Below, piece after piece: positions 1 to 64,000 of a stretch of 64,000 nucleotides of DNA. How positions within the stretch are numbered: position 1 is the stretch's first letter; each line of letters begins with the position of its first letter. Origin of the DNA: a virus (lineage: Duplodnaviria > Caudoviricetes); the IMG/VR virus record IMGVR_UViG_2698536598_000002, positions 2,385 to 66,384 of that record; one strand, 5' to 3'. Both the position numbers and the translations under genes were made by a program. The notes under the pieces were generated by a model that made no database searches, was not told the DNA's origin, and was given only the letters and a program-made list of their open reading frames with translations.

Positions 1-9
1 CGACGAGGA

Positions 10-228
10 TCACGACGTCTTCTCCTTGGTCGTGGGGGTCCAGCCCGGATAGTCGTTGGGGCAGGAGCAGGCGCCCGGGCAGGCGCAGGCCAGGTCCGCG
101 AACGCCTGGTCGGCGGGGTCGAGGAGGTGCCGCTGCTCGGCCGCCGCACCGTCGGCGAGACGGCTGGCGGTCAGACGCTCGACCAGCACGTGCAGGTCGA
201 CATCCAGGCGGTGGATCGGGAGCGTCAT
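10..228 (-). CDS. Small hypothetical phage protein with Cys cluster
   Basis: 72-aa ORF overlapping the antirepressor stop; CACPGACSC. Confidence 0.65.
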   Translation of the reverse strand: MTLPIHRLDVDLHVLVERLTASRLADGAAAEQRHLLDPADQAFADLACACPGACSCPNDYPGWTPTTKEKTS

Positions 229-1061
229 GACGCCTCCCCGAGCCTCTGCTGGGCGGGGTATCGGTCGGCGTAGAACTCGCCCCAGACCTTGTCGAACATC
301 GGCCGGTCCGCCTCGGTGTACGACTTCACAGCCCGCTCACGGCCGTCGACAAGACCGATCGAGTCCTTCGGCTTCTCGCCGTGCTGCATCTCGTAGGCCA
401 GCGAGATCCGCCGACCGAACGACGACCGCACCGAGCGGCGCTCGCCCTTAGTCAGGCCCGCGTCCTTCAGGTACGTCTCGACGAGCAGGGCCCGGTCCTC
501 GGGTGCGATCTCGGCGATCTCGCCAGCCGCCTCCGCGTAGTGGTGCAGCTGCCGGGAGCGCTTCCACCGCGGGTCGACGGTCTCGTCCATCGCAGCGATG
601 AGCTGGACCAGGCCGAGCGCGCGGCGGATGCGGCGCTCCTCGATCTGCTGCTGCAGGGCGTCCAACTGCTCATCGGTGGCGCGCTCGTTGATGGCGCCAC
701 CACGGGTCCAGTACGCCTCGATGGCGTCCGCGGTCTCGTCCTGGAAGGCGACGAGGATGGGACGGGCAGCAGCGCTGACGCGATTCTCGTCGATCGTTGC
801 GAGGAGCATCAGGAAGGTGCGGACCGGGACAATGTCCATCTCGCGGACCTTGCCGTCCTCGGCAACCGTTGCTTTCTGAGCAATGGTTGCCCAAGAGCGG
901 GACCGGAGCTTGCGGTACTGCGCCGGGTAGCTCAGCCCCAGCTCTTCGACCGCAGGGCGGATGATGACGTGCGGCTGGCCGTCGACCAGCGTGGTGTGGA
1001 TGGAGCCGGCCGACAGGTCGAGTTTCACGACCTCGCGCGACTCGGGTGACAATGGAGACAA
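225..1061 (-). CDS. Phage antirepressor (P22 Ant N-terminal-like domain)
   Basis: N-terminus DGQPHVIIRPAVEELGLSYPAQYRKL...WLATIDENRV-type pattern of P22_AR_N proteins. Confidence 0.8.
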   Translation of the reverse strand: MSPLSPESREVVKLDLSAGSIHTTLVDGQPHVIIRPAVEELGLSYPAQYRKLRSRSWATIAQKATVAEDGKVREMDIVPVRTFLMLLATIDENRVSAAARPILVAFQDETADAIEAYWTRGGAINERATDEQLDALQQQIEERRIRRALGLVQLIAAMDETVDPRWKRSRQLHHYAEAAGEIAEIAPEDRALLVETYLKDAGLTKGERRSVRSSFGRRISLAYEMQHGEKPKDSIGLVDGRERAVKSYTEADRPMFDKVWGEFYADRYPAQQRLGEAS

Positions 1062-1147
1062 CGGGGTCCCCTTTCTTCTCGCAGGTGAAGGTGGATCTCG
1101 ATCGAGGTCGCCCGGACTTGGTCGTTGGGGCGGCCTCTTTGCTGCCG

Positions 1148-1435
1148 TCAGGCGGCAGCGCGGGCCGGCTCAGGCGGGCGGGAGTTGTGCAGGGCTTCCG
1201 CGTCGGGGGCCGGACCGGTCTGGCCCTTCAGCCAGTGCTTGATGTCCGTGAGGCGCCAGGCGGCCTTGCGGGCGCCGATCGTCACGGACCACGGGCCGTG
1301 GCTGCGGCCGGTGCGCTTCTGCTCCTGGCGGTCCTTGTAGAGCTGCTCGACGGATCGGCCGGTGAGCTCGGAGGCCTTGTCGGCCCAGACATGTCCGGGC
1401 GGGGGCGGCTGGTTGAACGTGGGGGTGCGGGGCAC
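1148..1435 (-). CDS. AlpA/excisionase-like HTH DNA-binding protein
   Basis: ASELTGRSVEQLYKDR...AAWRLTDIKHWL; AAGGAG RBS before GTG. Confidence 0.75.
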   Translation of the reverse strand: MPRTPTFNQPPPPGHVWADKASELTGRSVEQLYKDRQEQKRTGRSHGPWSVTIGARKAAWRLTDIKHWLKGQTGPAPDAEALHNSRPPEPARAAA

Positions 1436-1438
1436 TGC

Positions 1439-1573
1439 TTACTCCTTTTGATCGGGGTCCGTAGTGGCGGTGACCTGTTTTGGTGTCGACGGGGGCGCGA
1501 AAAGGACGAGGATGGCGACGCCGACTGCCTCCGCTATGGCGATGGCATCCTCGACGTCGGCGGTGGGCTGCTT
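1439..1573 (-). pseudogene. 3' remnant of a Cro/XRE-like HTH gene lacking its 5' part
   Basis: Startless frame KQPTADVEDAIAIAEAVGVAILVLFAPPSTPKQ...KE* resembles, from memory, the C-terminal helix of Streptomyces prophage XRE proteins; it ends just before the next RBS. Confidence 0.5.
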
Positions 1574-1600
1574 GCAACTCCAAGTCGTAGAACAGGTCGG

Positions 1601-2596
1601 TCACGGACTGTCCGGGACATCGAGGCGGACGGTGACGGACTCGATGGATGCCCGAAGTTCGGCGACGATCGCGGTCGGGTCAAGATCACTGACGTTGGCG
1701 GCCAGAGTGGCGACGGCCTTCACCAGCTCGCCGTTCACCGTGGACAGCGCCTTCAGGTCGGCTTGCAGGGAGCGCAGACGCTTCCCCTGGTCGACGAGGA
1801 GCGACGCCGCGGTCCAGGCGTCGTTACCGGGGGACCAGTCGGCGGGTACGCCGATGACGTTGTCGGTCGTCCAGACCTTCTTGACGTCGTCAGTGGTCAG
1901 CGGCATGTCTTCCTCCTTTGCCTCGCCCTTGGCGAGTCGGATGACCTGGGCGAAGTCCATGGAGCCGGGGTCGCCGTGGTCGTTCTCGGGCACGTGCTGG
2001 TGCCCGCACCAGCCGGTGAAGTTACGCCACTCGGCCTGGGACATGCGGGCCGGGCTCGCCCCATATGAGGCTGGGGTGATGCCGGGTCGGCGGGCGTCTT
2101 TGCCGTAGGCGAGCCAGTCCTTCACGCAGGTGAGCGGGATGCCGTGGTTGTCGTGGAGCCAGCGCACCAGCCAGGCGACTTCGGCGAGCGCCCAGTCGGG
2201 GGCGGTGGGCCAGTGCAGGTAGTCGACGCCTGCCTTCGTCCCGGCCCACGTGGTCGTCTTCGTGTCGTCGCAGGTGCCGACGAGTTCGATCTGGAAGGCG
2301 TTCGCTGTGTTCGTTTCGACGCCGCCGAGCTTGTTCGCGAGGGCGCGGGCGGACTCGTCCACGTCGTAGTGCTGGTACCAGCGGATCTTCTTCGCTGCGA
2401 AGTCCGGCAGGCCGGTGACTGTGGGGGCGAGCGCACCACGGCGCCCGGAGCTGTCCGCATAGCTGGGGACGGTCCGGCCCTCGGTGGTGTGCGCGACTCC
2501 GCAGTTCACTTCCATGTCGGAGCCTGAGAACTGCCCGGTCCCGTAGAAGTAGGTTTGGGATGCGCCGGGGATCTTCTGCGGGCCGGTCTTGGCCAT
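1601..2596 (-). CDS. Endolysin, N-acetylmuramoyl-L-alanine amidase type
   Basis: HTTEG and WCGHQHVPENDHGDPG Zn-amidase motifs; position after tail genes; start re-set to ATG 2596. Confidence 0.88.
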   Translation of the reverse strand: MAKTGPQKIPGASQTYFYGTGQFSGSDMEVNCGVAHTTEGRTVPSYADSSGRRGALAPTVTGLPDFAAKKIRWYQHYDVDESARALANKLGGVETNTANAFQIELVGTCDDTKTTTWAGTKAGVDYLHWPTAPDWALAEVAWLVRWLHDNHGIPLTCVKDWLAYGKDARRPGITPASYGASPARMSQAEWRNFTGWCGHQHVPENDHGDPGSMDFAQVIRLAKGEAKEEDMPLTTDDVKKVWTTDNVIGVPADWSPGNDAWTAASLLVDQGKRLRSLQADLKALSTVNGELVKAVATLAANVSDLDPTAIVAELRASIESVTVRLDVPDSP

Positions 2597-2616
2597 GGCG
2601 CGGGCCCCTCTCTCTG

Positions 2617-3048
2617 TCAGTAGTCGCTGGTTGCGCCGACGAACTGGGCGTGCTCGATGGCCCAGGGTTCGGTGTGGTCGTGCCACACTTCGACGCCGAC
2701 GGGCTGCCCTGCTTGGCCGGCGAACGGCCAGGCGACGGTCTGCCATGACCGGCCTGGAGTTGCCGTGCGGTCGTCTGCGCCGGTGTCATCGCGGATGCCG
2801 TGCGGGTCCCGGATGAAGCGGGACATGAACTGCCGAGGCCTGAGATCACCGTCGGGAACAGTGATGGCTGCCCACCGGAGGTTGCGGGCCCACAGGAAGT
2901 CGCCGTTGGACGGCGGCAGGATCAGGCAGTAGTCGCGCGCCATGTACCGGTCGTTGCTGATGACCTTCTCGTAGGTGAGCAGCGTCCAGGTGTTCGGCGG
3001 GATGAGCTGCGGCTTCTCGCCTCGGTAGAGCTTGCACAGAGTTGCCAC
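2617..3048 (-). CDS. Hypothetical protein, tail/lysis boundary
   Basis: 143-aa ORF coupled to the upstream gene. Confidence 0.7.
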   Translation of the reverse strand: MATLCKLYRGEKPQLIPPNTWTLLTYEKVISNDRYMARDYCLILPPSNGDFLWARNLRWAAITVPDGDLRPRQFMSRFIRDPHGIRDDTGADDRTATPGRSWQTVAWPFAGQAGQPVGVEVWHDHTEPWAIEHAQFVGATSDY

Positions 3049-3058
3049 GACCGCCCCC

Positions 3059-3688
3059 TCACAGGCTGCAGAAGACGCCGTTGAAGCTCACCCAGGGAGG
3101 CTGGATTTTCGGATTGGCGGTCGACGAGGTCGTGCCGACGATCTGAATGTGGCCGTCTGTGGCGATGTCCAGCTTCACTGAGAGGACATCCGAGTTCGTG
3201 GTGGAGCAGGCGCCTGTCAGAGAGCGGAGCGAGGTGGGCCGTGCGGCGGCGGGAAGCGCCGTGCCTGTGATGACGCCGCCGTTTGCGATCACCGATGGGG
3301 AGCCGGAGTAGGTGACGTTGACGCCGCCTCGCAGCATCAGCGTGCTCTCGCCGAACAGGTTGACCACCCGGTACTGGAGGTTTCCGTTGCTGTTGCCGTT
3401 GTTGGTGAATCCGGCGGCCAGGGTGACGTTCGTCCAGGCCTGGGTGCCGGAGGCGACGGCGACCCACGCCGTGCCGTCGTAGACGGTGAGCGTCTTCTCG
3501 CTGTTCAGCCACGCCGTCATGCCCGCGACGGGGGAGGTGAGGCTGGCATTCCGGGTGGAGGCGGAAGCGAACCGCATCACCGACTGCCCCGCCATCCGCA
3601 GCAGGCCGTCGCCCATCGTCTTCAGGTCGGGGACGTCGCCGTAGTCCAGGGCGGCGAACCCCTGCCCGAACGTATCCGTGGTCGGCAC
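3059..3688 (-). CDS. Minor tail/fibre-like protein
   Basis: VAGMTAWLNSEKTLTVYDGTAW motif; Gly/Ser/Thr-rich beta region. Confidence 0.7.
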   Translation of the reverse strand: MPTTDTFGQGFAALDYGDVPDLKTMGDGLLRMAGQSVMRFASASTRNASLTSPVAGMTAWLNSEKTLTVYDGTAWVAVASGTQAWTNVTLAAGFTNNGNSNGNLQYRVVNLFGESTLMLRGGVNVTYSGSPSVIANGGVITGTALPAAARPTSLRSLTGACSTTNSDVLSVKLDIATDGHIQIVGTTSSTANPKIQPPWVSFNGVFCSL

Positions 3689-3698
3689 CGGCTCCTCC

Positions 3699-3968
3699 TC
3701 AGACTTCCTCGACCTGGCGCCGTGACACCGAGGTCTCCTCGAACCGCAGATCCGCGGTCCACCCGTCGGCCTTCAGGGCGCTGTAGAGGACGCCCAGCCA
3801 TTCGAGAACCGTCTCCTCGGTCGGGGTCGGCCCTTCGACCCCGATGCCGATCTGCGCGGTCAGGAACACGCTGTTGCCGTCCCCGAGGTCTTTCGTCGCG
3901 GACACGTCCACGCTGGCGGGCAGGACAGGGAACTCGGGCGGGCTGGGGGTGCTCCACTGCAAGGCCAT
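3699..3968 (-). CDS. Hypothetical tail-region protein
   Basis: GGAG RBS + ATG 3968 (MALQWSTP...). Confidence 0.65.
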   Translation of the reverse strand: MALQWSTPSPPEFPVLPASVDVSATKDLGDGNSVFLTAQIGIGVEGPTPTEETVLEWLGVLYSALKADGWTADLRFEETSVSRRQVEEV

Positions 3969-3976
3969 GCGATCTC

Positions 3977-4702
3977 CTATGCGACTCGGGTGGCGCGCAT
4001 CCACGAGCCGAGGCCCATGCGGGTGGCTGTGGCGTTCGACGCGGACGGCGCCCACGACAGAGCGCATGTGCCGGCGGACGTGGTGGTCACGACCCCGGTT
4101 TCGATGGCGTAGAGCAGATTCGTGTTGGTGTTGCGGCGGCCGTAGGTGATGGTCGTGCCGAAGCCGTGGGAGCCGGCGCGCATGCTGATGTTGTCTGCCG
4201 CGGTATCGGTGGCGGCCGAGCCGGGCCCGTGGACGCCTTTAAGGCCTCCCGCGCTGGCCGGGGTCGTCCAGGCCGTGACCATGAGACCGGCGGAAGGTCC
4301 GCCGACGAACAGGTGGAACTCGACGACGTACACGGCTGTGGCGTCGAGTTGCATGGTCAGGTCGGGGTCGTCGGCAAAGGTGGTCGTGTTGGCTCGGTCT
4401 GTGGGCGCCGCCTTGTACTTGTAGAGCGGCTCCCCGAGCGGCGACGCCGCGGTGGCAGTCCGGCCGGCTGCCCACCAGTTGCCGCTGCCAGACTGGACGA
4501 GCAGCACCTGGTCGCCGACGGTCGGGCGCTGATACGACTCCAGGCGGCGGGCCCGTACATCTCCCACATCGACGGTTCCTGCGGCGCCGACTGCGGTGAC
4601 CGTGCCGGTGCGTACATCGGCACGCCGCACATTGGGGTCGTCCTGGCCTGCCTGCGTGGCAGCTGCGGCGATGGCTGCGGCCACATTGAGGGGGCCGGGC
4701 AT
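3977..4702 (-). CDS. Minor tail protein
   Basis: Start ATG 4702 overlaps the upstream stop; RTGTVTAVG N-terminal motif; beta-rich C-terminus. Confidence 0.7.
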   Translation of the reverse strand: MPGPLNVAAAIAAAATQAGQDDPNVRRADVRTGTVTAVGAAGTVDVGDVRARRLESYQRPTVGDQVLLVQSGSGNWWAAGRTATAASPLGEPLYKYKAAPTDRANTTTFADDPDLTMQLDATAVYVVEFHLFVGGPSAGLMVTAWTTPASAGGLKGVHGPGSAATDTAADNISMRAGSHGFGTTITYGRRNTNTNLLYAIETGVVTTTSAGTCALSWAPSASNATATRMGLGSWMRATRVA

Positions 4703-5799
4703 TACGTGTCCTGCTTTCCGCCGATGGTGGCGATGGTGATGGAGTCGAGGCCGAGACTGATCGAAAAGCTCTGGATCTGCTGGAGCTCCCGCTGCCCGTC
4801 CTCGTAGGTCACGCGCAGAACGTCGCCCGGCTCCAGGCACGGGTTCGGCAGCGACGTCAGCGACACGGTGGCCGTCGGCTTGAGGGCGTCCCGCAGCAGC
4901 TTGGTCGCCGCGCCCTGCGCGAGCCCAGAGTTGATGAGGGTGGCCGATGAGTAGAACTTCGGCACCCGGCCGAACGGACCACCGACGTAGGTGGGGCTGG
5001 TCGGGTCGGTGTCGGAGGCCGTGGCCGAGACGGGCACTGCATTGTCCTCGGCGTTCTCCCCGGAAGCGACGACCACGTTGTACATGCCCTCGCGGGAGAA
5101 CGACCTGGTCGCGGAGATGAGAACGCCGTCCGCGCCCGCATCAACATCCCAGGCGACCGCGGCCGTCAGCATGTCGGGCAGCTCGGCAATGATGAACTGG
5201 CCGTCGGCGTCCGCGTACACCTCGGCGCCGATCGCGGTGGCGCACTCCTGCACCGCCGCCCACCGGTCTCCTTGCGTATCCCACGCCATCGTGCCAAGCG
5301 TCGCGTCCGACGCCCGGTTCACTACGACCGCGCCCGGCATCGAATCATGGATCAGCCCCGTGATCGCCGTGACTGCCGCAGTCGCACCGCGCGTGCTGTA
5401 CGGGGCGAGGAACTTGTCGTCGGCCAGGACAGCTTCGAGACCGGAGCCGGTCATGGTGACCGGGCCGAGTGACGGCTCGCCCTCGATGGAGTCGATACGG
5501 AACAGACCGAGCGGAACACTCTCGACGGTACCGTCGCCGTAGATGACGCCTCGCCGGATCAGTAGCCGGCCACCATAGATGGCCATCTGCCCGGACGGGG
5601 TCATCGGGATCAGGCTCGTATCGGGCACGGTGACCGAGCAGGTACGGCGTACCGTGCTGCCCCGGTCGACGGTGACGCTGCCGTCCGTATGGTCCAAAGT
5701 CTGCACGACGCCGTCGGCTCGCAGCAACTGCACCTGCGTGTACGGAACGTGCGACTCGCGCAGCGCGGGCAGGAACCGGTCGGAGGGGACGGGATACAC
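4702..5799 (-). CDS. Minor tail / baseplate hub-like protein (DUF5047-like)
   Basis: GSVTVDRGSTVRRTCSVT...VPLGLFRI...DRWAAVQECA...YNVVVASG pattern; second gene after tape measure. Confidence 0.75.
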   Translation of the reverse strand: MYPVPSDRFLPALRESHVPYTQVQLLRADGVVQTLDHTDGSVTVDRGSTVRRTCSVTVPDTSLIPMTPSGQMAIYGGRLLIRRGVIYGDGTVESVPLGLFRIDSIEGEPSLGPVTMTGSGLEAVLADDKFLAPYSTRGATAAVTAITGLIHDSMPGAVVVNRASDATLGTMAWDTQGDRWAAVQECATAIGAEVYADADGQFIIAELPDMLTAAVAWDVDAGADGVLISATRSFSREGMYNVVVASGENAEDNAVPVSATASDTDPTSPTYVGGPFGRVPKFYSSATLINSGLAQGAATKLLRDALKPTATVSLTSLPNPCLEPGDVLRVTYEDGQRELQQIQSFSISLGLDSITIATIGGKQDT

Positions 5800-5811
5800 G
5801 AGCGCCCCCTC

Positions 5812-8058
5812 TCAACCCCCGGTGCGCTGATCGAGCGCCAGGTCGAGGACTGTCGCGTAGCGTCCGATCAGGCTGAGGACGCTGGCGTTCTCGATGCCCA
5901 CGTCCCGTACCGTCCAGGTCGCCGAGCCGGTCGTGCCGCCCGTCGGCCGGTCGACTTCCGTGAGCGGCAGCTGCCACTCCCGCCAGCCCTCCGGTGCATA
6001 GGTGGACACCCGCGGGAACGAGGTCTGGCCGACGGACACGTACACGTCCGGCTCGCCCATGCTGGGATCCGACTGCCACAACAAGACGTTGCCGGTCGCC
6101 AGGAGGAACCGGAGAGATTCCCGTTCATCGTCCGACTGAGTCCACACCGTCAGCGAGCCCTCGCGGCCCGACCGGATCCGCGACAGCACGACAGCGTTCT
6201 GCCGCCCGGCCAGCCGCATCACGTTCTGCTCGATCGGCTGCTGCCAGGCCGGCGCCTCCTTCACCAGAACCCGGCGGTTGAGCTGCGGCCGGAGCGGATC
6301 CTTCAGCCAGGAGTAGTTGATGTCGCCCGCGTCGAGGGTGAAGACGCTCGTCGTCCGATACGCCACCAGCGCACCCGTCGACGCACTGTAGAACTCGATC
6401 CGGTACGAGACCGGAACCCCGAGCGGCGCCTCATAGTCGGTGACGATGTACGTGTCGGCCCCGGCCGCGACCTGCTCTATCAGCCCGGAACTGCCGCGCA
6501 CCAGCGTTCTCGATCCGTCGCCGAGCACCCGGTAGAGGGTCATCAGCCACGAGGCGTCGATCTCCCGCACAGTGATCTCAGCCGATGTCGTCGAATGGTC
6601 CACGACCACAGTCGTCGCCGGCAGCACTTGGAACAGTTGGACCGCGTCCAGCTGCAGGGTGCTACTGCCAGATGTCGCAGTCAGCGTGTAGTCGATCTGC
6701 GCGAACGCTGCGGTGGCCGGGGCCGTGAAGTCCTGCGCGATGATGTACCACAGTCCGTCGCTGGGTACCGCGACAGCGCTGCTGGACGAGGTGGAGATGA
6801 GGCTACTGGCGGCGTTCAGCCAGCGGACTGATGCAGCCAGCGTCCATCCGCCCCCCACCCTCTTCGCCGCAGTGGAGACCCGCCAGTTGACGCCAGGCGT
6901 CACCGGATACTGCCCGGACCGGATGGTGCTTGCGGTGGCGGTGCTACTGGTTACGGTGAGGCTGTACGTCTCCACGAACGCCTGCGCGCCCCACGGCGTC
7001 GACCGGGCAATCGTCGCCACACCAGAGGGCACCGTCCACTGCCCCACCCCCTGCTCGAAACCCGAGTCGGCATACAGAACGACACTGGGCTCGGGGATGC
7101 TGCTGACCGTTGTCGTGGTCCGCACCTTGAGAACGGCGCTCTCGGTACGCACCACCTGAGCGGTCGTGCCAGAGGTGATGCCGAACGCCAGCGAGGCCGT
7201 TGCCGCACCGGCCGGAGCAACCGCCGAGGCGATCTGTCGGTACCAGCCCGTCCCTGGCGCCGCCAGAACGGACCGGGTGGCCTGGATCTGGGCGTTGGAC
7301 GCGTCATAGAACCGCAGCTCGATCCAGCACGACGAACCCGAAGTCGGCGGGTTGAGGTAGGCGTATCCGAGATACTCCGTGCCGGGTGTGACCGCCGGCC
7401 GTTCGGTGCACAGCGCGGATGCATTGCCGTTCGCGGTTACCGTCAAGGTGAGCTGTTCGCCGCCCGAGTAGTACCAGTTGACCGGCCACGACAGCATGGG
7501 CGCTGTCCGCGACAGGCTGCAGTTCGTCTCTACGCCCCAGGTGGTGCCGGAGAGGTCGTGCTGCTCCGCGTCGAAGGACAGCAGGTTCCCCGCGAAGCGC
7601 AGTGGATAGCCGAGGTAGACGTTCTCGAAGAAGGTGTTCTGATTGCCGGCCCCCGCTGTCGCGGACACCAACACCTGCGCACGGGCCGTCCCGGCTGGGG
7701 CGGTGCCGCCGACTGAGATGCGGTGCCACGTCGCCGAGGCTGTGGCAGTCGTCAGCGACCAGGTGATCGAAATTTCCGTACCGGAGGCGTTCAGCCAGCG
7801 GATACCGATCCGCTCAGGAACCGATGTTCCGCTGGCATCCGCGAACGCCCAGTACGTTTCCGCCGGGGTGACGGCGTAGGAGGAGTAGGTGCGGGCCTGC
7901 ATCTCCCCCGCCGCCACAGACTTCATCTGAACGCAGCCGTCACCGTTCCGGCCGCCCGTGCCGAGCGACAAGCTGCAGTTCAACTTGGCCGCCCAGCCGG
8001 ACGTGTTCGGATCGACCGACTCGGTAGTTACCGACAGGAAGTTCCCGGGGATCGCCAC
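5812..8058 (-). CDS. Distal-tail-like protein with three tandem carbohydrate-binding-like modules
   Basis: First gene after tape measure; three repeats of VTP(G/A)..Y/W...(I/L/V)R(W/F)(L/Y)(N/D)AS...APA. Confidence 0.72.
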   Translation of the reverse strand: MAIPGNFLSVTTESVDPNTSGWAAKLNCSLSLGTGGRNGDGCVQMKSVAAGEMQARTYSSYAVTPAETYWAFADASGTSVPERIGIRWLNASGTEISITWSLTTATASATWHRISVGGTAPAGTARAQVLVSATAGAGNQNTFFENVYLGYPLRFAGNLLSFDAEQHDLSGTTWGVETNCSLSRTAPMLSWPVNWYYSGGEQLTLTVTANGNASALCTERPAVTPGTEYLGYAYLNPPTSGSSCWIELRFYDASNAQIQATRSVLAAPGTGWYRQIASAVAPAGAATASLAFGITSGTTAQVVRTESAVLKVRTTTTVSSIPEPSVVLYADSGFEQGVGQWTVPSGVATIARSTPWGAQAFVETYSLTVTSSTATASTIRSGQYPVTPGVNWRVSTAAKRVGGGWTLAASVRWLNAASSLISTSSSSAVAVPSDGLWYIIAQDFTAPATAAFAQIDYTLTATSGSSTLQLDAVQLFQVLPATTVVVDHSTTSAEITVREIDASWLMTLYRVLGDGSRTLVRGSSGLIEQVAAGADTYIVTDYEAPLGVPVSYRIEFYSASTGALVAYRTTSVFTLDAGDINYSWLKDPLRPQLNRRVLVKEAPAWQQPIEQNVMRLAGRQNAVVLSRIRSGREGSLTVWTQSDDERESLRFLLATGNVLLWQSDPSMGEPDVYVSVGQTSFPRVSTYAPEGWREWQLPLTEVDRPTGGTTGSATWTVRDVGIENASVLSLIGRYATVLDLALDQRTGG

Positions 8059-8061
8059 AGG

Positions 8062-11000
8062 TCACCTCCTTGTCGGCCGTGCCCCGAGGGCTGTCAGTAG
8101 CTGCCCGTTGTTCTGGTCCACCACCTGCTGCGCCTCGCCGCGGACCCGGCCGAGGAACTCGCCGGAGTCGAGGTACAGGTCACCCTCGAACGAGGCTGGC
8201 CCTGCAACTGCGCCGCGGCCTGCCATCGAGGTGAGCGCGTTGGCCTGCGCCGTCGTGAACACCGGCTCCGGGCGGCCGGTGCCGTTGTAGGCGAGGTTGA
8301 GGCCGGGCTGCAGGTAGCCGCCCGAGTCGTACTTGCCGGGCATGAACCCGTACCACGAGGTGAACAGCTTGTCGTTGTAGCCGCGGGCCCGCTTCCCAAC
8401 GACCACGCCGTCACCGCCGCGCGACTCCACCTTCGTCTTGCCGACGGTGCCTGCGGTGTGGCCGACACCGGCGTGTGTGATGCCGACGCGGAAGGCGGAG
8501 TTGCCGTTCTTCACCCAGCCGGGAGGCGTGCCGCCCTTGAACGCGTGGGTGCTCCACCTGCGGTGCGGCTTCTGCCCCCGGATCACAGACTCGATCGCGG
8601 ACATGAATCCGCTGCAGTCCCAACTGGGGTTGCCGTTGCCGCCCCACTGGTACGGCAGGCCGTTCTGCGTTTTCGCCCACTTCGTGGCGGCCTGGATCTT
8701 CGGGCCGCCGATGCCGCCGCCGCCCTTCTTGTCGGCCTGCTTGGTGTAGCCGAACAGCGCGTCGATGATCCGGTTGGGAACCTTGCGGATCATGCGGCCG
8801 AATCCGGTGTCCATGCCCGGGAACGACTTCAGCAGGGGGTCGACGACCTTCTTCACGCCGGCCCGCGCCGACTCCTCCAGGGAGTCGCCCAGCCATCCGG
8901 TCGTCGCCTTGATCCCATTCCAGGCAGCCGAACCGGCACCGGCCGCCTTCGAGGCCGCCGAACCGATCCAACCGAAAATCCCGCCGTCCTCGAACCGCTG
9001 CACCACGCCGCCGTTCGCATACCGCAGCGAGGTGTCGGTGTGCGTGTCCGGGTTGCCGCCGAACACCGGCGCCAGAGCCGCCTTGACGCCCTGCGCGCCG
9101 CGGGACTTGGCGATCGAGTTCATCGTGCCGACGAAGCCGGAGCCGACAGCCCGGGTGAACTCGGGCCGCATGATGGCCTCGCCGCCCGACAGCTCCAGTT
9201 GGCCACCCGTCGGGGAGGCGAACTTGTGGACGTCACGGCCCGGCGTGTAGCCAGGCATGATGCCGCCCCGGGCGAACTTGAACTTGTCGAGCTTCTTCGC
9301 CCCGAAGGCGCCGGCGACCTTGTTCCAGACGCCTCTGATGCCGTTGTTGTAGACGACGTCGACGACGTACTGGACCGGCGTCCGAGCGATGCCCTTGAGT
9401 TTGTCCCAGGCGATTTTGATCGCCGCTCGGGCGGCATCGAAGGCGTCCGCGACCTTGCCGACTGCGGTCTTCACGGCGTTGAACGCCGGTTTGATGCCGC
9501 GGGTCCAGACGCCGCTGATGACGCTGGAGATGGAGTTCCACGCCGGTTTGATGGCCTTGTTGTAGAGCCACCTGAAGGCGTCCGCGAGCACACTGATCGC
9601 GCCTCGGACGAAGCCGAAGTACCTCTTGACGATGTTCGTCCACCACCACGCGATGATGGAACCGATACCGCGGAAGGCCGGTGCGAGGATGCTCTTCCAC
9701 AGCCAGACCGCAACGTCGGCGACCTTCCGCCAGTAGGCGATCAGGAACCCCACATACGGCTTGATGATCTTCTGCCAGAGCCAGACGACTATCCCGCCGA
9801 ACCACACGAAGAACGGGCTCAGCACCGTGTTCCACAGCCATACCGCGACCTGCGCGACGGTCTTCCAATACGCGATCAGGAACCCGATGTACGGCTTGAT
9901 GATCCGCTGCCACAGCCAGACCATGATCTGCCCGAACCAGGCGAAGAACGGCTTCAGCACCGTGTTCCACAGCCACAGCGAGGCCGTCTTGATCCCTTCC
10001 CAGGCCTTCAGCACCAGGTCCCGGAACCACGGGAACTTGTTGAACGCGTAGATCCCGATAGCTACGAGCGCGACGATCCCGATGATGATCAAAGTGATCG
10101 GGTTGGCGCTCATGGCCGCGTTCAGAGCCCACTGAGCGATCGTCCACACCCGCATCGCCACAATCGCCAGCCAGATCCCCTGCACCATCCACGGCGCGTG
10201 CTCAGCGACGATGCCGATCGCCTCCGCCAAGCCGCCGAGAAGGAACAGCAAGGGGCCCGAGACTGGTGCCAGCGCCTGCCCGATCGACAGGAACGCCCCA
10301 GCGATCTTCCCGAGCGTTTCGCCCAGCCTCGGCCCCATCTCGGCCGAGTACGACAGGAACCGCTCGAACTCCGGGCTGCCCGTCAGGCTGGTGCCCCACT
10401 TCGCGAACCGGCCAGTGATCCGCTGCATCCGCGACGAGATCGAATCCATGTGCGGGAAGAAGGCCTGTATGACCCCGGCCATGCCCTTGAACACGCGGCC
10501 GAAGGACACACCCAGCCCGATGATCGCGGGCCGAACCGAGCCCCGCAGGTCCTTCTTGAACGTCTTCCACCACGGCGACTTGAAGCCGCGGCTGGCCCGG
10601 TCCTGCAGGTCGCCGACGGCGCCGGCCGCCTCCTTCACAAACGGCGTAATCCCGGGCAGAGCACGCCGCATCCCGTTCAGCGCCCGCGTGAAGATCGGCA
10701 TAACCTTCGGCTGCAGCGACTTCGACCACTCACCGAACGCCGACCGCAGATCAACGAACGCGTCGAACGTGTCCCGCGCCGAGGGCGTCAGCTTGGCCAG
10801 CTCGGCCTGGTACTTGGCCTGAGCGATGGCAGCCTGATCGATCCCGCCCGCCGCGGACAGCGACGACGACGCGATCTGCCGCTGCGCCGACGCGATCGAA
10901 TCCGACGCCGACTGCTGCGCCGCCGCCAGATTCTCCTGCGCCCGCGCAACACTGCGCGCCCCATCCTCCTGAGTACGGGTGACGTTCCTCTGCGCCTCCG

Positions 11001-12882
11001 CCACCCGCGCCTGCGCCTCGGCGATGCCCTGAGCACCCTGCACCGCAGCCCGCTGCTGCTCCTGCCGCGCCTTCGCCAGACCCTTCTGCTGATCGGCGAC
11101 CGCCCGGTCCGCATCCGCGATCCTCTGCTGCGCGTCCCGGACCGTCTCCGACCCCTCGACGCCAGCCTTATCCGCAGCCTTCTTCTCAGCCGAGAGATCC
11201 TTCGTCTCCTGCTGCTGCTCCTTGAGTCGCTGCAAAGCCTGGTCATAGGCAAGCTGGGCACGCTGCTGCTCGATCACCGAGGCTTTACTGCCCTGCGCCT
11301 TCACCTGGCGCAGACGGACCTCCGCCTCCTGCACCGACAGGGCCGCATCCCGCTCGCTGAGCTGGGCGCCCGCCACTCGGTCCGACAGCTCCCGCAGCTC
11401 ATCCGCAGCCTCGCGGCGGGCCTGCGTTAGATCGGCCTGAGCCTGTCGGGAGGTGCGCTGCGCATCTGCGAGAGACCGCTCCGCCTCCACGACGCGAGCT
11501 GCCGCATCCCGCTGCCGGTCCGCGGCCTGCTGCACCGCGTCCGCCAGAGCGCGCCGCGACTGAGTGACCTGCTCGGCCGCCCGACGGTTCGCATCCGCCG
11601 CATTCCGGACCGCATCCCCGACAGCCTGCTCCGCCTGAGAGATCTGCCGGGCCGCATTGCGGTGCGCCGTCGCCAGCGACTGCTGGGCACCGGCCGCAGA
11701 CAGGGCTTGCCGGGCGCCCTGCGACGACGCGGCACCGCCCTTGTATGTGGAGTTCGCCGCCGCATCCTGGGCGGACTTCTGCGCCTGCAGCGCACTGGCG
11801 ATGCCCTTGAAGGCGGGCGCCGCCACCAATGCGATCGCGCCGATACCCGCCCCAGCCGCCACTGCGGCGGCAGTCACCGCGCCCAGGCCGGCCGCCACCA
11901 CCGGCAACGCCGGAATGATCGCCGGACCGAACGCGAGCGCCGCCGTCACCAGCAACTGCATTCCGTTGACGTTGACGTTCACGCTGGCCGTCTGGCCATC
12001 CAGCCGGTTCACCGCCGCCTGGATCGCCGCCAGCTGTGCCGCCGCGGCAGCCGTGTCCACGCGGATCGCGACATCGGCGTCCGACGACGCAAGCGCCTGC
12101 AGCCGGGCCTGGATCGCCTCGATGCGGGCCGTCGCCGTCGCGGCATCCATGTCGACGCCGATCCGGACATCCCGCAGCGCCGTCAACTGCGCCCGCAGCC
12201 GGGCAATCTCCACCTCGGCCGCAGACGAGTCGGCGCGCAGGTTGATGTTCGGCAGAGACGCCTCAGCGGCCTGAACCTGGGCCCGCAGCCGCTGCCCGAA
12301 CGTGCCGTCCGTCTCCACCCGGATCCGGGCCGGATCGGCGGTGACCTCGTCGATCTGCGCCTGCAGAGCCTGCAGCTGGGCGATCGCCGCCGCCGTGTCC
12401 GCCCGCACCGCGACGTTCGGATGGGCGGCACCGATACGGCGCAGCCGTTCCTCAATGTCCGCAGCCTGCGCCCGTGCTGTATCGGCGTCGATGTCAATGC
12501 CGACGGTCTTGCCCGCCAGAGTTTCCAGGCGAGCGCGCAGGCGGGCCAGGTCAGCGTCCACACCCGTGTCGGAGAGACGCACATCCAGCCGAGGCATGCT
12601 GCGGAACGCTGCCTCCAGCCGGGCCCGCAACGACCGGGCAAACGCGCCACCCGTGTCAGCGCCCTGCCGGGTGGCCGCCGGACGGGCCGCCCGAGCACCG
12701 TTCTGGATGCCGTCCCTGACCGCAGGCGTGATGTGCGTGACGATCTGCCGGCCGATGATTTGGCCAACCTCGTCACCGATCGCCGACGCAGGCGGCACCA
12801 GCGCGGCCCGCAGACGGCCCTGGATCCCGCTCGCGTTCGGGACAACATCGACCTCGACCGAGCCGACAGAAATGGCAGGCAC
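8062..12882 (-). CDS. Tape measure protein with C-terminal NlpC/P60-like peptidase domain
   Basis: ~1600 aa Ala/Gln-rich helical protein after the tail chaperones; YQWGGNGNPSWDCSG...GHTAG; GTG start at 12882 (MPAISVGSVEVDV). Confidence 0.93.
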   Translation of the reverse strand: MPAISVGSVEVDVVPNASGIQGRLRAALVPPASAIGDEVGQIIGRQIVTHITPAVRDGIQNGARAARPAATRQGADTGGAFARSLRARLEAAFRSMPRLDVRLSDTGVDADLARLRARLETLAGKTVGIDIDADTARAQAADIEERLRRIGAAHPNVAVRADTAAAIAQLQALQAQIDEVTADPARIRVETDGTFGQRLRAQVQAAEASLPNINLRADSSAAEVEIARLRAQLTALRDVRIGVDMDAATATARIEAIQARLQALASSDADVAIRVDTAAAAAQLAAIQAAVNRLDGQTASVNVNVNGMQLLVTAALAFGPAIIPALPVVAAGLGAVTAAAVAAGAGIGAIALVAAPAFKGIASALQAQKSAQDAAANSTYKGGAASSQGARQALSAAGAQQSLATAHRNAARQISQAEQAVGDAVRNAADANRRAAEQVTQSRRALADAVQQAADRQRDAAARVVEAERSLADAQRTSRQAQADLTQARREAADELRELSDRVAGAQLSERDAALSVQEAEVRLRQVKAQGSKASVIEQQRAQLAYDQALQRLKEQQQETKDLSAEKKAADKAGVEGSETVRDAQQRIADADRAVADQQKGLAKARQEQQRAAVQGAQGIAEAQARVAEAQRNVTRTQEDGARSVARAQENLAAAQQSASDSIASAQRQIASSSLSAAGGIDQAAIAQAKYQAELAKLTPSARDTFDAFVDLRSAFGEWSKSLQPKVMPIFTRALNGMRRALPGITPFVKEAAGAVGDLQDRASRGFKSPWWKTFKKDLRGSVRPAIIGLGVSFGRVFKGMAGVIQAFFPHMDSISSRMQRITGRFAKWGTSLTGSPEFERFLSYSAEMGPRLGETLGKIAGAFLSIGQALAPVSGPLLFLLGGLAEAIGIVAEHAPWMVQGIWLAIVAMRVWTIAQWALNAAMSANPITLIIIGIVALVAIGIYAFNKFPWFRDLVLKAWEGIKTASLWLWNTVLKPFFAWFGQIMVWLWQRIIKPYIGFLIAYWKTVAQVAVWLWNTVLSPFFVWFGGIVVWLWQKIIKPYVGFLIAYWRKVADVAVWLWKSILAPAFRGIGSIIAWWWTNIVKRYFGFVRGAISVLADAFRWLYNKAIKPAWNSISSVISGVWTRGIKPAFNAVKTAVGKVADAFDAARAAIKIAWDKLKGIARTPVQYVVDVVYNNGIRGVWNKVAGAFGAKKLDKFKFARGGIMPGYTPGRDVHKFASPTGGQLELSGGEAIMRPEFTRAVGSGFVGTMNSIAKSRGAQGVKAALAPVFGGNPDTHTDTSLRYANGGVVQRFEDGGIFGWIGSAASKAAGAGSAAWNGIKATTGWLGDSLEESARAGVKKVVDPLLKSFPGMDTGFGRMIRKVPNRIIDALFGYTKQADKKGGGGIGGPKIQAATKWAKTQNGLPYQWGGNGNPSWDCSGFMSAIESVIRGQKPHRRWSTHAFKGGTPPGWVKNGNSAFRVGITHAGVGHTAGTVGKTKVESRGGDGVVVGKRARGYNDKLFTSWYGFMPGKYDSGGYLQPGLNLAYNGTGRPEPVFTTAQANALTSMAGRGAVAGPASFEGDLYLDSGEFLGRVRGEAQQVVDQNNGQLLTALGARPTRR
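9690..9975 (-). repeat. 135-bp (45-aa) tandem repeat in the tape measure gene
   Basis: WLWNTVL.PFF.WFG.I.VWLWQ.IIKPY.GFLIAYW unit; starts at 9975, 9840, 9705. Confidence 0.8.
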
Positions 12883-12904
12883 CGGGAGCCTCCTCCCAGC
12901 GCCC

Positions 12905-13357
12905 CTATGCGGCGCCCCCACTCAGCAGGTGGAACAGCCTGTCGGCAGACTTCTCGGTGAGCTTGACCTTCTGCTTCCTCGGCCCCGCGCCCGGCCGACG
13001 CATCGGCTCAGGCGGATCTGGCTCCTTGTTCTTCTCCGAGTTCACGCACCACAGGACCCACTCGACCCTGCGGACCGCGTCGACTAGAGACGCAGTCAGT
13101 TGCTCCTGCTGCGACCAGCGGGCCTTCTCCGGCTCGCCCTTCTCTGCCTGCTCCGCCAACTCCTCAGGCGGCAGGGCGTTGCGGAGCGCGGTCATCGTGT
13201 GCGACTCCGGCGGCAGATGCTGGATCAGGATGCGCAGCCGCCGCCACGACATCCGGCCGCGATGCACGTCGAGGACGTCGATGCCGCGCTCCAGAAGGTC
13301 GGCTTCTACCGCCTCCGCGTGCTCCGAGAGGACCGCGAAGGTCCACCGGATTTCCCC
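12905..13357 (-). CDS. Tail assembly chaperone, -1 frameshift extension (gpT-like)
   Basis: -1 frame is open from the GGGGAAA site: GEIRWTFAVLSEHAEAVEADLL...MSWRRLRILIQHLPPES. Confidence 0.82.
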   Translation of the reverse strand, partial: GEIRWTFAVLSEHAEAVEADLLERGIDVLDVHRGRMSWRRLRILIQHLPPESHTMTALRNALPPEELAEQAEKGEPEKARWSQQEQLTASLVDAVRRVEWVLWCVNSEKNKEPDPPEPMRRPGAGPRKQKVKLTEKSADRLFHLLSGGAA

Positions 13358-13659
13358 AACGACTCCTCACCCGCACGAGCAGCGGCCTCAGCGAACCGGC
13401 CGATCCCCTCCGACGTCGGGTCGAGATCCTCGTAGATGTCGTAGTCGTCCTCATGCAAGACGAGTTCGAAGAACCCGTCGAAGTCGCCGCTGTTCAGGCA
13501 GCGAAGTGCGGACGCACGCCACCGGTTCGCCGGGAGAGCACGGACGTCCTTGCTGACGCCGTCGAATCCGGCGAGGGGCACGGTCACGTACCCGTCGTCG
13601 ACGTCGGCCTCCGACTCCTGGGCCTTGGCGGCTTCGATCTGGTCTTTGGTGGCTGGCAT
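13306..13659 (-). CDS. Tail assembly chaperone (gpG-like)
   Basis: Acidic 117-aa ORF between major tail and tape measure, ending with the Gly-Lys slippery site. Confidence 0.85.
   Translation of the reverse strand: MPATKDQIEAAKAQESEADVDDGYVTVPLAGFDGVSKDVRALPANRWRASALRCLNSGDFDGFFELVLHEDDYDIYEDLDPTSEGIGRFAEAAARAGEESLGKSGGPSRSSRSTRRR
13351..13357 (-). promoter_or_regulatory. Programmed -1 frameshift site GGGGAAA
   Basis: TTG GGG AAA (L-G-K) near the end of the first chaperone ORF; the -1 frame is open into the second ORF. Confidence 0.8.
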
Positions 13660-13748
13660 GGCGCGGGCCTCCTCACATCACGGCGCGGGCAGAAGGGAAA
13701 GGTGGACGGGCCGGGCCCGCGCCGACGGAAATCAGCCCGCCCACCAGC

Positions 13749-14336
13749 TCAGGACCCGGTGTACGCAGCCGTCTCCGGCACCCGGTCGAAGTGATAGACC
13801 GTGTTGCCCGACGCGTCCGGGTAGGCGGTGATCGTCCACTCGAAGCCCGCGATCTCGTCCTGCTTGTGGGTGACGTCCGACCGCTCGGTGATCTCACCCT
13901 CGGGCACGTAGAAGCCCCTTTGGAAGGCGTCACCGTCGAGGACGACGAACCAGAACGCACGCCGGTCCGGCACCGGCGAAGCGGTCTCCGCGAACGACGT
14001 CAGACCCGACACCGGCGCCAGATCGGCGACATCGAGGCGGTACTGCAGCGACTGCACCGTCGTCCGGCCGACCTCCCACACCGTCAGCCCGAACGTCCGC
14101 AGGCTGGACGTGATCGTGGTGCGGATCGGCGCCGTGTACCCCCACGGCGTGAAGCTCTGGGTGTCCTCCTCGAAACCCTGCACGAGGCCGTCGTCGCTGA
14201 TCGCGCCCAGCGGCGCCCACGGCGACAGCGGCTGAACCTCCGGGTCGCCAGGCGAAGCCGTACCGAGCGGTGCCGTCCAGCCGGCACCATTCGCGCCGAC
14301 CTCCAGCAGGTCCGCTGCGCGGGTGATGTTGACCAT
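13749..14336 (-). CDS. Major tail (tube) protein
   Basis: W.PLGAISDDGL...FTPWG...RT.....TF.L.VWE pattern; position in the tail block. Confidence 0.9.
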   Translation of the reverse strand: MVNITRAADLLEVGANGAGWTAPLGTASPGDPEVQPLSPWAPLGAISDDGLVQGFEEDTQSFTPWGYTAPIRTTITSSLRTFGLTVWEVGRTTVQSLQYRLDVADLAPVSGLTSFAETASPVPDRRAFWFVVLDGDAFQRGFYVPEGEITERSDVTHKQDEIAGFEWTITAYPDASGNTVYHFDRVPETAAYTGS

Positions 14337-14411
14337 CATCGTCTCCAGACATGAGTGAAGCCCGCGCACGGGCGGGATCGGATCGGGGTCCGGCGCGGGC
14401 CCAAAACCCGG

Positions 14412-14804
14412 TCAGGAGACCGGATGGCAGAAGAGCTCGTAGGTGGCCCCGACACGGCGGAGCCCGGTGTTCTCGTAGGGCCGGACGGCAGGCAGAGTGA
14501 GCGCCCCCGTGCGCCCGAACACAACGGTCGGGCCATGTGATCCGCGCAGCTCGCCAGTCACCCACTCATGGACATCCCGGGCGAGGGCGATGGCGTCCAC
14601 CCTGGTGGCGGCGTACACGTCGATGTCGACGAGCATGCGACCGAGACGGATGCCGTCGTCGCCGCCGCCGGGGATCTGGTTGATCTGGATCGTCGGCAGC
14701 TCATCGAGGAGGCTGTTGTCGAGTTCGTCCCGGACTATCGCGTCGGGGAAGCGAAGCGCGCCGCGGGAGATGAGCTCCAGCTCGATGTCGACGAGCGCGG
14801 TCAC
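14412..14804 (-). CDS. Tail terminator/completion protein
   Basis: PTIQINQIPGG...VDIDVYAATR; directly upstream of the major tail gene. Confidence 0.75.
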   Translation of the reverse strand: MTALVDIELELISRGALRFPDAIVRDELDNSLLDELPTIQINQIPGGGDDGIRLGRMLVDIDVYAATRVDAIALARDVHEWVTGELRGSHGPTVVFGRTGALTLPAVRPYENTGLRRVGATYELFCHPVS

Positions 14805-15130
14805 TGGTTCCGCCCGCCGAGCTGGGCCGCCCGCAGTAGCACGTGGTGGGCGGGAACGCGTTCGGTGCCGTACTCGACCCAGCGGGCGAAGTAGGCGGTG
14901 TTGCGGACGGTCGCCGTCGCACGGTCACGACGCCGACCGCCACGGTTCGTGCTGTCCGTCTCCCACGAGGCCTTGTAATGTCCCGGGTCCGGGCTGCGCT
15001 CATCGACTGGGGAGAGTCCGATCGCCACGCCCTTGATGACCTCGGCGCGGCGCAGCATCTCCGCCTGCATACCAGGCATCCGCAGCATCAGCCCCACGCC
15101 TTTGCGCTTCATCTTGAACCGTGCTGCCAT
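14801..15130 (-). CDS. HK97 gp10-like neck protein
   Basis: AYFARWVEYGT...HHVLLRA motif. Confidence 0.8.
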   Translation of the reverse strand: MAARFKMKRKGVGLMLRMPGMQAEMLRRAEVIKGVAIGLSPVDERSPDPGHYKASWETDSTNRGGRRRDRATATVRNTAYFARWVEYGTERVPAHHVLLRAAQLGGRNQ

Positions 15131-15164
15131 AGCCCCTCCTGCAACTCGACCGCTGGGGGCGGAC

Positions 15165-15491
15165 ATGGACATTCAGGTCACGGGAGTGCTTGGCAGCATC
15201 ACCTTCGACGGGGAATGGGTGACCATCACCAAGACGCCCGTCGGGCCCAATCCGGCGCCCGTGCGAATCCGGGCCGCCGACATCACAGGAACCCGCTTCA
15301 AGGCGGCCACTCTGCTCGTGCACGGCTACGTACAGTTCGTGCTGCCCGGCAGCCTTTCCGCAGGCGAGAAGGGTGGCGCCCTGCACGCCGGCCGACCCCC
15401 TTACGAGGATCCGCACAGCCTGTCCATCCCGCGCAAGTCCAACGGGCTCGCCGAGAAACTCGTCGCCGCCGTGGAGCAGGCCCGCAACTAG
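15165..15491 (+). CDS. Antisense moron, DUF4429-like protein
   Basis: MDIQVTGVLGSITFDGEWVTITK...ITGTRFKAATLLVHGYVQFVL; stop overlaps the convergent stop at CTAG 15488-15491. Confidence 0.65.
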   Translation: MDIQVTGVLGSITFDGEWVTITKTPVGPNPAPVRIRAADITGTRFKAATLLVHGYVQFVLPGSLSAGEKGGALHAGRPPYEDPHSLSIPRKSNGLAEKLVAAVEQARN

Positions 15492-15850
15492 CCGGTCACC
15501 CGGTCGGCAGCAAACTGGATCGGGCCGCGGGTCCCGGTGAACGGGCTTCGGCCCCAGTCGCCGGGCTCGCCCGTGATCTCACAGGTGACCCCGCGGACCA
15601 CGGCCTTGTCTGTGGTCCGCAGCGCTGTCCCTGCTGGGGCGTACACGGTCCAGCCGACGATGACGGTGTCGCGGTCCTGCTGCTGTGAGCCGCCCACCTG
15701 AGGCGTCTCCGCCCGCGGGGCCACCACGCAGCCGCTCAGATCGAACGACTCGTCCGGGCCCGGAAGCGGCTGCCCACGCGGCCCACGCCCCGGAGACTCA
15801 CCGGTGCGCAGGATCCGCACGGTCTCACCGAACGGATACGGGGCAGGCAT
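15488..15850 (-). CDS. Head closure / head-tail joining protein
   Basis: Position; CEITGEPGDW.SPFTG motif. Confidence 0.78.
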   Translation of the reverse strand: MPAPYPFGETVRILRTGESPGRGPRGQPLPGPDESFDLSGCVVAPRAETPQVGGSQQQDRDTVIVGWTVYAPAGTALRTTDKAVVRGVTCEITGEPGDWGRSPFTGTRGPIQFAADRVTG

Positions 15851-16266
15851 CAGGGATACCCCCAACCCGCCTCGTAGTCCTCAGCCCAGCCTGTCAGATC
15901 ATCGAGCGGCCAGGTAGGCGACGGATCCGCAGTCGACGGCGTCGGATCGACCGAGAACGCCCCGCCGCGGCCGGCCAGAGACTTGAGCGCAGACTTGTCA
16001 GACTTCGTTAGATACAGGCCCCCGGAACCTTGCGGGCGCTGCACCGACATCGGGCCGATCGTCTCGTAGGACACCTGCTGCGGATTCACATAGGCGCGGC
16101 CCGCAACCGACAGAACCACCGCCTCCGCACCCTCCGGAAGGGGCTTCACGACCGTCTGACACAGCGAGATCGCCGACGCGATCAGCAGATCCGCACGATC
16201 ACCGTCGATCTCATCCAGCCCGAGATACAAACCGAGTTGCTCAACAGTCGGAGCCACGAACGCCAT
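15850..16266 (-). CDS. Head-to-tail adaptor
   Basis: RAYVNPQQVSYETIGPMS...GLYLT. Confidence 0.8.
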   Translation of the reverse strand: MAFVAPTVEQLGLYLGLDEIDGDRADLLIASAISLCQTVVKPLPEGAEAVVLSVAGRAYVNPQQVSYETIGPMSVQRPQGSGGLYLTKSDKSALKSLAGRGGAFSVDPTPSTADPSPTWPLDDLTGWAEDYEAGWGYP

Positions 16267-16279
16267 AGCGCGCCTCCTC

Positions 16280-17311
16280 TCAGGCCAGCGCCTCCACGGC
16301 GGAACACCAGGCCGCCAGATCCGCGGCAGGATCGAGCTCCACCGAGCGGGCCTTCGCGCGCTTCGACGCCAGCCGGTACTCGGCTGCCGTCTTCAGCTTC
16401 CGCAGCACCGCCTCGTAGCCGGCTACGTCGTTGCGGTCCACGAAGATCCCGGCCTCGCCGAGCGACTCACACAACCCAGGTGTCGGGTGGGCGATGACGG
16501 GGATACCCGAGGCCAGTGCCTCGCAGCCCGCCCGGCCCCACGACTCGTAGGACGACGGCATCAACAGGACGCGGGTGCGGGCGTACACGCGCTCCCGCAT
16601 CTCCTCGCCGGGCACATGCTCGATGACCTCGACGTTCGGCAGGTCCGGAAGGATCTGCTCGCCGTAAGCGCCACGCACGGCGAGGAACTGCTGATCCGGC
16701 ATTCGACGAGCGAGAGCGTCGAGGACCTTGCCGCCCTTCTCGGGATTGCAGTTGACCAGCGTGACAGCCTTCCCGGGCTTCGTCGCATACTCGTCTGCGA
16801 ACACTGGCGGCCGGACGATCATCGACAACTCGGGCCGGATGGACTTCGGGTACTCGGCGAAGAACAGCTCCGCCTCCCGCTCCATCCACAGGCTGTTGTA
16901 CACCGCCAGCGACGTCCCACCGGCTGCCATATCCCGGAACGTCGGACGGTGCGTGTTGTGGCAGACCACCACCAGCTTCTTGCCGTAGCCGCGAGCCAAC
17001 GATGCCGTCGGAGGCACCGTCTCCAGATGGGCGAGCAGAACGTCTGCCCGCCGCACCGCAGACGGGAAGTCCAGCCGCGACTCCAGTGGAAGCACCCGGA
17101 CCCCGTGGTACTCGTACTCCTGGTGGGCCCTGCCATAACGGGACAGCCACACCGACACGTCGTGGCCGCGCTCCACCAGAGGACGCAGCATCGACACCAG
17201 CATGTGCTCTGCCCCTGCATTGTGCTCTGGCGGCATCGCATGGACCCGGGCGACGATCTTCAGGGGCTTGGCTGCCCCGCCCGGCGCGGAAGCCGGGACA
17301 GCCCTCGCCAT
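16280..17311 (-). CDS. Glycosyltransferase, GT-B fold (GT4-like)
   Basis: GAEHML...GHDVSV N-terminus; LMPSSYESWGRAGCEALASGIPVI with E-x7-E; start overlaps the capsid stop. Confidence 0.92.
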   Translation of the reverse strand: MARAVPASAPGGAAKPLKIVARVHAMPPEHNAGAEHMLVSMLRPLVERGHDVSVWLSRYGRAHQEYEYHGVRVLPLESRLDFPSAVRRADVLLAHLETVPPTASLARGYGKKLVVVCHNTHRPTFRDMAAGGTSLAVYNSLWMEREAELFFAEYPKSIRPELSMIVRPPVFADEYATKPGKAVTLVNCNPEKGGKVLDALARRMPDQQFLAVRGAYGEQILPDLPNVEVIEHVPGEEMRERVYARTRVLLMPSSYESWGRAGCEALASGIPVIAHPTPGLCESLGEAGIFVDRNDVAGYEAVLRKLKTAAEYRLASKRAKARSVELDPAADLAAWCSAVEALA

Positions 17312-18267
17312 CAGGACCCCGACGGGGTGCCGGTGTACTTGACGAACGCCTGCGCGTCGCCCTGCACGTAGCCGTAGAACGCCTCGGCGAGGATGAGCAC
17401 CAGGTTCTCCTGGAACGCCGAGTGGACGCCGCCGTCCTCGTCCACGTATGTCGCTTCCTTGCTGATCCGCACGGTGATGTCCATGCCCACGCCGTAGGCC
17501 GCCTGACTCCAGTCGCCGCCGATCGCGCGCAGACCCGTGTCCGACGACGCGGACTGACGGCGCTGCTTGCCCGACACCGACCGGGAGTACGCGAGCGGCT
17601 CGCCGATCAGCGTGCCGGCCGCCGCCATGTTGGTGCCCGGCGTCGTGGTGTCGACCAGGATCGGCCGGCCTGTGGTGTCGGTCGCGAGCAGCAGGGACGG
17701 CTTGAGGCGGTGGTCGGCGACGGTGCCGGTGTAGTCCCAGTCGTCGTCGATGACCTCGGCCATGCCGGTGACGAAGTCGGCCCAGATGCCGCCCTCTGCC
17801 TGTGTCGCAGTGCCCAGCGCCACCGAGTTGGTGGTCAGCGCCAGGTAGTCGGTGAACGGTCCGGCCGCGCCCTTCATGGTGAGGCCGTGGATCGCCGCGT
17901 GATCGAAGGCGCGGGCGAACGCGGTCGGCAGGTCCCGCTGAAGCTGGTCGTACAGGCCGCCTGCGTTGGTCATTGCGACCTCTTCGGCGACCGGGATGAG
18001 GACGGCGAGCTTCTTCGCCGTCATCTGCTTCACGCCAACGCTGGACGTGGACAGCGGCTTCTTGGCCGCCTGCCCGACCCAGTCGGCGGTCGGGACGTCC
18101 ATCGGGATCGGCACCGACGTCGTGGCATCGATCGCCAGCGGCGCCGGGCGGGCCAGCGCCATGACCGCGGACTGCTCGACCGACTTCTCGAAGATCGGGG
18201 CAGTGATGGTCCGCGGCAGGAGTGACGAGTTGACATCGGAGAGGGTGATCGGGGCCGTAGCCACCAT
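17311..18267 (-). CDS. Major capsid protein (HK97 fold)
   Basis: WVGQAAKKP...AKKLAVLIPVAEE...AFARAFDHAAIHG...SAFQENLV. Confidence 0.93.
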   Translation of the reverse strand: MVATAPITLSDVNSSLLPRTITAPIFEKSVEQSAVMALARPAPLAIDATTSVPIPMDVPTADWVGQAAKKPLSTSSVGVKQMTAKKLAVLIPVAEEVAMTNAGGLYDQLQRDLPTAFARAFDHAAIHGLTMKGAAGPFTDYLALTTNSVALGTATQAEGGIWADFVTGMAEVIDDDWDYTGTVADHRLKPSLLLATDTTGRPILVDTTTPGTNMAAAGTLIGEPLAYSRSVSGKQRRQSASSDTGLRAIGGDWSQAAYGVGMDITVRISKEATYVDEDGGVHSAFQENLVLILAEAFYGYVQGDAQAFVKYTGTPSGS

Positions 18268-18286
18268 GATTGCCTGCTTTCAGCAG

Positions 18287-18940
18287 CTACTTGAGCTGCG
18301 TCTTCATCCAGCCGGCGAACTCGTCGGCGGGGGTGAGGGACCGTTGCTTGTTTGCGCCGGACGCCTGAGTGCGATCCGGTGCGGGACGCCGCGGGCCCTC
18401 CTGGGGCTGGACTCGCGCCCAGTGCGGCTTGCGCTCCAAAAGCGCCTGAAGGTCGGCCTCGATGGCCGCCTCGTCGATGTCGCCGTCAGAGTCGATGTAC
18501 GAGTTGAGATCCAGCGCGCCGACCGCGTCCTCCGGGTCGGCGAATGCCGCCCGGTCGTCGACGGAAGCGCCGGCGATCGCCTGCACGCGCGCCGTCACCA
18601 GCCGCTTGCGCGTTGCCGCGATCTGCTCCTGCGCCGCTGTCAGCTGGTCGTTGAGGCGCTCGGACTCCGTCTTCTCGGCGTCCTTGATGCGCTGCAGCTC
18701 GGCGAGCTGAGGCTCCTGCTCCTTCAGGCGCTTACGGAGGTTCGCAGCCTCCGAGTTCGCCTTGCGGATCTTCGCCTCGGCCTGCTTCCGGTCGAACGGC
18801 TTCTCCTCGGCGCCGGTCTCCGCCTCCTGGGCGTCGTCCGTGGCCTCGGCGGTGTCTTTCTCCTCAGTTACCGTCTCGTCGACGGTCTCCTCGGCGCCGG
18901 TGTCCTGCTGCTGCTCAACGGTCTCGGTCTCTTTGGGCAT
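18287..18940 (-). CDS. Capsid scaffolding protein
   Basis: Acidic N-terminus, coiled coil, located before the capsid gene. Confidence 0.85.
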   Translation of the reverse strand: MPKETETVEQQQDTGAEETVDETVTEEKDTAEATDDAQEAETGAEEKPFDRKQAEAKIRKANSEAANLRKRLKEQEPQLAELQRIKDAEKTESERLNDQLTAAQEQIAATRKRLVTARVQAIAGASVDDRAAFADPEDAVGALDLNSYIDSDGDIDEAAIEADLQALLERKPHWARVQPQEGPRRPAPDRTQASGANKQRSLTPADEFAGWMKTQLK

Positions 18941-19003
18941 GACGAATCGGCCCTCCAGGGGCTGTGGAAAAGGGAAAGGCCGCCACCAGGGCGACCTCGT
19001 TGA

Positions 19004-19780
19004 TCAGAAGGAACCCGGGAGAGGGTTCGTGTCGTGCGCGGCCAACGCCCGCCGGAAACGGGACAGCTGGCTGCCGGAGTGGCCAGCGGCGTACTCCTGG
19101 TACAGCCGCGCCCACTCCTGCGCGTGCGGCGACAGTTCGAAGCGCTGGCCTGCAAAGACCGGAGTCGCCGCACAGTGACAACCGTCGTGAGCCCGGAAGC
19201 CCACAGTGTCCTGAGCGAATACCTTCCCCCGGCTCGCGAGCATCTTGCAGAATGCGCAAGCGCCCAAGGCCGCAGAGCGAGCCCAGGCCGTCGCTTGGCG
19301 GTCCTGCCGCACCGCTTCAAGCACCGTGCTCCGACCCGTGTCGGCTACGAGCTTCTGCGCGACCAACTCGGCTTTCTTCTCCGCCTGCTCCAGACGGACT
19401 TCGAGAGGCTCAAGCTGGGCCTGGGTAGCGACGTCGGGCTCTCGTTCCCACACATCCTTGGTCGCCCACCGCAGGCTCGCCTGGGTCTTCCCCTCGGGCG
19501 GCGGCTCGGCGACCGGAATCGTGAAGGACCCCGTGACGCCTGCCGCGTCGCGCTGGGCCTCATAGAACTCGGCCCCCAGTGCTGCCGATGTCTGCGCGTA
19601 CTGGTCGACCACCGCCTGCACAGCGGCAATCCAGTCCGGCACCGACGACCGCAGCCGCGACGGAATGATCAGCCGCCGCAGCCCGCGCACATCCCGAATC
19701 AGAAGACGCGACAAGCCGCGCTGAGCTGCCCGATATCGATCCGAGTCACGACCGCCGTCAGAGACCGTCGTCGCCACCAT
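19004..19780 (-). CDS. MuF-like / capsid maturation protein
   Basis: GACAFCKMLASRG...AHDGCHCAATPV; between portal and scaffold. Confidence 0.75.
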   Translation of the reverse strand: MVATTVSDGGRDSDRYRAAQRGLSRLLIRDVRGLRRLIIPSRLRSSVPDWIAAVQAVVDQYAQTSAALGAEFYEAQRDAAGVTGSFTIPVAEPPPEGKTQASLRWATKDVWEREPDVATQAQLEPLEVRLEQAEKKAELVAQKLVADTGRSTVLEAVRQDRQATAWARSAALGACAFCKMLASRGKVFAQDTVGFRAHDGCHCAATPVFAGQRFELSPHAQEWARLYQEYAAGHSGSQLSRFRRALAAHDTNPLPGSF

Positions 19781-21224
19781 CGACCTCCACCACATCCGGC
19801 AGAGACACAGCCGACCCTCCGTTCAGAGCAGCCAGACGGTCGAGCAACCGACCACCAGTCGAAGCCGCACCCGCCCGACGCCGATCCGCTCGAACCCGCT
19901 GCCGCTGCCCCTCAGACAGGCCAGCCATCTCCAACGTGACATCGGAGTCCGCAGGCAGGATCCCGGCCTGCACCAGCTTCACCGTGGCGTCCGCCTGCGC
20001 GGCCACCGTCGGCGTCGCCGGATTCCGCCACACCGTCTCGATACGGCGAGTCTTCTCCGGCGGCTCACCATCCCGCACCCACAGGGCGAGGCGCATGGCC
20101 TGCTGCCACGCCGCCCCATACCTGCGGATCCGCCGCTCCGACCGTTTCACCAGCTTGGCCTCGGTCGACCGGATGGCATCCGCACTGGCGGGGTTGTCGG
20201 TGGTGTAGCCGAGCATGTGCGGCGGCAGACCGAACTGGCTGGACATGATCCGCGCATACAGGTCGATGATCCGCGTCATCGCCGTCGGATCGTGCGCCGC
20301 GAACTGGCCGACCGTCGGCACCTGCCCATCCTCGTCGCGCTCCAGCGCGAGAACGCGGCCGATGTACGTCTCCCACGCCGACTTGGCGTTGCCCTCCGCA
20401 TCCTGGAAGGCGCTCTCGGAGGCGCCGAGGATGTACCGCTGCGGAGCACCGAAGAACTCGGCTGCCACCTCCATGCCCATCAGGCGCCGGCACGCTGCAT
20501 CCGTGATCGACATGACCTCAGGAGTGATCTCGCTCTTCCCGACGCGGTCCGCAGTCCGCTGCCGGTTCGCCATCCGCACCACTGGCACGACGCCAAGATT
20601 GTGGATGTCCCGGTCGACGACCTCCCAGCCGCCCGAAGACGCTGGCAGAGCCGTGATCGTCTGATCCGGCAGATACAGGACGATCATCCGCTCCTCAGGG
20701 CCCGACTCGACGAACCCGTCCGCCTGGCACTCCCGCAGAGCCGCCGTACCCATCCGCAGTCGGGCATCCCACATCAGGGTCATGTCCAGCGGCGACTCGG
20801 CTGAGATCAACGGCGGACAGTCGTCCGTCCCGCAATCCCCAGAGCCGACCGCCAGATACTCGCGGCCGTACACCAGGGAGTCCAAGTGGGCGAGGCTCGA
20901 CTCGTCGAACAGATCGTTGGCATCGGCGATCTCCGTCAGCTCCGACGAGTCAGATCCGTCCGCCCACCGGAACGCCTCCAAGTCGAGACGCTCCTCCAAG
21001 GACTCCACACCCACCCGCGGCCAGCCGATAACCGTATGCAGGCCCTTCAACTGCGGCGGAATGCTGATACCGAGGTCCCGGACCAACTGCTCGCCGTTGA
21101 AGTACGCGTCCCGCAGCAGCAACGCGTACCGATCACGCATCATGTCCGCACGAAGCAGATTGATCAACGCGAGCTCGTCTTCCGACAGATACACCAGCGG
21201 AAGATCCGGGATGGAGATGGTCAC
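19758..21224 (-). CDS. Portal protein (SPP1 gp6-like)
   Basis: WPRVGVESLEERL...G.SEIT...EFFGAPQRYILG...NPASADAI; GTG start overlaps the terminase stop. Confidence 0.92.
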   Translation of the reverse strand: MTISIPDLPLVYLSEDELALINLLRADMMRDRYALLLRDAYFNGEQLVRDLGISIPPQLKGLHTVIGWPRVGVESLEERLDLEAFRWADGSDSSELTEIADANDLFDESSLAHLDSLVYGREYLAVGSGDCGTDDCPPLISAESPLDMTLMWDARLRMGTAALRECQADGFVESGPEERMIVLYLPDQTITALPASSGGWEVVDRDIHNLGVVPVVRMANRQRTADRVGKSEITPEVMSITDAACRRLMGMEVAAEFFGAPQRYILGASESAFQDAEGNAKSAWETYIGRVLALERDEDGQVPTVGQFAAHDPTAMTRIIDLYARIMSSQFGLPPHMLGYTTDNPASADAIRSTEAKLVKRSERRIRRYGAAWQQAMRLALWVRDGEPPEKTRRIETVWRNPATPTVAAQADATVKLVQAGILPADSDVTLEMAGLSEGQRQRVRADRRRAGAASTGGRLLDRLAALNGGSAVSLPDVVEVDGGDDGL

Positions 21225-22942
21225 CGCAGCACCACCACCCGTCCCTTGCCGCGGCCCTTCGGCCTGTACTTGGAGTGGTTGAGGGCGCTGCGCCGCAGCA
21301 TCCGAGCGCCGATCATGCATACGGCGAGGTCGATCTTCCGTGCAGACTCGCGATGTTCCTTGCCGATGGTGATACCCCATCGGTTCGTTCGACGTCGGGC
21401 GTTGATCACATGCGTGCGCATGGCCCTGTTGCCGTCATGGACCAATGCGCGCTCCAGGATGTCCCTCCGGGTTCGCTTCGCTGCCTCGGTGAACTCTTCC
21501 TGGTGCCGGATGTTCCGCATGTCCCAGCGGATCGAGTGCTGCTTCGGGCCAGCAGCAACCGCCTTGATGAGCAACCCCTTGCCGTAGGTTCGGTGCCACC
21601 TGTCCAGATACGCGTCCCAGTACAGCTCGCCGTCCTCGTCCTCACCCGAGCCCGGGTCAGCGAAGAACGCCACGACCCTGTACGTCTCGAAGGCGAACGC
21701 GATCGCCCCGTCAACGTCTTCGCGAGGCACGCTCCACGGAACCTTCTCGTTCCAGTTGTGCGGCTTCTGCCACACTCCCAACGTGGTCACGAGCCCGTCG
21801 GACAGCCGACAAGCTGCGAGGCCCGTCGCATCGTCACTCTTGGAGCAGTCGAGGAAGATGACGATCTCGTCCCCTGCTTCGAGTGCAAGGCCTTCTCGCT
21901 GGCAGGCGTCCCACTCGTAGCGGGCCATCCATGCGTCCTCTGCCGCGACGATCTGGTTGTACCAGAAGCGCCTGCTGCGACTGGGCGGATTCCGCACGTC
22001 CAAGATCGAAGCTTTCAGCCGCTGGATGTCGAGCCATGTCGAGTCTCCGCGCACAGCTCGAAGAGTCGGCTCGATCCACTCCTCTGTCAGCTTCGCCTCC
22101 GGAGGGGCCTCCAACGAGTCGTAGAACAGGCCCGTGTCGACGACCCTGCCGGACTCCGCAGCCTCGTAGGCGTCGCGAGTCCGCTCGGCAACCGAGTCCT
22201 CGCCCGGTTCGAACGCATTTGTGTCCGCCAAGGTGCGCGACTGCCCGTCTGCGCTCTTCGTCGCGTTCCGCTCGATCACCGCGGCCATCTCGTGCCCCTG
22301 GTTGGACTCCAGCCAGTGGTGGGTCTCCCCCATCGAGGTGAATGTCGGTCGGCCGCCCTCGAGCGCCCGCGGCGACGACGTAACGGCCTCGATCCGCGCC
22401 CGGCCCTTGTCGGCGTAGATGATCTCCTTGCCGAGATCGATCCGGAACTCCTCCAGGGCCCGCTTCGTCAGGATGGACGGGAACAGCGTCATCGTGTTCC
22501 GCGTCTGATCCTGCGACACTGCGGCGATCTGCACCCACGCGGCCGGATGCTGCACGCCCAACGGCTGGCCGGCCGGGACGCCCCACTCGTTGCCCTCATC
22601 CGCGATCTCGCCGAACCTGCACGGCCCCACAAACTCAAAGGCGGCCCACGTTGCCTTCAGCGGATCCTTGCCGTGCCCCTTCAACCTTTGGATCACGCCG
22701 TCGCGCCACCGGAACCGGTTCGTCGCTGGATCCATGGCGTACCACCACAGCGTCAGCCGGGCTTGCTCGGCTGTGTACCGCCACGGCGACCCGACGTAAT
22801 GCTGCAGGTACGTAGCCGTCCACGCCAAGCACTGCCAGCCAAGCGTGTACTCCGGCAGGATGAACTTCCCGTCAGGGCCACGCTTCCAGGTGGGCCCCAG
22901 CGTGAAGGGCTCGACGACCGCGGGAACTTCCTCGTCATCCAC
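21221..22942 (-). CDS. terL: Terminase large subunit
   Basis: QRLKGHGKD Walker A variant, VQIAAVSQDQT, GETHHW, FLDCSKSDDAT, KIDLAV. Confidence 0.95.
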   Translation of the reverse strand: MDDEEVPAVVEPFTLGPTWKRGPDGKFILPEYTLGWQCLAWTATYLQHYVGSPWRYTAEQARLTLWWYAMDPATNRFRWRDGVIQRLKGHGKDPLKATWAAFEFVGPCRFGEIADEGNEWGVPAGQPLGVQHPAAWVQIAAVSQDQTRNTMTLFPSILTKRALEEFRIDLGKEIIYADKGRARIEAVTSSPRALEGGRPTFTSMGETHHWLESNQGHEMAAVIERNATKSADGQSRTLADTNAFEPGEDSVAERTRDAYEAAESGRVVDTGLFYDSLEAPPEAKLTEEWIEPTLRAVRGDSTWLDIQRLKASILDVRNPPSRSRRFWYNQIVAAEDAWMARYEWDACQREGLALEAGDEIVIFLDCSKSDDATGLAACRLSDGLVTTLGVWQKPHNWNEKVPWSVPREDVDGAIAFAFETYRVVAFFADPGSGEDEDGELYWDAYLDRWHRTYGKGLLIKAVAAGPKQHSIRWDMRNIRHQEEFTEAAKRTRRDILERALVHDGNRAMRTHVINARRRTNRWGITIGKEHRESARKIDLAVCMIGARMLRRSALNHSKYRPKGRGKGRVVVLR

Positions 22943-23372
22943 CGATCGATGAGCGGTAGTCGGCGATCGCTGTCACTGAAGCCGGCACCTGCTTCGCGGC
23001 TGGATTCCGCTCCAGTTCCATGCGGGCCCGGCGCCGGTCGCCCTCCGTCGTCAGCAGCGACGACATCACCGAGTTCAGTGCCGCTACCAGCTGGCCGTTC
23101 GGGCCGCGCTCGGACATCAGTACCTTCGACATCAGATCTGCGGCATACCGGGCCACCGCCCAGTCCGACGGCTGATAGAACGCCGCCTGCCCCGACTCCC
23201 GCAGGGACAAGTACCAGTCCCCGGCAATCGGATGCCACAGCGGATCAGCGCCAGGCAGATCCGGAAGATCCGGCGGCGGCCCCGACGGGGCCTGCACCAG
23301 GCCCGGTCCATCCTCCTTATTACGGCGACGACGCGCCTCCGAACGCTCGGGGATAGGTCCACGCGAGCCCAT
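22935..23372 (-). CDS. terS: Terminase small subunit
   Basis: MGSRGPIP...WY.SL..SGQ..FY.PSDW...LL.TEGDRRR; directly upstream of terL. Confidence 0.85.
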   Translation of the reverse strand: MGSRGPIPERSEARRRRNKEDGPGLVQAPSGPPPDLPDLPGADPLWHPIAGDWYLSLRESGQAAFYQPSDWAVARYAADLMSKVLMSERGPNGQLVAALNSVMSSLLTTEGDRRRARMELERNPAAKQVPASVTAIADYRSSIGG

Positions 23373-23620
23373 GGCGACCTCCAGGGTCAAAGCGCACCAC
23401 CAGGGCGCGCGGCGGGCTGAAAGGAAGCAACCGCAGGCGGCTCGCCAGCACATCCAGGGCGCAGCAACTATGCCGGCACGCGGCCAAAAGGAGTGGGCCC
23501 CAAACCGGAAGAGGCCTAGGAAACCCGTACAGGGGGTCGCTTTCTATACGGCCCCGATCCCTGAAGATCGCCGGGAGGGGGGTGGCCCCCCGGGTGGTCA
23601 CGGTGAAGCTGGCCGGTTGT
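23373..23620. other. Candidate packaging (cos) region
   Basis: Non-coding gap between the HNH-linked small genes and terS, with G/C runs and an A/T patch; exact site not determinable. Confidence 0.4.
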
Positions 23621-23803
23621 TCAGGTCTCGCGGCCGACCTCGTCGATCTCCCGACCGTCGAGACTGTGATGGATCATGAGCCACTGAATCGATCCGTCAT
23701 CGGTCTTGATCGGCTTCGCGGTTGGTCCACACAAGCAGTCGTGGTCGGACACGTGCTCGACCGCGTCACCGAGTGGTACGACGTGCAGTGCCATGCCTGC
23801 CAC
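23621..23803 (-). CDS. Small hypothetical protein
   Basis: LHVVP.GD..EH...DCLCGP...HHSLDGRE. Confidence 0.7.
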   Translation of the reverse strand: MAGMALHVVPLGDAVEHVSDHDCLCGPTAKPIKTDDGSIQWLMIHHSLDGREIDEVGRET

Positions 23804-23849
23804 ACTCCCCCTGCCATGCCCCTACCCGGCGGCCGGCTGAGGGGGCCGC

Positions 23850-24089
23850 CTACCAGGACCGCCTGCCGCCGTTGGCTCGGCTGCCGGTGTAGACGCCTGT
23901 GGATCGGCGGTGCATGAGCTGGCAGTAGCCCTTGGCCCTTGCTCCCATGTAGCGGTTGAGGAGACGGTTGCATCGGGTCCAGGCGCCTGGTGATCCCCAT
24001 CGGATGCGTGTCGCGCCGGCCCCGCTGGTCCAGTACCTACGTAGCGTCTCGGCGTTGCCTCGTCGGCTTCCTCGCCCTTGGCTTGCCAC
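23850..24089 (-). CDS. Small basic hypothetical protein
   Basis: 79 aa; RIRWGSPGAWTRC...GYCQLMH. Confidence 0.7.
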   Translation of the reverse strand: MASQGRGSRRGNAETLRRYWTSGAGATRIRWGSPGAWTRCNRLLNRYMGARAKGYCQLMHRRSTGVYTGSRANGGRRSW

Positions 24090-24095
24090 AGCGAA

Positions 24096-24323
24096 TCACT
24101 CCTCATGCGGCGCGGACTCCCGTTGCTGGTCTTGTGGTTCGTCTACCCGTTCGACGCGTTGGACTTGCGCCGCCGGGATGGCGAGGGCCACGCGGTCGGG
24201 TTTGATGAGGTCGCAGTCTCTGAAGAGGACCCAGCCGTCAACGAACTCGACGGTGAGATCGGGGTCCTCGATGACGGTGTCGTCGCCTCGACGCTCAGAG
24301 TGGACGATCAGGTAGCGCGGCAT
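24096..24323 (-). CDS. Small hypothetical protein (paralogue of 25395-25574)
   Basis: MPRYLIV...IPAAQVQRVER. Confidence 0.65.
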   Translation of the reverse strand: MPRYLIVHSERRGDDTVIEDPDLTVEFVDGWVLFRDCDLIKPDRVALAIPAAQVQRVERVDEPQDQQRESAPHEE

Positions 24324-24333
24324 CGTGACCGCC

Positions 24334-24627
24334 TCACCGGAGTCCGGGATGCGGCTCGGGCGGGCGTTTCCGTCCGGGCCGGGGGTCGGCGCGCTGTGCC
24401 TCGTTGCCCTCACGGCTGGATTTCTGCAGGTGGCATTCGGCGCACACGCCTTGAAGCCTGTCCTCGGCGTGGGCGTCGGTCTTGGCTTCGATGTGGTCGC
24501 AGTGGGTGGCGGGTCTGATCTGGCAGATTTGGCAGACCACGTCGCGGGCGAGCACCTTGCGGCGGATGGTCGCCCAGTTCGAGGGGAGCCGGCTCTTGCG
24601 GTCGGTGTCCTTCCAGCCGCCGCTCAC
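24334..24627 (-). CDS. Packaging-associated HNH endonuclease
   Basis: CQIC...CDHI...LQGVCAECHLQKS; upstream of terminase. Confidence 0.9.
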   Translation of the reverse strand: MSGGWKDTDRKSRLPSNWATIRRKVLARDVVCQICQIRPATHCDHIEAKTDAHAEDRLQGVCAECHLQKSSREGNEAQRADPRPGRKRPPEPHPGLR

Positions 24628-24899
24628 GGCTGAGGCTTGGTGTTGGGGTCGTCCTTCTGTCCGGGACGCCAGTCCGTGATCAAGTCGAGGGTGAGCGTGC
24701 AGTCTGCGGGGTCGTATCCGTTGATTCGGTAGACGACCTGGTCGGCGAGGACGATATCTCCGTCTTCGATGCGGAGGTACATGCCTGGGCTGGCGAGGAC
24801 GCCAACATCGATCTTGGCCTTCTGTGGGGCTTCGTCGACCTTGATGCCGATGCCGAGGTGTCGGGTGACCTGTACTTGTCCGTACTCAGGGTCACTCAT
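24624..24899 (-). CDS. Hypothetical protein
   Basis: 91-aa coupled ORF. Confidence 0.65.
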   Translation of the reverse strand: MSDPEYGQVQVTRHLGIGIKVDEAPQKAKIDVGVLASPGMYLRIEDGDIVLADQVVYRINGYDPADCTLTLDLITDWRPGQKDDPNTKPQP

Positions 24900-24902
24900 C
24901 GT

Positions 24903-25109
24903 CTACTCCTCAGGGCTGCGTTCGGTTTCGCTGCCGAGTGCCCAGCTGCCGAACCCGGTGCGTCGATCGGTCGGGCTGCTGGCGACTGCGACGCCGTAGA
25001 GCCGGACGGCTGCCTGTTCGGCTCGGCCGAGTGGGTCGTCGTCGCTGCCGCTGATTTCGACGGTGATCTCGCGAATGCCGTCGGACAGTTTCACCGTCAC
25101 GTCAGGCAT
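24903..25109 (-). CDS. Hypothetical protein
   Basis: MPDVTVKLSDG..., coupled to neighbours. Confidence 0.6.
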   Translation of the reverse strand: MPDVTVKLSDGIREITVEISGSDDDPLGRAEQAAVRLYGVAVASSPTDRRTGFGSWALGSETERSPEE

Positions 25110-25395
25110 CGGGGGCTTCGGTGTTGGCGCGCTGGCGGGCGATCCGGGTTTCGGCTTGATCTTCCGCCTCGCTGTCGCGGAGGTAGGCGGTGGTGTCGTT
25201 GGCAGGGATGTCGATGGTGGTCTCGAAGACGAGGACGGCGCGGGCGCCGATCTGCTCGGCGGTCGCTGTGCCGCGACCGCGGCACAGCGCATCGAACGCC
25301 GCGTCGTTGGCGGGCATCTGGTCGATGACGAGCACGAATGGCGGCCGGTCGTCTCCGGAGCCTTCGGGTAGTTCGAGGATCTGCAGGCGAGCCAT
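25102..25395 (-). CDS. Hypothetical protein
   Basis: MARLQILELPEG.GDDRPPFVLVIDQ. Confidence 0.7.
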   Translation of the reverse strand: MARLQILELPEGSGDDRPPFVLVIDQMPANDAAFDALCRGRGTATAEQIGARAVLVFETTIDIPANDTTAYLRDSEAEDQAETRIARQRANTEAPDA

Positions 25396-25574
25396 CAGTC
25401 GGCCACCGCCTCGTCGTTCTGGCGGACGATGCTGCGGACGTTGGCGGCTGGGATGTAGGCGGCTGCGGAGCCGTCTCCGACCCAGGCGATGTACTGGTTG
25501 CCAGAGGGTTCGAGGTTGGCGGCGGTCACGGTCTCTGACTCGCCGTCGAGGTAGCTGATCAGGTAGTGGGCCAT
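25395..25574 (-). CDS. Small hypothetical protein (59 aa, not in ORF track)
   Basis: Hand translation MAHYLISYLDGESETV...YIPAANVRSIVRQNDEAVAD*; GGAG RBS; stop overlaps the next start. Confidence 0.7.
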   Translation of the reverse strand: MAHYLISYLDGESETVTAANLEPSGNQYIAWVGDGSAAAYIPAANVRSIVRQNDEAVAD

Positions 25575-25972
25575 GGCGCGGGCTCCGGGAGGTCAGTCGT
25601 GGGTACGGCGAGCATGCCGCCGGTGATCTCGTACTGGTCAAGCTGGGAGAGCGTGTGAGTGAGGAGCGCTCGCAGTAGTGCCCGTTCGCGTCCGCTGTCG
25701 GGGATGCCGCCAGGCCCGTCGACGTAGCTGTACACCTCCCCGTCCGAGTGGGCGTAGAGCAGCGTGGTCGGCTTCTGCTTCAGCGTGGAGAGTTGCTTTT
25801 CCGCGTACTCGTTGAGGGTGCGCATCAGATCTTCGCCGTCGATCTTGTGGCAGAGGCTGCAGATGCGGACGGACGCGGACGCGTGGGCTGGCTTGTTGTG
25901 CTGCCAGGCGTGTTCGCAGAGGCTGTCGGCGGCCATCGGTTCGTTGACGGGCAGGCCGATGCTGGAAGCCAT
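25559..25972 (-). CDS. Hypothetical protein
   Basis: 137 aa; CxxC (CSLC). Confidence 0.6.
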   Translation of the reverse strand: MASSIGLPVNEPMAADSLCEHAWQHNKPAHASASVRICSLCHKIDGEDLMRTLNEYAEKQLSTLKQKPTTLLYAHSDGEVYSYVDGPGGIPDSGRERALLRALLTHTLSQLDQYEITGGMLAVPTTDLPEPAPWPTT

Positions 25973-25994
25973 GGGCGCGGGCCTTCCGTGGGGT

Positions 25995-26870
25995 TCAGGC
26001 GCCGAGCGACCGCCGCACGCCTTCTTCGAGCGTGATCGTGGGCACGTAGTGGTTGAGCATCCGGGACGGGTCGCTGACGCGGTGGTGGACGCCGCGCGGG
26101 GCGTCGGCCCGGTGCTTGAGGTGGGGCCGGTAGCCGGCGGCCGTGGTGACGATGCGGGCGAGGTCGTCGAAGCTGGTTGCTCTGCCCCAGCCGAGATTCA
26201 CCGGCCCGGTCACGTCGTTGTCGAGGAGCGCGAGGGTGGCGCCAACGAGGTCGGAGATGTGGATCCAGTCGCGAGTGGAGTTGCCGCTCCCCCAGATCTC
26301 AAAGGGGTCGTCGCGGCGTCGGGCGCGCTGAATGAACGCGGGGAACGGGTAGCAGTCCGTCTGGTCTTCGCCGTAGCCGGAGAACGGCCGCGGCACGAGG
26401 ATGCGGCAGCCTTCGGCTTCGGCGTAGGTGGCGAGCTTCTCCCCCGTCAGTTTCGCCCAGCCGTAGGTGGCGTCGGGTTCTTCCATGTACGAGAGGTTGA
26501 TGTCCTCTTCGTACAGGCGTCGCACGTCGCCGGGCTGCTGAAGCGCGACCGGGTAGGCGGCCGAGCTGGAGAAGTACACGGCGCGCGGGGTGCGGGTGCG
26601 GACCAGCCAGCGCATGTACCAGGCGTCGAGTGCGAGGTTGGTGGCGACGCCGAGCGGGCTGCCGTCGATGCTGGCCCGGCCGCCGACGATCGCCGCGCAG
26701 TGGATGGCGAGGCCGTATCCGGTGTCGTCTGTGCGGAAGAAGTCGAGGGCGTCTCCGCTGTCGTCGGCGAGGTCGATGCCGGTGACGTCGTCGCCCCGTG
26801 CTTCGAGCGCGGCGTGCAGGTGACGGCCTACGAAACCTCGGTGGCCACTGAGGAGGACTCGCACAGGCAC
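25995..26870 (-). CDS. NAD-dependent NDP-sugar epimerase/dehydratase (extended SDR)
   Basis: VLLSGHRGFVG nucleotide-binding motif, YFSSSAAY, YGWAK (YxxxK), WGSGNSTRDWIHISD. Confidence 0.93.
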   Translation of the reverse strand: MPVRVLLSGHRGFVGRHLHAALEARGDDVTGIDLADDSGDALDFFRTDDTGYGLAIHCAAIVGGRASIDGSPLGVATNLALDAWYMRWLVRTRTPRAVYFSSSAAYPVALQQPGDVRRLYEEDINLSYMEEPDATYGWAKLTGEKLATYAEAEGCRILVPRPFSGYGEDQTDCYPFPAFIQRARRRDDPFEIWGSGNSTRDWIHISDLVGATLALLDNDVTGPVNLGWGRATSFDDLARIVTTAAGYRPHLKHRADAPRGVHHRVSDPSRMLNHYVPTITLEEGVRRSLGA

Positions 26871-26881
26871 CTCCTGGCACG

Positions 26882-27100
26882 ATGTCGAGCATGGGGCACG
26901 AAGAAGAGCAGGTGAGCAGCTACCGGAACGGCGGCATCCTCAGCCCCGGTATGGCTTGCGGGCGGAACACTCACCCGTGGAAGACCGAGTTCATCGTGCC
27001 GCTGAAGCCGACACCCGAGCAGGTCGCCCACGTGGCCGCCGTGATGGCGTTCCAGTCGCAGATCGACCTGATCGACACGTCCTGGCTCGACGAGATCTGA
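26882..27100 (+). CDS. Possible small antisense ORF
   Basis: 72-aa ORF exactly filling the gap between the methyltransferase and epimerase genes. Confidence 0.4.
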   Translation: MSSMGHEEEQVSSYRNGGILSPGMACGRNTHPWKTEFIVPLKPTPEQVAHVAAVMAFQSQIDLIDTSWLDEI

Positions 27101-27112
27101 GCCTCGGAACCG

Positions 27113-27664
27113 TCACGCGCAGACCCACATGCCGAAGCAGTACGGGGACCAGGCGCCGCGCATATCGAGGATGCAGGTGACCTGCACCGTCCACCCCGCG
27201 GCCGTCAGCATCTGTTCGACGTCCGCCTGTGACCAGGCCCAGTAGTGCTCGATGTTGGCGTCGCCCCAGTTGTCGACCGGCGTGGTCAGTACGAGGCGCC
27301 GGGCCTTGGTCCGGATCAGCTTCAGCACCCGGTCGGGGTCGTCGAGGTGCTCGATGGACTCGGAGCAGACGTACAGGTCGACGTCGGGGATGACGTGGAT
27401 GGTGTCCTCGATGGCGCCCTGAATCGCGTATCCGGGGGCGTAGTCGCCGAGGATCGTCGTCTCGGCGCCGACCGCTTTGGCGATGGCGCCGTTGCCGCAG
27501 GAGAGGTCAGCGACGGAGGAGACGTTCTCGATGCCCTTGGCGAGGGCGATGGTGGTGTCGACGCGGACGTGGTGGTCACGCCAGCGCCGGTGGTCGTGCG
27601 GCTGCGGATAGATGTTCGCGAGCTGCTCGGCCGTGTGTGCGGGGCGAAGCCGCTGCCGGGTCAC
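27113..27664 (-). CDS. Class I SAM-dependent methyltransferase
   Basis: VADLSCGNG motif I; YVCSESIEHLDDP; VLTTP; GTG start overlaps the GT2 stop. Confidence 0.85.
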   Translation of the reverse strand: MTRQRLRPAHTAEQLANIYPQPHDHRRWRDHHVRVDTTIALAKGIENVSSVADLSCGNGAIAKAVGAETTILGDYAPGYAIQGAIEDTIHVIPDVDLYVCSESIEHLDDPDRVLKLIRTKARRLVLTTPVDNWGDANIEHYWAWSQADVEQMLTAAGWTVQVTCILDMRGAWSPYCFGMWVCA

Positions 27665-28362
27665 AGGAGCGCTCGCAGTTTGTCGAGGTCGGCTTCGAGT
27701 CCGCCGTTGTCCCGGTAGTCGTAGTAGGCGGCGGAGTCGCTGCTCACCTGATCGGCGCTGTTCGCTTCCTCGTAGCCCTGGTCGACCTGCGCCTTGCCGG
27801 CGGCCGGGTGGAGGTGCTCGATGACGACGTCGGGCAGGTAGGTGATGCGGCTCAGGCCGCGCCCCCAGTCCAGCCATACGAGGTCGAGGCACAGGTGGAC
27901 CAGGCTGGGCGGACTGAAGTAGCCGAGGGTCTGGACGATGTCGCTGGTCAGGGCGACGGCGGTGGGCATGTTCTCGCCCTGGAGGAGGTCGTTGCCGTAG
28001 ACGAGGCCGGGGCCGCCACCGGACAGGCATTCGCGGAATCGTTCGTCCCACGGTCGGTCTGCGGGCCGGGGTCGGTGATCGTCGCCCAGGAACGCGAGGA
28101 ACCGGTAGGAGTCGGCGTTCTTCACTGCTGCTTGGTTCAGGGTGCCGCAGAGCCGCTTGCGCGCCCAGAACACGAACCGCACCCGGCCGTCGTCGGCGAA
28201 CTCCTTGGCGTGCGCCTTGTACGCGGAGAGTTCGGGGTCGTCCTTGTCGACGCAGAACAGCACGTCCGCGGTCGCCCCGGTGTCGTCCCACGCCTGCATG
28301 ATCTCCGGCACAGCCTGAGGCCGGCCGCGGGTGGGGATGATGACGAGAAGGTCGTCGGCCAT
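27661..28362 (-). CDS. Glycosyltransferase, GT-A fold (GT2-like)
   Basis: VIIPTRGRP...CVDKDD...LAFLGDDH...VVIEHLHP. Confidence 0.88.
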   Translation of the reverse strand: MADDLLVIIPTRGRPQAVPEIMQAWDDTGATADVLFCVDKDDPELSAYKAHAKEFADDGRVRFVFWARKRLCGTLNQAAVKNADSYRFLAFLGDDHRPRPADRPWDERFRECLSGGGPGLVYGNDLLQGENMPTAVALTSDIVQTLGYFSPPSLVHLCLDLVWLDWGRGLSRITYLPDVVIEHLHPAAGKAQVDQGYEEANSADQVSSDSAAYYDYRDNGGLEADLDKLRALL

Positions 28363-28374
28363 GGCGCGGGCTCC

Positions 28375-28662
28375 TTACGTGACGGTGAGGATTCCGGCCC
28401 GGCGGACGACGGCTTCGGCTCCGGGCGGGTCGATGTGGATCCACACCCGGTAGTCGCCCGCGGTGAGGGCGAGGTCGGTGGCGGGGCCGATGAGGACGCG
28501 GGCGGAGGTGCCGTCCCAGCTGGCGGTGTGCCATTCGTCGTCGTCGGGGTTGGTGCGGTGTGCGACGGCGGCGATCTTGACGGGGGTGCCGGTGAGGCTG
28601 GTGCCGGCGGGTGTGGCGGTGACGGGGACGTGCAGGTATTCGGTGCTGCTGGCGGGGATCAC
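28375..28662 (-). CDS. Small Ig-like/BppU-like structural protein
   Basis: Beta-rich; LTAGDYRVWIHI; coupled to the upstream gene. Confidence 0.55.
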   Translation of the reverse strand: MIPASSTEYLHVPVTATPAGTSLTGTPVKIAAVAHRTNPDDDEWHTASWDGTSARVLIGPATDLALTAGDYRVWIHIDPPGAEAVVRRAGILTVT

Positions 28663-29654
28663 AGCCATGGTTCGCCGACCTCCCAAGCCAGGGCGGGCGG
28701 GCCGGTGGTGAAGCCGTAGTCGATGGCGCTGTCGGCGACGGTGGCCGTGCCGCTGGCGGTCAGGGTGGCTGTCGCTCGAGCAGAGCGCGTACCGACCGCG
28801 GCGAGCATGCTGTTGGCCGCGGCATTTGCCGACCCGGTGACCCACCGTGCGCCGGCCGCGGCGAGCGTGGTCTCGCCGTGCAGCTCAGTGCCGCCGCGGG
28901 CCCGCAGGATGCTGGCCGCCGCAGAGTCGCTGGTGGCGTCGAGGGCCGCGGTGGCGATTCTGCGGGCAGCGTTTGAGGCGGTTGCCGTCCCAACTGCGGT
29001 GAGGGCAGCCGAGCCTGTAGCGCGGAGTATGCCGACCGTGGCGAGGGCGCCGTCGGCGGCAAGGTCTGCGGCCCCGGTGACGGTGCTGAACAGCGGCGCG
29101 TTGACGGAGTCGACCTCAATGAAGTCGTCAACACCCGCGTCCCGGTGGCCTTCGATGAGGAAGGCGAGGTTGGTGTCCGCAGCCCACGCGGGGGTCGTAG
29201 CGGTACGCCGGTTGGTCCAGTCGATGCCGTCGGGGCTGGTGTCCCAGTACAGGGTGCCCGCGTCTTCGCGGAAGCGGAGCCAGGCGTGGTCGGTGGGCGA
29301 GTAGGTGAGGAAGACGGCGCCGCCGTCGGCGTAGCCCTCACGCAGGTAGAGGCCGACTGCGGTCTGCGCGGAGTCGACGATGAACCCGGCGTCGGTTCCG
29401 CCCGTCGAGGTGAGCACGAGGCAGCTGGCCGCGGTTGAGGTCGCCCCGTTGGGGGTCGGCGGGTGCAGCCGGATGGTGATTCCGGATCCGGTGAGCGTGT
29501 AGATGCTGCCGGACTTGAGGCCCGCGTACCCGGTGGTGCACGGGATGCGGGCCCGGCCGGCGGTCTCGTCGGGGTCTCCGTAACTGCCGGACCAGAGGCC
29601 GGTGTCGAGGCTGCCGTCCTCGAAGTCGTCGACGAGCTCGGCGAAGGTGGGCAC
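28659..29654 (-). CDS. Putative virion appendage: lectin-like N-terminal domain plus Ala/Thr/Ser-rich stalk
   Basis: DDFEDG..D..LW...WLRFRE..GTLYWDTSPDG..W; low-complexity A/T/S C-terminal half. Confidence 0.6.
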   Translation of the reverse strand: MPTFAELVDDFEDGSLDTGLWSGSYGDPDETAGRARIPCTTGYAGLKSGSIYTLTGSGITIRLHPPTPNGATSTAASCLVLTSTGGTDAGFIVDSAQTAVGLYLREGYADGGAVFLTYSPTDHAWLRFREDAGTLYWDTSPDGIDWTNRRTATTPAWAADTNLAFLIEGHRDAGVDDFIEVDSVNAPLFSTVTGAADLAADGALATVGILRATGSAALTAVGTATASNAARRIATAALDATSDSAAASILRARGGTELHGETTLAAAGARWVTGSANAAANSMLAAVGTRSARATATLTASGTATVADSAIDYGFTTGPPALAWEVGEPWL

Positions 29655-29664
29655 GACGGCTCAC

Positions 29665-30054
29665 CTAGCCGATCGACAGGTCGACGTCTCCTGCGGCCAG
29701 CTTCAGTTCATCGCCGGCCCCGAGCGTCTTGCTGGCGGTGAGCGGCCCGTGCCACAGCCGCACCGGGCTGCCGGCCGAGTCGTAGATCTCGACGCCGACG
29801 ACCGTGCACGCGGGCATGCCGGTGAACAGAATGTCGGCGTCGTTCGAGACTCCACTGCCGCCAGTAGACGAGGTGAGGGCGATGTTCTGGCGGGCGTAGG
29901 ACCCGCCGGTCACCTCGGTGCCGGCCGCCGAGTCGGAGCCGTTCGCGGTGACGAGTGCGGCCTTCAGCGGGGTGGTGGGCCGGGTGGGGGTGCCTACGCC
30001 GTGCAGCCAGTTGAGGAGCAGGCTCTCGGCAACGTCGGTCAGGTTGTCGGCGAT
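29665..30054 (-). CDS. Small phage fibre-like structural protein; apparent ATC start
   Basis: (I)ADNLTDVAE..LLNWL.G..TP..P..LKAAL.TA.G.D...GTEVTGGSYARQ...N.ADI.F..MPA; GGAGG 9 nt upstream of ATC. Confidence 0.65.
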   Translation of the reverse strand: MADNLTDVAESLLLNWLHGVGTPTRPTTPLKAALVTANGSDSAAGTEVTGGSYARQNIALTSSTGGSGVSNDADILFTGMPACTVVGVEIYDSAGSPVRLWHGPLTASKTLGAGDELKLAAGDVDLSIG

Positions 30055-30074
30055 GGCTACTGCCCTCCGGGTGC

Positions 30075-30287
30075 GGCATGGTTGGGTGTCCCGCCGCCCG
30101 GGTGGGGGCGTGTGGGCGGCGGGACGTCGGGGCGGGCTGAGCCGGCCAGCCCCGGGCTAGGGGAATTCGAACAGGTGCCAACTGGAGGTCTGCGTCCGCC
30201 CGGCTCCCGCTAGGGCCGGGCGGACGGGTGGGCCGAGCGCGAGGCGCTTCTAGGCCCGGCCTGCGCTACCGCCCGGGGCGCAGGGGA
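30075..30287 (-). other. Hairpin-rich non-coding leader of the late operon
   Basis: Perfect 12-bp inverted repeat 30193-30204/30215-30226 plus several shorter stems. Confidence 0.55.
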
Positions 30288-30530
30288 TCATGCGGCCAGT
30301 AAGCCGCTTCCGATCAGGGGAGGTGCAGGGGCGAGTGCAGTGATCTGTCGCGTGTCGGGGTCGCGTTTGGCGGCAGGGAGCTCGGCGAGGTCGTAGAGGA
30401 CACCGTTGCGTCGCCGTGCGGGGTCGGGGTGGCGGGTGAGTCTGCCTTCTGCGGCCCAGCGGCGAATGGTTTTGGCTGGCCGGCCGGTCCAGTAGGCGGC
30501 GAGGTCTTCGGTGACGAGTTGCGGGGGCAT
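30288..30530 (-). CDS. HTH DNA-binding protein (candidate late regulator)
   Basis: LAAYWTGRPAKTIRRWAAEGRL...LYDLAEL. Confidence 0.8.
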   Translation of the reverse strand: MPPQLVTEDLAAYWTGRPAKTIRRWAAEGRLTRHPDPARRRNGVLYDLAELPAAKRDPDTRQITALAPAPPLIGSGLLAA

Positions 30531-30553
30531 TCGTTCACCCCCGGATACGCGAA

Positions 30554-30575
30554 AGGGCCGCTTGATAGCGGCCCT
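30554..30575 (-). terminator. Stem-loop, intrinsic-terminator-like
   Basis: AGGGCCGCT-N4-AGCGGCCCT followed by TT on the minus strand. Confidence 0.45.
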
Positions 30576-30655
30576 CCAGACACAGCGAGATCGATTGGAG
30601 CACACCATACGCTCGGCCTGATCAACTGGCAAGTGGCGTTGCTGGAATGGCACGT

Positions 30656-31429
30656 CTAGCGAAGCGACGGCATTGCCGGGATGGTCCGCGCGAGCCAGTC
30701 GTCGGGCTTGGTGGTGAAGTGGGGTGCCTGGCTGGTCTCCCACCAGGAGCGGACGGCGGTAGTGCTCACGGTCTGGTCGGTGCGCCTGTCGACGTACTCG
30801 ACTGGCCGTTCCCCCACGTGCCGCACGGTGACGCGCCCGCGTTTGCAGCCAGCCGGATAGTCGTTCCAGTTGACGTCCGCCTCCGCGAAAAGAAGTTCCT
30901 GCATCTGGTCACCATTGAGGCCGTGGAGCCGTTTGTGCGGGAAGCGAGCCTGTGCCGCCATAGAGATCGAGTTACGGACGGCATCCCTCTGCCTCCACAG
31001 GAAGTAGTTGGCGACTTCGACGGGGCCACTGATCGTGAACACGCGGGAGTCGAACAGGGCACGCTTGCCAGGCCGGCGTTCGTTGATGACTGCGGTGGCG
31101 AGCGCGGCCGATATGGAGACCTGCTTGGCGACGACCCCGCCGAACCAGGGCTGTGTCTGGGTGGTGGCGAAGTCGGTGACGAGGACGCTGATCTCGTCGG
31201 ACTGCGTGTACGCGAAGACGGTGCCGGAGATCTCGGCGCAGACGGCTTCGGCGACGGCGTCCATGTCGGCCATGAAGGTCTCGTCGAACGGGCGCTGGGC
31301 GCCACGCAGATAGGTGTGGGCGGCCCGGATGTCGAGCCTGATCAGGCAGTACGTCCGGCGCGGGAGCACGGCTCGATGGACGGCCTCGTACTCCTTCATG
31401 CGGTCGCCCAGGCTGGTGCTGTCGGTCAC
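30656..31429 (-). CDS. Thg1-like tRNA(His) guanylyltransferase / 3'-5' RNA polymerase
   Basis: LGDRMKEYE, IRLD, YTQSDEIS, FDSRVF, YFLWRQRDAVRNSI. Confidence 0.92.
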   Translation of the reverse strand: MTDSTSLGDRMKEYEAVHRAVLPRRTYCLIRLDIRAAHTYLRGAQRPFDETFMADMDAVAEAVCAEISGTVFAYTQSDEISVLVTDFATTQTQPWFGGVVAKQVSISAALATAVINERRPGKRALFDSRVFTISGPVEVANYFLWRQRDAVRNSISMAAQARFPHKRLHGLNGDQMQELLFAEADVNWNDYPAGCKRGRVTVRHVGERPVEYVDRRTDQTVSTTAVRSWWETSQAPHFTTKPDDWLARTIPAMPSLR

Positions 31430-31869
31430 GCGCTGGTCCCCTCACCGGGACGCACAGGCAGCCGGCCCTCGTAACCCGCCAGCTTCTCTACGAGTGCCCG
31501 TCCGGCATCCGCCGCTCGACACGCATCCATGACCGCGTAGTTCTCTCCTGCCGCTTCCAAGCGCGCTGACAGATCCGCGATCGCCTTCGTGTACGCCTGG
31601 GCCAATCGCAGTGCCTCCGCCCTGCTGATGTGCTCCTCGGCGCAGAGTGTGTCGGCGCGGACTTCGAAGACGGATGGCGCTAGCTTCTCCACGATCTTCT
31701 GGGCTACCCCGAGTTGCAGCTCCCGCTCGACATGTGCCCGGGCACCGGAGTGATCGGACCAGATCTCTCGGTGGACCATGCGGACCGCCGTCGCCTGCAC
31801 GTCGTCGAGAGTGAGGTCGCATCGAACGGTGACGTAGGCGGGGTCTGAGAAGGGCAGGGTCCCGCTCAT
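31426..31869 (-). CDS. Hypothetical protein
   Basis: Coupled ORF, 147 aa. Confidence 0.65.
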   Translation of the reverse strand: MSGTLPFSDPAYVTVRCDLTLDDVQATAVRMVHREIWSDHSGARAHVERELQLGVAQKIVEKLAPSVFEVRADTLCAEEHISRAEALRLAQAYTKAIADLSARLEAAGENYAVMDACRAADAGRALVEKLAGYEGRLPVRPGEGTSA

Positions 31870-32165
31870 GCAATCTTCTCCTCGACGGTCTCGTTCATCG
31901 CGCGGATGTCGTCCACAGCCCGAAAGCGGTGCCCGCAAGGCAGCCAGCGCAGGCGTAGCATCCGCTCATTCTTGCCGAGCTCTGGGTCTTCAAGTCGGAT
32001 TTCGATCCGCCCTGCTGGCCCCTCGCAGGCCGGGCATCTGGGCAGTCGTAGGATCGGGGCGGCGAATGGGCCTCGACTGGCGAACTCCTCGTCGCGGTCG
32101 CGGAGCTCGATGCGCAGGTCGGCCTTCTGCTGCGGAGTGAGCCTCTGCACTTCGTGCTGATTCAT
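31866..32165 (-). CDS. Hypothetical protein with CxxC...CxH
   Basis: CPAC...PCGH. Confidence 0.65.
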   Translation of the reverse strand: MNQHEVQRLTPQQKADLRIELRDRDEEFASRGPFAAPILRLPRCPACEGPAGRIEIRLEDPELGKNERMLRLRWLPCGHRFRAVDDIRAMNETVEEKIA

Positions 32166-32392
32166 GCCGCCTCCGTGGTGTGGGCGATGGCGCGGGCTTC
32201 GAGGGAGTCGGCTTCGACGTCGATTGCCGCGCCTGCACTGTGCAGGTCGCAGTCGGGGTCGTCGGCGAGGTTGCGGCACGATTCGGCGATGGCCCGCAGG
32301 AGGGCGAGGACCGCATCGCATGGCAGGTAGGGCTGCCCGTCGCTGGCGGTCACGATCGGCAGGCGATCGGCCGCGTGCGAGGTGGGGCTCAT
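32162..32392 (-). CDS. Hypothetical protein
   Basis: Coupled ORF MSPTSHAADRLP... Confidence 0.65.
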   Translation of the reverse strand: MSPTSHAADRLPIVTASDGQPYLPCDAVLALLRAIAESCRNLADDPDCDLHSAGAAIDVEADSLEARAIAHTTEAA

Positions 32393-33096
32393 GCCGCCGC
32401 CCCTGCGGCCTCGGCCAGCACCGCCTCCTGTGCGGACCGGAGTTCGCGCCATTCTCCGAGTCCGTCCCAGCGTGCCCCGCACGTTCCGCAGTGGACGCGG
32501 TGGTTGTCGGTTGCTGCGGTGAGCGGCTGCCCGCACCATCCGTCGTCGGCGGGGGTGGGGCAGGCGCCGATCTGTACACGGCCGGCGCGGGGTTCGTGGT
32601 TGGCGAGTGCCGTGCATTCGCCGTGGAGGCGCCGCAACTCGTCGATGTCCTGGCCAACGGGTTCGTAACTGGAGCAGGCCCACAGCAGGTTGTTGGTGAG
32701 GAACGCCGCGTGCTGGGGGACGGCTTCGGCCGGGGAGCCGCGCCACGGAGCCACGGTCCAGCCGAGTTCCTTCCGCCAGGCGTCCTCGATGTCCTGTAGG
32801 CGGGCGGCTATTCCTCCGGGGTCGACGAGCGCGAGGACGTCGAGGCGGGGCGGGATCGGGGGCGTCCGGCTGCCGGAGGTCGCGGCGCCGGGTTTACGGC
32901 CGCCGCGCATCAGCATGCTGGTGGTGTTCAGCTTCTCGAACAGGCTGGGGAGTTCGGCGATGCGGCTGGCTGTGGCGTCTTCACACGGCCGGCAGGCCCA
33001 CCGATTGGATTCGGCTACCCACAGCTGCTTGTTGCAGCGGGGGGTTACGCAGATCGGCCAGTCGTATTCGTCGAGGGCAGCGGGGTTGTCGTGCAC
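32389..33096 (-). CDS. Zn-finger phage protein (possible late-gene regulator)
   Basis: N-terminal C-x4-C...CxxC and C-terminal C...C...CxxC..W; PPIPPRLDVL. Confidence 0.7.
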   Translation of the reverse strand: MHDNPAALDEYDWPICVTPRCNKQLWVAESNRWACRPCEDATASRIAELPSLFEKLNTTSMLMRGGRKPGAATSGSRTPPIPPRLDVLALVDPGGIAARLQDIEDAWRKELGWTVAPWRGSPAEAVPQHAAFLTNNLLWACSSYEPVGQDIDELRRLHGECTALANHEPRAGRVQIGACPTPADDGWCGQPLTAATDNHRVHCGTCGARWDGLGEWRELRSAQEAVLAEAAGAAA

Positions 33097-33223
33097 GGTC
33101 GGCTCCTCGGGGCGGTACGGGAAGCAGAGTGATGCTTGAGCCAATGGTGCACTACGAGGCAGACAACCCGGGCCAATGGCACAGTGCCGTTGCCTCGGCC
33201 GGGTGGGCGGCGATGATGAGGCA

Positions 33224-33538
33224 ATGAGCGACGACATCTCTGCCATGGTCGGCTTTCTGCGCACCGAATACGCCGAGGCCATCTCACGGGCCCGCGAGAT
33301 CGGCAACGTGCTCGTCACCCGAGCAGCAGGCGAGTTGGGTCTGTCGGTGGACCGTGCAGAGCGGCAGGCGCAATTGGGCCTGCACAGCGCTGAGATGCGG
33401 GCCCAGTTTTTCGAGGAGACGGTGGTGCCGTATCTGGGTACGGCGGGACCAACTGGGCGGATCGCCGAGCAGCAGTTGCGGCTCCTTGCCCGGGAGTATC
33501 TGGGGCGCCCCGGTTTCGATGAGCGGTGGGCGCTGTAG
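33224..33538 (+). CDS. DUF6221-like protein
   Basis: MVGFLR.EY.E...LRLLA.EY..RPGF.E.W. Confidence 0.65.
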   Translation: MSDDISAMVGFLRTEYAEAISRAREIGNVLVTRAAGELGLSVDRAERQAQLGLHSAEMRAQFFEETVVPYLGTAGPTGRIAEQQLRLLAREYLGRPGFDERWAL

Positions 33539-33591
33539 CCTCTTCGCCTGTTTCTGCCCGGCTTCCTCAACTCGGCGGGCAGACTGCGGGT

Positions 33592-33786
33592 ATGGGGCAA
33601 CGGTTCACGGTTCAGGCGGACACGGAGCGGGAGTGTGCGGCCGGCTTGCAGCTGCTGCTGTCGCTGGGCCTGGAGTTGGCGATGCCGCCTCGACTGCTGT
33701 CCGGCAGCCGATGGATGGCGCGAGCCGCGCCGGGCGGCATAGTGGAGGTCTCGGCTGACAGCAGGAGCGGGGAGGCGAGCACATGA
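33592..33786 (+). CDS. Hypothetical protein
   Basis: Part of a coupled plus-strand cassette. Confidence 0.55.
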   Translation: MGQRFTVQADTERECAAGLQLLLSLGLELAMPPRLLSGSRWMARAAPGGIVEVSADSRSGEAST

Positions 33787-34055
33787 GCGTGGAGGTTCAG
33801 TTCGTCGGCGGGCCAGCCGACGGCAAGCAGATCGTCCTCGACGGCGATCCCATGAACCCGCGGCTAACAACCGAGGTGCTGCAACCGTCGCCCCTCAACT
33901 GGCACGAGCTAGACGCGGGTGTCGTCCCACCGATCCGTAAGGTCTTGTACCGGCGCGAAGCCAGCGCCTCCGACGACGGGCCGCTGTGGCTGTACCGCTA
34001 CGACGAGCGGGCGAGCGCGGGCCCGGCGCGTCCGGGCGAGGAGCCCACCACATGA
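33783..34055 (+). CDS. Hypothetical protein
   Basis: VQFVGGPADG motif; ATGA overlap. Confidence 0.65.
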   Translation: MSVEVQFVGGPADGKQIVLDGDPMNPRLTTEVLQPSPLNWHELDAGVVPPIRKVLYRREASASDDGPLWLYRYDERASAGPARPGEEPTT

Positions 34056-34264
34056 GCAGCGCCACGCCCCAGCGCACGCTGTGGAACCTGCGCGTCACCA
34101 TCCGGGGCCACTGGTGGCGAACCGCCGCCTACTACGGCGACGCGCCCGGCAGCCACACGGGGTTCTGGCGCACCGACTACTGCGGGCTACGCGGATGGAA
34201 CTACCGCGTCGGGAGCTTCGCCCGCTGCCTTACCGTCTTCGGGCACACCCGCGCTGCCCGCTGA
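34052..34264 (+). CDS. Trp/Arg-rich hypothetical protein
   Basis: ATGA overlap; ends at terminator. Confidence 0.55.
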   Translation: MSSATPQRTLWNLRVTIRGHWWRTAAYYGDAPGSHTGFWRTDYCGLRGWNYRVGSFARCLTVFGHTRAAR

Positions 34265-34279
34265 CCCACCGCATGACGA

Positions 34280-34305
34280 AGGCCCCGCCCAACCCGGCGG
34301 GGCCT
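34280..34305. terminator. Bidirectional terminator between convergent genes
   Basis: AGGCCCCGCC-N6-GGCGGGGCCT. Confidence 0.75.
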
Positions 34306-34319
34306 CTTCACGTGCGTGG

Positions 34320-34727
34320 TCAGTACTCGCCGGAGTCCCGTAGATCCTGCCGTACCTGCGCCGCATGCTTCGGGCAGTACGCCTTCGTACCCAGCAGCAC
34401 GAGCTGGTAGGCGTCCACCTTCTTCGTCCCCCAATTCTCACCCACGGGATACATGCCCGGCTGGTCCAAAATCCATGGCACCGTGTGGTCGGCGTCCAGT
34501 TCCTCGCACCACTGGGGTGGGAACGCGGTCAGCTCGTCGCGGGCGGGCACGCGGATCATGCCGTCGGCCCAGGAGTCGAGGTGCGCGTCGATGACGGACT
34601 TCATGAACCGGTCCGCCGGGTCCTTCACCGTAGCGCTGGGATTCGCTTCAGTCTTGGGCTCACCACCCGAGGAGCAGCCCGCCAACGCGAGACAGACGAC
34701 AGCAAGCACAACGGTGGCGTGACGCAT
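34320..34727 (-). CDS. Lipoprotein
   Basis: Signal peptide with lipobox LAGC. Confidence 0.85.
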   Translation of the reverse strand: MRHATVVLAVVCLALAGCSSGGEPKTEANPSATVKDPADRFMKSVIDAHLDSWADGMIRVPARDELTAFPPQWCEELDADHTVPWILDQPGMYPVGENWGTKKVDAYQLVLLGTKAYCPKHAAQVRQDLRDSGEY

Positions 34728-34930
34728 GGTCCCCCCAAGGACTCGGTTCCGAGGACCGGGATCGTAGCGCTAGATCGACGACGAAAACCCCGGCCGCCGC
34801 TCCCGCTTCACCGCCAGAATGTCGGCGAGGCGCACGACCGGCGGTCGTGCAGGCGGGGGCGCGACGGAACATGAGGGCGGCCCCACCGGACGGGGGCCGG
34901 CAGGACCTGGGGGGACTTCCAGTGTGGCAC

Positions 34931-35431
34931 TCAGCCCGGTACGGCGCTGCTCTCCTCGTTGATCTGCCGGTGGATGATGCGGCCGATGTCCTCCCACTCG
35001 CCATCAGTGATCAACCTGCCCGGTTCGCCCGTGACCACGCCGGACGCCTGATTCATCGGGAGCAGCATCGGAATCTCCTCCGTCGGGTCGGCGCACGCCC
35101 ACACGATGCCGCGCGGGTCGTAGGCGGATCCGGAGGGGAGGAACCGGTCGCGAAGATCGAACTCCTCGCCTGTCTCCGGATGCGTCCATGCGTTGGCCTT
35201 GTCTGCGGCGTCGGAGCAGCGCTCGCACTGCTGGCCGCCGAACAGGTGCTGCTCGCAGAAGTACCCGCCGCAGCCGTGGTCGTCGCCGCGCGGATCCTTC
35301 CCGCACAGGTGGGCGAGGCCGCGATCGATGTTCGCCTTGCAGCCGTTCTCTTCGCAGATAGCTTCGACGGCATAGCCCGCTTCGATGCGGTCGCCGTTCG
35401 GGCGGATGATCTCGTAGCGCGCATATCCCAT
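34931..35431 (-). CDS. Cys/His-rich hypothetical protein
   Basis: C-x4-C...HLC...CGGYFCEQH...CxxC. Confidence 0.7.
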   Translation of the reverse strand: MGYARYEIIRPNGDRIEAGYAVEAICEENGCKANIDRGLAHLCGKDPRGDDHGCGGYFCEQHLFGGQQCERCSDAADKANAWTHPETGEEFDLRDRFLPSGSAYDPRGIVWACADPTEEIPMLLPMNQASGVVTGEPGRLITDGEWEDIGRIIHRQINEESSAVPG

Positions 35432-35446
35432 GGTTCGAGTGTCCTC

Positions 35447-35716
35447 TCAGGCGAATGTGACGGTCATCGCGCAGCTGCTGATGGTCTTTCCGGCTTCTTC
35501 GTGGGCGGTGCGGTGGGCTTCGTCATCGACGGTGTCGCAGACGAGTTGGCCGTCGCTGGTGTGGGTCCAGCCGCATGACGGGTCGCCCCATTTCTCGGTG
35601 ACGATGTCGATGACGGCTTGTTCGGTGGGCCCGTGCGGCGTGTAGCCGGCGCTGGCTTCGCTGGTGCCGCACAGGTCGCATACGGCGATGTAGCAGAGGG
35701 TCTGCTGGGTGGCCAT
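35447..35716 (-). CDS. Hypothetical protein
   Basis: CDLC...LVCD. Confidence 0.65.
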   Translation of the reverse strand: MATQQTLCYIAVCDLCGTSEASAGYTPHGPTEQAVIDIVTEKWGDPSCGWTHTSDGQLVCDTVDDEAHRTAHEEAGKTISSCAMTVTFA

Positions 35717-35726
35717 CGGCCGTCTC

Positions 35727-35816
35727 CTATTCGTCGTCGGGGTTGTCGGCGGCTTCGCAGCCGGGGCTGCAGTACGGGTAGCCGCCGGGGGCGTCGCAGT
35801 TCAGGCATTCGTTCAT
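35727..35816 (-). CDS. 29-aa Cys-rich micro-ORF
   Basis: MNECLNCDAPGGYPYCSPGCEAADNPDDE* between coupled genes. Confidence 0.5.
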   Translation of the reverse strand: MNECLNCDAPGGYPYCSPGCEAADNPDDE

Positions 35817-35818
35817 GG

Positions 35819-36052
35819 TCAGGCTCCGGGGCAGTTGGCGACGTGGTTCTCGGCCCATTCGGCGAGCTGGCGGCAGGCTTCGGGCATGTCGCTGATGTCG
35901 GCGACGTAGAGGGTGCGCCCGTGCCCGTGGGGACAGTTGGCGGCGAGGGCGATGGTGAGGTCGACGGTGGTGCGGGCGCCGTGCAGGCGGGTGATCTGCG
36001 GCTCGGCGGTGATCTGGGTCCGGCTGTGGTCGCAGGCGGTGGCGTTGGGCAT
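35819..36052 (-). CDS. Hypothetical protein
   Basis: 77 aa. Confidence 0.6.
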   Translation of the reverse strand: MPNATACDHSRTQITAEPQITRLHGARTTVDLTIALAANCPHGHGRTLYVADISDMPEACRQLAEWAENHVANCPGA

Positions 36053-36066
36053 GGTGTTTCCTTCCG

Positions 36067-36576
36067 TCAGAGGGTTCGGGCGTGGGCGAGGGCTGCGGCA
36101 CGGTCGAGGTAGAGCAGGGGCTGGCGCGGGCTATTCCGGGCGTCATTCCAGCTGGGGATGGTTTCGGCGTTGGGGAAGTCGCGGCGGATCGCTTCGAGAA
36201 GGAGCACGCACGCGTCGTCTGCTTCGCTGCGGCCGCCGGCTTCGGCCCGGATAGCCCCGATCAGGCATGCCGCGCCTTGCTCGTCTCGGAGGGCTCCGGT
36301 GCACCAGCCGCCGTCAGCGAGGCGGAGCTGCGCTTTGTGGAGGGTGACGGCGATCGGGGTGGTGTACGGGCAGGGGGCGGTGGTGGGGGTGAGCGGGATC
36401 GGTGCCGTCACCTCTGGGATGGGGTCGGCGTCGGGGATGTGGGCGGTGTTGACGCCGATGGCCAGGACGGCGAGTTTGCAGCGTTCGTCCATGACCGCGC
36501 CCACGAGTGCGAGCCGCGCGTCGAGGTCGAGTTCGACCTGGACGTCGGTTGCCGGGGTGGTGGGCGCGGTCTGCAT
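36067..36576 (-). CDS. DUF6197-like protein
   Basis: GWCTGAL.DEQGA.CLIGAIR...IPSWND. Confidence 0.7.
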   Translation of the reverse strand: MQTAPTTPATDVQVELDLDARLALVGAVMDERCKLAVLAIGVNTAHIPDADPIPEVTAPIPLTPTTAPCPYTTPIAVTLHKAQLRLADGGWCTGALRDEQGAACLIGAIRAEAGGRSEADDACVLLLEAIRRDFPNAETIPSWNDARNSPRQPLLYLDRAAALAHARTL

Positions 36577-37346
36577 CAGGCAGTCGCCTTGCTTGCTTTG
36601 CCGGTGCCGGTGCATTCGGGGCAGACGGTGAGGGTCTGTTCACCGCCGTGGGCGCCGTGGAGCTTGCCGTTTCCGGCACACATCCAGCAGAGGCCTTTGG
36701 CGATGGCTTTGCCGGGGTGCATCGCCTTGTTCTGCTTGATCCACTGCTGGTCGGTCATCCCGGAGTTGGCGACGACCTTGGACACGGCGGGCTTCTTGGC
36801 AGGCTGGGTGGCGGCTTCGGTGGCTTGGGCGTACCAGGCTCCGCCGACGCTCTTGCCGCCGTGCTTCTGCTTCTCGTGGTTGCGCAGCGCCTTGGTCGCT
36901 TCCTTGGCGTCGCGGAACCGCGGCTTCTCTTTCTTGCCGCAGGGGCAGGCCCAGCCGACGAGGCCGGTGTTCTTGTCGGCGCCGAACCGGCTGGCCTTGT
37001 AGACGGCCCACTTGGAGACCTTGGCTTTGGTGGGCTTGGCGGGGCAGGGCTTGGATCCGGTGAATGCCCCGTCTTTGCCCTGGGTGAAGATCTGCCCGTT
37101 GCCGTGGCATTTGGGGCAGCCTTCGTGGGTGGCGCGGAGGATGGCGGCGTCTTTGCGGGAGCGGACGACGTCGTTGCGGGTGTCGAGGTGGGAGACGGCG
37201 AAGAGGACCATGCGGGCGCCGATTTGGGCGTGGAGCGGGCCTGTGCGGGGGATCTTGACGCGGCGGGCGGGGTGCTTGCGCGCGGGCGTCCTGCGGGCCT
37301 TGGATACGGTGGCGCGGCGGGCCGGGCTGCGCTTCGCGGGCGGCAT
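36576..37346 (-). CDS. Basic protein with three DnaJ-type CxxCxGxG motifs
   Basis: CPKCHGNG, CWMCAGNG, CPECTGTG; K/R/A-rich. Confidence 0.75.
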   Translation of the reverse strand: MPPAKRSPARRATVSKARRTPARKHPARRVKIPRTGPLHAQIGARMVLFAVSHLDTRNDVVRSRKDAAILRATHEGCPKCHGNGQIFTQGKDGAFTGSKPCPAKPTKAKVSKWAVYKASRFGADKNTGLVGWACPCGKKEKPRFRDAKEATKALRNHEKQKHGGKSVGGAWYAQATEAATQPAKKPAVSKVVANSGMTDQQWIKQNKAMHPGKAIAKGLCWMCAGNGKLHGAHGGEQTLTVCPECTGTGKASKATA

Positions 37347-37390
37347 TCGGGCTCCTCGGGCAGGTGGTCGGTTTGTGATGGTTTGTTAAG

Positions 37391-37543
37391 CCCTCGCGAG
37401 GCCCTCGGGGGTGCTCCGTCGCAGGTCACGGCCCCTCGGCCTACCCCTCGCGGGGTCCTCGCAGATTTCGCGAGGGGTAGGCCGAGGACTTGCGTGAGGG
37501 GCTGTGACCTGCGGTCGAGGGGTTCCGAGGACCTCGCGAGGGG
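37391..37543. repeat. Long imperfect palindrome of CCTCG repeats (clt-like locus)
   Basis: Perfect 19-bp inverted repeat 37434-37452/37469-37487, 9-bp pair 37421-37429/37504-37512, CCTCGCGAGG at both ends. Confidence 0.85.
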
Positions 37544-37551
37544 TGGACTTT

Positions 37552-39555
37552 CTAGCGCAAAGCGGTCAGCGCTTCGATCTTGTAGCCGTTCGGGTTCTTC
37601 AATCCGTCAATGGCTCCGATGGGCACCGGCACGCCAACACCGACCTCCCTGAACAGCTTTCGCAGCTCGGCCACCGTGAGGTCGCCATAGGCTTCCGGAT
37701 CGAAGGCCGCGAGCGCCTCGGCGAGAGGCTCGGGGCGGATCCGCTCCACTCGGGCCGTGACCATGACCTCGATGGCGTCGACGACGACCTGCCGGTCCCC
37801 GGGGATCCGCTTCTGCTCTACTCCCTCGTCGGCGAGGTGCAGCAGCCCAGCAGCGGCGAGCGTGTCTCGGTCGAACCAAGGACGCCCAGCCGCGACGCGA
37901 TCAACGACGGCCTGCTTGATGCCGTGGTTGCCGTGCTCGTTCCACCCGTACAGCAGCGGCCGGTCGAGCCCCGGGCCCTTGATGTACGACTGGCCGGCGT
38001 CGTTCTTGATGTCCTTGTTCTGGGCGGGGACGAGCCGGTCGGGGCGGAAGCCCTTCGCGGCGGCGCCCTGGCCCAGGACGAGCCGGATATCGTCCCAGCG
38101 GGAGGCCAGCATGACTCGCAGGGTGAAGGTGTCGGCGATGGCGTCTCCCATCGCGTCGGACGTGGCGTCCTGGCCGGCCGCAATCACGTAGATGCCGGAC
38201 TGCTTGCCGATGCGCAGCAGCTCGATGAACAGCTCCTTCGCCCGCGGGCTGAGGAAGATGAACTCGTCGACGCACGCGAAGATTGCCGGGTGTTCCTTGG
38301 TGGCCACCCAGGTGTCGCCCATGCCGAGCCGGTTGCGGACGACGTTCCGCCCGCCCGCCATCTTGACCAGGTACTCAAGCCACTGCTCGCACGCCTTGTT
38401 GCCGCGGATCGGTGGGACGGCCGTGGCGCCTTCGAACTCGCGGAGCCCGTCCTTGATGGGGTCGAGGTCGAGGAGGATGGCGTTGTGGCAGGCGGTGATG
38501 ACCTCCGCGAGATCGCGCAGCACGCCGGTGGACTTGGCGGCACCGGAGACGCCGATGACGAGAATGCGCTGCCCTTCGAGCACCAGGTCGAGCGGCGAGC
38601 CGTCCATGCAGCGGCCAAAGTTGTGGCTGTGGGCGATGTCGAGGCTGTTCGGAGCGTGCACGGCAGGCTTGGCCATGTCGTCGAACGGGTTGCCGGTGAC
38701 GAGCCGGAGCACAAGGTGCGCGGACTCGGCCGGATCGGGGTCGATGAGGGTGCCGCCCTGCTTGATGTTGAAGTGTGCGTCCAGTTGGTCGCAGACCGCG
38801 TTCACCTTGCCGGGGGTGGAGCCCTTGAGGACGACATCGACCTCCCAGAACTTGCCACGGAAGCCGAGCGCCCGAATCTGCCGGACACCGACGCCTTCCC
38901 AGGCCAGCGCCCGGGACACGCAGTCCTCGACCATGCCCGGCGACGTGCACAGGGCGAGCGGGAACGGCTCGTCGGAGTTGGGGTCGTCCTGTTCGGCGAT
39001 CATCTGCTGGGGGGCGATGTCGGGCCGGTTGACTCGGTAACGGCCGTACAGGGTGACCACGGTTGCGGCGACCGCTGTGGTCAGGGACGGGGGGATCATC
39101 CAGGACCAGTCGAGGGCAGTCATGCCCGCGTACTTCACGAGCGCCCACCAGCCGGCCAGGTTCAGACCGGCAGTGATGCCCGCACCCCAGCCGAGAATCC
39201 TCCACCGCTTCTGGCGGACCTGCTGGTTCATGGACCAGTCGGACTTCTTCTGCATGCCGCCGATGACTTCCTGGAAGTCGTGGCTGCGCACGTACCGCCA
39301 GCCGAGGAAGCTGACGGCCCGCATACCGGCCGCGAACCAGGTGGCGGTGAGGCCCACGGCGCGGCCGGTCTTGGCAGCGGCGACCATGGCCGCCGAGCCG
39401 GTCTTCGACAGGACGGTCGGGTGCGGGGTGTAGGGGACGACAATGCCGGGCGCGATGTCCTCGCCGGACAAGTCGTCGGGCACATGCAGCTCGCCGGGGA
39501 TGACCTTCGACAGGTCCCAGTCGTTAGGGAACTCGGGGTGCTGGTCGAGGCTCAT
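37552..39555 (-). CDS. FtsK/SpoIIIE-type DNA translocase, Streptomyces TraB-like
   Basis: Two N-terminal TM segments; GVSGAAKST Walker A variant; FACVDEF Walker B; LLRIGKQSGIYVIAAGQ; C-terminal winged-helix-like tail. Confidence 0.85.
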   Translation of the reverse strand: MSLDQHPEFPNDWDLSKVIPGELHVPDDLSGEDIAPGIVVPYTPHPTVLSKTGSAAMVAAAKTGRAVGLTATWFAAGMRAVSFLGWRYVRSHDFQEVIGGMQKKSDWSMNQQVRQKRWRILGWGAGITAGLNLAGWWALVKYAGMTALDWSWMIPPSLTTAVAATVVTLYGRYRVNRPDIAPQQMIAEQDDPNSDEPFPLALCTSPGMVEDCVSRALAWEGVGVRQIRALGFRGKFWEVDVVLKGSTPGKVNAVCDQLDAHFNIKQGGTLIDPDPAESAHLVLRLVTGNPFDDMAKPAVHAPNSLDIAHSHNFGRCMDGSPLDLVLEGQRILVIGVSGAAKSTGVLRDLAEVITACHNAILLDLDPIKDGLREFEGATAVPPIRGNKACEQWLEYLVKMAGGRNVVRNRLGMGDTWVATKEHPAIFACVDEFIFLSPRAKELFIELLRIGKQSGIYVIAAGQDATSDAMGDAIADTFTLRVMLASRWDDIRLVLGQGAAAKGFRPDRLVPAQNKDIKNDAGQSYIKGPGLDRPLLYGWNEHGNHGIKQAVVDRVAAGRPWFDRDTLAAAGLLHLADEGVEQKRIPGDRQVVVDAIEVMVTARVERIRPEPLAEALAAFDPEAYGDLTVAELRKLFREVGVGVPVPIGAIDGLKNPNGYKIEALTALR

Positions 39556-40817
39556 GACGGGTCCTTCTTGGCGGCGTTCTTGGTGCGGAGGAGTTCGCTG
39601 TGCGCGCGGCCGGCGGCGCGGCTGTAGCGGGGGGTGTCGCCCTTCGTGCGGCGCGGGGGAACGGGCTTGTATCCGGAGCGGGGTGTTTGGATCGCACGCT
39701 GCGCGTTTGTGGTCTTGCTGAGGGTGTTCACGGGGCGCTGCTGACGGGCCGCTTCGACCCTCGCGGTCGCGGCGTTGCGCATACGGAGAACCTCAGCGGA
39801 CTCGCCCGGCTTGGCGCCCTCCACGTCGAGCTTGGCGCGCTCCCAGACGGCGTTCGGGTCCGTCGCGGCGAGGTCCGCGGCGAGCTTCACGGCGTGCTCC
39901 CACACCTTCGGGAAGAGGGTCGCGCGACGCTCGGCGAGCTGCTGCGCGGTCTCCGCCGCAGCCTTGTCGGCGGCGGCCCTCTCGGCCACGCGGCACTTCT
40001 CCTCTGCGGCCTGCTTCTTAGCTGCTGCAGCCTCGACCTTGCGCTGCGCTCCGCGCTCACGCCAAGTCGGCTTGCCGTCCAGCTTCCGGATGCGGCCGTG
40101 CTCGTGGAGGTCCCACATACCGGGACCAGCGATCGAGGCTAGGGCAGTGCCGAAAGCGGTCGCCGGGTCGAAGGCGTCGAGGCCGTGCACGACGTTGATG
40201 ATGGCGGCGGTAAGCGCGCCGCCCCAGGCGACGAGCCGGTAGTGCCACTGAGGGCGACCGTCCGTGACCGCCGCCGCTGCTCCAACGAGCGCGACAAGGG
40301 CGATCACCTCAATGAACACCGGGGCGACGAGCAGGTACTTGGCGGCCGGGTCGAAGAAGGCGGCCATCTGTACGGGCAGGGCGACCGCAGCACACAGGGC
40401 GTAGAAGCCCATCGCCACTCGGCGCCACCGCACGCTGGACTTCTTGACCGCCTTGGCGCTCGCAGCCTCGGCCCGCTCCTGCGCCTCTGCCTGGCGGCGC
40501 GCGGCCTCACGGGCGCGGTCGCTCTCCTCGCGCTTCCGGTCTGCCTCGGCTGTCTTCGCGCGCTGCTCGGCCCTCTCTCGCTCGAATCGCACGACAGCCC
40601 GCTCGTGGGCCAGTGCCTGCTTCTCGTTCTCCAGCCGCAGCTGCTCGGCCTGCTGCACCTTGAGGGCCTTCTCGCCCTCGGCCGCAGCGAGCAGTGCCTG
40701 GCGCTCGGCGGCGGCACGGACACGGATCGCCTCCGCCTCAGCGGCACGCACGGGGTCAACGCGCAACTCGGAGGCAACGGGCGTCCCGTTCACCTGCTCG
40801 ACAGACGTGGCGGTCAC
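39552..40817 (-). CDS. Coiled-coil + 4-TM membrane protein (DUF2637/SpdB2-like)
   Basis: A/E/R/Q coiled coil, four hydrophobic segments, basic C-terminus; ATGA-coupled to the translocase. Confidence 0.75.
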   Translation of the reverse strand: MTATSVEQVNGTPVASELRVDPVRAAEAEAIRVRAAAERQALLAAAEGEKALKVQQAEQLRLENEKQALAHERAVVRFERERAEQRAKTAEADRKREESDRAREAARRQAEAQERAEAASAKAVKKSSVRWRRVAMGFYALCAAVALPVQMAAFFDPAAKYLLVAPVFIEVIALVALVGAAAAVTDGRPQWHYRLVAWGGALTAAIINVVHGLDAFDPATAFGTALASIAGPGMWDLHEHGRIRKLDGKPTWRERGAQRKVEAAAAKKQAAEEKCRVAERAAADKAAAETAQQLAERRATLFPKVWEHAVKLAADLAATDPNAVWERAKLDVEGAKPGESAEVLRMRNAATARVEAARQQRPVNTLSKTTNAQRAIQTPRSGYKPVPPRRTKGDTPRYSRAAGRAHSELLRTKNAAKKDPS

Positions 40818-40832
40818 GGCGGATCAGTCCTC

Positions 40833-41129
40833 TCAGGCGGTGGCGCTGGTGCGCGCCTTGTGGAATTCGCGGACGAACTCGTCGGTCAGGCCGGAGCCGA
40901 CCGCCGCGCCGACCGGGCCGATCCCGGTGACGGACGCGGCCCACAGCTCCAGCCAGGCGGCCCGGGTGGCCAGGTAGTTGATGACGGGCCGGGCGCAGCG
41001 CACAGTCAGGACGACGACGCCGAGCCCGGCCATCACCAGCAGGGCGAGGACTTTCAGCGCCCACCGGCCCGCCCAGGCGGCGGCGCGGGCCAGCCGGCCA
41101 GGCTTCGCGGTGATCAGATACGGGCGCAT
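40833..41129 (-). CDS. Small single-TM membrane protein (Spd-like)
   Basis: WALKVLALLVMAGLGVVVLTV. Confidence 0.7.
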   Translation of the reverse strand: MRPYLITAKPGRLARAAAWAGRWALKVLALLVMAGLGVVVLTVRCARPVINYLATRAAWLELWAASVTGIGPVGAAVGSGLTDEFVREFHKARTSATA

Positions 41130-41155
41130 GACGGCCTCTCGGGTTGGGTGTCGGG

Positions 41156-41362
41156 TCAGCTCTTGCGCTTGGTGCCGCCGTGCCAGAAGCCGACCTTCGC
41201 GGCGGCCTCGTTCGCGGCCGTGTTGAGGCGCTGGTACTCCGGGGTCTCGTCCCGGATCCCGGCCTTGAACTCGCGGCTGCTGTTGTCGTTGAGCGCCTTG
41301 TCCGCGGCCTTCATCTCGGCGATCGCGGCCTTCTCCTCGGGCGACTTACTGAACAGGCCCAT
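41156..41362 (-). CDS. Small helical hypothetical protein
   Basis: MGLFSKSPEEKAAIAEMKAAD...; GGAG RBS. Confidence 0.7.
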   Translation of the reverse strand: MGLFSKSPEEKAAIAEMKAADKALNDNSSREFKAGIRDETPEYQRLNTAANEAAAKVGFWHGGTKRKS

Positions 41363-41375
41363 CAGGGCTCCTCTC

Positions 41376-41437
41376 GGTGGGTGGCGGAACGCTGAGCGGT
41401 TCCCCTCACCGCCCGTTCGAGACGGGCGGATCGGGCA
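41376..41437. repeat. Intergenic repeat copy 1
   Basis: GGTGGGTGG..GGAA.CGCTG...CCCCTCACCGCCCG-loop-CGGGCGGATCGGGCA. Confidence 0.8.
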
Positions 41438-41453
41438 ACAGGTCAGGCGGCGG

Positions 41454-41645
41454 TCAGGAACGGCGCTGCAGCTCCTGGCTGATCTGGTCGAGCGTCCGCC
41501 GGTACCCGTCAAGGGCGTTGTCCTCGCCCGTGAGTGCGGTAGCACCGAAGGCGGACTGCATGCGGGCGGCCGAATCGACGTTGGCCTGCGCCTGCTTGGC
41601 CTCGGCGTGAAGTTCGTCGGTTGAGTGGCGGCTGAAGAAGCCCAT
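41454..41645 (-). CDS. Small helical hypothetical protein
   Basis: MGFFSRHSTDEL... Confidence 0.7.
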   Translation of the reverse strand: MGFFSRHSTDELHAEAKQAQANVDSAARMQSAFGATALTGEDNALDGYRRTLDQISQELQRRS

Positions 41646-41664
41646 GACGTTTCATCCTTCGTTT

Positions 41665-41730
41665 GGTGGGTGGTGGAAGCGCTGTCCCGGCTCCCCTCAC
41701 CGCCCGGCACAGGTCCGGGCGGATCGGGCA
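41665..41730. repeat. Intergenic repeat copy 2
   Basis: Same arms as 41376-41437 with a different loop. Confidence 0.8.
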
Positions 41731-41763
41731 GCCGATCAGTGCGTGTGCGTGTCCGGTGGGCGG

Positions 41764-41958
41764 CTAGCTGATCTTGGCGGGGCCGACCTGGACGCTGGAC
41801 GCCTGGACGCCTTCCTTGGCGAGGTCGGCTCGGATAGCCCTGGCGTCCTCGCGGGGCGGGTTGAAGGCGTTGATGGTGTGGGTGCCTTCGATCTGGCTGG
41901 TCTCGCCGGTGTCGGGGTTGGTGACGGTGGCGGTGTAGTCGCGGGTCCGGAAGGGCAT
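41764..41958 (-). CDS. Small hypothetical protein
   Basis: MPFRTRDYTATVTNPDTG...; GGAG RBS. Confidence 0.65.
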   Translation of the reverse strand: MPFRTRDYTATVTNPDTGETSQIEGTHTINAFNPPREDARAIRADLAKEGVQASSVQVGPAKIS

Positions 41959-42113
41959 GTGGGGCTCCTGTCGGGTTGGCTGATCAGGTGGGTGGTGCAG
42001 TGCCCGTGTCTGCTGTCGAGGCGTAGGCCCGGGTTCGGCCTGACGGGGGCTGAGCCGTGCTGGCAGGGCGGAGGGGAGCCGAACACCCGCCAGCACGGCG
42101 CTTTGGGGGCCGG

Positions 42114-42347
42114 TCAGGCGGCGGCCGGGTAGTCGAAGCCGGCCAGCTCGTCGGCGAGCGGGTTGGACTTCACGGCCTGACGGATCACGTCCATGCGCGC
42201 CTTGTCCCCGGCCGCACGGGCGTTGGCGAACGCGGTGAACAGGTCGGTCACGCTCAGGACGGCGGCCTCGGCGACCGTCGTGTTCGCGCGGGCCCTGCGG
42301 CCCAGCTCGGTGGCGCCCAGGTCGGCGGAGAACAGGAACGGAGACAT
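42114..42347 (-). CDS. Hypothetical protein
   Basis: 77 aa. Confidence 0.65.
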   Translation of the reverse strand: MSPFLFSADLGATELGRRARANTTVAEAAVLSVTDLFTAFANARAAGDKARMDVIRQAVKSNPLADELAGFDYPAAA

Positions 42348-42386
42348 GGTGGTGCCCTCTCGGGTGCAGGAACAGGTGGGTGGCGG

Positions 42387-42665
42387 TCAGGCGGTGACGC
42401 GGGTCAGTTCGAATCGAGCGACAGTGACGATGCTCGGGTCCACGTCCTCGCAGACCTGGTTGACGAAGTGCTGGCGGATCAGCGCGTGGACGACGGGCTC
42501 GGACAGGTCGAACTGGCCGGAGGCGTGCCGGGTCGGGGTCGTCGGGGAGGCGTAGGCGTTCCGAAACGCGGGCGGCGTGTGCTCAGGGATGGAGACGCCG
42601 GGGAACTCGACGGCCAAGTCGTAGTCGTAGCGGCCGGGCTCGACGATCTCGCTGGAAGAAGGCAT
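42387..42665 (-). CDS. Hypothetical protein
   Basis: 92 aa; GGAG RBS. Confidence 0.65.
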   Translation of the reverse strand: MPSSSEIVEPGRYDYDLAVEFPGVSIPEHTPPAFRNAYASPTTPTRHASGQFDLSEPVVHALIRQHFVNQVCEDVDPSIVTVARFELTRVTA

Positions 42666-42762
42666 GACTGGTCTCCTCGGTTGGTCGTGCCGGGATGTGG
42701 TGGTGGGAGCCGCGGCCGGCGGGACGGGGGGTCGACCGCCAGCCGCGGCGGTAAGGGGCTGG

Positions 42763-42918
42763 CTAGTGCCAGCTGTGGCAGCGGTCCCGCCACGTCAGAT
42801 GCACCGGGCAGGTGACCCGCTCGTGGGCCGGGGTCTGGTCGCGGGCCTCACGCTGCAAGGCACGGTCCAGGTCGTCGGAGCAGTCGGCCGGCATACGCGG
42901 CAGCGTCGGGGCCGCCAT
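42763..42918 (-). CDS. Small Cys/His protein
   Basis: CPVH..W..RC. Confidence 0.55.
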   Translation of the reverse strand: MAAPTLPRMPADCSDDLDRALQREARDQTPAHERVTCPVHLTWRDRCHSWH

Positions 42919-43253
42919 CACTCGCCCTCGCCCTCGAACGGCGGGTAGATCGTGGCCCGGATCGCGCCACGGACACGCTCGCCCTGCCACGAGAACTTCG
43001 CGTACAGGTGGGTCGCCCCACCGGAGTCCACCCGCTCGGGGATGACGTCCGCGTCCAGGTGCCGGGCCCAGGCGTCGAACGCCGCACGCTGCTCGTCCGG
43101 CGTCGACGTCAACGAGTCGACGTCGGCGACCAGGGCCCCTGACGTTGCGATCGTCCAGGTGACGCCGGGGAGGTCATCGGCTTTGAGCAACTCGCCGAGG
43201 GCCCGGTGGGCGTCCCGCTGCCAGCGCCTCACATACATCTGGTCGGCCATCAC
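42918..43253 (-). CDS. Hypothetical protein
   Basis: 111 aa, coupled. Confidence 0.7.
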   Translation of the reverse strand: MMADQMYVRRWQRDAHRALGELLKADDLPGVTWTIATSGALVADVDSLTSTPDEQRAAFDAWARHLDADVIPERVDSGGATHLYAKFSWQGERVRGAIRATIYPPFEGEGE

Positions 43254-43326
43254 GCCACCGCCTTGTGCGGGTGGGGGCGCGGCGGACGCACCGGAAGCGG
43301 CGGCTTCGACTTGCCGTGCTCGGCGC

Positions 43327-43647
43327 TCACCGGGACGCCCCGATCAGGTCGAGCTGGCAGCGGCAGGCGCGCATCTCGTCCTGCGCCAACAGCACCGCAT
43401 CGAAGTCCGTGTCCGGGTTCGCGGCCAGCCGGCGGCACCGCTGCGACGCCGCCCGATACCGGTCCAGCAAATCGGCCTCGGCCAGGCTCACCCGCGTGCA
43501 CTTGGTCCCGTTGATGACCACCGACTCGCCGACCCGCAGGCCGGCCAGACGACGCTCCAAACGGTGAATCGCGTCCACGGCGGCCGACGGGAGCGGGGCG
43601 GTGGGGATGCCCGGCGGGAGCGGGGCGCGGACATGGCTGGCGGTCAT
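43327..43647 (-). CDS. Hypothetical protein
   Basis: ATGA-coupled to the HNH gene. Confidence 0.6.
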   Translation of the reverse strand: MTASHVRAPLPPGIPTAPLPSAAVDAIHRLERRLAGLRVGESVVINGTKCTRVSLAEADLLDRYRAASQRCRRLAANPDTDFDAVLLAQDEMRACRCQLDLIGASR

Positions 43648-44354
43648 GACGACTCCTTCGGGGCGTTGTTGCGCGCCTGCTTCTTCTTGGCGCGCTGGCG
43701 ACGGTCCTGCAACGTTCGGCACGTCCGGCAGCGCTTGGTGCCGCTCGGATCGATGTAGGTGTTCTCGGGCGTGAACTCATGCCCGTGGACGCAGACTTCG
43801 GGGTCTTCTCGTCGCTGCCCCTGCTTGCTGTGGCTGGGAACATCGACGGTGTAGGGGCGCGCCTTGGCCTCCGCGTACCGCCGTCGACCACGCTCGCGCT
43901 GGCATGTGAGGCAGCCTCGCCCGGTGGGCACCGCGACCGTGTTTTCAGGGGTGAACTCGTGCCCCTTCTGGCAGTGCGTCTTGCGAAAGTTGATCGCGGC
44001 GCGCGCTATCGGGGAGCGGAGGACGTTCTCCCGGCAGGTCACCGGCTCAAGGTGCGCGGGGTTGCAGCATGCGTGGACCCGGCAGAGGTGATCGAGGTGC
44101 AGTCCTGCGGGAATCTCGCCAACCAGCACCATGTAGGTGACGCGGTAGACGGGAAGGATCTTCCGTCGCAGGCTGAAGCGCCCATAGTCGAGCTTCGTCC
44201 GCTGTCCGGTCCAGATCCAACAGCCGTCCTCGTTGGGCTCGACGGGAGCCCAGAGCCGGTGCAGCTGCTTCTCGGTGAGTCGGTGCCGTGTTCCGTCGGG
44301 AAGCGTCACCGGCTTCATGCCTTCGAATGGCGCAGAAGGGGGAGTGCTCATCAC
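43644..44354 (-). CDS. HNH (homing-type) endonuclease
   Basis: CWIWTG...YGRF...LDHLCRVHACCNPAHLEPV; two GHEFTPENT repeats. Confidence 0.9.
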   Translation of the reverse strand: MMSTPPSAPFEGMKPVTLPDGTRHRLTEKQLHRLWAPVEPNEDGCWIWTGQRTKLDYGRFSLRRKILPVYRVTYMVLVGEIPAGLHLDHLCRVHACCNPAHLEPVTCRENVLRSPIARAAINFRKTHCQKGHEFTPENTVAVPTGRGCLTCQRERGRRRYAEAKARPYTVDVPSHSKQGQRREDPEVCVHGHEFTPENTYIDPSGTKRCRTCRTLQDRRQRAKKKQARNNAPKESS

Positions 44355-44569
44355 GCGGCCTCGTCTTCGAGAGCGAGCAGCGCATCGACAGCACTGCTGG
44401 GGATTCGGATCGCTCCCCCGCGCCGGGTCTCGCCCTCTACTCGGGGCTGCCCGTACTGGATCGACGGCAGGTATCCGCTGGCAGCCCAGCGGTAGACGGT
44501 CGGCTTGGAGACCCGCAGCAACATTGCGGTCTCCGCCACGGTGAGCAGCTTTTGGGCCGCAGGCAGCAT
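44351..44569 (-). CDS. Excisionase-family HTH protein
   Basis: LLTVAETAMLLRVSKPTVYRWAASGYLPSI. Confidence 0.88.
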   Translation of the reverse strand: MLPAAQKLLTVAETAMLLRVSKPTVYRWAASGYLPSIQYGQPRVEGETRRGGAIRIPSSAVDALLALEDEAA

Positions 44570-44608
44570 CTGGCTCTCCAATCCAGGAGTTGGGGTGTCG
44601 ATGTCTCG

Positions 44609-44640
44609 ACTGTATTAGGTGTGCGGTTCTGTTGCAACAG
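44609..44640 (-). promoter_or_regulatory. Sigma70/HrdB-type promoter of the leftward transfer operon, with an overlapping 12-bp palindrome
   Basis: TTGCAA-N17-TACAGT on the minus strand; CTGTTGCAACAG at 44629-44640. Confidence 0.6.
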
Positions 44641-44751
44641 TCGTGGGGGCGTCAATCGCTCTCATCCGCTCCGCACGAGCGCCTGAACTGGCCCTATCGT
44701 TGGGAAGGTGTTCAATACAGCTGGAGAAGTCGCCCACCAAAGGAGGAGCGA

Positions 44752-45288
44752 GTGTCAGACGCCCAATGGACTGGCGCCTCAGCGCCCTACATTCGCCCCA
44801 ACCAGGGCGACGCCTGGGGCAAGGAGGCTGCAGCGCAAGGGCGCACCGGCACGCAGCACATCCTGTTCGCCGGCGAGGCGGCCGCACCTACAGAGGTCGC
44901 ATCTGCACTCGACATCAAGGAGGGGCACCCCGTGATTCTCCGACGGCGGCTGATCCTTCTCGATGAGATTCCCGTCGAGATCGCCAGCTCGTATTGGCCG
45001 CTCAGCGTTGCTGCCGACACGCCCCTCGCAGTACCAGGCAAGGTGAAGGGTGGGGCTCCAACTCTGCTCGCCGGTCTGGGCTATACGCCTCACGGCGTCA
45101 CGGAGAACGTCCGGACCCGCCCAGCGACGCCTGCCGAGCTTGAGACTCTCGCGATGTCGGATGACAGCGAATGGGTCCTGACGCTGCGCCGGACGATCAA
45201 GAACGACTCCGACCGACCCTACGAGGTGTTCGTCAGTGTGGCTCCCGGCCGCATCGGGCAGCTCAACTACTCGATGAAGGCGGGCTGA
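44752..45288 (+). CDS. Stand-alone UTRA domain protein (no HTH)
   Basis: LRRRLILLDEIPVEIASSYWP...E.V.TRPATPAE...L; AAGGAGG RBS. Confidence 0.85.
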   Translation: MSDAQWTGASAPYIRPNQGDAWGKEAAAQGRTGTQHILFAGEAAAPTEVASALDIKEGHPVILRRRLILLDEIPVEIASSYWPLSVAADTPLAVPGKVKGGAPTLLAGLGYTPHGVTENVRTRPATPAELETLAMSDDSEWVLTLRRTIKNDSDRPYEVFVSVAPGRIGQLNYSMKAG

Positions 45289-45290
45289 CC

Positions 45291-46052
45291 ATGGCAGACG
45301 AACGCCCCGACGGCAGTGTCTGGTCCTCACAGGAGCAGATCGCCGCCTACATCCGCGACCGGATCATCAACGGCGATTTCGAACCGGGCGAGAAGTTGCC
45401 GTCTCTGCGACAGCTCGTGTCGCAATTCGGTGTCGCGCCAAACACCGTCCGGGCTGCAATCGCGACACTCGCGAGCGAGCGCCTGGTGATCTCCGAGCAA
45501 GGGCGCGGCGTGATCGTGCGCCATCACCGGCAGTTGACCATGCGCCCGGCCGCTTACAAGAACCCGGCGCCACAGGGCGAGAAATACCAGTGGCTGGCGG
45601 AGAACGAGAAGCGCGGCATGACCGCGAAGGCGAAGTTGCTGCATGTAGGCGAGGTCATCCCGCCAGCCGCCGTGCGGGAAGCCTTCCAGCTCGGCAAGAA
45701 CAAGCCCGCGCTGCTGCGGCGGCAGGTGCTCTCACTCGACGGCGAGCCGTGCGAACTTGTCGAGGTGTACCTCCCGCTCGACATCGCGGCAGGCACCAAG
45801 CTGATGAACAACCACCTTCTCCGAGGCGGATCGGGTCGAGTCCTTGAAGACCTCGGTTACCCGAGCATCCGCTGTGAGGACAGAGTGTCGGCGCAGCTGC
45901 CGACACCGGAGCAGTACGCAGCCCTACAGATGCCGACCAAGCTCCCGATCCTGCGCACGTTCCGCACCACGTTCAGCACCGACGACCGTCCGATCCAGGC
46001 AGAGATCATGGCGAAGGCTGGCCATCTCTACGAGCTGCAGTACGACTTCTAG
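45291..46052 (+). CDS. GntR/HutC-family regulator (HTH + UTRA), KorSA/TraR-like
   Basis: QIAAYIRDRIINGDFEPGEKLPS...FGVAPNTVRAAIATL..E.LV...QGRG; C-terminal UTRA. Confidence 0.93.
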   Translation: MADERPDGSVWSSQEQIAAYIRDRIINGDFEPGEKLPSLRQLVSQFGVAPNTVRAAIATLASERLVISEQGRGVIVRHHRQLTMRPAAYKNPAPQGEKYQWLAENEKRGMTAKAKLLHVGEVIPPAAVREAFQLGKNKPALLRRQVLSLDGEPCELVEVYLPLDIAAGTKLMNNHLLRGGSGRVLEDLGYPSIRCEDRVSAQLPTPEQYAALQMPTKLPILRTFRTTFSTDDRPIQAEIMAKAGHLYELQYDF

Positions 46053-46066
46053 GCGTCCGTGATCCC

Positions 46067-46092
46067 GCCCCCGACTCGTTCGAGTCGGGGGC
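46067..46092 (+). terminator. Stem-loop after GntR gene
   Basis: GCCCCCGACTCG/CGAGTCGGGGGC. Confidence 0.7.
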
Positions 46093-46443
46093 TCGTGCTG
46101 CTGCGGGCAAGCGCACGGACTAGCCACTGTGTGGATTTGCTAATACAGTTGCGTGCAAGTGAGAGTGTCCGCCGCCACACACTCAGTTAGGAGCGGCATG
46201 CCCGAACCGTCGACCGCGTGAGGGACCGGCTAGGTTCGGTCACGTGACGGCGGTTCCCCGGATTTATTTGACAGCGCTGGGAGCATTCATACAGGCGCCG
46301 TTCACCGGGCGTTCAGGGCGGTCATCACCTGCCCGGAACGCGAACGGCCGGGCGGTCATCACCCGCCCGGCCGTAGTTCGACCAGCGAGTCATCACCTCG
46401 CTGACCAAGACACCCGCTCACCGTGAAGAGAGAAGGAATCTCC

Positions 46444-46875
46444 ATGAGCGTAGCAAGCCCCGAGTCCGCCGTCTCCGTCGCGCCTCGTCTCGTTCCGGCC
46501 TCCATCGGCCGCCCCGGCCGTGTCCAGACGGTGTGGATCCAGTGCTTCGCCTGGTGCACGGTGGATCACGTCGAGAACCGTGAGGTGGCGCTGGAAGACG
46601 TCACCCACTACGGGCCGGGCCCGTTCGTGCAGGTACCGACCCTGCTGGACGACTCGACGGCCGTGCACGAGTGGTACGTCAACATCATGTCCGACCCCGC
46701 CAGCGACGACCCGCGCATGCGGGCTGCGCACCTGGTCGTCAGTGCCGCCAGCCCGGAAGACGCCCACCTCACCGAGGAACAGGGCGAAGAGTTGGCCGCC
46801 GAGCTGATTCGCATGGGCACCGAGATCCGCCAGGCCCTGCGCACGTGCCGCCTGGCGAACGTGCCCGCCGCCTGA
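46444..46875 (+). CDS. DUF6907-like protein
   Basis: C..WCTVDH...H.G...LTEEQGEELAAEL. Confidence 0.7.
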   Translation: MSVASPESAVSVAPRLVPASIGRPGRVQTVWIQCFAWCTVDHVENREVALEDVTHYGPGPFVQVPTLLDDSTAVHEWYVNIMSDPASDDPRMRAAHLVVSAASPEDAHLTEEQGEELAAELIRMGTEIRQALRTCRLANVPAA

Positions 46876-46894
46876 CCCTGCGCAACACAAAGCC

Positions 46895-46920
46895 GCCCCC
46901 ACGCCGTCTGGCGTGGGGGC
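46895..46920 (+). terminator. Stem-loop
   Basis: GCCCCCACGCC/GGCGTGGGGGC. Confidence 0.7.
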
Positions 46921-47115
46921 GCTACGGTCAGTGACTGCGTGATCCTCTTCGTGCAAGCGTGCGGCTGCCGGTTGGCCAAGGGGCTGCTTGCCCCGCTAGC
47001 AGCACGCCTCTCTACCGCATTCTCCGTCGCCTCGCCGGTCTCACCGGCCCTTGCGTTCCCCACCTATGCCAGCCGCCGTAGGGTGGCTTGGCCCACCACG
47101 AAAGGACCTTGCCTG

Positions 47116-47505
47116 ATGCGCCCCGCTGAGTTCCGTGACTACCTGCTTGACCTGCTGAAGAACAGCCCTGACGTGCAGAAGGTGCAGGTCATCGAGTCGG
47201 GCAAGCATCCGTATGCGCTGGCTGCGACGGTGGCGGGCAAGGATCAGCGCTGGCAGGTGATTGGGCAGCTTGCGGATGGCGCCAAGCACGACGCCCCGAC
47301 TGCACCGGTGCAGGCTGGCCCGCCTGCGTTCACTGCGGCGCCGGTGGATGGTCCGCCGGACGCCTGGCTGGCGGGTGTGATCGGCGCTGCGGAGCCGGCG
47401 GACACGGAGCGAATCCAGGTGTGGTCGTCCCGCGAGGACAAGAAGGACCCGGGGCTGACCGTGTTCTTCCATAACAGTGAGCGTGCTTTCGTGCGCCTGG
47501 TCTGA
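47116..47505 (+). CDS. Hypothetical protein
   Basis: AAAGGA RBS; 129 aa. Confidence 0.7.
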   Translation: MRPAEFRDYLLDLLKNSPDVQKVQVIESGKHPYALAATVAGKDQRWQVIGQLADGAKHDAPTAPVQAGPPAFTAAPVDGPPDAWLAGVIGAAEPADTERIQVWSSREDKKDPGLTVFFHNSERAFVRLV

Positions 47506-47584
47506 GCGTTCCCTGGGGGCTTGCTGGCTGGTGCACGGTGGTGCAGCACACGTCGGCACCATCCCAACAGCCAAGGGAGCTGCT

Positions 47585-47731
47585 ATGCGCGTCTTTGATC
47601 CCGGCCGGTGTTCTGCTGCATGTCCTGTATGCGGCGCTTATGGGAGTGCGGAGCCTGGGCAGCCGACTGCACCGCATCAGCCGCAGGGCAGTCGAGAGAC
47701 GTGCCCTGGTAGTGGCCAGCCAGCCGTCTGA
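47585..47731 (+). CDS. 48-aa Zn-finger-like micro-protein
   Basis: CPVCG...H...CPGSG; GGGAG RBS. Confidence 0.6.
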   Translation: MRVFDPGRCSAACPVCGAYGSAEPGQPTAPHQPQGSRETCPGSGQPAV

Positions 47732-47738
47732 CGAAAGT

Positions 47739-47770
47739 GAAAGCCCCCACCCGAGCGGGTGGGGGCTTTC
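47739..47770. terminator. Stem-loop terminator
   Basis: GAAAGCCCCCACCC/GGGTGGGGGCTTTC. Confidence 0.8.
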
Positions 47771-47862
47771 GTGTGCGCCCCCGTCTGCGCCCTTGTGGCC
47801 GGGTTGCACTGCCCTGACCGTGGTCTGTCAGTGGGGTGTCGCTTCATCGACAGGGGGACCAC

Positions 47863-48108
47863 GTGGATCGCAGGTTGGATGATGCCGTCGGCCGGCTGCT
47901 GCTCGGTTTGGCGGTGGTGTTGCATCGGACGGTGGCGGGTGGGGTGGCGCGGGTGCGGTGGCAGCAGCGGCGGAATGTGATGTTGCGGGCGGCGTATCGG
48001 CGTGGGGTGCCGGTGGAGTTACTGGCGGCGCGACTGGGGCTGTCGGCCGGGTGGGTTCGGCAGGTGCTGGCGGGGAAGAGGCCGCCGGCGGTGGAGGAAG
48101 CCGCCTGA
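47863..48108 (+). CDS. Small HTH-like protein
   Basis: AAYRRGVPVELLAARLGLSAGWVRQVL. Confidence 0.65.
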   Translation: MDRRLDDAVGRLLLGLAVVLHRTVAGGVARVRWQQRRNVMLRAAYRRGVPVELLAARLGLSAGWVRQVLAGKRPPAVEEAA

Positions 48109-48125
48109 CCTCTTGCAGCACGAAG

Positions 48126-48153
48126 GCGCCCCCGCACCGTGGTGTGGGGGCGC
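48126..48153. terminator. Stem-loop between convergent genes
   Basis: GCGCCCCCGCACC/GGTGTGGGGGCGC. Confidence 0.65.
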
Positions 48154-48202
48154 TTGTCATGCGGCGGCTCGCGTCGCCTGCTGGCGGGTCTGTGTGTCAG
48201 GG

Positions 48203-49534
48203 TTAGTCTTCGCGTGCCCAGAACTGGGTGGGGTCGGCCGGGGGAGGCGGCTGCCGCGCTTCTCGGGCGTCTTCGCACTTGGCGATGCGTGCACGCACGT
48301 CGGGGTGTTCGGCGAGCCAGTCGGGGAGCTTGGTGGTTTCGTAGATGTCGGCCATGCAAATCTGCGACACCTTGAGGTTCCTGGCGTAAGTAAGGTTCGC
48401 ATGGGCGAGTTCTACCGATGTGAGGTCTGCGCCTTCTAGGTCGGCTCCGTGCAGTACGGCTCCAGCCAAGTCAGCTTTCGAGAGATAGGCGTTCTTGAGG
48501 CTCGACATCTGCATTTTGGCGCAACGCAGGTTTGCGTCACTAAGCTGCGCCCCTTGAAGGTCGGCCTCGACCAGGTAGGCGTTGCTGAGAGTAGCCTTTT
48601 CCAGTTCTGCCTTGCGCAGGTTGGCTCCGACGAGTTCGGCCCAGCTGAGGTTTGCCATGGGAAGGCATACGCCGGGTAGTTGGGCCTGTATCAGGCAGGT
48701 TCCCTCGAGACGGACTTCAGGTGCATCCCATCCGGTGAGCTTGATGCCTCGCAGGTCGGTTCTGGGGCGTCCTTGCTGCCAGTCGCTCTGGAGGACGGTC
48801 AGGGCTGCCCGGATGTCTTCGGCGAGTGGGGTCCTTGCTATCTCGTGCTCGTCGAACTCGTCTGCGACGTAGGCCTCGATCTCGGGGGCTGTTCCGTCGA
48901 GGCGCGTTCGAACGTAGGCGGCAAGGACTGCGATGACTGTGGGGCGGTCTTTCTCGGAGTCTTTCATGATGCGTTCTAGGGCGTAGATGCCGCCCAGGAT
49001 CTCGTACCGTTCCTTCGATGCAAGCAGCTTGATCGCTTCGATGTACCGGCCGGTGACCTGCCCTTCCCGAGTGAGATCGGCTTGCTTCTCGTCGCGGGCT
49101 TGGGTTTCGCGCAGCGTGGTCTCGAATTGCTTCTGGTTTTCGGCGAACTGGTCTTGCGCGTGCTGGAACTGCTCGCGTTCTAGTCGGTGCTTCTCGCGCG
49201 TGTAGTAGAGGCCGACGATTGTGAGGGCGCCGACGATGAGCGCGATGAGCATTGTGCGGAAGCCGGTGATGATGACTCCGGCGGCGGTGACGAGCTTGTC
49301 GTCTTTGAGGCGGTGGCCTTCGACCCACCAGGGCGCCCAGACCAGCAGGATGATGAGCGTGACGGTGCCGGCTGTGCCGCTCGCAATGAGTCGGGTCCGG
49401 TGGCGGCGAGCATGGTTTTGCACTGCGGCCTTGTTGTCCGGGTCGGGTTTGGCCCGGTCGTGATAGGCCCAGATGAGGGTTCCGGCGAGGACGAGGACTG
49501 CTAATGCGAGGGCGATGTGTGGCAGGTAGTGCAT
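48203..49534 (-). CDS. Membrane-anchored pentapeptide repeat protein
   Basis: Three hydrophobic segments; GGIYALERI; A(N/D/E)L..A pentapeptide repeats. Confidence 0.9.
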   Translation of the reverse strand: MHYLPHIALALAVLVLAGTLIWAYHDRAKPDPDNKAAVQNHARRHRTRLIASGTAGTVTLIILLVWAPWWVEGHRLKDDKLVTAAGVIITGFRTMLIALIVGALTIVGLYYTREKHRLEREQFQHAQDQFAENQKQFETTLRETQARDEKQADLTREGQVTGRYIEAIKLLASKERYEILGGIYALERIMKDSEKDRPTVIAVLAAYVRTRLDGTAPEIEAYVADEFDEHEIARTPLAEDIRAALTVLQSDWQQGRPRTDLRGIKLTGWDAPEVRLEGTCLIQAQLPGVCLPMANLSWAELVGANLRKAELEKATLSNAYLVEADLQGAQLSDANLRCAKMQMSSLKNAYLSKADLAGAVLHGADLEGADLTSVELAHANLTYARNLKVSQICMADIYETTKLPDWLAEHPDVRARIAKCEDAREARQPPPPADPTQFWARED

Positions 49535-49715
49535 GTCGCTCCCGGATGCCGGCGTGCGGGGTTCATGCTCGGGATGATGTCCGCTGGCTGGTTGCGCAAT
49601 GCGGTGAGCGGCCGTGTTCAGAGGTGGAATTGAGCTTCAGTCGGGATGCGCCCCTGCCAGGTTGGCGGGGGCGTTGCCCGTAGCCTGGTCGTTTCGCCCG
49701 ACGAGAGGAGCCGTG

Positions 49716-49892
49716 ATGTCGGAGGAGTCTGCGCCTGGGGGCCCGTTGGGTACGGCGGCGCGGCAGGTGACGTTCCCTGACGGGTCTCGCGGGATCATTT
49801 TGGTGAAGGCGGGCACGTCGCAGGAGGACGCTGATCTACAGGCGGCTCAGGTATGGGCGGACCTGCCGGAGCCGGGCGCGCCGAACGAGTAG
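49716..49892 (+). CDS. Small hypothetical protein
   Basis: AGGAG RBS; 58 aa. Confidence 0.55.
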   Translation: MSEESAPGGPLGTAARQVTFPDGSRGIILVKAGTSQEDADLQAAQVWADLPEPGAPNE

Positions 49893-50097
49893 CAGGACGC
49901 AGTGCAGCGCCCTCGCAGTCAAGCAGCTGTGGGGGCGCTGCTGTGTCTAGACCGTCTGCCCGGCCGCCGCCTCTGTGTCGCCTGTGCCAGCCGGCTACGC
50001 GCGCCGCCTCGCCTGCCGCTGTGCGCCTGCGGTGGCACAGGATTCTCGTCTGATTGCCGCCGTGTGCCGCCACCGGTCTGGCCTGCACGCTCAGCGT

Positions 50098-50484
50098 ATG
50101 GGGGCGAATGGGGTGCGGCGTCTTGGCGGCGAGCAGCAGTTCACGTGCGCGCACTGTGGACTGCCGCAGGATCGGGTGCCGACCGCGGACCACGACTGGG
50201 TGATGCTGGAGCCGGACGTGGATGTGCTGGCGCATCTGGTGCCGGCGGAGCATCGGTGGATCGAGCTGTCGGATGGCCGGGTGACGGTGTACGCGGTGTG
50301 TCCACCGGATCCGTCGCAGCGGTGCCGTATCGAGCATCGGCTTGCCTGTTCGAGGCAGCAGCTGCCGGATCTGTGGCCGTGGCTGACCGTGTTGCGGCTG
50401 GAGAACGACCGGCGGTCGGAGCGGCTGGCTGCTGAGGAGTCGGCGCCGGTGTTGACGGAGGTCGAGCTGCCGGACGTCGGGTGA
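50098..50484 (+). CDS. DUF6083-like Zn-finger protein
   Basis: CAHCG...WVMLEP...EHRW...CRIEH.LAC; start uncertain. Confidence 0.7.
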   Translation: MGANGVRRLGGEQQFTCAHCGLPQDRVPTADHDWVMLEPDVDVLAHLVPAEHRWIELSDGRVTVYAVCPPDPSQRCRIEHRLACSRQQLPDLWPWLTVLRLENDRRSERLAAEESAPVLTEVELPDVG

Positions 50485-50509
50485 CGCCTCCTGCCTCTGA
50501 CGCGCGGAC

Positions 50510-50537
50510 GGCCCGCTGCTCGACGGAGCAGCGGGCC
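50510..50537 (+). terminator. Stem-loop
   Basis: GGCCCGCTGCTC/GAGCAGCGGGCC. Confidence 0.65.
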
Positions 50538-50783
50538 GCGTATCCCTTGCGGGACTGTGCCCCCAGGCGGATCGCCCACGGTACGCCTCGCTTGGGAGGC
50601 AGCGACAGTGCAGGGTGACGGCACACGTCTCGGCTCCCACTCTCTGGGCGGGGCTTCTTGTTGCCCAGATGCGTCTGCCTCTCCGCGGTCGCAGACTGGG
50701 ATATGAGGCCCCTCCTGGTCCTACTAAGCCATTGATTGGTGCGAACTAACCACCATTGAGATCCAGGAAGAGGGTGTCCTCAA

Positions 50784-51311
50784 ATGCGTTTTCGACACGC
50801 AGTTAAGTTCACCGTTCCGGCTTTCCTCGCCAGCGCCTTGACGTTGACGCTCGCGCCGAGTTCTGTAGGGGTGGATGGCCCGTTCCCTGAGGCTGGCCGC
50901 TACAAAACACAGGGCGGCCCCACAACCCTCTACGACGACGGGGATGTGCTAGTGGCGTGGGATACGAGCCGGGTCTTCAAGTGGGAGGGCGGCATCCCTA
51001 CGAGGTGGCAGGTCAACGTGACTTACTTCAACCGATCGGATGAGTCCGTCAACCTCACATGCGGCGGCTGGGACACGGACCAGGTGCGGGAGACCATCTA
51101 TCGCGAAGGGAAGTCCATCGGGTACGTGAGCGCCGAACGGGATTTGTGCAGCGAGAATCCCGACTGGAACAAGGATCTAGGCCCGAACGAGACCGTCAAA
51201 TCGTGGGCGATTTTCCACAACGTCCCTTGGTTGGGTGACCGCGTGGAGCTTCAGTGGGGGGATGTCGGAACTTCGCAACAGCTGAATCCATTTGGGGCTC
51301 GGATTCGGTGA
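50784..51311 (+). CDS. Secreted beta-rich protein
   Basis: Sec-type signal peptide; two Cys; visibly more A/T-rich than its flanks. Confidence 0.8.
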   Translation: MRFRHAVKFTVPAFLASALTLTLAPSSVGVDGPFPEAGRYKTQGGPTTLYDDGDVLVAWDTSRVFKWEGGIPTRWQVNVTYFNRSDESVNLTCGGWDTDQVRETIYREGKSIGYVSAERDLCSENPDWNKDLGPNETVKSWAIFHNVPWLGDRVELQWGDVGTSQQLNPFGARIR

Positions 51312-51376
51312 CCTGCCCTAACCTCTCACGCTCGGGATGCTTCAACAGTCCCTCGACTGGGTGATCGCATGCGTGC

Positions 51377-51407
51377 GCCCCCTCGGCCGCCGTCCGGCCG
51401 AGGGGGC
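51377..51407. terminator. Bidirectional stem-loop
   Basis: GCCCCCTCGGCCG/CGGCCGAGGGGGC between convergent genes. Confidence 0.75.
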
Positions 51408-51416
51408 ATCTTCGGG

Positions 51417-51662
51417 TCAGCCGAGGTGGGTGATCTGCAGGATCCGTAGTGTCTTGCGGGGTGCGTGGACGAGGAGGAGCACGGAGACGCTGTGGGTGAG
51501 TGCGAGGGTGCGGGTGACGCCGTCGTCGATGCCGTAGGGTTCGGTGGTTCCGAGCGGGTTTTCGCAGGTGGCGAGGATGGCCTGGTCGAATTCGTCGCGG
51601 GCCGGCTCGGGGAGGGAGTCCCAGACGGCTTCGATGATCACGTCGTAGCGCAGCTCGTACAC
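51417..51662 (-). CDS. RelE/ParE-like toxin
   Basis: YELRY...W.SLP..AR......I.....NP.G..E.YG.D.G..R...; 81 aa. Confidence 0.6.
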   Translation of the reverse strand: MYELRYDVIIEAVWDSLPEPARDEFDQAILATCENPLGTTEPYGIDDGVTRTLALTHSVSVLLLVHAPRKTLRILQITHLG

Positions 51663-51680
51663 GCGCTACAGCCTGTCAGG

Positions 51681-51965
51681 TCAGGCTGCTCCGCGTGACC
51701 CGATTCGTGCAGCGATCGCCTGGAGACGTTCGGTGCCGTCGATCCACTCCCCTGGGGGTTCTTCTCCGCGGGCTTCGGCGGCTGCGATCTCGCGTCCGCG
51801 CTGGACGGCGTCGAGGGTGCGCTGGGCAATGCCCTGCCACTTCACGAACACCTGCAGCAGTTCGTGTGCTGGCGCCCGGTTGATCTCGCCGAGGAAGCGT
51901 TGGGCCAGGTCAGGGTTGCCGAGGGCGTCACGGATGGACTCGATGGTCCACGGTTGCTCGCTCAT
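51681..51965 (-). CDS. Putative antitoxin
   Basis: 94-aa helical protein directly upstream of the toxin candidate. Confidence 0.55.
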   Translation of the reverse strand: MSEQPWTIESIRDALGNPDLAQRFLGEINRAPAHELLQVFVKWQGIAQRTLDAVQRGREIAAAEARGEEPPGEWIDGTERLQAIAARIGSRGAA

Positions 51966-52197
51966 CGGGATCCTCCATAACCTTTTGTACTACTCACTTG
52001 TCACGAGGGTAGCCGGAAAACGGTGTCGTTTTCCGGCTCTCTACCTACGCGGCCCGTCGTTCGGCCAGCGGCAGCTGGAGGGCTTCGCTGTGCCCGTACT
52101 TCGCGGAGCAGGCGGGGCAGCGGGCGGGCGCGCGCCGGGCCGGCTTCTCGCCGACGATGATGGGGCGGGCTTGGGTTTGGGTGCCTCTGCCGTGTGA

Positions 52198-52614
52198 TCA
52201 GCGGCGGCGTGGCGGCCCGTAAGGGGATTGCCAGGCGGGGCGGTCCGGGCGGCGGGCGGGCTTGCCGTCGGCGTCGACGAGACCAGCGTCCCGAACTGCC
52301 TGGCTGGCCGCAGCAAGGGCACGCCCGAGTTCCTCGATCCGTGGGCGCACGGCCTCGGCGTAGGCATGGAAGAACCTGACGATGGACTCCTGTGCTTCGC
52401 GGAGGCGGGCCGCTGTGGCAGCAGGATCCGCCGTGATCTCGATGGAGGCGACTCCGGGGACTTCCTGCCATTCACCGTCCTCGCTCATGATCTCCAGTCG
52501 CGTGGCGGGCTGGCTGTCGGCGGGGAGCGGGGCGCTGCGCATGGCGTCGTCGCTGACGGTGTAGTCGTTCAGGGCGCTGTCGATCTGGTCGAGGACGTGG
52601 TCGGCGGTGCTCAC
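52198..52614 (-). CDS. Hypothetical protein
   Basis: 138 aa, coupled. Confidence 0.65.
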   Translation of the reverse strand: MSTADHVLDQIDSALNDYTVSDDAMRSAPLPADSQPATRLEIMSEDGEWQEVPGVASIEITADPAATAARLREAQESIVRFFHAYAEAVRPRIEELGRALAAASQAVRDAGLVDADGKPARRPDRPAWQSPYGPPRRR

Positions 52615-52760
52615 GGTCGACGCTCCTTCGGCAGGCTGCTGGTTTTCATGATGGCCTTACAGGCGAGGGCGTCGGCTTTGGTGCCGAGGCTGGTCAGTTC
52701 GGTGACGCGGAGGCCGTCGCAGTCGGGGCACAGGTCGACTTGGTGGATGTGATCGGTCAT
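52611..52760 (-). CDS. Small CxxC protein
   Basis: CPDCDG. Confidence 0.55.
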   Translation of the reverse strand: MTDHIHQVDLCPDCDGLRVTELTSLGTKADALACKAIMKTSSLPKERRP

Positions 52761-53269
52761 CACTCGCCTGCCTTCTGGAGTGGCCAGCGGCGGTCTGCGG
52801 CCCGGCATTCGGCGACGGTGGGCCCGTCGTTGTGGGCGGCCGACCCCCCGGTCTGATGACACGGGCACTCACACGGGGCATGGCAGAACTTGCACTCCCC
52901 CGGCCGTTTGCTGCCGTTGAGGCCGGTCATCGACTGGCAGTAGGCGTGATCACCGTGCCAGCAGCCGGTGGACAGATACTGGTGCGCGCGCTGCTTGAGG
53001 GCACCTTTGGCCGCGTTTGTGTCGTCGGGTGCTACGGCGGGTGTGAGGCAGCCGATGGGCGGGTCAGGTGTGTAGGCGCCGGCGAGATCTTCGGCTTCGG
53101 CCGCTCCGGTCGTGGCCGGTGTGGCGGGTGCGGGCTCGGCGAGGGCGCGGAGGGCAGCGAGTTCGTCGATGGCGGCCCGGAGTAGGGCGACTTCGGCGGG
53201 TTGGAGGGCGCCTCGGTCGGCCCTGTCGGCGAGATTGCGGAGCTGGTCGACGGTGGGCGGCCGGGTCAC
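52760..53269 (-). CDS. Hypothetical protein with Cys/His cluster
   Basis: HQYLSTGCWHGDHAYC...CKFCHAPCECPCH. Confidence 0.7.
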   Translation of the reverse strand: MTRPPTVDQLRNLADRADRGALQPAEVALLRAAIDELAALRALAEPAPATPATTGAAEAEDLAGAYTPDPPIGCLTPAVAPDDTNAAKGALKQRAHQYLSTGCWHGDHAYCQSMTGLNGSKRPGECKFCHAPCECPCHQTGGSAAHNDGPTVAECRAADRRWPLQKAGE

Positions 53270-53421
53270 AGGTAGCTCCCTGCGGGTTCGATGGTGGTCA
53301 TCGTGTACAGCCGGGGTGTCGGCACGCCTTGGTATTTGAGGTCGTGGAGGTGGAGGTCGGGGTCCTGGTCGTGGGCGTCGAGCCAGTCGTCGGTGTGGGG
53401 GTCGTCGGCGGGTTGGGTCAC
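53266..53421 (-). CDS. 51-aa acidic micro-ORF (not in ORF track)
   Basis: GTGA overlaps at both ends; MTQPADDPHTDDWLDAHD... Confidence 0.55.
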   Translation of the reverse strand: MTQPADDPHTDDWLDAHDQDPDLHLHDLKYQGVPTPRLYTMTTIEPAGSYL

Positions 53422-53636
53422 GGCTGTTCCTCGGGTGCCGGGCACTGCACGGGCGGGGCGGGCGTGCCGTTGACGATGGCGATCACCTCGCGGGCGTAGG
53501 CCAGGTAGTCAGCGCGGAACTTCGGGAGGCGGCTGTTCCACCATTCGTCGTCGGCGGCTTCGCCATCGACGAGGTAGTCGGTTGCGGCGAGGTGGCGGGC
53601 GAGGCGCTCCTCGACGGCGGTGTCGCGGCGGGTCAC
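53418..53636 (-). CDS. Hypothetical protein (paralogue of 54750 N-terminus)
   Basis: VEERLARHLAA...FRADYL..AREVIA. Confidence 0.7.
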   Translation of the reverse strand: MTRRDTAVEERLARHLAATDYLVDGEAADDEWWNSRLPKFRADYLAYAREVIAIVNGTPAPPVQCPAPEEQP

Positions 53637-53638
53637 GA

Positions 53639-53848
53639 TCAGGCCTCCTTCGGCTGTGCTTCGTCGGCCCGGATCAGCCGGTGCGCGTTTCCTCGGGCGG
53701 CGGCGAAAGCGAACTCGTCTGGGGTCAGGGTTTCTTCGCCTTCGGGGAGGTAGAGGGATCCGTCTTCGTGCACGAGGACGATGCAGGTGGTGGCGTTCCT
53801 GGGGGAGATCACTTCGTACCAGCCGGGGCCGGAGTTGACGTCGGTCAT
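53639..53848 (-). CDS. Hypothetical protein
   Basis: 69 aa; AAGGAG RBS. Confidence 0.65.
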   Translation of the reverse strand: MTDVNSGPGWYEVISPRNATTCIVLVHEDGSLYLPEGEETLTPDEFAFAAARGNAHRLIRADEAQPKEA

Positions 53849-53936
53849 GCGGTGCTCCTTCGTGGCCCTGTGTGGGCCGTGTGCGGTCTGGCGGGCTCGG
53901 TGTGGGGTTCGGGTGGGTCGGGGTGCTGCGGGGCCG

Positions 53937-54188
53937 TCAGGCGGCCTGTGTCGTCTCGCTGGTGCCGAACCGGAGGTCTTGGCCGGGCGCCTGCCAGCAG
54001 GGGCCCCACGGCTGCTCGACGGCGATGAGTCCGACGGTGGCGGGGTCGACGCAGCGCCGGTCTATGCCGGGCTTGCCGATGCGGTGCTTCTCGGCGGCTG
54101 AGTCGGAGTTGAACGTGAGGTGGCAGGCGGGGCAGTGGGCGCGGCGGAGGCCGGTCCAGGTCTTGCCGCATTCACCGTGGGTGATCAT
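53937..54188 (-). CDS. Zn-binding protein (FDXHR-like)
   Basis: HGECGKTW.G...AHC..CH.TF......KHR. Confidence 0.75.
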   Translation of the reverse strand: MITHGECGKTWTGLRRAHCPACHLTFNSDSAAEKHRIGKPGIDRRCVDPATVGLIAVEQPWGPCWQAPGQDLRFGTSETTQAA

Positions 54189-54348
54189 GGGTTTCTCCTC
54201 GGGTCTGGATTCGGGGCTAGGGCTGGCGCTCCGGGGGTCGGATGTCGCTCCGGAGCGCCGGTGGGGGGTTAGGCCGTCTACGGCTCGCTATGAGTGCGGG
54301 AAACGGCAAGTTCTCGGAAGGGGCTAGGTGCCGGTCGCGTGGAAGCCG

Positions 54349-54585
54349 TCACTCGGTCGTCTCCACCCAGAACTCGATGACGATCTGGTCGTCCCGGCAG
54401 TGGAACCGCAGCGCGTCGTCCGGCATCCGCCCGCCCTCCGCGATGCCGTGGGCTTCCCGGTACGCCCGGCAGGCCATCGCTGCGGCCGTGTTGATGTCGC
54501 CGATGCACGCGCCGCCGGGGTTGGGGGCGGGGACGATCCAGCGGCGGATGCGGCGGGTGAAGTCCTCCGTCGTGTACGCGGCCAC
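54349..54585 (-). CDS. Hypothetical protein
   Basis: 78 aa. Confidence 0.65.
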   Translation of the reverse strand: MAAYTTEDFTRRIRRWIVPAPNPGGACIGDINTAAAMACRAYREAHGIAEGGRMPDDALRFHCRDDQIVIEFWVETTE

Positions 54586-54588
54586 GGC

Positions 54589-54753
54589 TCAGGCCTCCCG
54601 GTCGAGGTCGCGCTGTTCATCCTCGGCGCGGAGTGCGGCGAGGAAGTACGGGTCGGTCATGTCCTGTCCGGCGTCGGCAAGGGCGGCGTCGGTCTCGTAC
54701 TCGGCGGCGATCGTCTCGCTGGAGAAGCCGCATGCATTCAGGTCGCGGTTCAC
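54589..54753 (-). CDS. Small acidic protein
   Basis: GTGA overlap. Confidence 0.55.
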   Translation of the reverse strand: MNRDLNACGFSSETIAAEYETDAALADAGQDMTDPYFLAALRAEDEQRDLDREA

Positions 54754-55661
54754 AGGGCCTCGAACTCCTTGCAGACGAGGTTGTCGGTGCTGTCGGGGGC
54801 GCACTCGTCGCAGAGCAGGCGCCCGCTCACGGTCACGTGCTGGCCCTTGGTGTGGCCGCACACGCATCGCGTCTCGGTGTCCTTGCCGGGCTGCGCCTCA
54901 ACAGCCGGGCGGCGAGCGGGCAGGTACTCGCACGGGCATCCGTCCACGCAGCCGTACACGCTGTGCTCGTCAGCAGGGTGGGTGCAGCGGCAGGCGCCAG
55001 GGCAGCGGACGGGGGTCATGCCGGGCTGCGGCTCCCAGCGGTGCGGGCCGTGCGGCTGGCGCATGACGGCCAAGCTGCATCGGACCGTCTGGTGCGTCTC
55101 GGCTGGTGGTGTCTCGGCGGCCACCCGATCCACGACGGCAGACTCGACGGCGATGTGGCGCAGCCCAAGGACCATGTCGCGGATCCTGGTCCAGTAGCGC
55201 GGGTCGGCGCTCGTGTCGGCGTTGTCGAGGAAGCCCTGGTAACGGTCGGCGGCCTCCAGTAGCACGGCGGCCCGGTCTGCGGGCGCGGGCAACACCCCGG
55301 CGAGTTCGGCCGCCACGGCCTCGTACAGCGGCCCCCAGTGACGCTCGTCGGAGTCCGTGCGCTGGATCGCCACGTTGACGCGGGACATGACGGCGGCGAA
55401 CTCGGGGGCGCAGCGGTGACACCACCCGTGGTACGCGCAGTGCTGGGTGGTGCGGCAGGGCGCGGCCCGGTCTGCGGCAGGCACAACAGCCGAAACGGCG
55501 CCCCGCACGAGCGCGATCACCTCGCGGGCGTCGGACAGGTAGTTGGCGCGGAACGAGGAGGTGGCGTTGTCCCAGCGGTCCTCGGTGGTGAGCCAATCCC
55601 GCGCGGCGAGGTGACGGGCGACGCGCTCCTCAACGGGCAGCGGCTCGGTGGTGTCGGTCAT
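54750..55661 (-). CDS. Modular hypothetical protein with Cys/His motifs
   Basis: ATG 55661; several C/H clusters. Confidence 0.7.
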   Translation of the reverse strand: MTDTTEPLPVEERVARHLAARDWLTTEDRWDNATSSFRANYLSDAREVIALVRGAVSAVVPAADRAAPCRTTQHCAYHGWCHRCAPEFAAVMSRVNVAIQRTDSDERHWGPLYEAVAAELAGVLPAPADRAAVLLEAADRYQGFLDNADTSADPRYWTRIRDMVLGLRHIAVESAVVDRVAAETPPAETHQTVRCSLAVMRQPHGPHRWEPQPGMTPVRCPGACRCTHPADEHSVYGCVDGCPCEYLPARRPAVEAQPGKDTETRCVCGHTKGQHVTVSGRLLCDECAPDSTDNLVCKEFEAL

Positions 55662-55716
55662 GGGTGCTCCTCGGTGGGTGCCGGCCGCCCCAAGGACGGC
55701 ACGGCGGGGCGGGCGG

Positions 55717-56112
55717 TCAGGCGACGAGGTACTGGCCCCAACGGCAGCCCGTGCACAACCAGGCCGGGCCTTCACGGAAGTCACTGCAGTGGTTCGCCTC
55801 GTACTCGACGGGGTCGCCGCACTCCGGGCAGGCGTCGGGCTTCCCGTCGGGCTCGTCGTCCGGCCCGTCGTCGTCGAGCTGCTCCGGGTCGTTGACCGGG
55901 TAGGCGTGGTCGATGCGGTAGCCGGCCGCCGTGTACTTCGGCAGCAGCTGCTCCTCGATGACTTGCCTGCCGCGGTCGTCGTGGTGGCCGTCGTCGGGGC
56001 CGCCGTCGACGCGGACGGTGTAGCCGTCGGTCCACAGGTCGATGCTGATGCGGTCGCCGGTGTCGTGGGTGAGGTTCCAGGTGTGCTGCACGTGGCCGTC
56101 GTCGGTGGTCAT
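55717..56112 (-). CDS. Acidic protein with C-terminal Zn ribbon
   Basis: CPECG...CTGC. Confidence 0.7.
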   Translation of the reverse strand: MTTDDGHVQHTWNLTHDTGDRISIDLWTDGYTVRVDGGPDDGHHDDRGRQVIEEQLLPKYTAAGYRIDHAYPVNDPEQLDDDGPDDEPDGKPDACPECGDPVEYEANHCSDFREGPAWLCTGCRWGQYLVA

Positions 56113-56192
56113 GGGCTGGCCTTTCGGGTGGGAGGGCTGGTTGGCTGTCGGCTGACCCCCGCCGGATTCCGCCCGGCGCGGGTCGCCTGCGT

Positions 56193-56465
56193 TCACGAGA
56201 CGGGCGCGGCGGCTGCGGCCAGGCACGCGGCGACGACCACGACCGTCGGGGTGTCGCCGGGGAACTCGACGGTCCAGCCGCCCACGCTGAGGAAGCTGTC
56301 GTTCGCCTCGTTCGACAGCGCCCAGACGGCGGCGTTCTTCCGCAGTAGGCCGGGCTCGCCGGTCCAGCCCGCGGCTTCGAGGGCTTCGGTGACGTCCTGT
56401 CGGTCGAACCATTCACCGGGCTCGGGCTGGCTGATGATCAGGTGAAGGCGGGGCGGACGGGTCAT
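56193..56465 (-). CDS. Hypothetical protein
   Basis: ATGA-coupled. Confidence 0.6.
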   Translation of the reverse strand: MTRPPRLHLIISQPEPGEWFDRQDVTEALEAAGWTGEPGLLRKNAAVWALSNEANDSFLSVGGWTVEFPGDTPTVVVVAACLAAAAAPVS

Positions 56466-56818
56466 GCGGTCAACTCGCCGAGAGCGCGCTTCTCCTCGCG
56501 CAGTCGCTCGATCGAGCCGCGCATCCGTTTCATCGCGGTCTCGTCCTCGCGGTGCCAGCGGATCAGCTTCTCGGTCTCGGTCTGCTGTTCGGCGAGGGCG
56601 GCGTTCAGGCGGCGGACTTCGGCGAGCAGGGCGGGCACGTCCTCGCGGGCGTAGGCAATGAACTCGCCGACGGGCTGGCCCCAGAAGCTGGCGAGGTGGT
56701 GGCCTTCGGAGTCGAGGACGTCGGCGTAGTCCTCCGAGACGGTCCACGGGCCGCTGGTGGCGGCGGTGGCGCGGGTCTCGATCTCGTCGAGCTGCTGGGT
56801 GGTGAGAGGGCTGGTCAT
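56462..56818 (-). CDS. Ead/Ea22-like phage protein
   Basis: LDEIE.RA.AAT.GPW...FIAYAREDVPALLAEVRRL. Confidence 0.7.
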   Translation of the reverse strand: MTSPLTTQQLDEIETRATAATSGPWTVSEDYADVLDSEGHHLASFWGQPVGEFIAYAREDVPALLAEVRRLNAALAEQQTETEKLIRWHREDETAMKRMRGSIERLREEKRALGELTA

Positions 56819-56891
56819 GGCTTCCTTACTCGCGGGTCAGGTCGTGTGGTTGGCGGGGGGTGGCGATGGGGTCGCGCGCGTTGGTGATCGG

Positions 56892-57131
56892 CTAGGCGGC
56901 GGGTTGCTGGCACTTCGGGCAGGCACACCGGCCGTGAGTGGGGGTTGGTCCGCTGGCGGCGGTGCCTATGGGCCAGGCGCCGCGGTGCGGGATGACGTAG
57001 TCGGGTTCTTCGGGGGCTACCGGTTCGGTGGGTGCCGGCTTCGGCGGAGGCGCTCCGGTGAGGGAGCGCAGGTAGCTTTCGAGGTCGCCGTCTTTCCGGA
57101 GGGCGGCGATGTCCTCCGGGCTGAGGCTCAC
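56892..57131 (-). CDS. Hypothetical protein
   Basis: 79 aa after dnaB. Confidence 0.65.
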   Translation of the reverse strand: MSLSPEDIAALRKDGDLESYLRSLTGAPPPKPAPTEPVAPEEPDYVIPHRGAWPIGTAASGPTPTHGRCACPKCQQPAA

Positions 57132-58492
57132 GTCTGCGCCATATCCACAAACCGGGCATAGTGCCCCTGGAACGCGCAGGTGATCGTTGCCGTCGGGCCC
57201 CCGCGGTGCTTGCCGACGATCAGGTCAGCCTCACCAGCCCGAGGGCTCTCCTTCTCGTAGGCGTCCTCGCGGTGCAGGAGGATCACGATGTCGGCGTCCT
57301 GCTCGATCGCCCCCGACTCACGCAGGTCGGAGACCATGGGCTTCTTCTCGGTGCGCTGCTCAGGCCCGCGATTGAGCTGGCACAGGATGATCACCGTGAT
57401 GCCGAACTCCTTGGCCAGCAGCTTCAGAGACCGCGACAAGTCGGCGATGGCCTGCTGCCGGTTCTCGGCCTTGCCAACCTGCATGAGCTGCAGGTAGTCG
57501 ATGACCACCAGCCGCAGCCCGATCGTCCGCACCAGATGCCGTACCTGGCCTCGCAGCATCGGCATCGACAGGATCGGTGAGTCGTTGACGTGCATCGGAG
57601 CGTCGCTGATGGCGGGGGCACGGCGAGCGGCGCGCGCCATGTCCTCGTCGGTGGCGACGCCCATCTTGAGGTGGTGGTGGGCGATGCGGGCTTCGGCGCA
57701 CAGGATCCGGTCGGAGAGTTCCGGCTTGCCCATCTCAAGGGACTCGATCAGCGTCGGGATCTTGTTCTTGATGGCTGCCGCGCGGGCGAAGTCCTGAGCC
57801 AGCGTGGTTTTGCCCATGGCCGGCCGAGCTCCGACGACGACGAGTTGGCCGGGGCTCCAGCCGCCGGCGAGGAGGGCGTCAAGGTCGACGAAGCCGGTGG
57901 GGATGCGGTCTTCGACCGTCGGCTCGGTGATGGCCCGGACGAGGGAGTCGCCGAGGAGCTCGCCGATCGTGGACAGTTCAGACTGCTCGCTGGTGCGGAC
58001 GACGCCGTCGAGGTCGGCCTGGATGGCGGCGATGTCGTCGTCGGGGTCGAAGGCGGCGGACCGGCCGCGGAGGATCGCGTTGTGCCCGTGTGCGATGAGG
58101 CGGGCAGCAACGGCAGCCCGTGTGATCTTCGCTCCGTACCAGGGTGCGGCACCCGCGTTGGCCACCAGGTACAGGTCGGCGAGCTGGCTCTCACTGGGCA
58201 GCGGGATCGGCAGGTAGCCGGAGGCGTTCCAGGCGGCGAGCTGACGGTGGACGGCCTGCCAGCGGATCTCGCCCTTGGTGAGGGTCTGACGGATCTCGTC
58301 GGTGGCGTGCCAGGTCCAGCGGAGCCAGTCGGTGGTGACGTCGGCGGGGTCGAACTCTGCGGCCATCTCGTCGATGAGTTCGGGGCGGCTCATCGCGGAG
58401 GCGACGACGACCTGTTCGGCGTCGAGGTCGGCGGGGCGGGCGGCCGGCTCGGACTGGTCGTCGAGCGGGGTCTCCCACATGTCGGTGGTCAC
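57128..58492 (-). CDS. dnaB: Replicative DNA helicase
   Basis: VGARPAMGKT, SLEMG, VIDYLQLM, LCQLNRGPEQR...P.VSDLRESGAIEQDADIV. Confidence 0.96.
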   Translation of the reverse strand: MTTDMWETPLDDQSEPAARPADLDAEQVVVASAMSRPELIDEMAAEFDPADVTTDWLRWTWHATDEIRQTLTKGEIRWQAVHRQLAAWNASGYLPIPLPSESQLADLYLVANAGAAPWYGAKITRAAVAARLIAHGHNAILRGRSAAFDPDDDIAAIQADLDGVVRTSEQSELSTIGELLGDSLVRAITEPTVEDRIPTGFVDLDALLAGGWSPGQLVVVGARPAMGKTTLAQDFARAAAIKNKIPTLIESLEMGKPELSDRILCAEARIAHHHLKMGVATDEDMARAARRAPAISDAPMHVNDSPILSMPMLRGQVRHLVRTIGLRLVVIDYLQLMQVGKAENRQQAIADLSRSLKLLAKEFGITVIILCQLNRGPEQRTEKKPMVSDLRESGAIEQDADIVILLHREDAYEKESPRAGEADLIVGKHRGGPTATITCAFQGHYARFVDMAQT

Positions 58493-58541
58493 GCGTCGGT
58501 CTCCTCAGGGGTTGCTTCGGGCTGGGGGGGTGGGGCTGTTG

Positions 58542-59156
58542 TTAGGCGGCGGCGCTTCGGCGGCGGTCGGCGCCTTGCAGGAGGACCACTCCGCCGCGGC
58601 ACATTTCGGCGAGGCGGGAGCGCACCCGGTCGCCGGTGACCTCGGCGAGCGTGGACGGCAGCACGTCGCAGGTGATGAGCACGGGTCGGCGGTTGATGTA
58701 CCGCTCGTCGAAGATTTCGAAGAGACGCTCCTGCGTCCACGGCGAGGGGCGGGCTGCGGCCAGGTCGTCGATGAACAGCAGGTCCACGCGCTGGAGATGC
58801 TTCACCAGAGCGCGGCCGGAGTTGTCGTGGGCGTCAGGTCGCAGGGCGTCGAACAGGGCGGTGGACCGGTAGCTGTCGACGACCGGGGATCCGCGGTAGT
58901 GGTCGCCGAACTGGTGGTGGACCCACTGGCGGGTGGCCTGCCAGGCGCTGTGGGTTTTCCCTGCGCCGATGGGGCCGGTGAGGAAGAGGCTGGGGCAGTC
59001 GGATCGGCCGGTGGCCCAGGCGGCGACGGGCGCCTCCAGTTCGATGACGGCCTGGTAGATGCCGGGGATCTTGGCGGTGAAGTTGGCGACGGCCGCGTCG
59101 CGTCGCTCGGCAATCCAGGACTGCCGGGCGGTGGGCTCATCAGAACTTGAGGGCAT
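58542..59156 (-). CDS. DnaC/IstB-like helicase loader
   Basis: GPIGAGKTH, LLFIDDLAA, IFDERY....P.LIT, RVRSRL. Confidence 0.9.
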   Translation of the reverse strand: MPSSSDEPTARQSWIAERRDAAVANFTAKIPGIYQAVIELEAPVAAWATGRSDCPSLFLTGPIGAGKTHSAWQATRQWVHHQFGDHYRGSPVVDSYRSTALFDALRPDAHDNSGRALVKHLQRVDLLFIDDLAAARPSPWTQERLFEIFDERYINRRPVLITCDVLPSTLAEVTGDRVRSRLAEMCRGGVVLLQGADRRRSAAA

Positions 59157-59955
59157 CGGTGATCTCCTCCTCGGGGATCTCTCGGGGTGCGGTGGACGGG
59201 CCGGTGTTCTGGCGGCGCGGCAGGGCCGGCGGCTCGTCCTCGTAGCGCTTCTGGTTCAGCCAGGTGGAGGCGTGGGGGATGAACTGCTGCTCGGTCTTGG
59301 CCGCCTGGTGGTAGTCGGCGTGCGTTTTGAGAGCAGCAAGAAGGGATGCGGGGTCGGCCCCGTCCTTGATCGCCTTGCCCCAGGCTTTGGCGGCTTCGCT
59401 CTTGCCGGCCTTGCGGGGGTAGAGGGTCCAGAACTCGTCGAAGTCGGGGCCAGGATCGTCGCGCGGGCTCGCCGCCGGAGGCGTCGAGGGTGACGTTCCC
59501 TGTTCCTTTCCCTGTTCCTTTCCCTGTTCCTTTCCTTTCCTTTCCGCCAGTGAGTCCTCAGTGCGTGCTCCGTGAGGAGTGGATGAGTCCTCATCTGCGC
59601 AGGTCGGGTCCAGGATTGGGCTCGCTGGAGGGGGCGGGAGCTTGCTCTCTGTCGGCCGGTTGATTTTCTGGTGCTCAGACCAGCTCCGAACGGAGAGGTA
59701 CCGCTTCCGATTGAGGGTGTAGCGAAGGATCAGTGAGGACTCACTGAGGGCTCCGAGATCCTCTTCGACGTGGGCCGCGGTGCGGTCGTCGAGCGGCCAG
59801 ATGGCCGCCTTGATGAGGCGGGCGTCGTCGACGCAGCGCCCCTCGTCGTCGACGTGGGTCCAGAGGCCGATGAAGGTCAGCCGCTGCTCGAAGGTGAGGT
59901 CGGCGATCGTCAGGGAGGTGAAGAAGTCAGGCTTGATGGACCGGATGCGCGGCAT
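59140..59955 (-). CDS. Phage replication initiator
   Basis: MPRIRSIKPDFF...WSEHQKINRP...FDEFW..YPRKAGK..A...W...FIPHASTWLNQKRYED. Confidence 0.88.
   Translation of the reverse strand: MPRIRSIKPDFFTSLTIADLTFEQRLTFIGLWTHVDDEGRCVDDARLIKAAIWPLDDRTAAHVEEDLGALSESSLILRYTLNRKRYLSVRSWSEHQKINRPTESKLPPPPASPILDPTCADEDSSTPHGARTEDSLAERKGKEQGKEQGKEQGTSPSTPPAASPRDDPGPDFDEFWTLYPRKAGKSEAAKAWGKAIKDGADPASLLAALKTHADYHQAAKTEQQFIPHASTWLNQKRYEDEPPALPRRQNTGPSTAPREIPEEEITDALKF
59496..59545. repeat. Three tandem 12-mers (TTCCCTGTTCCT) plus TTCC repeats in the initiator gene; candidate origin
   Basis: Units start at 59496, 59508, 59520; encodes KGKEQGKEQGKEQG. Confidence 0.75.
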
Positions 59956-60281
59956 CAGTGGCCTCCTCTCGCGCTGCGCTTGTTGAAGCTGGGGTGTTCG
60001 GTGCGGATGGCGAGGCGTTCTGCGTCGTGGGCCTGCCACGTGTTGGGGTGGATCTCGACGGAGACGTAGGCGGCGGCCGGCCACCATCTGGCCTGTCGTC
60101 GGTGCTTGGCCCACCGCTCGATGGGCTGGCCGGTGACGCCGACGTACAGCAGGGCCTTGCCGCGGTCGTAGAAGCGGTACAGGGCCGTGCGCGGCACCAG
60201 GCCGGGGTCTTCTTCCGGGCGGACGAGGTCGCGCGTCCGGGCTCCCGGGTTGAACTCCCTGAGCGGTGGGCTTGTCAGCAC
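59955..60281 (-). CDS. GIY-YIG nuclease family protein
   Basis: ALYRFYD...LLYVGVT...RW..H...AE..AI..E.P.FN. Confidence 0.85.
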   Translation of the reverse strand: MLTSPPLREFNPGARTRDLVRPEEDPGLVPRTALYRFYDRGKALLYVGVTGQPIERWAKHRRQARWWPAAAYVSVEIHPNTWQAHDAERLAIRTEHPSFNKRSARGGH

Positions 60282-60368
60282 GAGGGTTCTCTCTCTGGCT
60301 GTTGCGGGTGGATGAGGCCTGGCCGAGGGCGGCGGGTTAGGGTCCGGCGCGCGGCCGACAGAAGCCGG

Positions 60369-61874
60369 TCACGCGGCGGCGGCCGAGGTGCGGCTGAGGG
60401 CGTCGCGGACGCGGCCGCCGAGCCACTGGGCGACGTTGACGGACACGGCGTTTCCGGCCTGCATGGTCTGTTCGCCCTTGTTGCCGTGGACGATGTAGTG
60501 CTCCGGGAACCGCTGCGCGTACAGCTGCTCGCGCGGCTGGACCATCCGGTAGTGGCAGTCCTCCAGCGAGGGCGCAGGCCCGAGCAGCGCGGCCGAGTCG
60601 ACCGTGCCGAGCGTGTGCAGCGGCTCCCCGACCGACTTGGCCGTGGCGTTGCGGTACGGGATGACGAGCCAGTGATGCCGCCCCTGCCCCGTCACCGTGT
60701 CGACCGGCTCGGACACCGGGCGGGCTGTCGAGTGGTTCCGCAGGGTGACGATGAACGAGTCGTCGGCCTGCGGCGGCGTCACCAGCGCCTCAAAGCCCTT
60801 CGGGTTCGCCAGGCGGGTGCGCATCGGCTCGGCCGTGCTGGTCGCCGTGGTGTTCCACGTGCCGCCGCCCGGAACGAGCAGGGCGTCGCCGATCTTCACG
60901 GTGCGGGCGGCGAGCGGCGCCTGGTCGGCGGGGATCGCGCGCCCGTCGTGGCCGCCGTGGGTGACGGTGAGGATCATCCGCCGGTCGCCGAGCAGCTTCA
61001 GGCCGGCGTTGATGCGTTCCACCGTGGTCTTCGCGAGGGGCCGCAGGCCGTGCTCGGGGCGGTCGCCGATGCGGACGCCGAGGTTCGTCCAGTCGATGAT
61101 GCTGGCGGCGGGGCGCACGTAGGGCTCGACGACCGTGTGCCTGCACTTCGGCCCGTTGGGGCACCGGTAGACGTACTGCTGCCCGTACTTGCCGAGGCGG
61201 CGGCCCTCCTTCTTCCACGACTGGAACGCGGTGACCGTCTCCTCGCACACCGGGCACCACGCCTTCGGGCGGGGCTGCACGTCCGGCAGCGGGATGCCCT
61301 CGCGGGTGCAGACGATGTAGATGCGGTCCCGCCACTGCGGCGCCGGAGCGTTGCCGTCCTCGCCCGCGTGCGCCGAGGACAGGGACACGAATTGAACGTT
61401 GTAGCCGAGGGTCCGCATCCCGGAGAGCCAGACGTCGAACAGCTCCCAGTCGGCGGCCTCCATGACGTTCTCCACCAGGACGGCCTGGTAGCGGTGGACC
61501 TCGGTGGCGCGGATGACGTCCCAGAACGTGGCCCGGGTGCGGTCGAACGCGGCCTGCGGGACGTGCCCGAAGTCTTCGATGCCGAGCTGCCCGTGGCCCG
61601 CGTCGCTCTTGCGGGCCTTGCGGCGGCGCCCTCCGGCCGGGCTGAGCTCGGTGCAGATCGGGGAGGCCCACAGGATGTCGGTGGAGGGCAGGCGCCGCAT
61701 GTCGTAGTTGTTGACGTCGGCGCACAGGTGGTCGGCGTCGGTGTGGTTGGCGGCGTGGGTCTCGATGGCGCGGGCCCAGTGGTTCGCGGCCAGTTTCAGT
61801 TCGAGGCCTGCGGCGACGAGTCCGGTGGATGAGCCGCCGGCCCCGCAGAAGATGTCGGTGAAGGTGAGGCTCAT
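60369..61874 (-). CDS. DNA cytosine-C5 methyltransferase
   Basis: DIFCGAGG, WASPIC, VENV, PQWRDRIY, QAGNAV; start ATG 61874. Confidence 0.93.
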   Translation of the reverse strand: MSLTFTDIFCGAGGSSTGLVAAGLELKLAANHWARAIETHAANHTDADHLCADVNNYDMRRLPSTDILWASPICTELSPAGGRRRKARKSDAGHGQLGIEDFGHVPQAAFDRTRATFWDVIRATEVHRYQAVLVENVMEAADWELFDVWLSGMRTLGYNVQFVSLSSAHAGEDGNAPAPQWRDRIYIVCTREGIPLPDVQPRPKAWCPVCEETVTAFQSWKKEGRRLGKYGQQYVYRCPNGPKCRHTVVEPYVRPAASIIDWTNLGVRIGDRPEHGLRPLAKTTVERINAGLKLLGDRRMILTVTHGGHDGRAIPADQAPLAARTVKIGDALLVPGGGTWNTTATSTAEPMRTRLANPKGFEALVTPPQADDSFIVTLRNHSTARPVSEPVDTVTGQGRHHWLVIPYRNATAKSVGEPLHTLGTVDSAALLGPAPSLEDCHYRMVQPREQLYAQRFPEHYIVHGNKGEQTMQAGNAVSVNVAQWLGGRVRDALSRTSAAAA

Positions 61875-62692
61875 GCGGCTGTCTCCAGGGCGTATTGGGG
61901 GTGGTCGCGGAAGGCGTGTTCGATGTACGACTTGTCGACTCCGAGGCGTTCGGCGGCGGCGACCTTGTCGAGGCCTGAGCGCATGAGCCAGTGGGCGTCC
62001 TGGGCGACGATCTCCCTGCGTGTCACGCCGTAGAGGGGTTCGAAGTGGGGGTCGTCGATGTCGTCGGCGTGCTGGTCCCAGTAGTGCGGGGTGGGCCAGC
62101 GGTTGGCCTTGGCCCGGTTTAGGGAGCGGCGGGCGTGGCCGGCTTGGACGCCGTGCTTCTCCGGTTTGCATTGGCGGAGTTCGCCGTATGCGGTGACGAT
62201 CTTTTCGGCGTAGCTGGCGAGGATGATCGTGTCGGGCCGGAGGTCGACGACCCACCGGTTGGAGACACCCGCGTGTGCGGCGATCTTGCGGGCGGGCCAG
62301 CCGATGGCGACGAGGGCCTGGATGCGGCGCATCGTGCCGATCGTTGTGACCGGCCGTACCGCGAGGATCTTTGCGGCGGTTTCGGGTGTGGTCTGCCGCT
62401 GGAGTCCCCGCCTGGCGGACGGGCGCGGGCGGAGGAAGTTGCCGATGCTGGTGTGGGCGAGTCCCGCTTGGCGGGCGATGCAGGTGAGGCTGAGTCCGGC
62501 TTCCTGCAGGTCGAGGATGTGCTGCCGGACGGGGGCGGCGTCGACGAGGACGCGGGCGGGTTGGGCGAGTCCGGCTCGGATGGCGCGGCGGCGGGCGTTG
62601 AACCGGTCCCGGCATTCGGGGAGCTTGCAGGAGTACCACTGCACGCACACGGTGTTGTCGTGGTGGGGCGGCTGGCGGTCGGCGGTGGTCAC
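61871..62692 (-). CDS. HTH-containing phage protein
   Basis: VRQHILDL...GLS...IA; GTMRRIQALVAIGWP; C-terminal AAERLGV. Confidence 0.75.
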   Translation of the reverse strand: MTTADRQPPHHDNTVCVQWYSCKLPECRDRFNARRRAIRAGLAQPARVLVDAAPVRQHILDLQEAGLSLTCIARQAGLAHTSIGNFLRPRPSARRGLQRQTTPETAAKILAVRPVTTIGTMRRIQALVAIGWPARKIAAHAGVSNRWVVDLRPDTIILASYAEKIVTAYGELRQCKPEKHGVQAGHARRSLNRAKANRWPTPHYWDQHADDIDDPHFEPLYGVTRREIVAQDAHWLMRSGLDKVAAAERLGVDKSYIEHAFRDHPQYALETAA

Positions 62693-62883
62693 GGCTGCGG
62701 GTTCTCCTTCCGGCTGGTGGTGGGTTGTGCGGCGATGCGGCGGCAGGTCCACAGGTCGGTGGTGTCGGTGGGCGGCAGGTTGTCGGCCGCGGCGGGGAGA
62801 TGGCGGCGCTCGCGCCATGCGGTGCGGGCGGCCATCACGGCGCCGTCGGCGATCCATGCGGCGGCCAGGTAGAGGAGGGCCAT
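62689..62883 (-). CDS. Small hypothetical protein
   Basis: Coupled ORF. Confidence 0.55.
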   Translation of the reverse strand: MALLYLAAAWIADGAVMAARTAWRERRHLPAAADNLPPTDTTDLWTCRRIAAQPTTSRKENPQP

Positions 62884-63260
62884 CACGCCGCGGCCTGCTT
62901 CCGCTGCTCGGCGCGGTCGTTGCGGCGGTCTTCGAGGAACTTCCGGCCCTCGGCGGTGAGGAGGTACAGGTACACCGGCTTGCCGTGTGCCTTCGGGTTC
63001 ACCGACGGTTCGTCGCCCACCTTGAGCAGCACTCGGGGGTGGCTGCGGCGGACGAGGCCGGAGAAGTACAGGCCTGCGGCGCCACGCCCCATGTCGGGGA
63101 CGATCGCCCACAGGTCGTTGGCACTGAAGGGCCGGTTGCCGCCTGCGATGGCGAGGACGGCCTGGTCGAGGACGGCCTCGTTCCAGTCGGTGACGGTCGC
63201 GTACAGGGCGGCGAGCATCTGGTTGGCGTCGACGCGGGCCTGCTCGGGAGTCTTGGTCAT
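62883..63260 (-). CDS. Hypothetical protein
   Basis: 125 aa. Confidence 0.7.
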   Translation of the reverse strand: MTKTPEQARVDANQMLAALYATVTDWNEAVLDQAVLAIAGGNRPFSANDLWAIVPDMGRGAAGLYFSGLVRRSHPRVLLKVGDEPSVNPKAHGKPVYLYLLTAEGRKFLEDRRNDRAEQRKQAAA

Positions 63261-63326
63261 GGCGTGTGATCTCCTTGAGAGGACGGGCGCCCGCCTGTTT
63301 GCGGCGGGCGGGAGCCCGGAAGGCGG

Positions 63327-64000
63327 TTACTGGGTGCTGCCGGTGCCGAGTTCGGGGCGCTGGGGTTCGCTGAGGTACTCGGGCGGGACGTCGATGGCGT
63401 CGGGCTGCCAGTCGGTGCGGACCGTGCCGTCGTGGGCCATGGCGCGGGCCAGCTCGGCGCTCTTCGGCAGGGCCTTGAAGTGGTTCCGCAGAACGGTCTT
63501 CTTGGCCATCTCGTCGTAGCTGTTTCGCCAGGCGGGGCTGTTCTTCGAGGGCAACTTCTCGCGGCGCTCCTCGATCTCCGCCGGGTACATGACCTTGAAG
63601 GTCCGGCCGCCATTGATCAGGCGGGCTACGGAGTAGTAGGCGATCGCCTTTCCGCGGGGCCCTGTCTTGCAGGGGCGGTGGACGAGCTTCTCCTCGAGGC
63701 CTTCTTCGTGCTCGAAGTAGTCGTTCTCGCGGACCGTCTCGACCTTCACCGATGACGCCATCGGGTGCTGGTAGAAGAGGGTGACCATGCCCTGGTAGCC
63801 GAGCTGGAATGTGGCCTCCCCCTTGTAGGGGACGATGAACGCCTCCTGCGTCGGGGAGCCCGGTTCGAAGCCCAGCTGCGAGCAGGTCATCAGCGCGCCG
63901 AGGAACGACTCGCCGGAGCAGGTGGCGAGGTCCGGGTTCTTGCGGATCAGCGTCAGTGCGATGCGGGCCATGCGGTCCGCGTCCATGTGCTTGGGCAGGG
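63327..64000 (-). CDS. recT: RecT-family single-strand annealing protein (5' end outside the window)
   Basis: SFLGALM.CSQLG.EP....AFIVPY...ATFQLGYQG...V.END.F...EMAKKTV. Confidence 0.93.
   Translation of the reverse strand, partial: LPKHMDADRMARIALTLIRKNPDLATCSGESFLGALMTCSQLGFEPGSPTQEAFIVPYKGEATFQLGYQGMVTLFYQHPMASSVKVETVRENDYFEHEEGLEEKLVHRPCKTGPRGKAIAYYSVARLINGGRTFKVMYPAEIEERREKLPSKNSPAWRNSYDEMAKKTVLRNHFKALPKSAELARAMAHDGTVRTDWQPDAIDVPPEYLSEPQRPELGTGSTQ

Follow-up and report, generated by a model that had tools for sequence, protein, structure and literature searches.

Which function do three genes for soluble sugar enzymes have that are found amongst the structural and packaging genes of a Streptomyces phage, and on which acceptor do the encoded enzymes act? 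This question is raised by a locus of the IMG/VR record IMGVR_UViG_2698536598_000002 (Duplodnaviria; Caudoviricetes), of which 64,000 nucleotides (positions 2,385 to 66,384), hereafter referred to as the window, were analysed. An initial annotation had recognised a glycosyltransferase (GT), a SAM-dependent methyltransferase and an NDP-sugar epimerase here, and had suggested that a methylated glycan is built on the virion together with a capsid-linked glycosyltransferase of family GT4.

Gene order around the cassette

The three sugar-enzyme genes are located on the minus strand between positions 25995 and 28362 of the window and encode the GT, the methyltransferase (MT-A) and an enzyme of the short-chain dehydrogenase/reductase type (SDR; Table 1). 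They reside within a co-oriented run of late and structural genes, to which they are closely spaced. The GTG start codon of MT-A overlaps the TGA stop codon of the GT gene by four bases (GTGA), in keeping with the translational coupling proposed earlier for both genes. Likewise, a hydropathy scan agrees with the description of the three enzymes as soluble: no 19-residue stretch reaching a mean hydropathy of 1.6 was identified in GT, methyltransferase or SDR, and no membrane protein is predicted from about 13 to 39 kb of the window.

The cassette had further been placed, co-oriented, between fibre-like and packaging genes. Its flanks are indeed of this kind, with the Gp80-like, the 331-residue and the Ig-like protein genes upstream and the HNH endonuclease and large terminase genes downstream, but the 242 bp separating the methyltransferase from the SDR gene are occupied by a plus-strand ORF which splits the cassette. 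Pfam and PHROG profile searches yielded no family match for this 72-residue ORF, of which a 55% identical counterpart with the same position and orientation was identified in one related locus (L008). The same ORF also interrupts the operon at whose head the cassette was believed to lie, a placement that rests on a gap of 742 bp upstream of the fibre-like genes and on the single promoter-like match contained therein. No terminator was found to flank the cassette, the only promoter match being far upstream. For the 97-residue Ig-like protein, ESM Atlas neighbours were obtained that include BppU_N- and LtfC-bearing clusters, to be taken as leads only.

Table 1. Coordinates of the cassette, its flanking genes and the capsid-linked genes within the window.
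Feature	Position	Strand	Remarks
Major tail (tube) protein	13749..14369	-	C-terminus ...AAYTGS; phrog_117 2e-38
GT4 glycosyltransferase (predicted), 343 aa	16280..17311	-	PF13692, PF00534 above cut-off; phrog_26352 2e-154
Major capsid protein	17311..18267	-	C-terminus ...KYTGTPSGS; phrog_10, PF05065
Large terminase subunit	21221..22942	-	phrog_9 1e-70
HNH endonuclease ahead of terminase genes	24334..24627	-	Pfam HNH 0.0034; kept downstream of SDR in relatives
Extended-SDR NDP-sugar epimerase/reductase-family enzyme (predicted), 291 aa	25995..26870	-	PF01370
Small ORF in reverse orientation to the cassette, 72 aa	26882..27100	+	Third-position GC 0.90
Class-I SAM methyltransferase MT-A (predicted), 183 aa	27113..27664	-	Methyltransf_23 below cut-off; GTG start
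GT-A-type glycosyltransferase (predicted), 233 aa	27661..28362	-	phrog_14945; DxD-like D94-D95; distant from Pfam GT2
Ig-like protein, 97 aa, immediately upstream of GT	28375..28668	-	Recurs in 13/21 related cassettes
Fibre-like protein, 331 aa	28659..29654	-	C-terminal half Ala/Thr/Ser-rich; phrog_14065 1.3e-48, positions 465-772 of 1152
Fibre/head-fibre-like protein, 82 aa	29665..29913	-	Pfam PF23140 Gp80 8.4e-13; phrog_240 1e-10
Sigma-70-like promoter match, single	30604..30632	-	Weak; 1 found vs 0.4 expected in shuffles

Family assignment of the three enzymes

The GT was found to match phrog_14945, which is annotated as 'glycosyltransferase', with 8e-49, and the protein itself matches no Pfam and no NCBIfam family. 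Within an alignment of 50 homologues, R14, H185 and the DxD-like D94-D95 are invariant. Searching the PDB with the GT profile revealed a GT2 enzyme (9jma) as top match, with a weak E of 0.035, and the GT and MT-A sequences themselves gave nothing meaningful when compared with PDB sequences. The label 'GT2' was consequently overstated: the Pfam model Glycos_transf_2 (PF00535) is matched by 7 of the 50 homologues (best 2.3e-5) but not by the protein under study, which is, judged by its sequence, best described as belonging to a distant GT-A family. This family comprises 2122 representative clusters at E<=0.001 and occurs in many copies in Streptomyces chromosomes, and its ESM Atlas neighbours are generic 'glycosyltransferase' virus clusters only. 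A near-identity search of window positions 25500 to 29700 against isolated phages returned no match; the closest GT homologues among the matches listed for isolated phages share about 41-45% identity and stem from 130-kb Streptomyces phages, with Streptomyces phages making up 63 of the 71 matched records.

In these 130-kb phages the GT homologues sit amid DNA-metabolism genes, adjoining a nucleotidyltransferase gene, and the N-terminal part of phrog_2675, a family labelled 'DNA methyltransferase', matches the GT. Both observations would suit an enzyme that attaches a sugar to a modified base of the phage DNA and thereby evades restriction. The label of phrog_2675, however, probably reflects a fused methyltransferase domain, and the cassette studied here is located among structural and packaging genes. 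Moreover, neither a thymidylate-synthase-like hydroxymethylase (PF00303) nor a TGT/DpdA enzyme (PF01702) was found in the 66-kb record by searches whose controls were positive, and such a hypermodification of DNA is considered very unlikely.

MT-A matches Methyltransf_23 with 4.3e-5 and 23.7 bits, which is under the gathering cut-off of 27 bits, and among its 477 homologues there are many for which a PF13489 match is on record as precomputed. This family model and the glycine-rich, motif-I-like DLSCGNG point to a class-I SAM methyltransferase, for which O-methylation of a sugar is the putative reaction. Proteins in which a GT is fused to Methyltransf_23 occur elsewhere, and a tblastn search of isolated phages with MT-A remained without a match.

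The SDR matches PF01370 with 4.5e-31 and 108.5 bits (cut-off 20.9) and possesses the GxxGxxG and YxxxK motifs including the Ser...YxxxK triad, features which suggest an extended-SDR enzyme of the NDP-sugar epimerase/dehydratase family. Its nearest solved structures are those of GDP-L-fucose synthase (7ll6, 7e-19), GDP-mannose 3,5-epimerase and UDP-glucuronate decarboxylase, and with GDP-L-fucose synthase (7ll6, 1bws) and GDP-mannose 3,5-epimerase (2c5e) it has the extended-SDR markers and an almost full-length alignment in common. An assignment as GDP-L-fucose synthase was rejected, as the equivalog model NF047922 is matched with 81.5 bits, far below its cut-off of 500, and as SSCIYP of the synthase aligns with SSAAYP, replacing Cys by Ala, and Tyr occupies the position of His. 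This Cys and His form the acid/base pair for 3,5-epimerisation in GDP-fucose synthase, and given their replacement a 3,5-epimerase/reductase reaction proceeding by the mechanism of that enzyme is unlikely. The term 'epimerase' was therefore overstated. The claim that the phage makes its own nucleotide sugar was not borne out: one SDR but no nucleotidyltransferase was identified in the record, and therefore the enzyme is assumed to carry out just one modification of a sugar nucleotide supplied by the host. When isolated phages were searched, cyanophage-type relatives of the SDR with at most 28.5% identity were the only ones obtained.

Similarity of the SDR extends to MoeE5 of moenomycin biosynthesis (1.8e-13), and NDP-deoxysugar pathways abound in Streptomyces, both of which speak for enzymes that glycosylate and methylate a metabolite of the host or of a competitor, such as an antibiotic, in the course of infection. 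Antibiotic glycosyltransferases are, however, typically GT1 enzymes, the GT family is dominated by viruses in the ESM Atlas, and a role in small-molecule tailoring does not account for its being so strictly associated with capsid and GT4, which makes this the least probable of the alternatives considered.

The capsid-coupled GT4 and the distribution of the cassette

The enzyme encoded next to the capsid gene exceeds the cut-offs of PF13692 (47 versus 27 bits), PF00534 (44.4 versus 26.4) and PF20706 (33.7 versus 26) and is on these scores predicted to be a retaining GT-B enzyme of family GT4. Its ATG and the TGA of the capsid gene have base 17311 in common. Directly 3' of the capsid gene, the GT4 gene was identified in 80 of 80 IMG/VR loci (66-96% identity), which form a single lineage with a capsid identity of at least 83%, so that counts of this type do not represent independent events. 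An in-frame GT4 start overlapping the capsid stop is present in 77 of the 80, a count that is biased because the start nearest to the capsid stop was chosen. Compared with isolated phages, the capsid reaches 36.8% identity at best, hence no close isolated relative is visible among the records searched. The relatives themselves are mostly proviruses.

Capsid and tail tube were found to end alike. Among the relatives, GS forms the C-terminus of 61 of 80 capsids and of 58 of 64 tail tubes, and each of the 64 tail tubes ends in S, with differing residues just ahead of the terminal GS or S. Capsid and tail tube also both end in Ser in the GT4-bearing lineages TurkishDelight, G025 and G027, the corresponding ends in a further such lineage (G018) are ...HQS and ...YTGS, and the terminal residues of four capsid homologues that have no adjoining GT4 are I, D, D and P. 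The capsid and tail-tube ends of the mycobacteriophages are ...NKTGS and ...YSDGS in Che8 and ...LVGS and ...KGDS in Corndog, and according to PMC12619734 capsid and tail tube of phages of the Che8 and Corndog type bear C-terminal glycans.

Terminal-Ser tails thus track GT4 and not the cassette, and therefore establish no link between the three genes and the capsid. This would be in line with the cassette glycosylating accessory fibre proteins whose genes immediately precede it, i.e., the 331-residue and the Ig-like protein, instead of contributing to a glycan of capsid and tail tube. The recurrence of the 97-residue protein gene upstream of the GT, the fibre-like genes abutting it and the Ser/Thr/Ala-rich composition of the 331-residue protein point in the same direction. 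However, of 21 loci no more than 8 encode a homologue of the 331-residue protein and 5 one of the 82-residue protein, and neither these two nor the 97-residue protein end in Ser, whereby the fibre proteins appear improbable as targets.

The cassette itself is accessory, as a moron would be: amongst 15 related records, 4 carry GT as well as SDR and 11 carry neither. The two genes occur together in 20 of the 21 GT loci, and a methyltransferase gene lies between them in 14 of the 21 cassettes, being MT-A in 3 and MT-B in 11. MT-B is unrelated to MT-A, i.e., a non-homologous replacement took place with the slot being kept, and in some relatives the slot holds a DUF3307 membrane protein. Relatives without GT and SDR carry a homologue of Corndog gp37 and Che8 gp109 at the same site (29% identity; 5e-17 and 2e-13), which constitutes the alternative GT-A enzyme of L078, L041 and L022. 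Wherever a GT-bearing record is at least 90% complete, GT4 is present as well (8 of 8).

An accessory and swappable cassette in a lineage consisting mostly of proviruses, with a membrane protein in the slot of some members, may alternatively serve lysogenic conversion, in which the soluble GT, supplied by the SDR, would modify a host wall glycopolymer within the cytoplasm and so block superinfection. TarP of S. aureus, a prophage-encoded wall-teichoic-acid glycosyltransferase, is a soluble GT-A enzyme that acts on the host envelope, and soluble GT-A enzymes are able to act on lipid-linked wall precursors. Against this stand the position of the cassette inside the late and structural gene run with no flanking terminator found, its strict nesting in GT4-bearing phages, the Che8 gp109 homologue taking the same site in relatives and the result that no integrase was found in the record by PF00589 and PF07508 searches. 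Lysogenic conversion is accordingly regarded as unlikely.

Proposed virion glycosylation and its counterparts in known systems

Considering all this, the three genes are suggested, with a probability of roughly 60%, to be an optional set by which the glycan of a virion O-glycosylation system is tailored, a reading that builds on family-level gene identities, conservation, the co-occurrence pattern and the common C-terminal tails, all of which were observed directly. Acceptor, order of steps, sugar and timing would then be as follows. GT4, co-translated with the capsid protein, would start the glycan on the C-terminal serine tail common to capsid and tail-tube subunits. From a nucleotide sugar of the host, the SDR would produce a modified donor, perhaps with a hexose that is deoxygenated or epimerised, and the GT-A enzyme would attach this sugar to the growing glycan. 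Subsequently, the methyltransferase would O-methylate the added sugar, with all steps presumably being cytoplasmic and coinciding with late gene expression. The methylated virion glycan proposed in the initial annotation, including the part of the capsid-linked GT4, is thereby retained as the best-supported reading, to which the coupling of GT4 to the capsid gene in all loci, the ...GS tails, the co-occurrence of GT and SDR within GT4-bearing phages and the kept methyltransferase slot contribute. Next to the 'GT2' label and the epimerase with its own sugar, a third point was overstated, namely that such a system has not been characterised for Streptomyces phages. A literature search covering titles and the starts of abstracts revealed nothing on virion glycosylation of Streptomyces phages; putative glycosyltransferases in Streptomyces phages were, however, reportedly mentioned already by Freeman et al. 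in 2023.

To our knowledge, glycosylation of phage virions has been demonstrated only in a few mycobacteriophages, for which it was interpreted as an immune shield. If the lineage described here glycosylates its particles, it would do so with a different enzyme set, consisting of a capsid-coupled GT4 and a swappable GT-A/SDR/methyltransferase cassette, such a trait would have a wide distribution among soil actinophages, given the 2122 GT clusters and the many chromosomal copies in Streptomyces, and its purpose would be wider than evasion of antibodies. As a tentative extension, the C-terminal serine tail, mostly ...GS, might represent a portable glycosylation tag across unrelated actinobacteriophages, which in Streptomyces prophages would be recognised by a GT4 that is coupled to the capsid and has no relationship to the enzymes of mycobacteriophages. 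The site preceding the terminase genes might be a swap site for GT-A enzymes, for SDRs and for methyltransferases of at least three unrelated kinds, whereby every phage would acquire a glycan 'serotype' of its own. The coat might then serve a purpose other than immune shielding of the mycobacteriophage type, as soil phages never meet antibodies; protection from proteases, host surface traps or defence systems would be conceivable. The terminal ...GS tail would furthermore be a simple predictor of where glycans are attached and might be of use when glycan coats are to be engineered on phages.

Amongst known systems, TarP resembles the GT in being a soluble GT-A enzyme of a temperate phage, but comes without a capsid-coupled GT4, a methyltransferase or an SDR. 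The 130-kb Streptomyces phages (e.g., Blueeyedbeauty gp76-78) likewise pair a GT with a sugar-nucleotide enzyme, the partner being of the cytidylyl/adenylyl-transferase type instead of an SDR and the genes being set among those of DNA replication and nucleotide metabolism. TurkishDelight gp20 (NC_073473), annotated as 'glycosyltransferase', is a GT4 whose gene is flanked by those of the capsid and the major tail protein. These two proteins end in Ser, and each half of gp20 matches the GT4 described here (39% and 36%). It differs in comprising two GT4 units in tandem (678 aa), in its unrelated 94-kb genome and in being known by annotation, and among the annotated genes of the 36 kb of TurkishDelight that were covered there is no GT-A/methyltransferase/SDR cassette.

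The closest counterpart is the virion O-glycosylation of the mycobacteriophages Che8 and Corndog, which involves gp108-110 of Che8 and gp35-38 of Corndog. It was reportedly described by Freeman et al. (2023, Cell Host Microbe 31:1216), a study taken up in PMC11600133, PMC12363180, PMC12619734 and PMC13313380. BLASTP of GT, MT-A, SDR and GT4 against the Che8 and Corndog enzymes gave no match at E<=0.01, and when the GT family was aligned by hhalign with gp108, gp109, gp110 and Corndog gp36, a probability of 30% was the highest obtained, i.e., all four enzymes are without detectable homology to theirs. Further differences are the conserved core, which is here a GT-B enzyme of family GT4 coupled to the capsid gene, the SDR as part of the set, the Streptomyces host and the putative nature of the present system, which is known from its genes. 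What both have in common is the presence of phage glycosyltransferases and a (here putative) O-methyltransferase in the late and structural region, capsid and tail-tube ends of ...GS or ...S, which serve here as a sequence proxy for C-terminal O-glycans, and the gene order, as gp108-110 of Che8 directly precede HNH and terminase genes just as the cassette does, a site at which relatives of this phage carry the gp37/gp109 homologue.

Genomic setting of the sugar cassette

The source IMG/VR record comprises 66,384 bases (completeness 100% by CheckV), of which the window covers 2385-66384, with a GC content of ~68%. Judging by third-position GC, almost every gene is encoded on the minus strand. 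Since homologues of the cassette glycosyltransferase (GT) with 76-87% identity reside on large Streptomyces chromosomal contigs, Streptomyces was taken as the host. The majority of related records in IMG/VR carry a provirus classification; the whole record, rated complete, yielded no tyrosine or serine integrase, and ARAGORN found no tRNA genes in the window. Read along the minus strand, the late region follows a Thg1-like gene located directly upstream of it and a 742-bp gap, and runs from an 82-aa fibre-like gene (Pfam Gp80), a 331-aa gene (phrog_14065) and a 97-aa gene to GT, methyltransferase and SDR, three small genes and HNH, followed by large terminase, portal, protease, scaffold and major capsid protein and, finally, by the capsid-linked glycosyltransferase GT4, the major tail protein and the tape measure. 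This neighbourhood would allow for the adjacent fibre proteins being the glycosylation target, a reading considered quite unlikely. Further genes of the window include one for an FtsK/SpoIIIE-like protein, an early-region DNA methyltransferase unrelated to the sugar cassette, and an antirepressor-like gene beyond the tail and lysis end.

Coordinates of features in the window and, where prefixed by L, in IMG/VR loci of relatives
Feature	Position	Strand	Remark
GT	27661-28362	-	233 aa
Methyltransferase (MT-A)	27113-27664	-	183 aa
ORF between methyltransferase and SDR	26882-27100	+	72 aa; third-position GC 0.90, strong coding signal
SDR	25995-26870	-	291 aa
Major capsid gene	17311-18267	-	
GT4	16280-17311	-	
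Tail tube	13749-14369	-	
Thg1-like 3'-5' nucleotidyltransferase	30656-31429	-	phrog_4717, 5e-70; Pfam Thg1, 2e-18
FtsK/SpoIIIE-like gene	37552-39555		phrog_12531, 3.5e-66
DNA methyltransferase	60369-61874	-	501 aa; phrog_116, 1.8e-60
Antirepressor-like gene	225-1052	-	P22 antirepressor N-terminal domain, PF10547, 6e-28
Paired GT4 paralogues	L123:3639-6185		example
Cys-rich protein gene	L121:7388-8638		416 aa; HNH-like C-terminal part
Third methyltransferase-like gene	L069:133-675; L086:56-598		180 aa; DVGPGEGTY motif
HNH-type endonuclease gene (in L006 with the excisionase-like ORF)	L006:3814-4585; L022:8776-9279		endonuclease 164 aa

The three enzymes reported by the initial annotation proved real and their positions were confirmed. 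The GTG start of the methyltransferase overlaps the GT stop (GTGA). Likewise, the statement that none of them possesses a TM segment agrees with the absence of hydrophobic stretches from all three, and no membrane proteins were found within ~10 kb of the cassette. The cassette is not seamless, as a 242-bp gap harbouring the plus-strand ORF separates methyltransferase from SDR; this ORF gave no family match, and an ORF 55% identical to it occupies the same location in one relative (L008).

The GT2 label given earlier to the GT is overstated: the protein appears GT-A-like, is distant from GT2 and obtained no match of its own in Pfam or NCBIfam. It matches phrog_14945 'glycosyltransferase' (8e-49) and belongs to a large family, for which one search gave 2122 representative clusters (E<=0.001) and another 1950 proteins (E<=1e-5). 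An alignment of 50 homologues identified R14, D94-D95, D125, H156, D160, Y175, H185 and D194 as invariant. Pfam Glycos_transf_2 is matched by 7 of 50 family members, and the top PDB match of the family profile is a GT2 enzyme, aligned weakly (E=0.035) over the IIPT..RP and DDD motifs, so that "GT-A-like, distant from GT2" is a fair label, the fold being assigned from motifs and weak profile matches. The methyltransferase matches Methyltransf_23 below the gathering score and has 477 homologues in actinomycetes, for many of which PF13489 is recorded. Among isolated phages, the nearest GT homologues are encoded among DNA-metabolism genes, which would suit glycosylation of DNA; with neither a hydroxymethylase nor a TGT found in the record, this function is deemed very improbable.

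GT4 and terminal serines of capsid and tail tube

Base 17311 is common to the GT4 start and the capsid stop (TGATG). Among the capsid relatives in IMG/VR, the best 80 of 221 were examined (83-94% identity, one lineage), and in 80/80 GT4 was found directly 3' of the capsid gene, its identity ranging from 66 to 96% (median 86%), with two copies cut by contig ends. An in-frame GT4 start overlapping the capsid stop was identified in 77 of these 80, whereby the start nearest the stop was chosen, which favours overlap. GT4 is also present in 11 of 13 GT-bearing records and in all eight of those at least 90% complete. Three related records (G016, G018 and G020) carry two GT4 paralogues, 57-59% and 48% identical to the window's GT4, which flank a head-tail adaptor-like gene, and in a fourth, more distant one (G025, locus L121) the gene of the 416-aa Cys-rich protein is inserted between capsid and GT4 genes.

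The capsid protein ends in ...KYTGTPSGS and the tail tube in ...AAYTGS, these two being the only GS endings among 79 called genes, ten of which end in S. Within the best 80 of 221 capsid relatives, GS terminates 61 capsids, and the last residue is S in 68, T in 8 and A in 4; complete tail tubes of relatives end in GS in 58 and in S in all of 64 cases, with varying preceding residues. Four phages, in which a head-tail adaptor and not GT4 follows the capsid gene, have no capsid ending in S: they share an ...AFVK(Y/F/I)(T/V) core, except for Gordonia phage Vine (...AFVLYR), and past the core either stop or carry acidic or other tails. Distant GT-bearing lineages end in ...HQS (capsid) and ...YTGS (tail) in G018, which has two GT4 paralogues, in ...GSASS and ...TVTTS in G025, and in ...DFSS and ...DLLS in G027. 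The terminal-serine evidence supports the putative role of GT4 and does not bear directly on that of the cassette.

Variation of the cassette and SDR chemistry

A scan of IMG/VR for GT relatives gave 21 loci (30-94% identity), in 20 of which (all but L025) an SDR lies downstream of the GT, the interval between the two genes being a variable slot. This slot holds MT-A in three loci (L006, L007 and the distant L026, 28%) and in 11 a second class-I methyltransferase, MT-B, which scores above cut-off for Methyltransf_25/11/23 and is dissimilar to MT-A in BLASTP (E=0.38). In the remaining seven, which are methyltransferase-free, GT and SDR lie 12 bp apart or are separated by a DUF3307 membrane protein, by a Cys-rich protein, by a second GT-A together with HNH, or by ORFs without an assigned function. 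Since a methyltransferase is kept in the slot despite non-homologous replacement, and since three GT-Methyltransf_23 fusion proteins exist among 10 long forms scanned, methylation seems tied to the GT/SDR pair. Some slots carry an HNH-type endonuclease gene, accompanied in L006 by a short opposite-strand ORF of excisionase-like HTH type, which suggests that the slot may be a landing site for mobile genes.

Whole-record search of 15 related records found GT and SDR both present in four and both absent in 11, eight of the latter being rated at least 90% complete. Relatives lacking the pair carry other tailoring genes in the matching spot upstream of HNH and terminase, namely MT-B, a third methyltransferase-like gene, DUF3307, or a 227-aa GT-A homologous to Corndog gp37 and Che8 gp109 (29%; 5e-17 and 2e-13). 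The key pattern is a nested one: GT4 always accompanies the capsid, GT-A and SDR occur together and only in phages with GT4, and a methyltransferase usually lies between them. This fits a core enzyme with an optional tailoring cassette, in that GT4 would initiate glycosylation at the terminal-Ser tag, whereas GT-A, SDR and methyltransferase would add a modified, methylated sugar. That the three cassette genes act on the virion glycan is favoured, with a probability of roughly 0.6. An accessory cassette in a temperate lineage would also be compatible with modification of host wall polymers of the TarP kind, which is regarded as unlikely given that the cassette genes reside within the late run.

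The SDR is a clear PF01370 member, its nearest solved relatives being GDP-L-fucose synthase (7e-19), GDP-mannose 3,5-epimerase and UDP-glucuronate decarboxylase. Alignment to 7ll6 revealed that SSCIYP reads SSAAYP and that His is replaced by Tyr, while Tyr-x3-Lys is retained. As the Cys and His replaced here are the epimerisation acid/base pair of GDP-fucose synthase, such an epimerisation is unlikely; the protein is as likely to serve as a 4-ketoreductase or 4-epimerase. With the NCBIfam equivalog for GDP-fucose synthase it reaches 81.5 bits, far short of the cut-off of 500. The designation "epimerase" is overstated. Concerning sugar nucleotides, neither a nucleotidyltransferase nor a second SDR was found in the record, so that a host sugar nucleotide would be modified in one step, which contradicts the earlier claim that the phage makes its own. 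Metabolite tailoring by the cassette is held to be scarcely probable.

Comparison with mycobacteriophage glycosylation

A search of titles and abstract openings found no description of virion glycosylation in Streptomyces phages. Freeman et al. reportedly mention putative glycosyltransferases in such phages. TurkishDelight, a Streptomyces phage, carries tandem GT4 between capsid and tail genes, and the two proteins end in ...GSTS and ...CVAS. Papers citing Freeman et al. (2023) describe mycobacteriophages Che8, Corndog and Myrna as glycosylating capsid and tail-tube proteins via their own glycosyltransferases (PMC11600133, PMC12363180) and place the glycans of both proteins at the C-termini (PMC12619734); for Corndog, gp41 is named as capsid and gp49 as major tail subunit (PMC4351075). 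The translated genes end in ...NKTGS (capsid) and ...YSDGS (tail) for Che8 and in ...LVGS and ...KGDS for Corndog. In Che8, gp108-110 directly precede gp111, the HNH gene and the terminase-bearing genome end, and the window's cassette occupies an equal relative position. No relationship was detectable between the window's enzymes and those of Che8 and Corndog. The likeness lies in the logic, the position and the putative acceptor tails and not in the enzyme families.

What the first reader, a model, noticed from the sequence alone, without database searches (positions are those of the whole stretch)
36576..46092. A Streptomyces plasmid-type conjugation module inside a complete phage genome
Seen: one leftward operon runs Xis-like HTH, HNH, small genes, a 1-TM protein, a coiled-coil/4-TM protein and an FtsK-type translocase. 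It is divergent from a GntR-UTRA regulator and followed by a repeat locus. Known: Streptomyces plasmids and AICEs (pSVH1, pSN22, pIJ101, pSAM2) transfer double-stranded DNA with a single FtsK-like TraB, Spd membrane proteins, a cis-acting clt repeat locus and a GntR-family Kor/TraR repressor. Inference: no separate integrase, RCR Rep or att repeats flank the module, so it would mobilise the phage replicon itself. That would give one genome two spreading routes, virions and hypha-to-hypha conjugation. From memory the plasmid-phage pZL12 is a partial precedent, so novelty needs checking. The Walker A is non-canonical (GVSGAAKS).
Basis: partly seen in the sequence, partly recalled or inferred. 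Interest (0 to 1): 0.88.

Follow-up and report, generated by a model that had tools for sequence, protein, structure and literature searches.

The report
Plasmid-type DNA pump cassette in phage
A complete 66-kb Streptomyces tailed-phage genome carries a conserved DNA-pump cassette related to plasmid mating genes, with matching docking repeats, so its DNA may also move between hyphal cells without virus particles; two Streptomyces plasmid-phages already show this idea.

Summary
Window 36576-46092 carries a leftward, tightly packed operon. It ends in a 98-aa 1-TM protein, a 421-aa coiled-coil/4-TM protein, a 667-aa FtsK-type translocase, a 150-bp repeat palindrome and a 256-aa zinc-finger protein. 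The operon is divergent from a UTRA-only gene plus a GntR-UTRA gene.

The translocase misses Pfam FtsK_SpoIIIE and NCBIfam TraB. It is an FtsK motor by profile (2ius, E=2e-16) and by fold (Foldseek E=2e-16). It falls in a compact family that holds the Tra of conjugative plasmid pFP1.

The membrane protein is a remote homologue of pFP1's DUF2637 protein and has the SpdB2 architecture.

The repeat motif differs between related phages and tracks the translocase's C-terminal winged-helix domain, not its motor. This suggests a matched pump and docking site.

Only four genes plus the array are conserved in relatives. GntR, HTH and HNH are variable. Most relatives (17/22) are integrating phages; this genome has no integrase, partition genes, tRNA or att repeats.

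The most likely function is virion-independent transfer or spreading of phage dsDNA. It is untested.

pZL12 and pFP4 are experimental precedents with unrelated or very distant genes. This scan has already found the same cassette on at least nine other genomes.

The parts
45171..46052 (+). GntR-family (HutC/UTRA type) regulator. The likely start is about 45291, 2 nt after the UTRA-only gene.
   Evidence: Pfam GntR E=3e-21 and UTRA E=1e-18. It is 29% identical to the GntR beside the tra operon of plasmid NZ_CP108056 (E=5e-29). It is kept in only 2 of 10 relatives.
44752..45288 (+). UTRA-only protein (178 aa, no HTH), preceded by an AAGGAGG ribosome-binding site
   Evidence: Pfam UTRA E=3.6e-13; sequence read
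44582..44751 (.). Divergent intergenic (promoter) region with a perfect 12-bp palindrome, CTGTTGCAACAG, at 44629-44640. The palindrome is a candidate operator.
   Evidence: binding is inferred only
44351..44581 (-). 76-aa HTH_17 (MerR/excisionase-like) protein, first gene of the leftward operon. It is variable among relatives.
   Evidence: Pfam HTH_17 E=4e-13; found in 1 of 10 relatives
43644..44354 (-). HNH endonuclease (236 aa); variable, not part of the conserved core
   Evidence: Pfam HNH_3 E=6e-8; no counterpart in the 10 relatives
41156..43722 (-). Run of small genes of unknown function. It includes two paralogous genes of about 65 aa made by a 292-bp tandem duplication. Content varies among relatives.
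   Evidence: GC3 frame analysis, translations, repeats D7 and D12, patchy conservation
40833..41129 (-). 98-aa protein with one TM helix. It is the most conserved cassette member.
   Evidence: TM segment 21-50. It is 80-90% identical in 9 of 10 relatives and 46% in the most distant one, L008.
39552..40817 (-). 421-aa SpdB2-like membrane protein with an N-terminal coiled coil, 3-4 TM helices and a C-terminal domain. Its stop overlaps the translocase start (ATGA).
   Evidence: architecture. hhalign to the pFP1 DUF2637 protein gives probability 97.2%, E=3e-11. The architecture matches SpdB2 of pSVH1 as described in PMC4447253. Translational coupling is shown. It is conserved in 9 of 10 relatives.
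37552..39555 (-). 667-aa FtsK/TraB-like dsDNA translocase. Residues 55-176 form hydrophobic helices, 200-560 form the alpha/beta plus RecA-like motor, and 589-667 form a winged-helix-like domain. The Walker A is GVSGAAKS.
   Evidence: phrog_12531 E=3.5e-66. The family profile hits FtsK 2ius at E=2e-16. The AF2 model has pLDDT 86.5. Foldseek gives the FtsK motor at E=2e-16. hhalign to pIJ101 Tra gives 98.7%. Tree.
37391..37543 (.). clt-like docking array. About 6 forward and 5 reverse copies of YCCTCG lie at 10-12-bp spacing and form a 150-bp near-perfect palindrome. It starts 9 nt after the translocase stop.
   Evidence: The same layout with other motifs occurs in relatives. The motif class follows the translocase C-terminal domain.
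36576..37346 (-). 256-aa basic protein with three CxxCxGxG-type zinc-finger motifs. It is a conserved downstream partner of the translocase.
   Evidence: Weak DnaJ_CXXCXGXG and Anti-TRAP hits. It is 53-75% identical in 10 of 10 relatives. A CxxCxGxG patch matches the gene just downstream of the translocase in pFP1 and NZ_CP108056 (E=0.003).

Best explanation
The core is four genes (a 98-aa 1-TM protein, a SpdB2-like pore or anchor protein, an FtsK/TraB-like motor and a zinc-finger protein) plus a phased repeat array. Together they form a double-stranded-DNA translocation machine that acts on the phage genome itself.

Proposed mechanism:
- The motor sits in the membrane through its N-terminal helices (inferred).
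- It hexamerises like FtsK and TraB (inferred from the fold).
- It docks on the array through its C-terminal winged-helix domain (supported by co-variation).
- It pumps unprocessed phage dsDNA through a septal cross-wall or a hyphal contact, with the SpdB2-like protein as partner (inferred by analogy with pSVH1).

The biological result would be virion-independent spreading of phage DNA, along a mycelium and possibly into neighbouring mycelia. In this genome the operon sits opposite a GntR/UTRA regulator pair, which may gate it (inferred).
For: 1. FtsK motor. The family profile hits FtsK 2ius at E=2e-16, and also conjugation coupling protein TcpA and EccC/EssC. The AF2 model (pLDDT 86.5) gives FtsK motor structures as top Foldseek hits (E=2e-16, TM 0.71 on the target), then TcpA. 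K341, R403, D430 and E431 are invariant.

2. Plasmid kinship. It is 30-36% identical to translocases on 45 Streptomyces and Kitasatospora plasmids. These include pFP1, whose Tra is treated as a conjugative-plasmid Tra in PMC3218068. In pFP1 and NZ_CP108056 the gene order is GntR, then divergently small genes, a DUF2637 protein, the translocase and a 257-aa CxxCxGxG protein. In an ML tree the phage clade (100%) sits inside this family, apart from chromosomal FtsK and pIJ101 Tra at 92-95% support.

3. The SpdB2-like partner matches the pFP1 DUF2637 protein (97.2%, E=3e-11). It has the coiled-coil plus 4-TM plus C-domain layout of SpdB2 (PMC4447253) and is translationally coupled to the motor.

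4. Docking array. Seven CCCTCG copies lie in 152 nt (P about 9e-10). Copy offsets are conserved across relatives. All copies change together between phages: CCCTCG, TGCTCG, TGCTCA, TGCTA, CGTCTA. Motif class needs 3 changes on the C-terminal-domain tree (0 of 2000 shuffles do as well) but 9 on the motor tree (P=0.12). Mutual information peaks at residues 601-650, not at the residues nearest the array, and stays low in the adjacent zinc-finger gene.

5. The core is kept intact in 10 of 10 relatives and in about 50 loci at 45-86% identity.

6. There is no integrase, tRNA or att-like repeat around it.
Against: - Curated models fail: no Pfam FtsK_SpoIIIE hit, NCBIfam plasmid_TraB 15 bits against a cut-off of 800, and no DUF2637 hit.
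- In this subclade the Walker A glycine before the lysine is alanine (GVSG[AS]AK[ST] in 113 of 120 close relatives). ATPase activity is therefore unproven.
- The array is bipolar, unlike the direct TRS repeats described for plasmid clt loci.
- The C-terminal domain and the array are physically adjacent, so part of the co-variation could be linkage.
- 17 of 22 relatives carry tyrosine integrases, so in most of them transfer would first need excision.
- Lytic BE-cluster phages carry a lone homologue with no partners. This shows the motor alone can serve another phage purpose.
- There are no expression or transfer data.
Confidence: 0.55

Rival explanations
1. Segregation or inheritance device. 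The motor clears or pumps episomal or replicating phage DNA through closing vegetative or sporulation septa, as FtsK and SffA do for the chromosome. This would keep a phage without an integrase or partition genes in every compartment and spore. It would not move DNA into other mycelia.
For: FtsK is the best structural match. This genome has no integrase, and no ParA/ParB was seen among the proteins scanned. The two inverted halves of the array recall the polar KOPS logic of FtsK (my own knowledge of FtsK). A relative sits on its own 61.9-kb contig with terminal repeats in an isolate assembly.
Against: 17 of 22 relatives have integrases and would not need it. The motif is not enriched or spread over the genome as KOPS are: 74 copies against 92 expected, clustered only in the array. 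The SpdB2-like partner belongs to plasmid spreading systems (PMC4447253).
Confidence: 0.15
2. A lytic-cycle or host-manipulation factor unrelated to DNA export. Examples are interference with host septation or development (the usual reading of actinophage FtsK-like genes) or exclusion of related superinfecting phages.
For: Papers on Streptomyces phages list FtsK-like genes among development-related genes (PMC10117723; bioRxiv 10.1101/2024.02.16.580700; PMC13587820). Lytic 133-kb BE-cluster phages carry a lone homologue at 32% identity among tRNA genes.
Against: It does not explain a cognate, co-varying repeat array on the phage's own genome. It also does not explain the fixed partnership with the SpdB2-like and zinc-finger genes.
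Confidence: 0.12
3. The palindrome is not a docking site but a replication origin, a terminator or a structured RNA, and the zinc-finger protein or another factor binds it. The translocase works without it.
For: The hairpin is very stable (z=-9.5). Phased iteron-like repeats are typical of origins. The zinc-finger gene starts about 45 nt downstream, and its first 25 residues show some association with motif class (MI 0.15).
Against: There is no T-run after the hairpin. A better origin candidate lies upstream of dnaC, where 4 copies of TTCCCTGTTCCT occur at 59496-59545. The association with the translocase C-terminal domain is about twice as strong (MI 0.28-0.30). The array always lies directly after the translocase stop, even in relatives at 45-63% identity.
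Confidence: 0.1
4. A decayed AICE or plasmid remnant carried as a passenger with no present function.
For: The Walker A is non-canonical. There is no Rep or Int of its own.
Against: Open frames are intact in more than 120 protein clusters at 68-86% identity. The four genes are conserved in 10 of 10 relatives. The array and the reading domain change in concert. There are no att-like repeats or tRNA genes.
Confidence: 0.05

Closest known systems
Transfer region of Streptomyces theta-type conjugative plasmid pFP1 (NC_006912; Zhang et al. 2008, cited in PMC3583192) and the similar NZ_CP108056
   Same: The translocases are homologous (30-33% identity, E about 1e-53 to 1e-58). The membrane protein upstream is homologous (DUF2637; hhalign 97%). 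A protein of about 257 aa with a CxxCxGxG patch lies downstream. A GntR gene is divergent from the operon.
   Different: The plasmid motors are about 860 aa. The NZ_CP108056 motor has an N-terminal FtsK_gamma domain (the pFP1 protein itself was not scanned) and both have a canonical Walker A. The plasmid has MobF, ParA, Rep and many spd-like genes and no virion genes. The phage version is 667 aa, has a C-terminal reading domain, and is followed by a bipolar array.
Streptomyces plasmid-phages pZL12 / phage ZL12 (NC_013420; Zhong et al. 2010, J Bacteriol 192:3747) and pFP4 (Chen et al. 2012, Plasmid 68:170)
   Same: The idea is the same: one replicon that makes virions and also conjugates. [quoted passage not shown] The layout is also the same in ZL12: a GntR gene, then divergently small genes, a membrane protein, a large protein and an FtsK-like gp071, followed by terminase and portal.
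   Different: There is almost no sequence kinship. Only the GntR matches weakly. The FtsK-like protein of the pZL12 type (tested on the 88%-identical NZ_CP108705 copy) is a very distant relative (hhalign 98%, E=1e-13). The pZL12-73 membrane protein is not related to the SpdB2-like protein. pZL12 has ParAB and an integrase and lives as a 90-kb plasmid. This phage is 66 kb with neither found. The 88-kb pZL12-type plasmid NZ_CP108705 does share the virion module with this phage (48-85% aa) but not the cassette.
traR - spdB3-spd79-spdB2 - traB - clt system of pSVH1, and tra/clt of pIJ101 and pJV1
   Same: It uses a single FtsK-like motor with a C-terminal DNA-reading domain and short repeats next to the gene. 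It has a 4-TM coiled-coil Spd partner, small membrane proteins and a GntR-family repressor (PMC4447253, PMC3583192). pIJ101 Tra aligns with the family profile at 98.7%.
   Different: Kinship is remote. pIJ101 SpdB is not detectably related. NCBIfam TraB is not met. The plasmid clt repeats are described as direct repeats, whereas here two inverted sets form a palindrome. The motor is the last large gene of the operon rather than the first.
FtsK-like DNA translocases of lytic BE-cluster Streptomyces phages (Jay2Jay gp111, Samisti12, Bmoc; phrog_12531)
   Same: They are the only relatives in the GenBank phage collection (89 records, 31-37% identity) and share the PHROG (E=3.5e-66).
   Different: In Jay2Jay, the one locus inspected, the gene stands alone among tRNA genes, without a SpdB2-like or zinc-finger neighbour. 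These are 133-kb phages with another lifestyle.

Membership tests
Streptomyces TraB/Tra conjugative dsDNA translocase | FtsK/SpoIIIE-type motor domain (alpha/beta plus RecA-like) | tested here: met
   The family profile hits FtsK 2ius at E=2e-16. Foldseek on the AF2 model gives FtsK motors at E=2e-16. hhalign to pIJ101 Tra gives 98.7%.
Streptomyces TraB/Tra conjugative dsDNA translocase | Passes the curated models (NCBIfam NF041214 plasmid_TraB; Pfam PF01580 FtsK_SpoIIIE) | tested here: not met
   NF041214 scores 15.3 bits against a cut-off of 800. PF01580 gives no hit even at E<=10.
Streptomyces TraB/Tra conjugative dsDNA translocase | Intact Walker A, Walker B and arginine finger | tested here: inconclusive
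   K341, R403, D430 and E431 are invariant. However, the Walker A reads GVSGAAKS, with Ala in place of the near-universal Gly. This is fixed in 113 of 120 close relatives.
Streptomyces TraB/Tra conjugative dsDNA translocase | C-terminal winged-helix domain reading short repeats of a nearby clt | tested here: met
   This is an in-silico test only. The model shows three helices plus a hairpin at 589-660. Motif class follows this domain: 3 changes against 9 on the motor tree, with 0 of 2000 shuffles doing as well. Mutual information peaks at residues 601-650.
Streptomyces TraB/Tra conjugative dsDNA translocase | Groups with plasmid Tra proteins rather than chromosomal FtsK or ESX ATPases | tested here: met
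   The IQ-TREE motor-domain tree places it in the family with pFP1 Tra. That family is split from FtsK, an EccC-like protein and pIJ101 Tra at 92-95% support. Deep branches are weak, and three reference ORFs were probably taken in the wrong frame.
Streptomyces TraB/Tra conjugative dsDNA translocase | Required for contact-dependent transfer and pock formation | not testable with these tools
   Needs mating experiments.
SpdB2 / DUF2637 spread protein | N-terminal coiled coil, four TM helices and a C-terminal domain, about 410 aa, encoded next to traB | tested here: met
   421 aa, with the coiled coil at about 20-125 and TM segments at 134-213. It is translationally coupled to the motor. Compared with the SpdB2 description in PMC4447253.
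SpdB2 / DUF2637 spread protein | Sequence membership (Pfam PF10935, or homology to a named Spd protein) | tested here: inconclusive
   PF10935 gives no hit at E<=10. hhalign to the pFP1 DUF2637 protein gives 97.2%. hhalign to pIJ101 SpdB gives 1.5%. pSVH1 SpdB2 itself was not available.
[quoted passage not shown] | Cluster of short plasmid-specific repeats adjacent to the tra gene | tested here: met
   About 11 copies at 10-12-bp phasing lie 9 nt after the stop. The motif is lineage-specific. The difference is that the two halves are inverted.
[quoted passage not shown] | Needed in cis for transfer and bound by the Tra protein | not testable with these tools
   Needs gel-shift and mobilisation assays.
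Kor/TraR GntR-type kil-override repressor | GntR HTH plus UTRA domain, divergent from the tra operon, and linked to it across relatives | tested here: not met
   The domains and the divergent position are met. The linkage is not: a GntR is present in only 2 of 10 relatives.
AICE (actinomycete integrative and conjugative element) | Own integrase, own Rep and flanking att repeats, usually at a tRNA gene | tested here: not met
   No tyrosine or serine recombinase is found in the whole record. There are no tRNA genes and no flanking repeats beyond chance-level 17-38-nt imperfect matches.
Plasmid-phage of the pZL12 type | Virion genes plus plasmid partition (ParAB) plus the pZL12-type tra genes | tested here: not met
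   Virion genes are present. No ParA or ParB was seen among the proteins scanned. ZL12 shares only a weak GntR match. Not every small ORF was scanned.

The most novel reading that the evidence does not exclude
A whole lineage of Streptomyces temperate phages has a second, capsid-free infection route. This covers about 50 loci here and 6 of 401 species genomes sampled. A phage-specific TraB-like pump with exchangeable specificity modules (reading domain plus bipolar docking array, in at least five motif classes) would export the phage's own dsDNA through septa or hyphal contacts. The specificity classes would work like incompatibility or immunity groups that stop one phage's pump from moving a rival's genome.
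Probability: 0.3. Interest if true: 0.75.

Novelty: new variant of a known kind. Interest (0 to 1): 0.55.

Why it matters
If the cassette works as proposed, these phages can spread inside and between Streptomyces mycelia as naked double-stranded DNA as well as in particles. That would change how infection, lysogeny and gene flow should be modelled in multicellular, antibiotic-producing bacteria. It would also blur the line between prophage and conjugative element, and give a natural explanation for 'FtsK-like' genes in actinophages. The exchangeable pairs of reading domain and repeat array offer a set of orthogonal DNA-pump and docking-site pairs for studying how FtsK-family motors choose their substrate. 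The idea of a conjugating phage is not new (pZL12, pFP4). What is added here is a different, widespread gene family, mostly in integrating phages, with sequence evidence for matched specificity.

Tried and rejected
- Single-sequence searches of the translocase found nothing useful. Pfam gave no hit, PDB phmmer gave only noise, and a single-sequence AF2 model reached pLDDT 39. Family alignments were needed.
- Pfam DUF2637 on the genome gave no hit. hhalign of the SpdB2-like family to pIJ101 SpdB and to pZL12-73 showed no relation.
- ESM Atlas on the C-terminal domain returned only unnamed actinobacterial clusters.
- A search for a direct pZL12 relationship was rejected: ZL12 shares only a weak GntR match.
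- AICE-remnant reading: no integrase, tRNA or att repeats.
- Out-of-sample test of the prediction 'NPNGY-class proteins have CCCTCG arrays'. Nineteen of 123 proteins are in the NPNGY class. Two further viral scans found no NPNGY contig other than the window.
- The papers on pZL12 (PMC2897331) and on pFP1/pFP11 (PMC2423013) are not held. Their content is quoted only through citing papers.
- In the tree, three reference ORFs (FtsK_G006, sm455, sm446) lack a P-loop and were probably taken in the wrong frame. They were ignored.

Full report
**What the window is**

The window is bases 2385-66384 of a 66,384-nt IMG/VR virus record with a CheckV completeness of 100%. The last 183 nt of the record repeat its first 183 nt with 2 mismatches, so the unit genome is about 66.2 kb and is circular or terminally redundant.

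Nearly all genes lie on the minus strand.
- Positions 1-23,500 hold an anti-repressor, a lysin, tail genes, a 1619-aa tape measure, the major tail protein, the major capsid protein, a scaffold protein, the portal and the large terminase.
- Positions 51-64 kb hold DnaB, DnaC, a methyltransferase and RecT.

The whole record contains no tyrosine or serine recombinase and no tRNA gene. No ParA or ParB was seen among the proteins scanned.

**Check of the observation**

- HTH_17 protein at 44351-44581.
- HNH endonuclease at 43644-44354.
- Small genes at 41156-43722.
- A 98-aa protein with one TM helix at 40833-41129.
- A 421-aa protein at 39552-40817 with an N-terminal coiled coil and 3-4 TM helices.
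- A 667-aa protein at 37552-39555 with GVSGAAKS.
- On the other strand, a GntR+UTRA regulator.

Two additions are needed. A UTRA-only gene (44752-45288; E=4e-13) precedes the GntR gene. A 256-aa basic protein with CxxCxGxG motifs (36576-37346) follows the repeat locus.

The stop of the 421-aa gene overlaps the translocase start (ATGA).

**Is the 667-aa protein an FtsK/TraB-type motor?**

Single-sequence tests do not show it.
- Pfam gives no hit.
- PF01580 gives no match even at E<=10.
- NCBIfam plasmid_TraB scores 15 bits against a cut-off of 800.
- PDB phmmer gives only noise.

PHROGs places it in phrog_12531, 'FtsK/SpoIIIE-like' (E=3.5e-66).

An exhaustive HMMER search of 1.84 billion cluster representatives found only 231 clusters at E<=0.001, so this is a compact family. 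A profile of 65 members hits several solved structures:
- FtsK motor domains (2ius, E=2e-16);
- EccC/EssC;
- the conjugation coupling protein TcpA.

With a 116-sequence alignment, AlphaFold2 gives a confident model (pLDDT 86.5).
- Residues 55-176 form long hydrophobic helices.
- Residues 200-560 form an alpha/beta plus RecA-like motor.
- Residues 589-660 form a three-helix plus hairpin domain.

Foldseek ranks FtsK motors first (E=2e-16), then TcpA, then EccC/EssC. The family profile aligns with pIJ101 Tra at 98.7% probability.

K341, R403 and E431 are invariant and D430 is invariant or nearly so. The glycine before the Walker lysine is alanine in this subclade: GVSG[AS]AK[ST] in 113 of 120 close relatives. 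More distant relatives have the canonical GxxGxGK[ST]. The change is old and stably kept, but whether the ATPase works is unknown.

**Kinship with plasmid transfer genes**

tblastn finds 30-36% identical genes on 45 Streptomyces and Kitasatospora plasmids. In pFP1 and NZ_CP108056 the gene order is as follows:
- one or two GntR genes;
- divergently, three small genes;
- a 480-aa DUF2637 protein;
- in NZ_CP108056, a small zinc-binding protein;
- the translocase of about 860 aa;
- a 257-aa protein.

pFP1 is a known conjugative plasmid, and its Tra is used as a plasmid Tra in PMC3218068.

The 257-aa plasmid protein shares a CxxCxGxG patch with the window's 256-aa protein (E=0.003). The window's 421-aa family aligns with the pFP1 DUF2637 protein at 97.2% probability (E=3e-11). 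It does not pass Pfam DUF2637 and does not match pIJ101 SpdB.

Its layout of coiled coil, four TM helices and a C-terminal domain in about 410 aa is that of SpdB2 of pSVH1. SpdB2 is the pore-forming, TraB-binding spread protein. [quoted passage not shown]

A maximum-likelihood tree of the motor domain puts the phage proteins in one clade (100% bootstrap). That clade lies inside the family holding pFP1 Tra, NZ_CP108056 and Jay2Jay gp111. The family is separated from chromosomal FtsK, an EccC-like protein and pIJ101 Tra at 92-95% support. Deep branches are long, and three reference ORFs were probably in the wrong frame, so only this coarse split is used.

**The repeat locus**

A 150-nt near-perfect palindrome begins nine bases after the translocase stop (37391-37543). 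As single-stranded DNA it folds at -65 kcal/mol, z=-9.5. It is built from about six forward and five reverse copies of YCCTCG at 10-12-bp spacing.

CCCTCG is not enriched in the window as a whole (74 copies against 92 expected). Seven copies nevertheless lie in these 152 nt (Poisson P about 9e-10).

Relatives keep the same copy offsets: 11, 22, 32, 53, 65 and 77 forward, then 91, 102, 114, 145 and 156 reverse. They also keep a CCGCAGG box. The repeated word differs between them:
- TGCTCG;
- TGCTCA;
- TGCTA;
- CGTCTA;
- others in more distant members.

All copies in an array change together, as expected for a site read by a specific protein.

**Who reads it?**

The motif class matches the sequence of the translocase's C-terminal domain.

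| C-terminal sequence | Array motif |
|---|---|
| PVPIGDIDG..NPRGY | TGCTCG |
| VTLG | TGCTCA |
| QLG.CEGE | TGCTA |
| NPNGY (this window) | CCCTCG |

On a tree of residues 1-575 the motif classes are scattered: 9 changes, with P=0.12 against shuffled labels. On a tree of residues 576 to the end they need only 3 changes, the minimum for four classes, and 0 of 2000 shuffles do as well.

Mutual information between residue and motif class is 0.01-0.10 along the motor. It rises to 0.28-0.30 at residues 601-650 and falls to 0.15 in the last residues, which are the ones nearest the array. It stays at 0.03-0.16 in the neighbouring zinc-finger gene.

Physical linkage can explain some of this. The position of the peak and the concerted change of all copies favour a functional pair, as with TraB and its TRS repeats (PMC4447253).

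Nineteen of 123 related proteins carry NPNGY.

**What is conserved**

In ten relatives the following are always kept: the 98-aa protein (80-90% identical in 9 of 10, 46% in the most distant), the translocase (63-83%), the array and the zinc-finger protein (53-75%). The SpdB2-like protein (34-83%) is kept in 9 of 10. GntR appears in two relatives, the HTH in one and the HNH in none. The functional unit is therefore four genes plus the array. The regulator pair is a local addition.

About 50 loci were found in IMG/VR, metagenomes and genomes at 45-86% identity.
- Six of 401 Streptomyces species genomes carry a homologue at E<=1e-100.
- Of 22 related viral records, 17 have a tyrosine integrase.
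- Only 8 of the 22 share this phage's portal.

The cassette therefore travels among temperate phages with different virion modules. No record in the GenBank phage collection has the SpdB2-like protein. The only phage-collection relatives of the motor are lytic 133-kb BE-cluster phages. In Jay2Jay, the one such locus examined, the gene stands alone among tRNA genes.

**Independent element or part of the phage?**

There is no integrase, tRNA gene or Rep of its own. No flanking direct repeats exceed short imperfect chance matches. The only DNA that carries the docking array is the phage genome.

**Comparison with what is known**

[quoted passage not shown] The pZL12 and pFP1 papers themselves are not held.

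ZL12 has the same layout: a GntR gene, then divergently small genes, a membrane protein, a large protein and an FtsK-like gp071, followed by terminase and portal. Sequence kinship is nearly absent.
- Only the GntR matches weakly.
- The pZL12-type FtsK-like protein, tested on the 88%-identical copy in NZ_CP108705, is a very distant relative of this family.
- Its membrane protein is unrelated.

The 88-kb pZL12-type plasmid NZ_CP108705 shares this phage's virion module (48-85% amino-acid identity) but not the cassette. This shows free exchange of modules between these elements.

Recent Streptomyces phage papers mention FtsK-like genes only as development-related (PMC10117723; 10.1101/2024.02.16.580700; PMC13587820).

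This scan's own records show the same cassette noted and followed up on at least nine other genomes, with the same reading.

**Verdict**

This is a phage-adapted relative of the Streptomyces plasmid transfer and spread apparatus, with good sequence evidence for a matched pump and docking site. It is not a freshly captured plasmid module.

The most likely role is capsid-free movement of phage dsDNA across septa or between hyphae (0.55). A segregation role, a host-manipulation role and an unrelated role for the palindrome remain open.

It is a new variant of a known kind. The concept has laboratory precedents, but this gene family, its spread among mostly integrating phages and its exchangeable specificity modules do not appear in the papers I could search.

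Noticed in passing
window 59496-59545: About four tandem copies of TTCCCTGTTCCT lie in the 800-nt gap upstream of the DnaC-like loader gene and next to DnaB. This is a more likely replication origin than the palindrome.
   Followed up: no
window 41397-41446 and 41688-41739: A tandem duplication of about 292 bp gives two paralogous small genes of about 65 aa (MGLFSKSPEE... and MGFFSRHSTDE...) inside the operon.
   Followed up: partly
window 46316-46398: Three 34-bp-spaced copies of GTCATCACC(T/C), with an inverted repeat, lie just upstream of the DUF6907 gene (46423-46875, plus strand). This may be a regulator binding site.
   Followed up: no
window 48203-49534: A 443-aa pentapeptide-repeat protein (Pfam E=4e-26) lies in the mixed-strand region between the replication genes and the GntR pair.
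   Followed up: no
L012/L013 (NZ_CP108705.1, 88-kb circular plasmid): This plasmid has a pZL12-type backbone: ParAB, a type III PKS, and an FtsK-like gene 88% identical to ZL12 gp071. It also carries a virion module 48-85% identical to this window's. It is thus a mosaic between two phage lineages.
   Followed up: partly
L002:18990-21581 (NZ_CP108056 translocase): The plasmid translocase has its FtsK_gamma domain at the N-terminus (residues 20-73, E=2e-18) instead of the usual C-terminus.
   Followed up: no
window 30656-31429 and 25995-28362: The early-late junction holds a Thg1-like tRNA-His guanylyltransferase homologue (phrog_4717, E=5e-70), together with glycosyltransferase and epimerase genes. 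A further glycosyltransferase-like gene lies next to the capsid gene.
   Followed up: no
G000:C1:1-183 and 66202-66384 (the latter is window 63818-64000): The 183-nt terminal overlap has 2 mismatches. This suggests the contig closes on itself across a population variant rather than on a true terminal repeat.
   Followed up: partly
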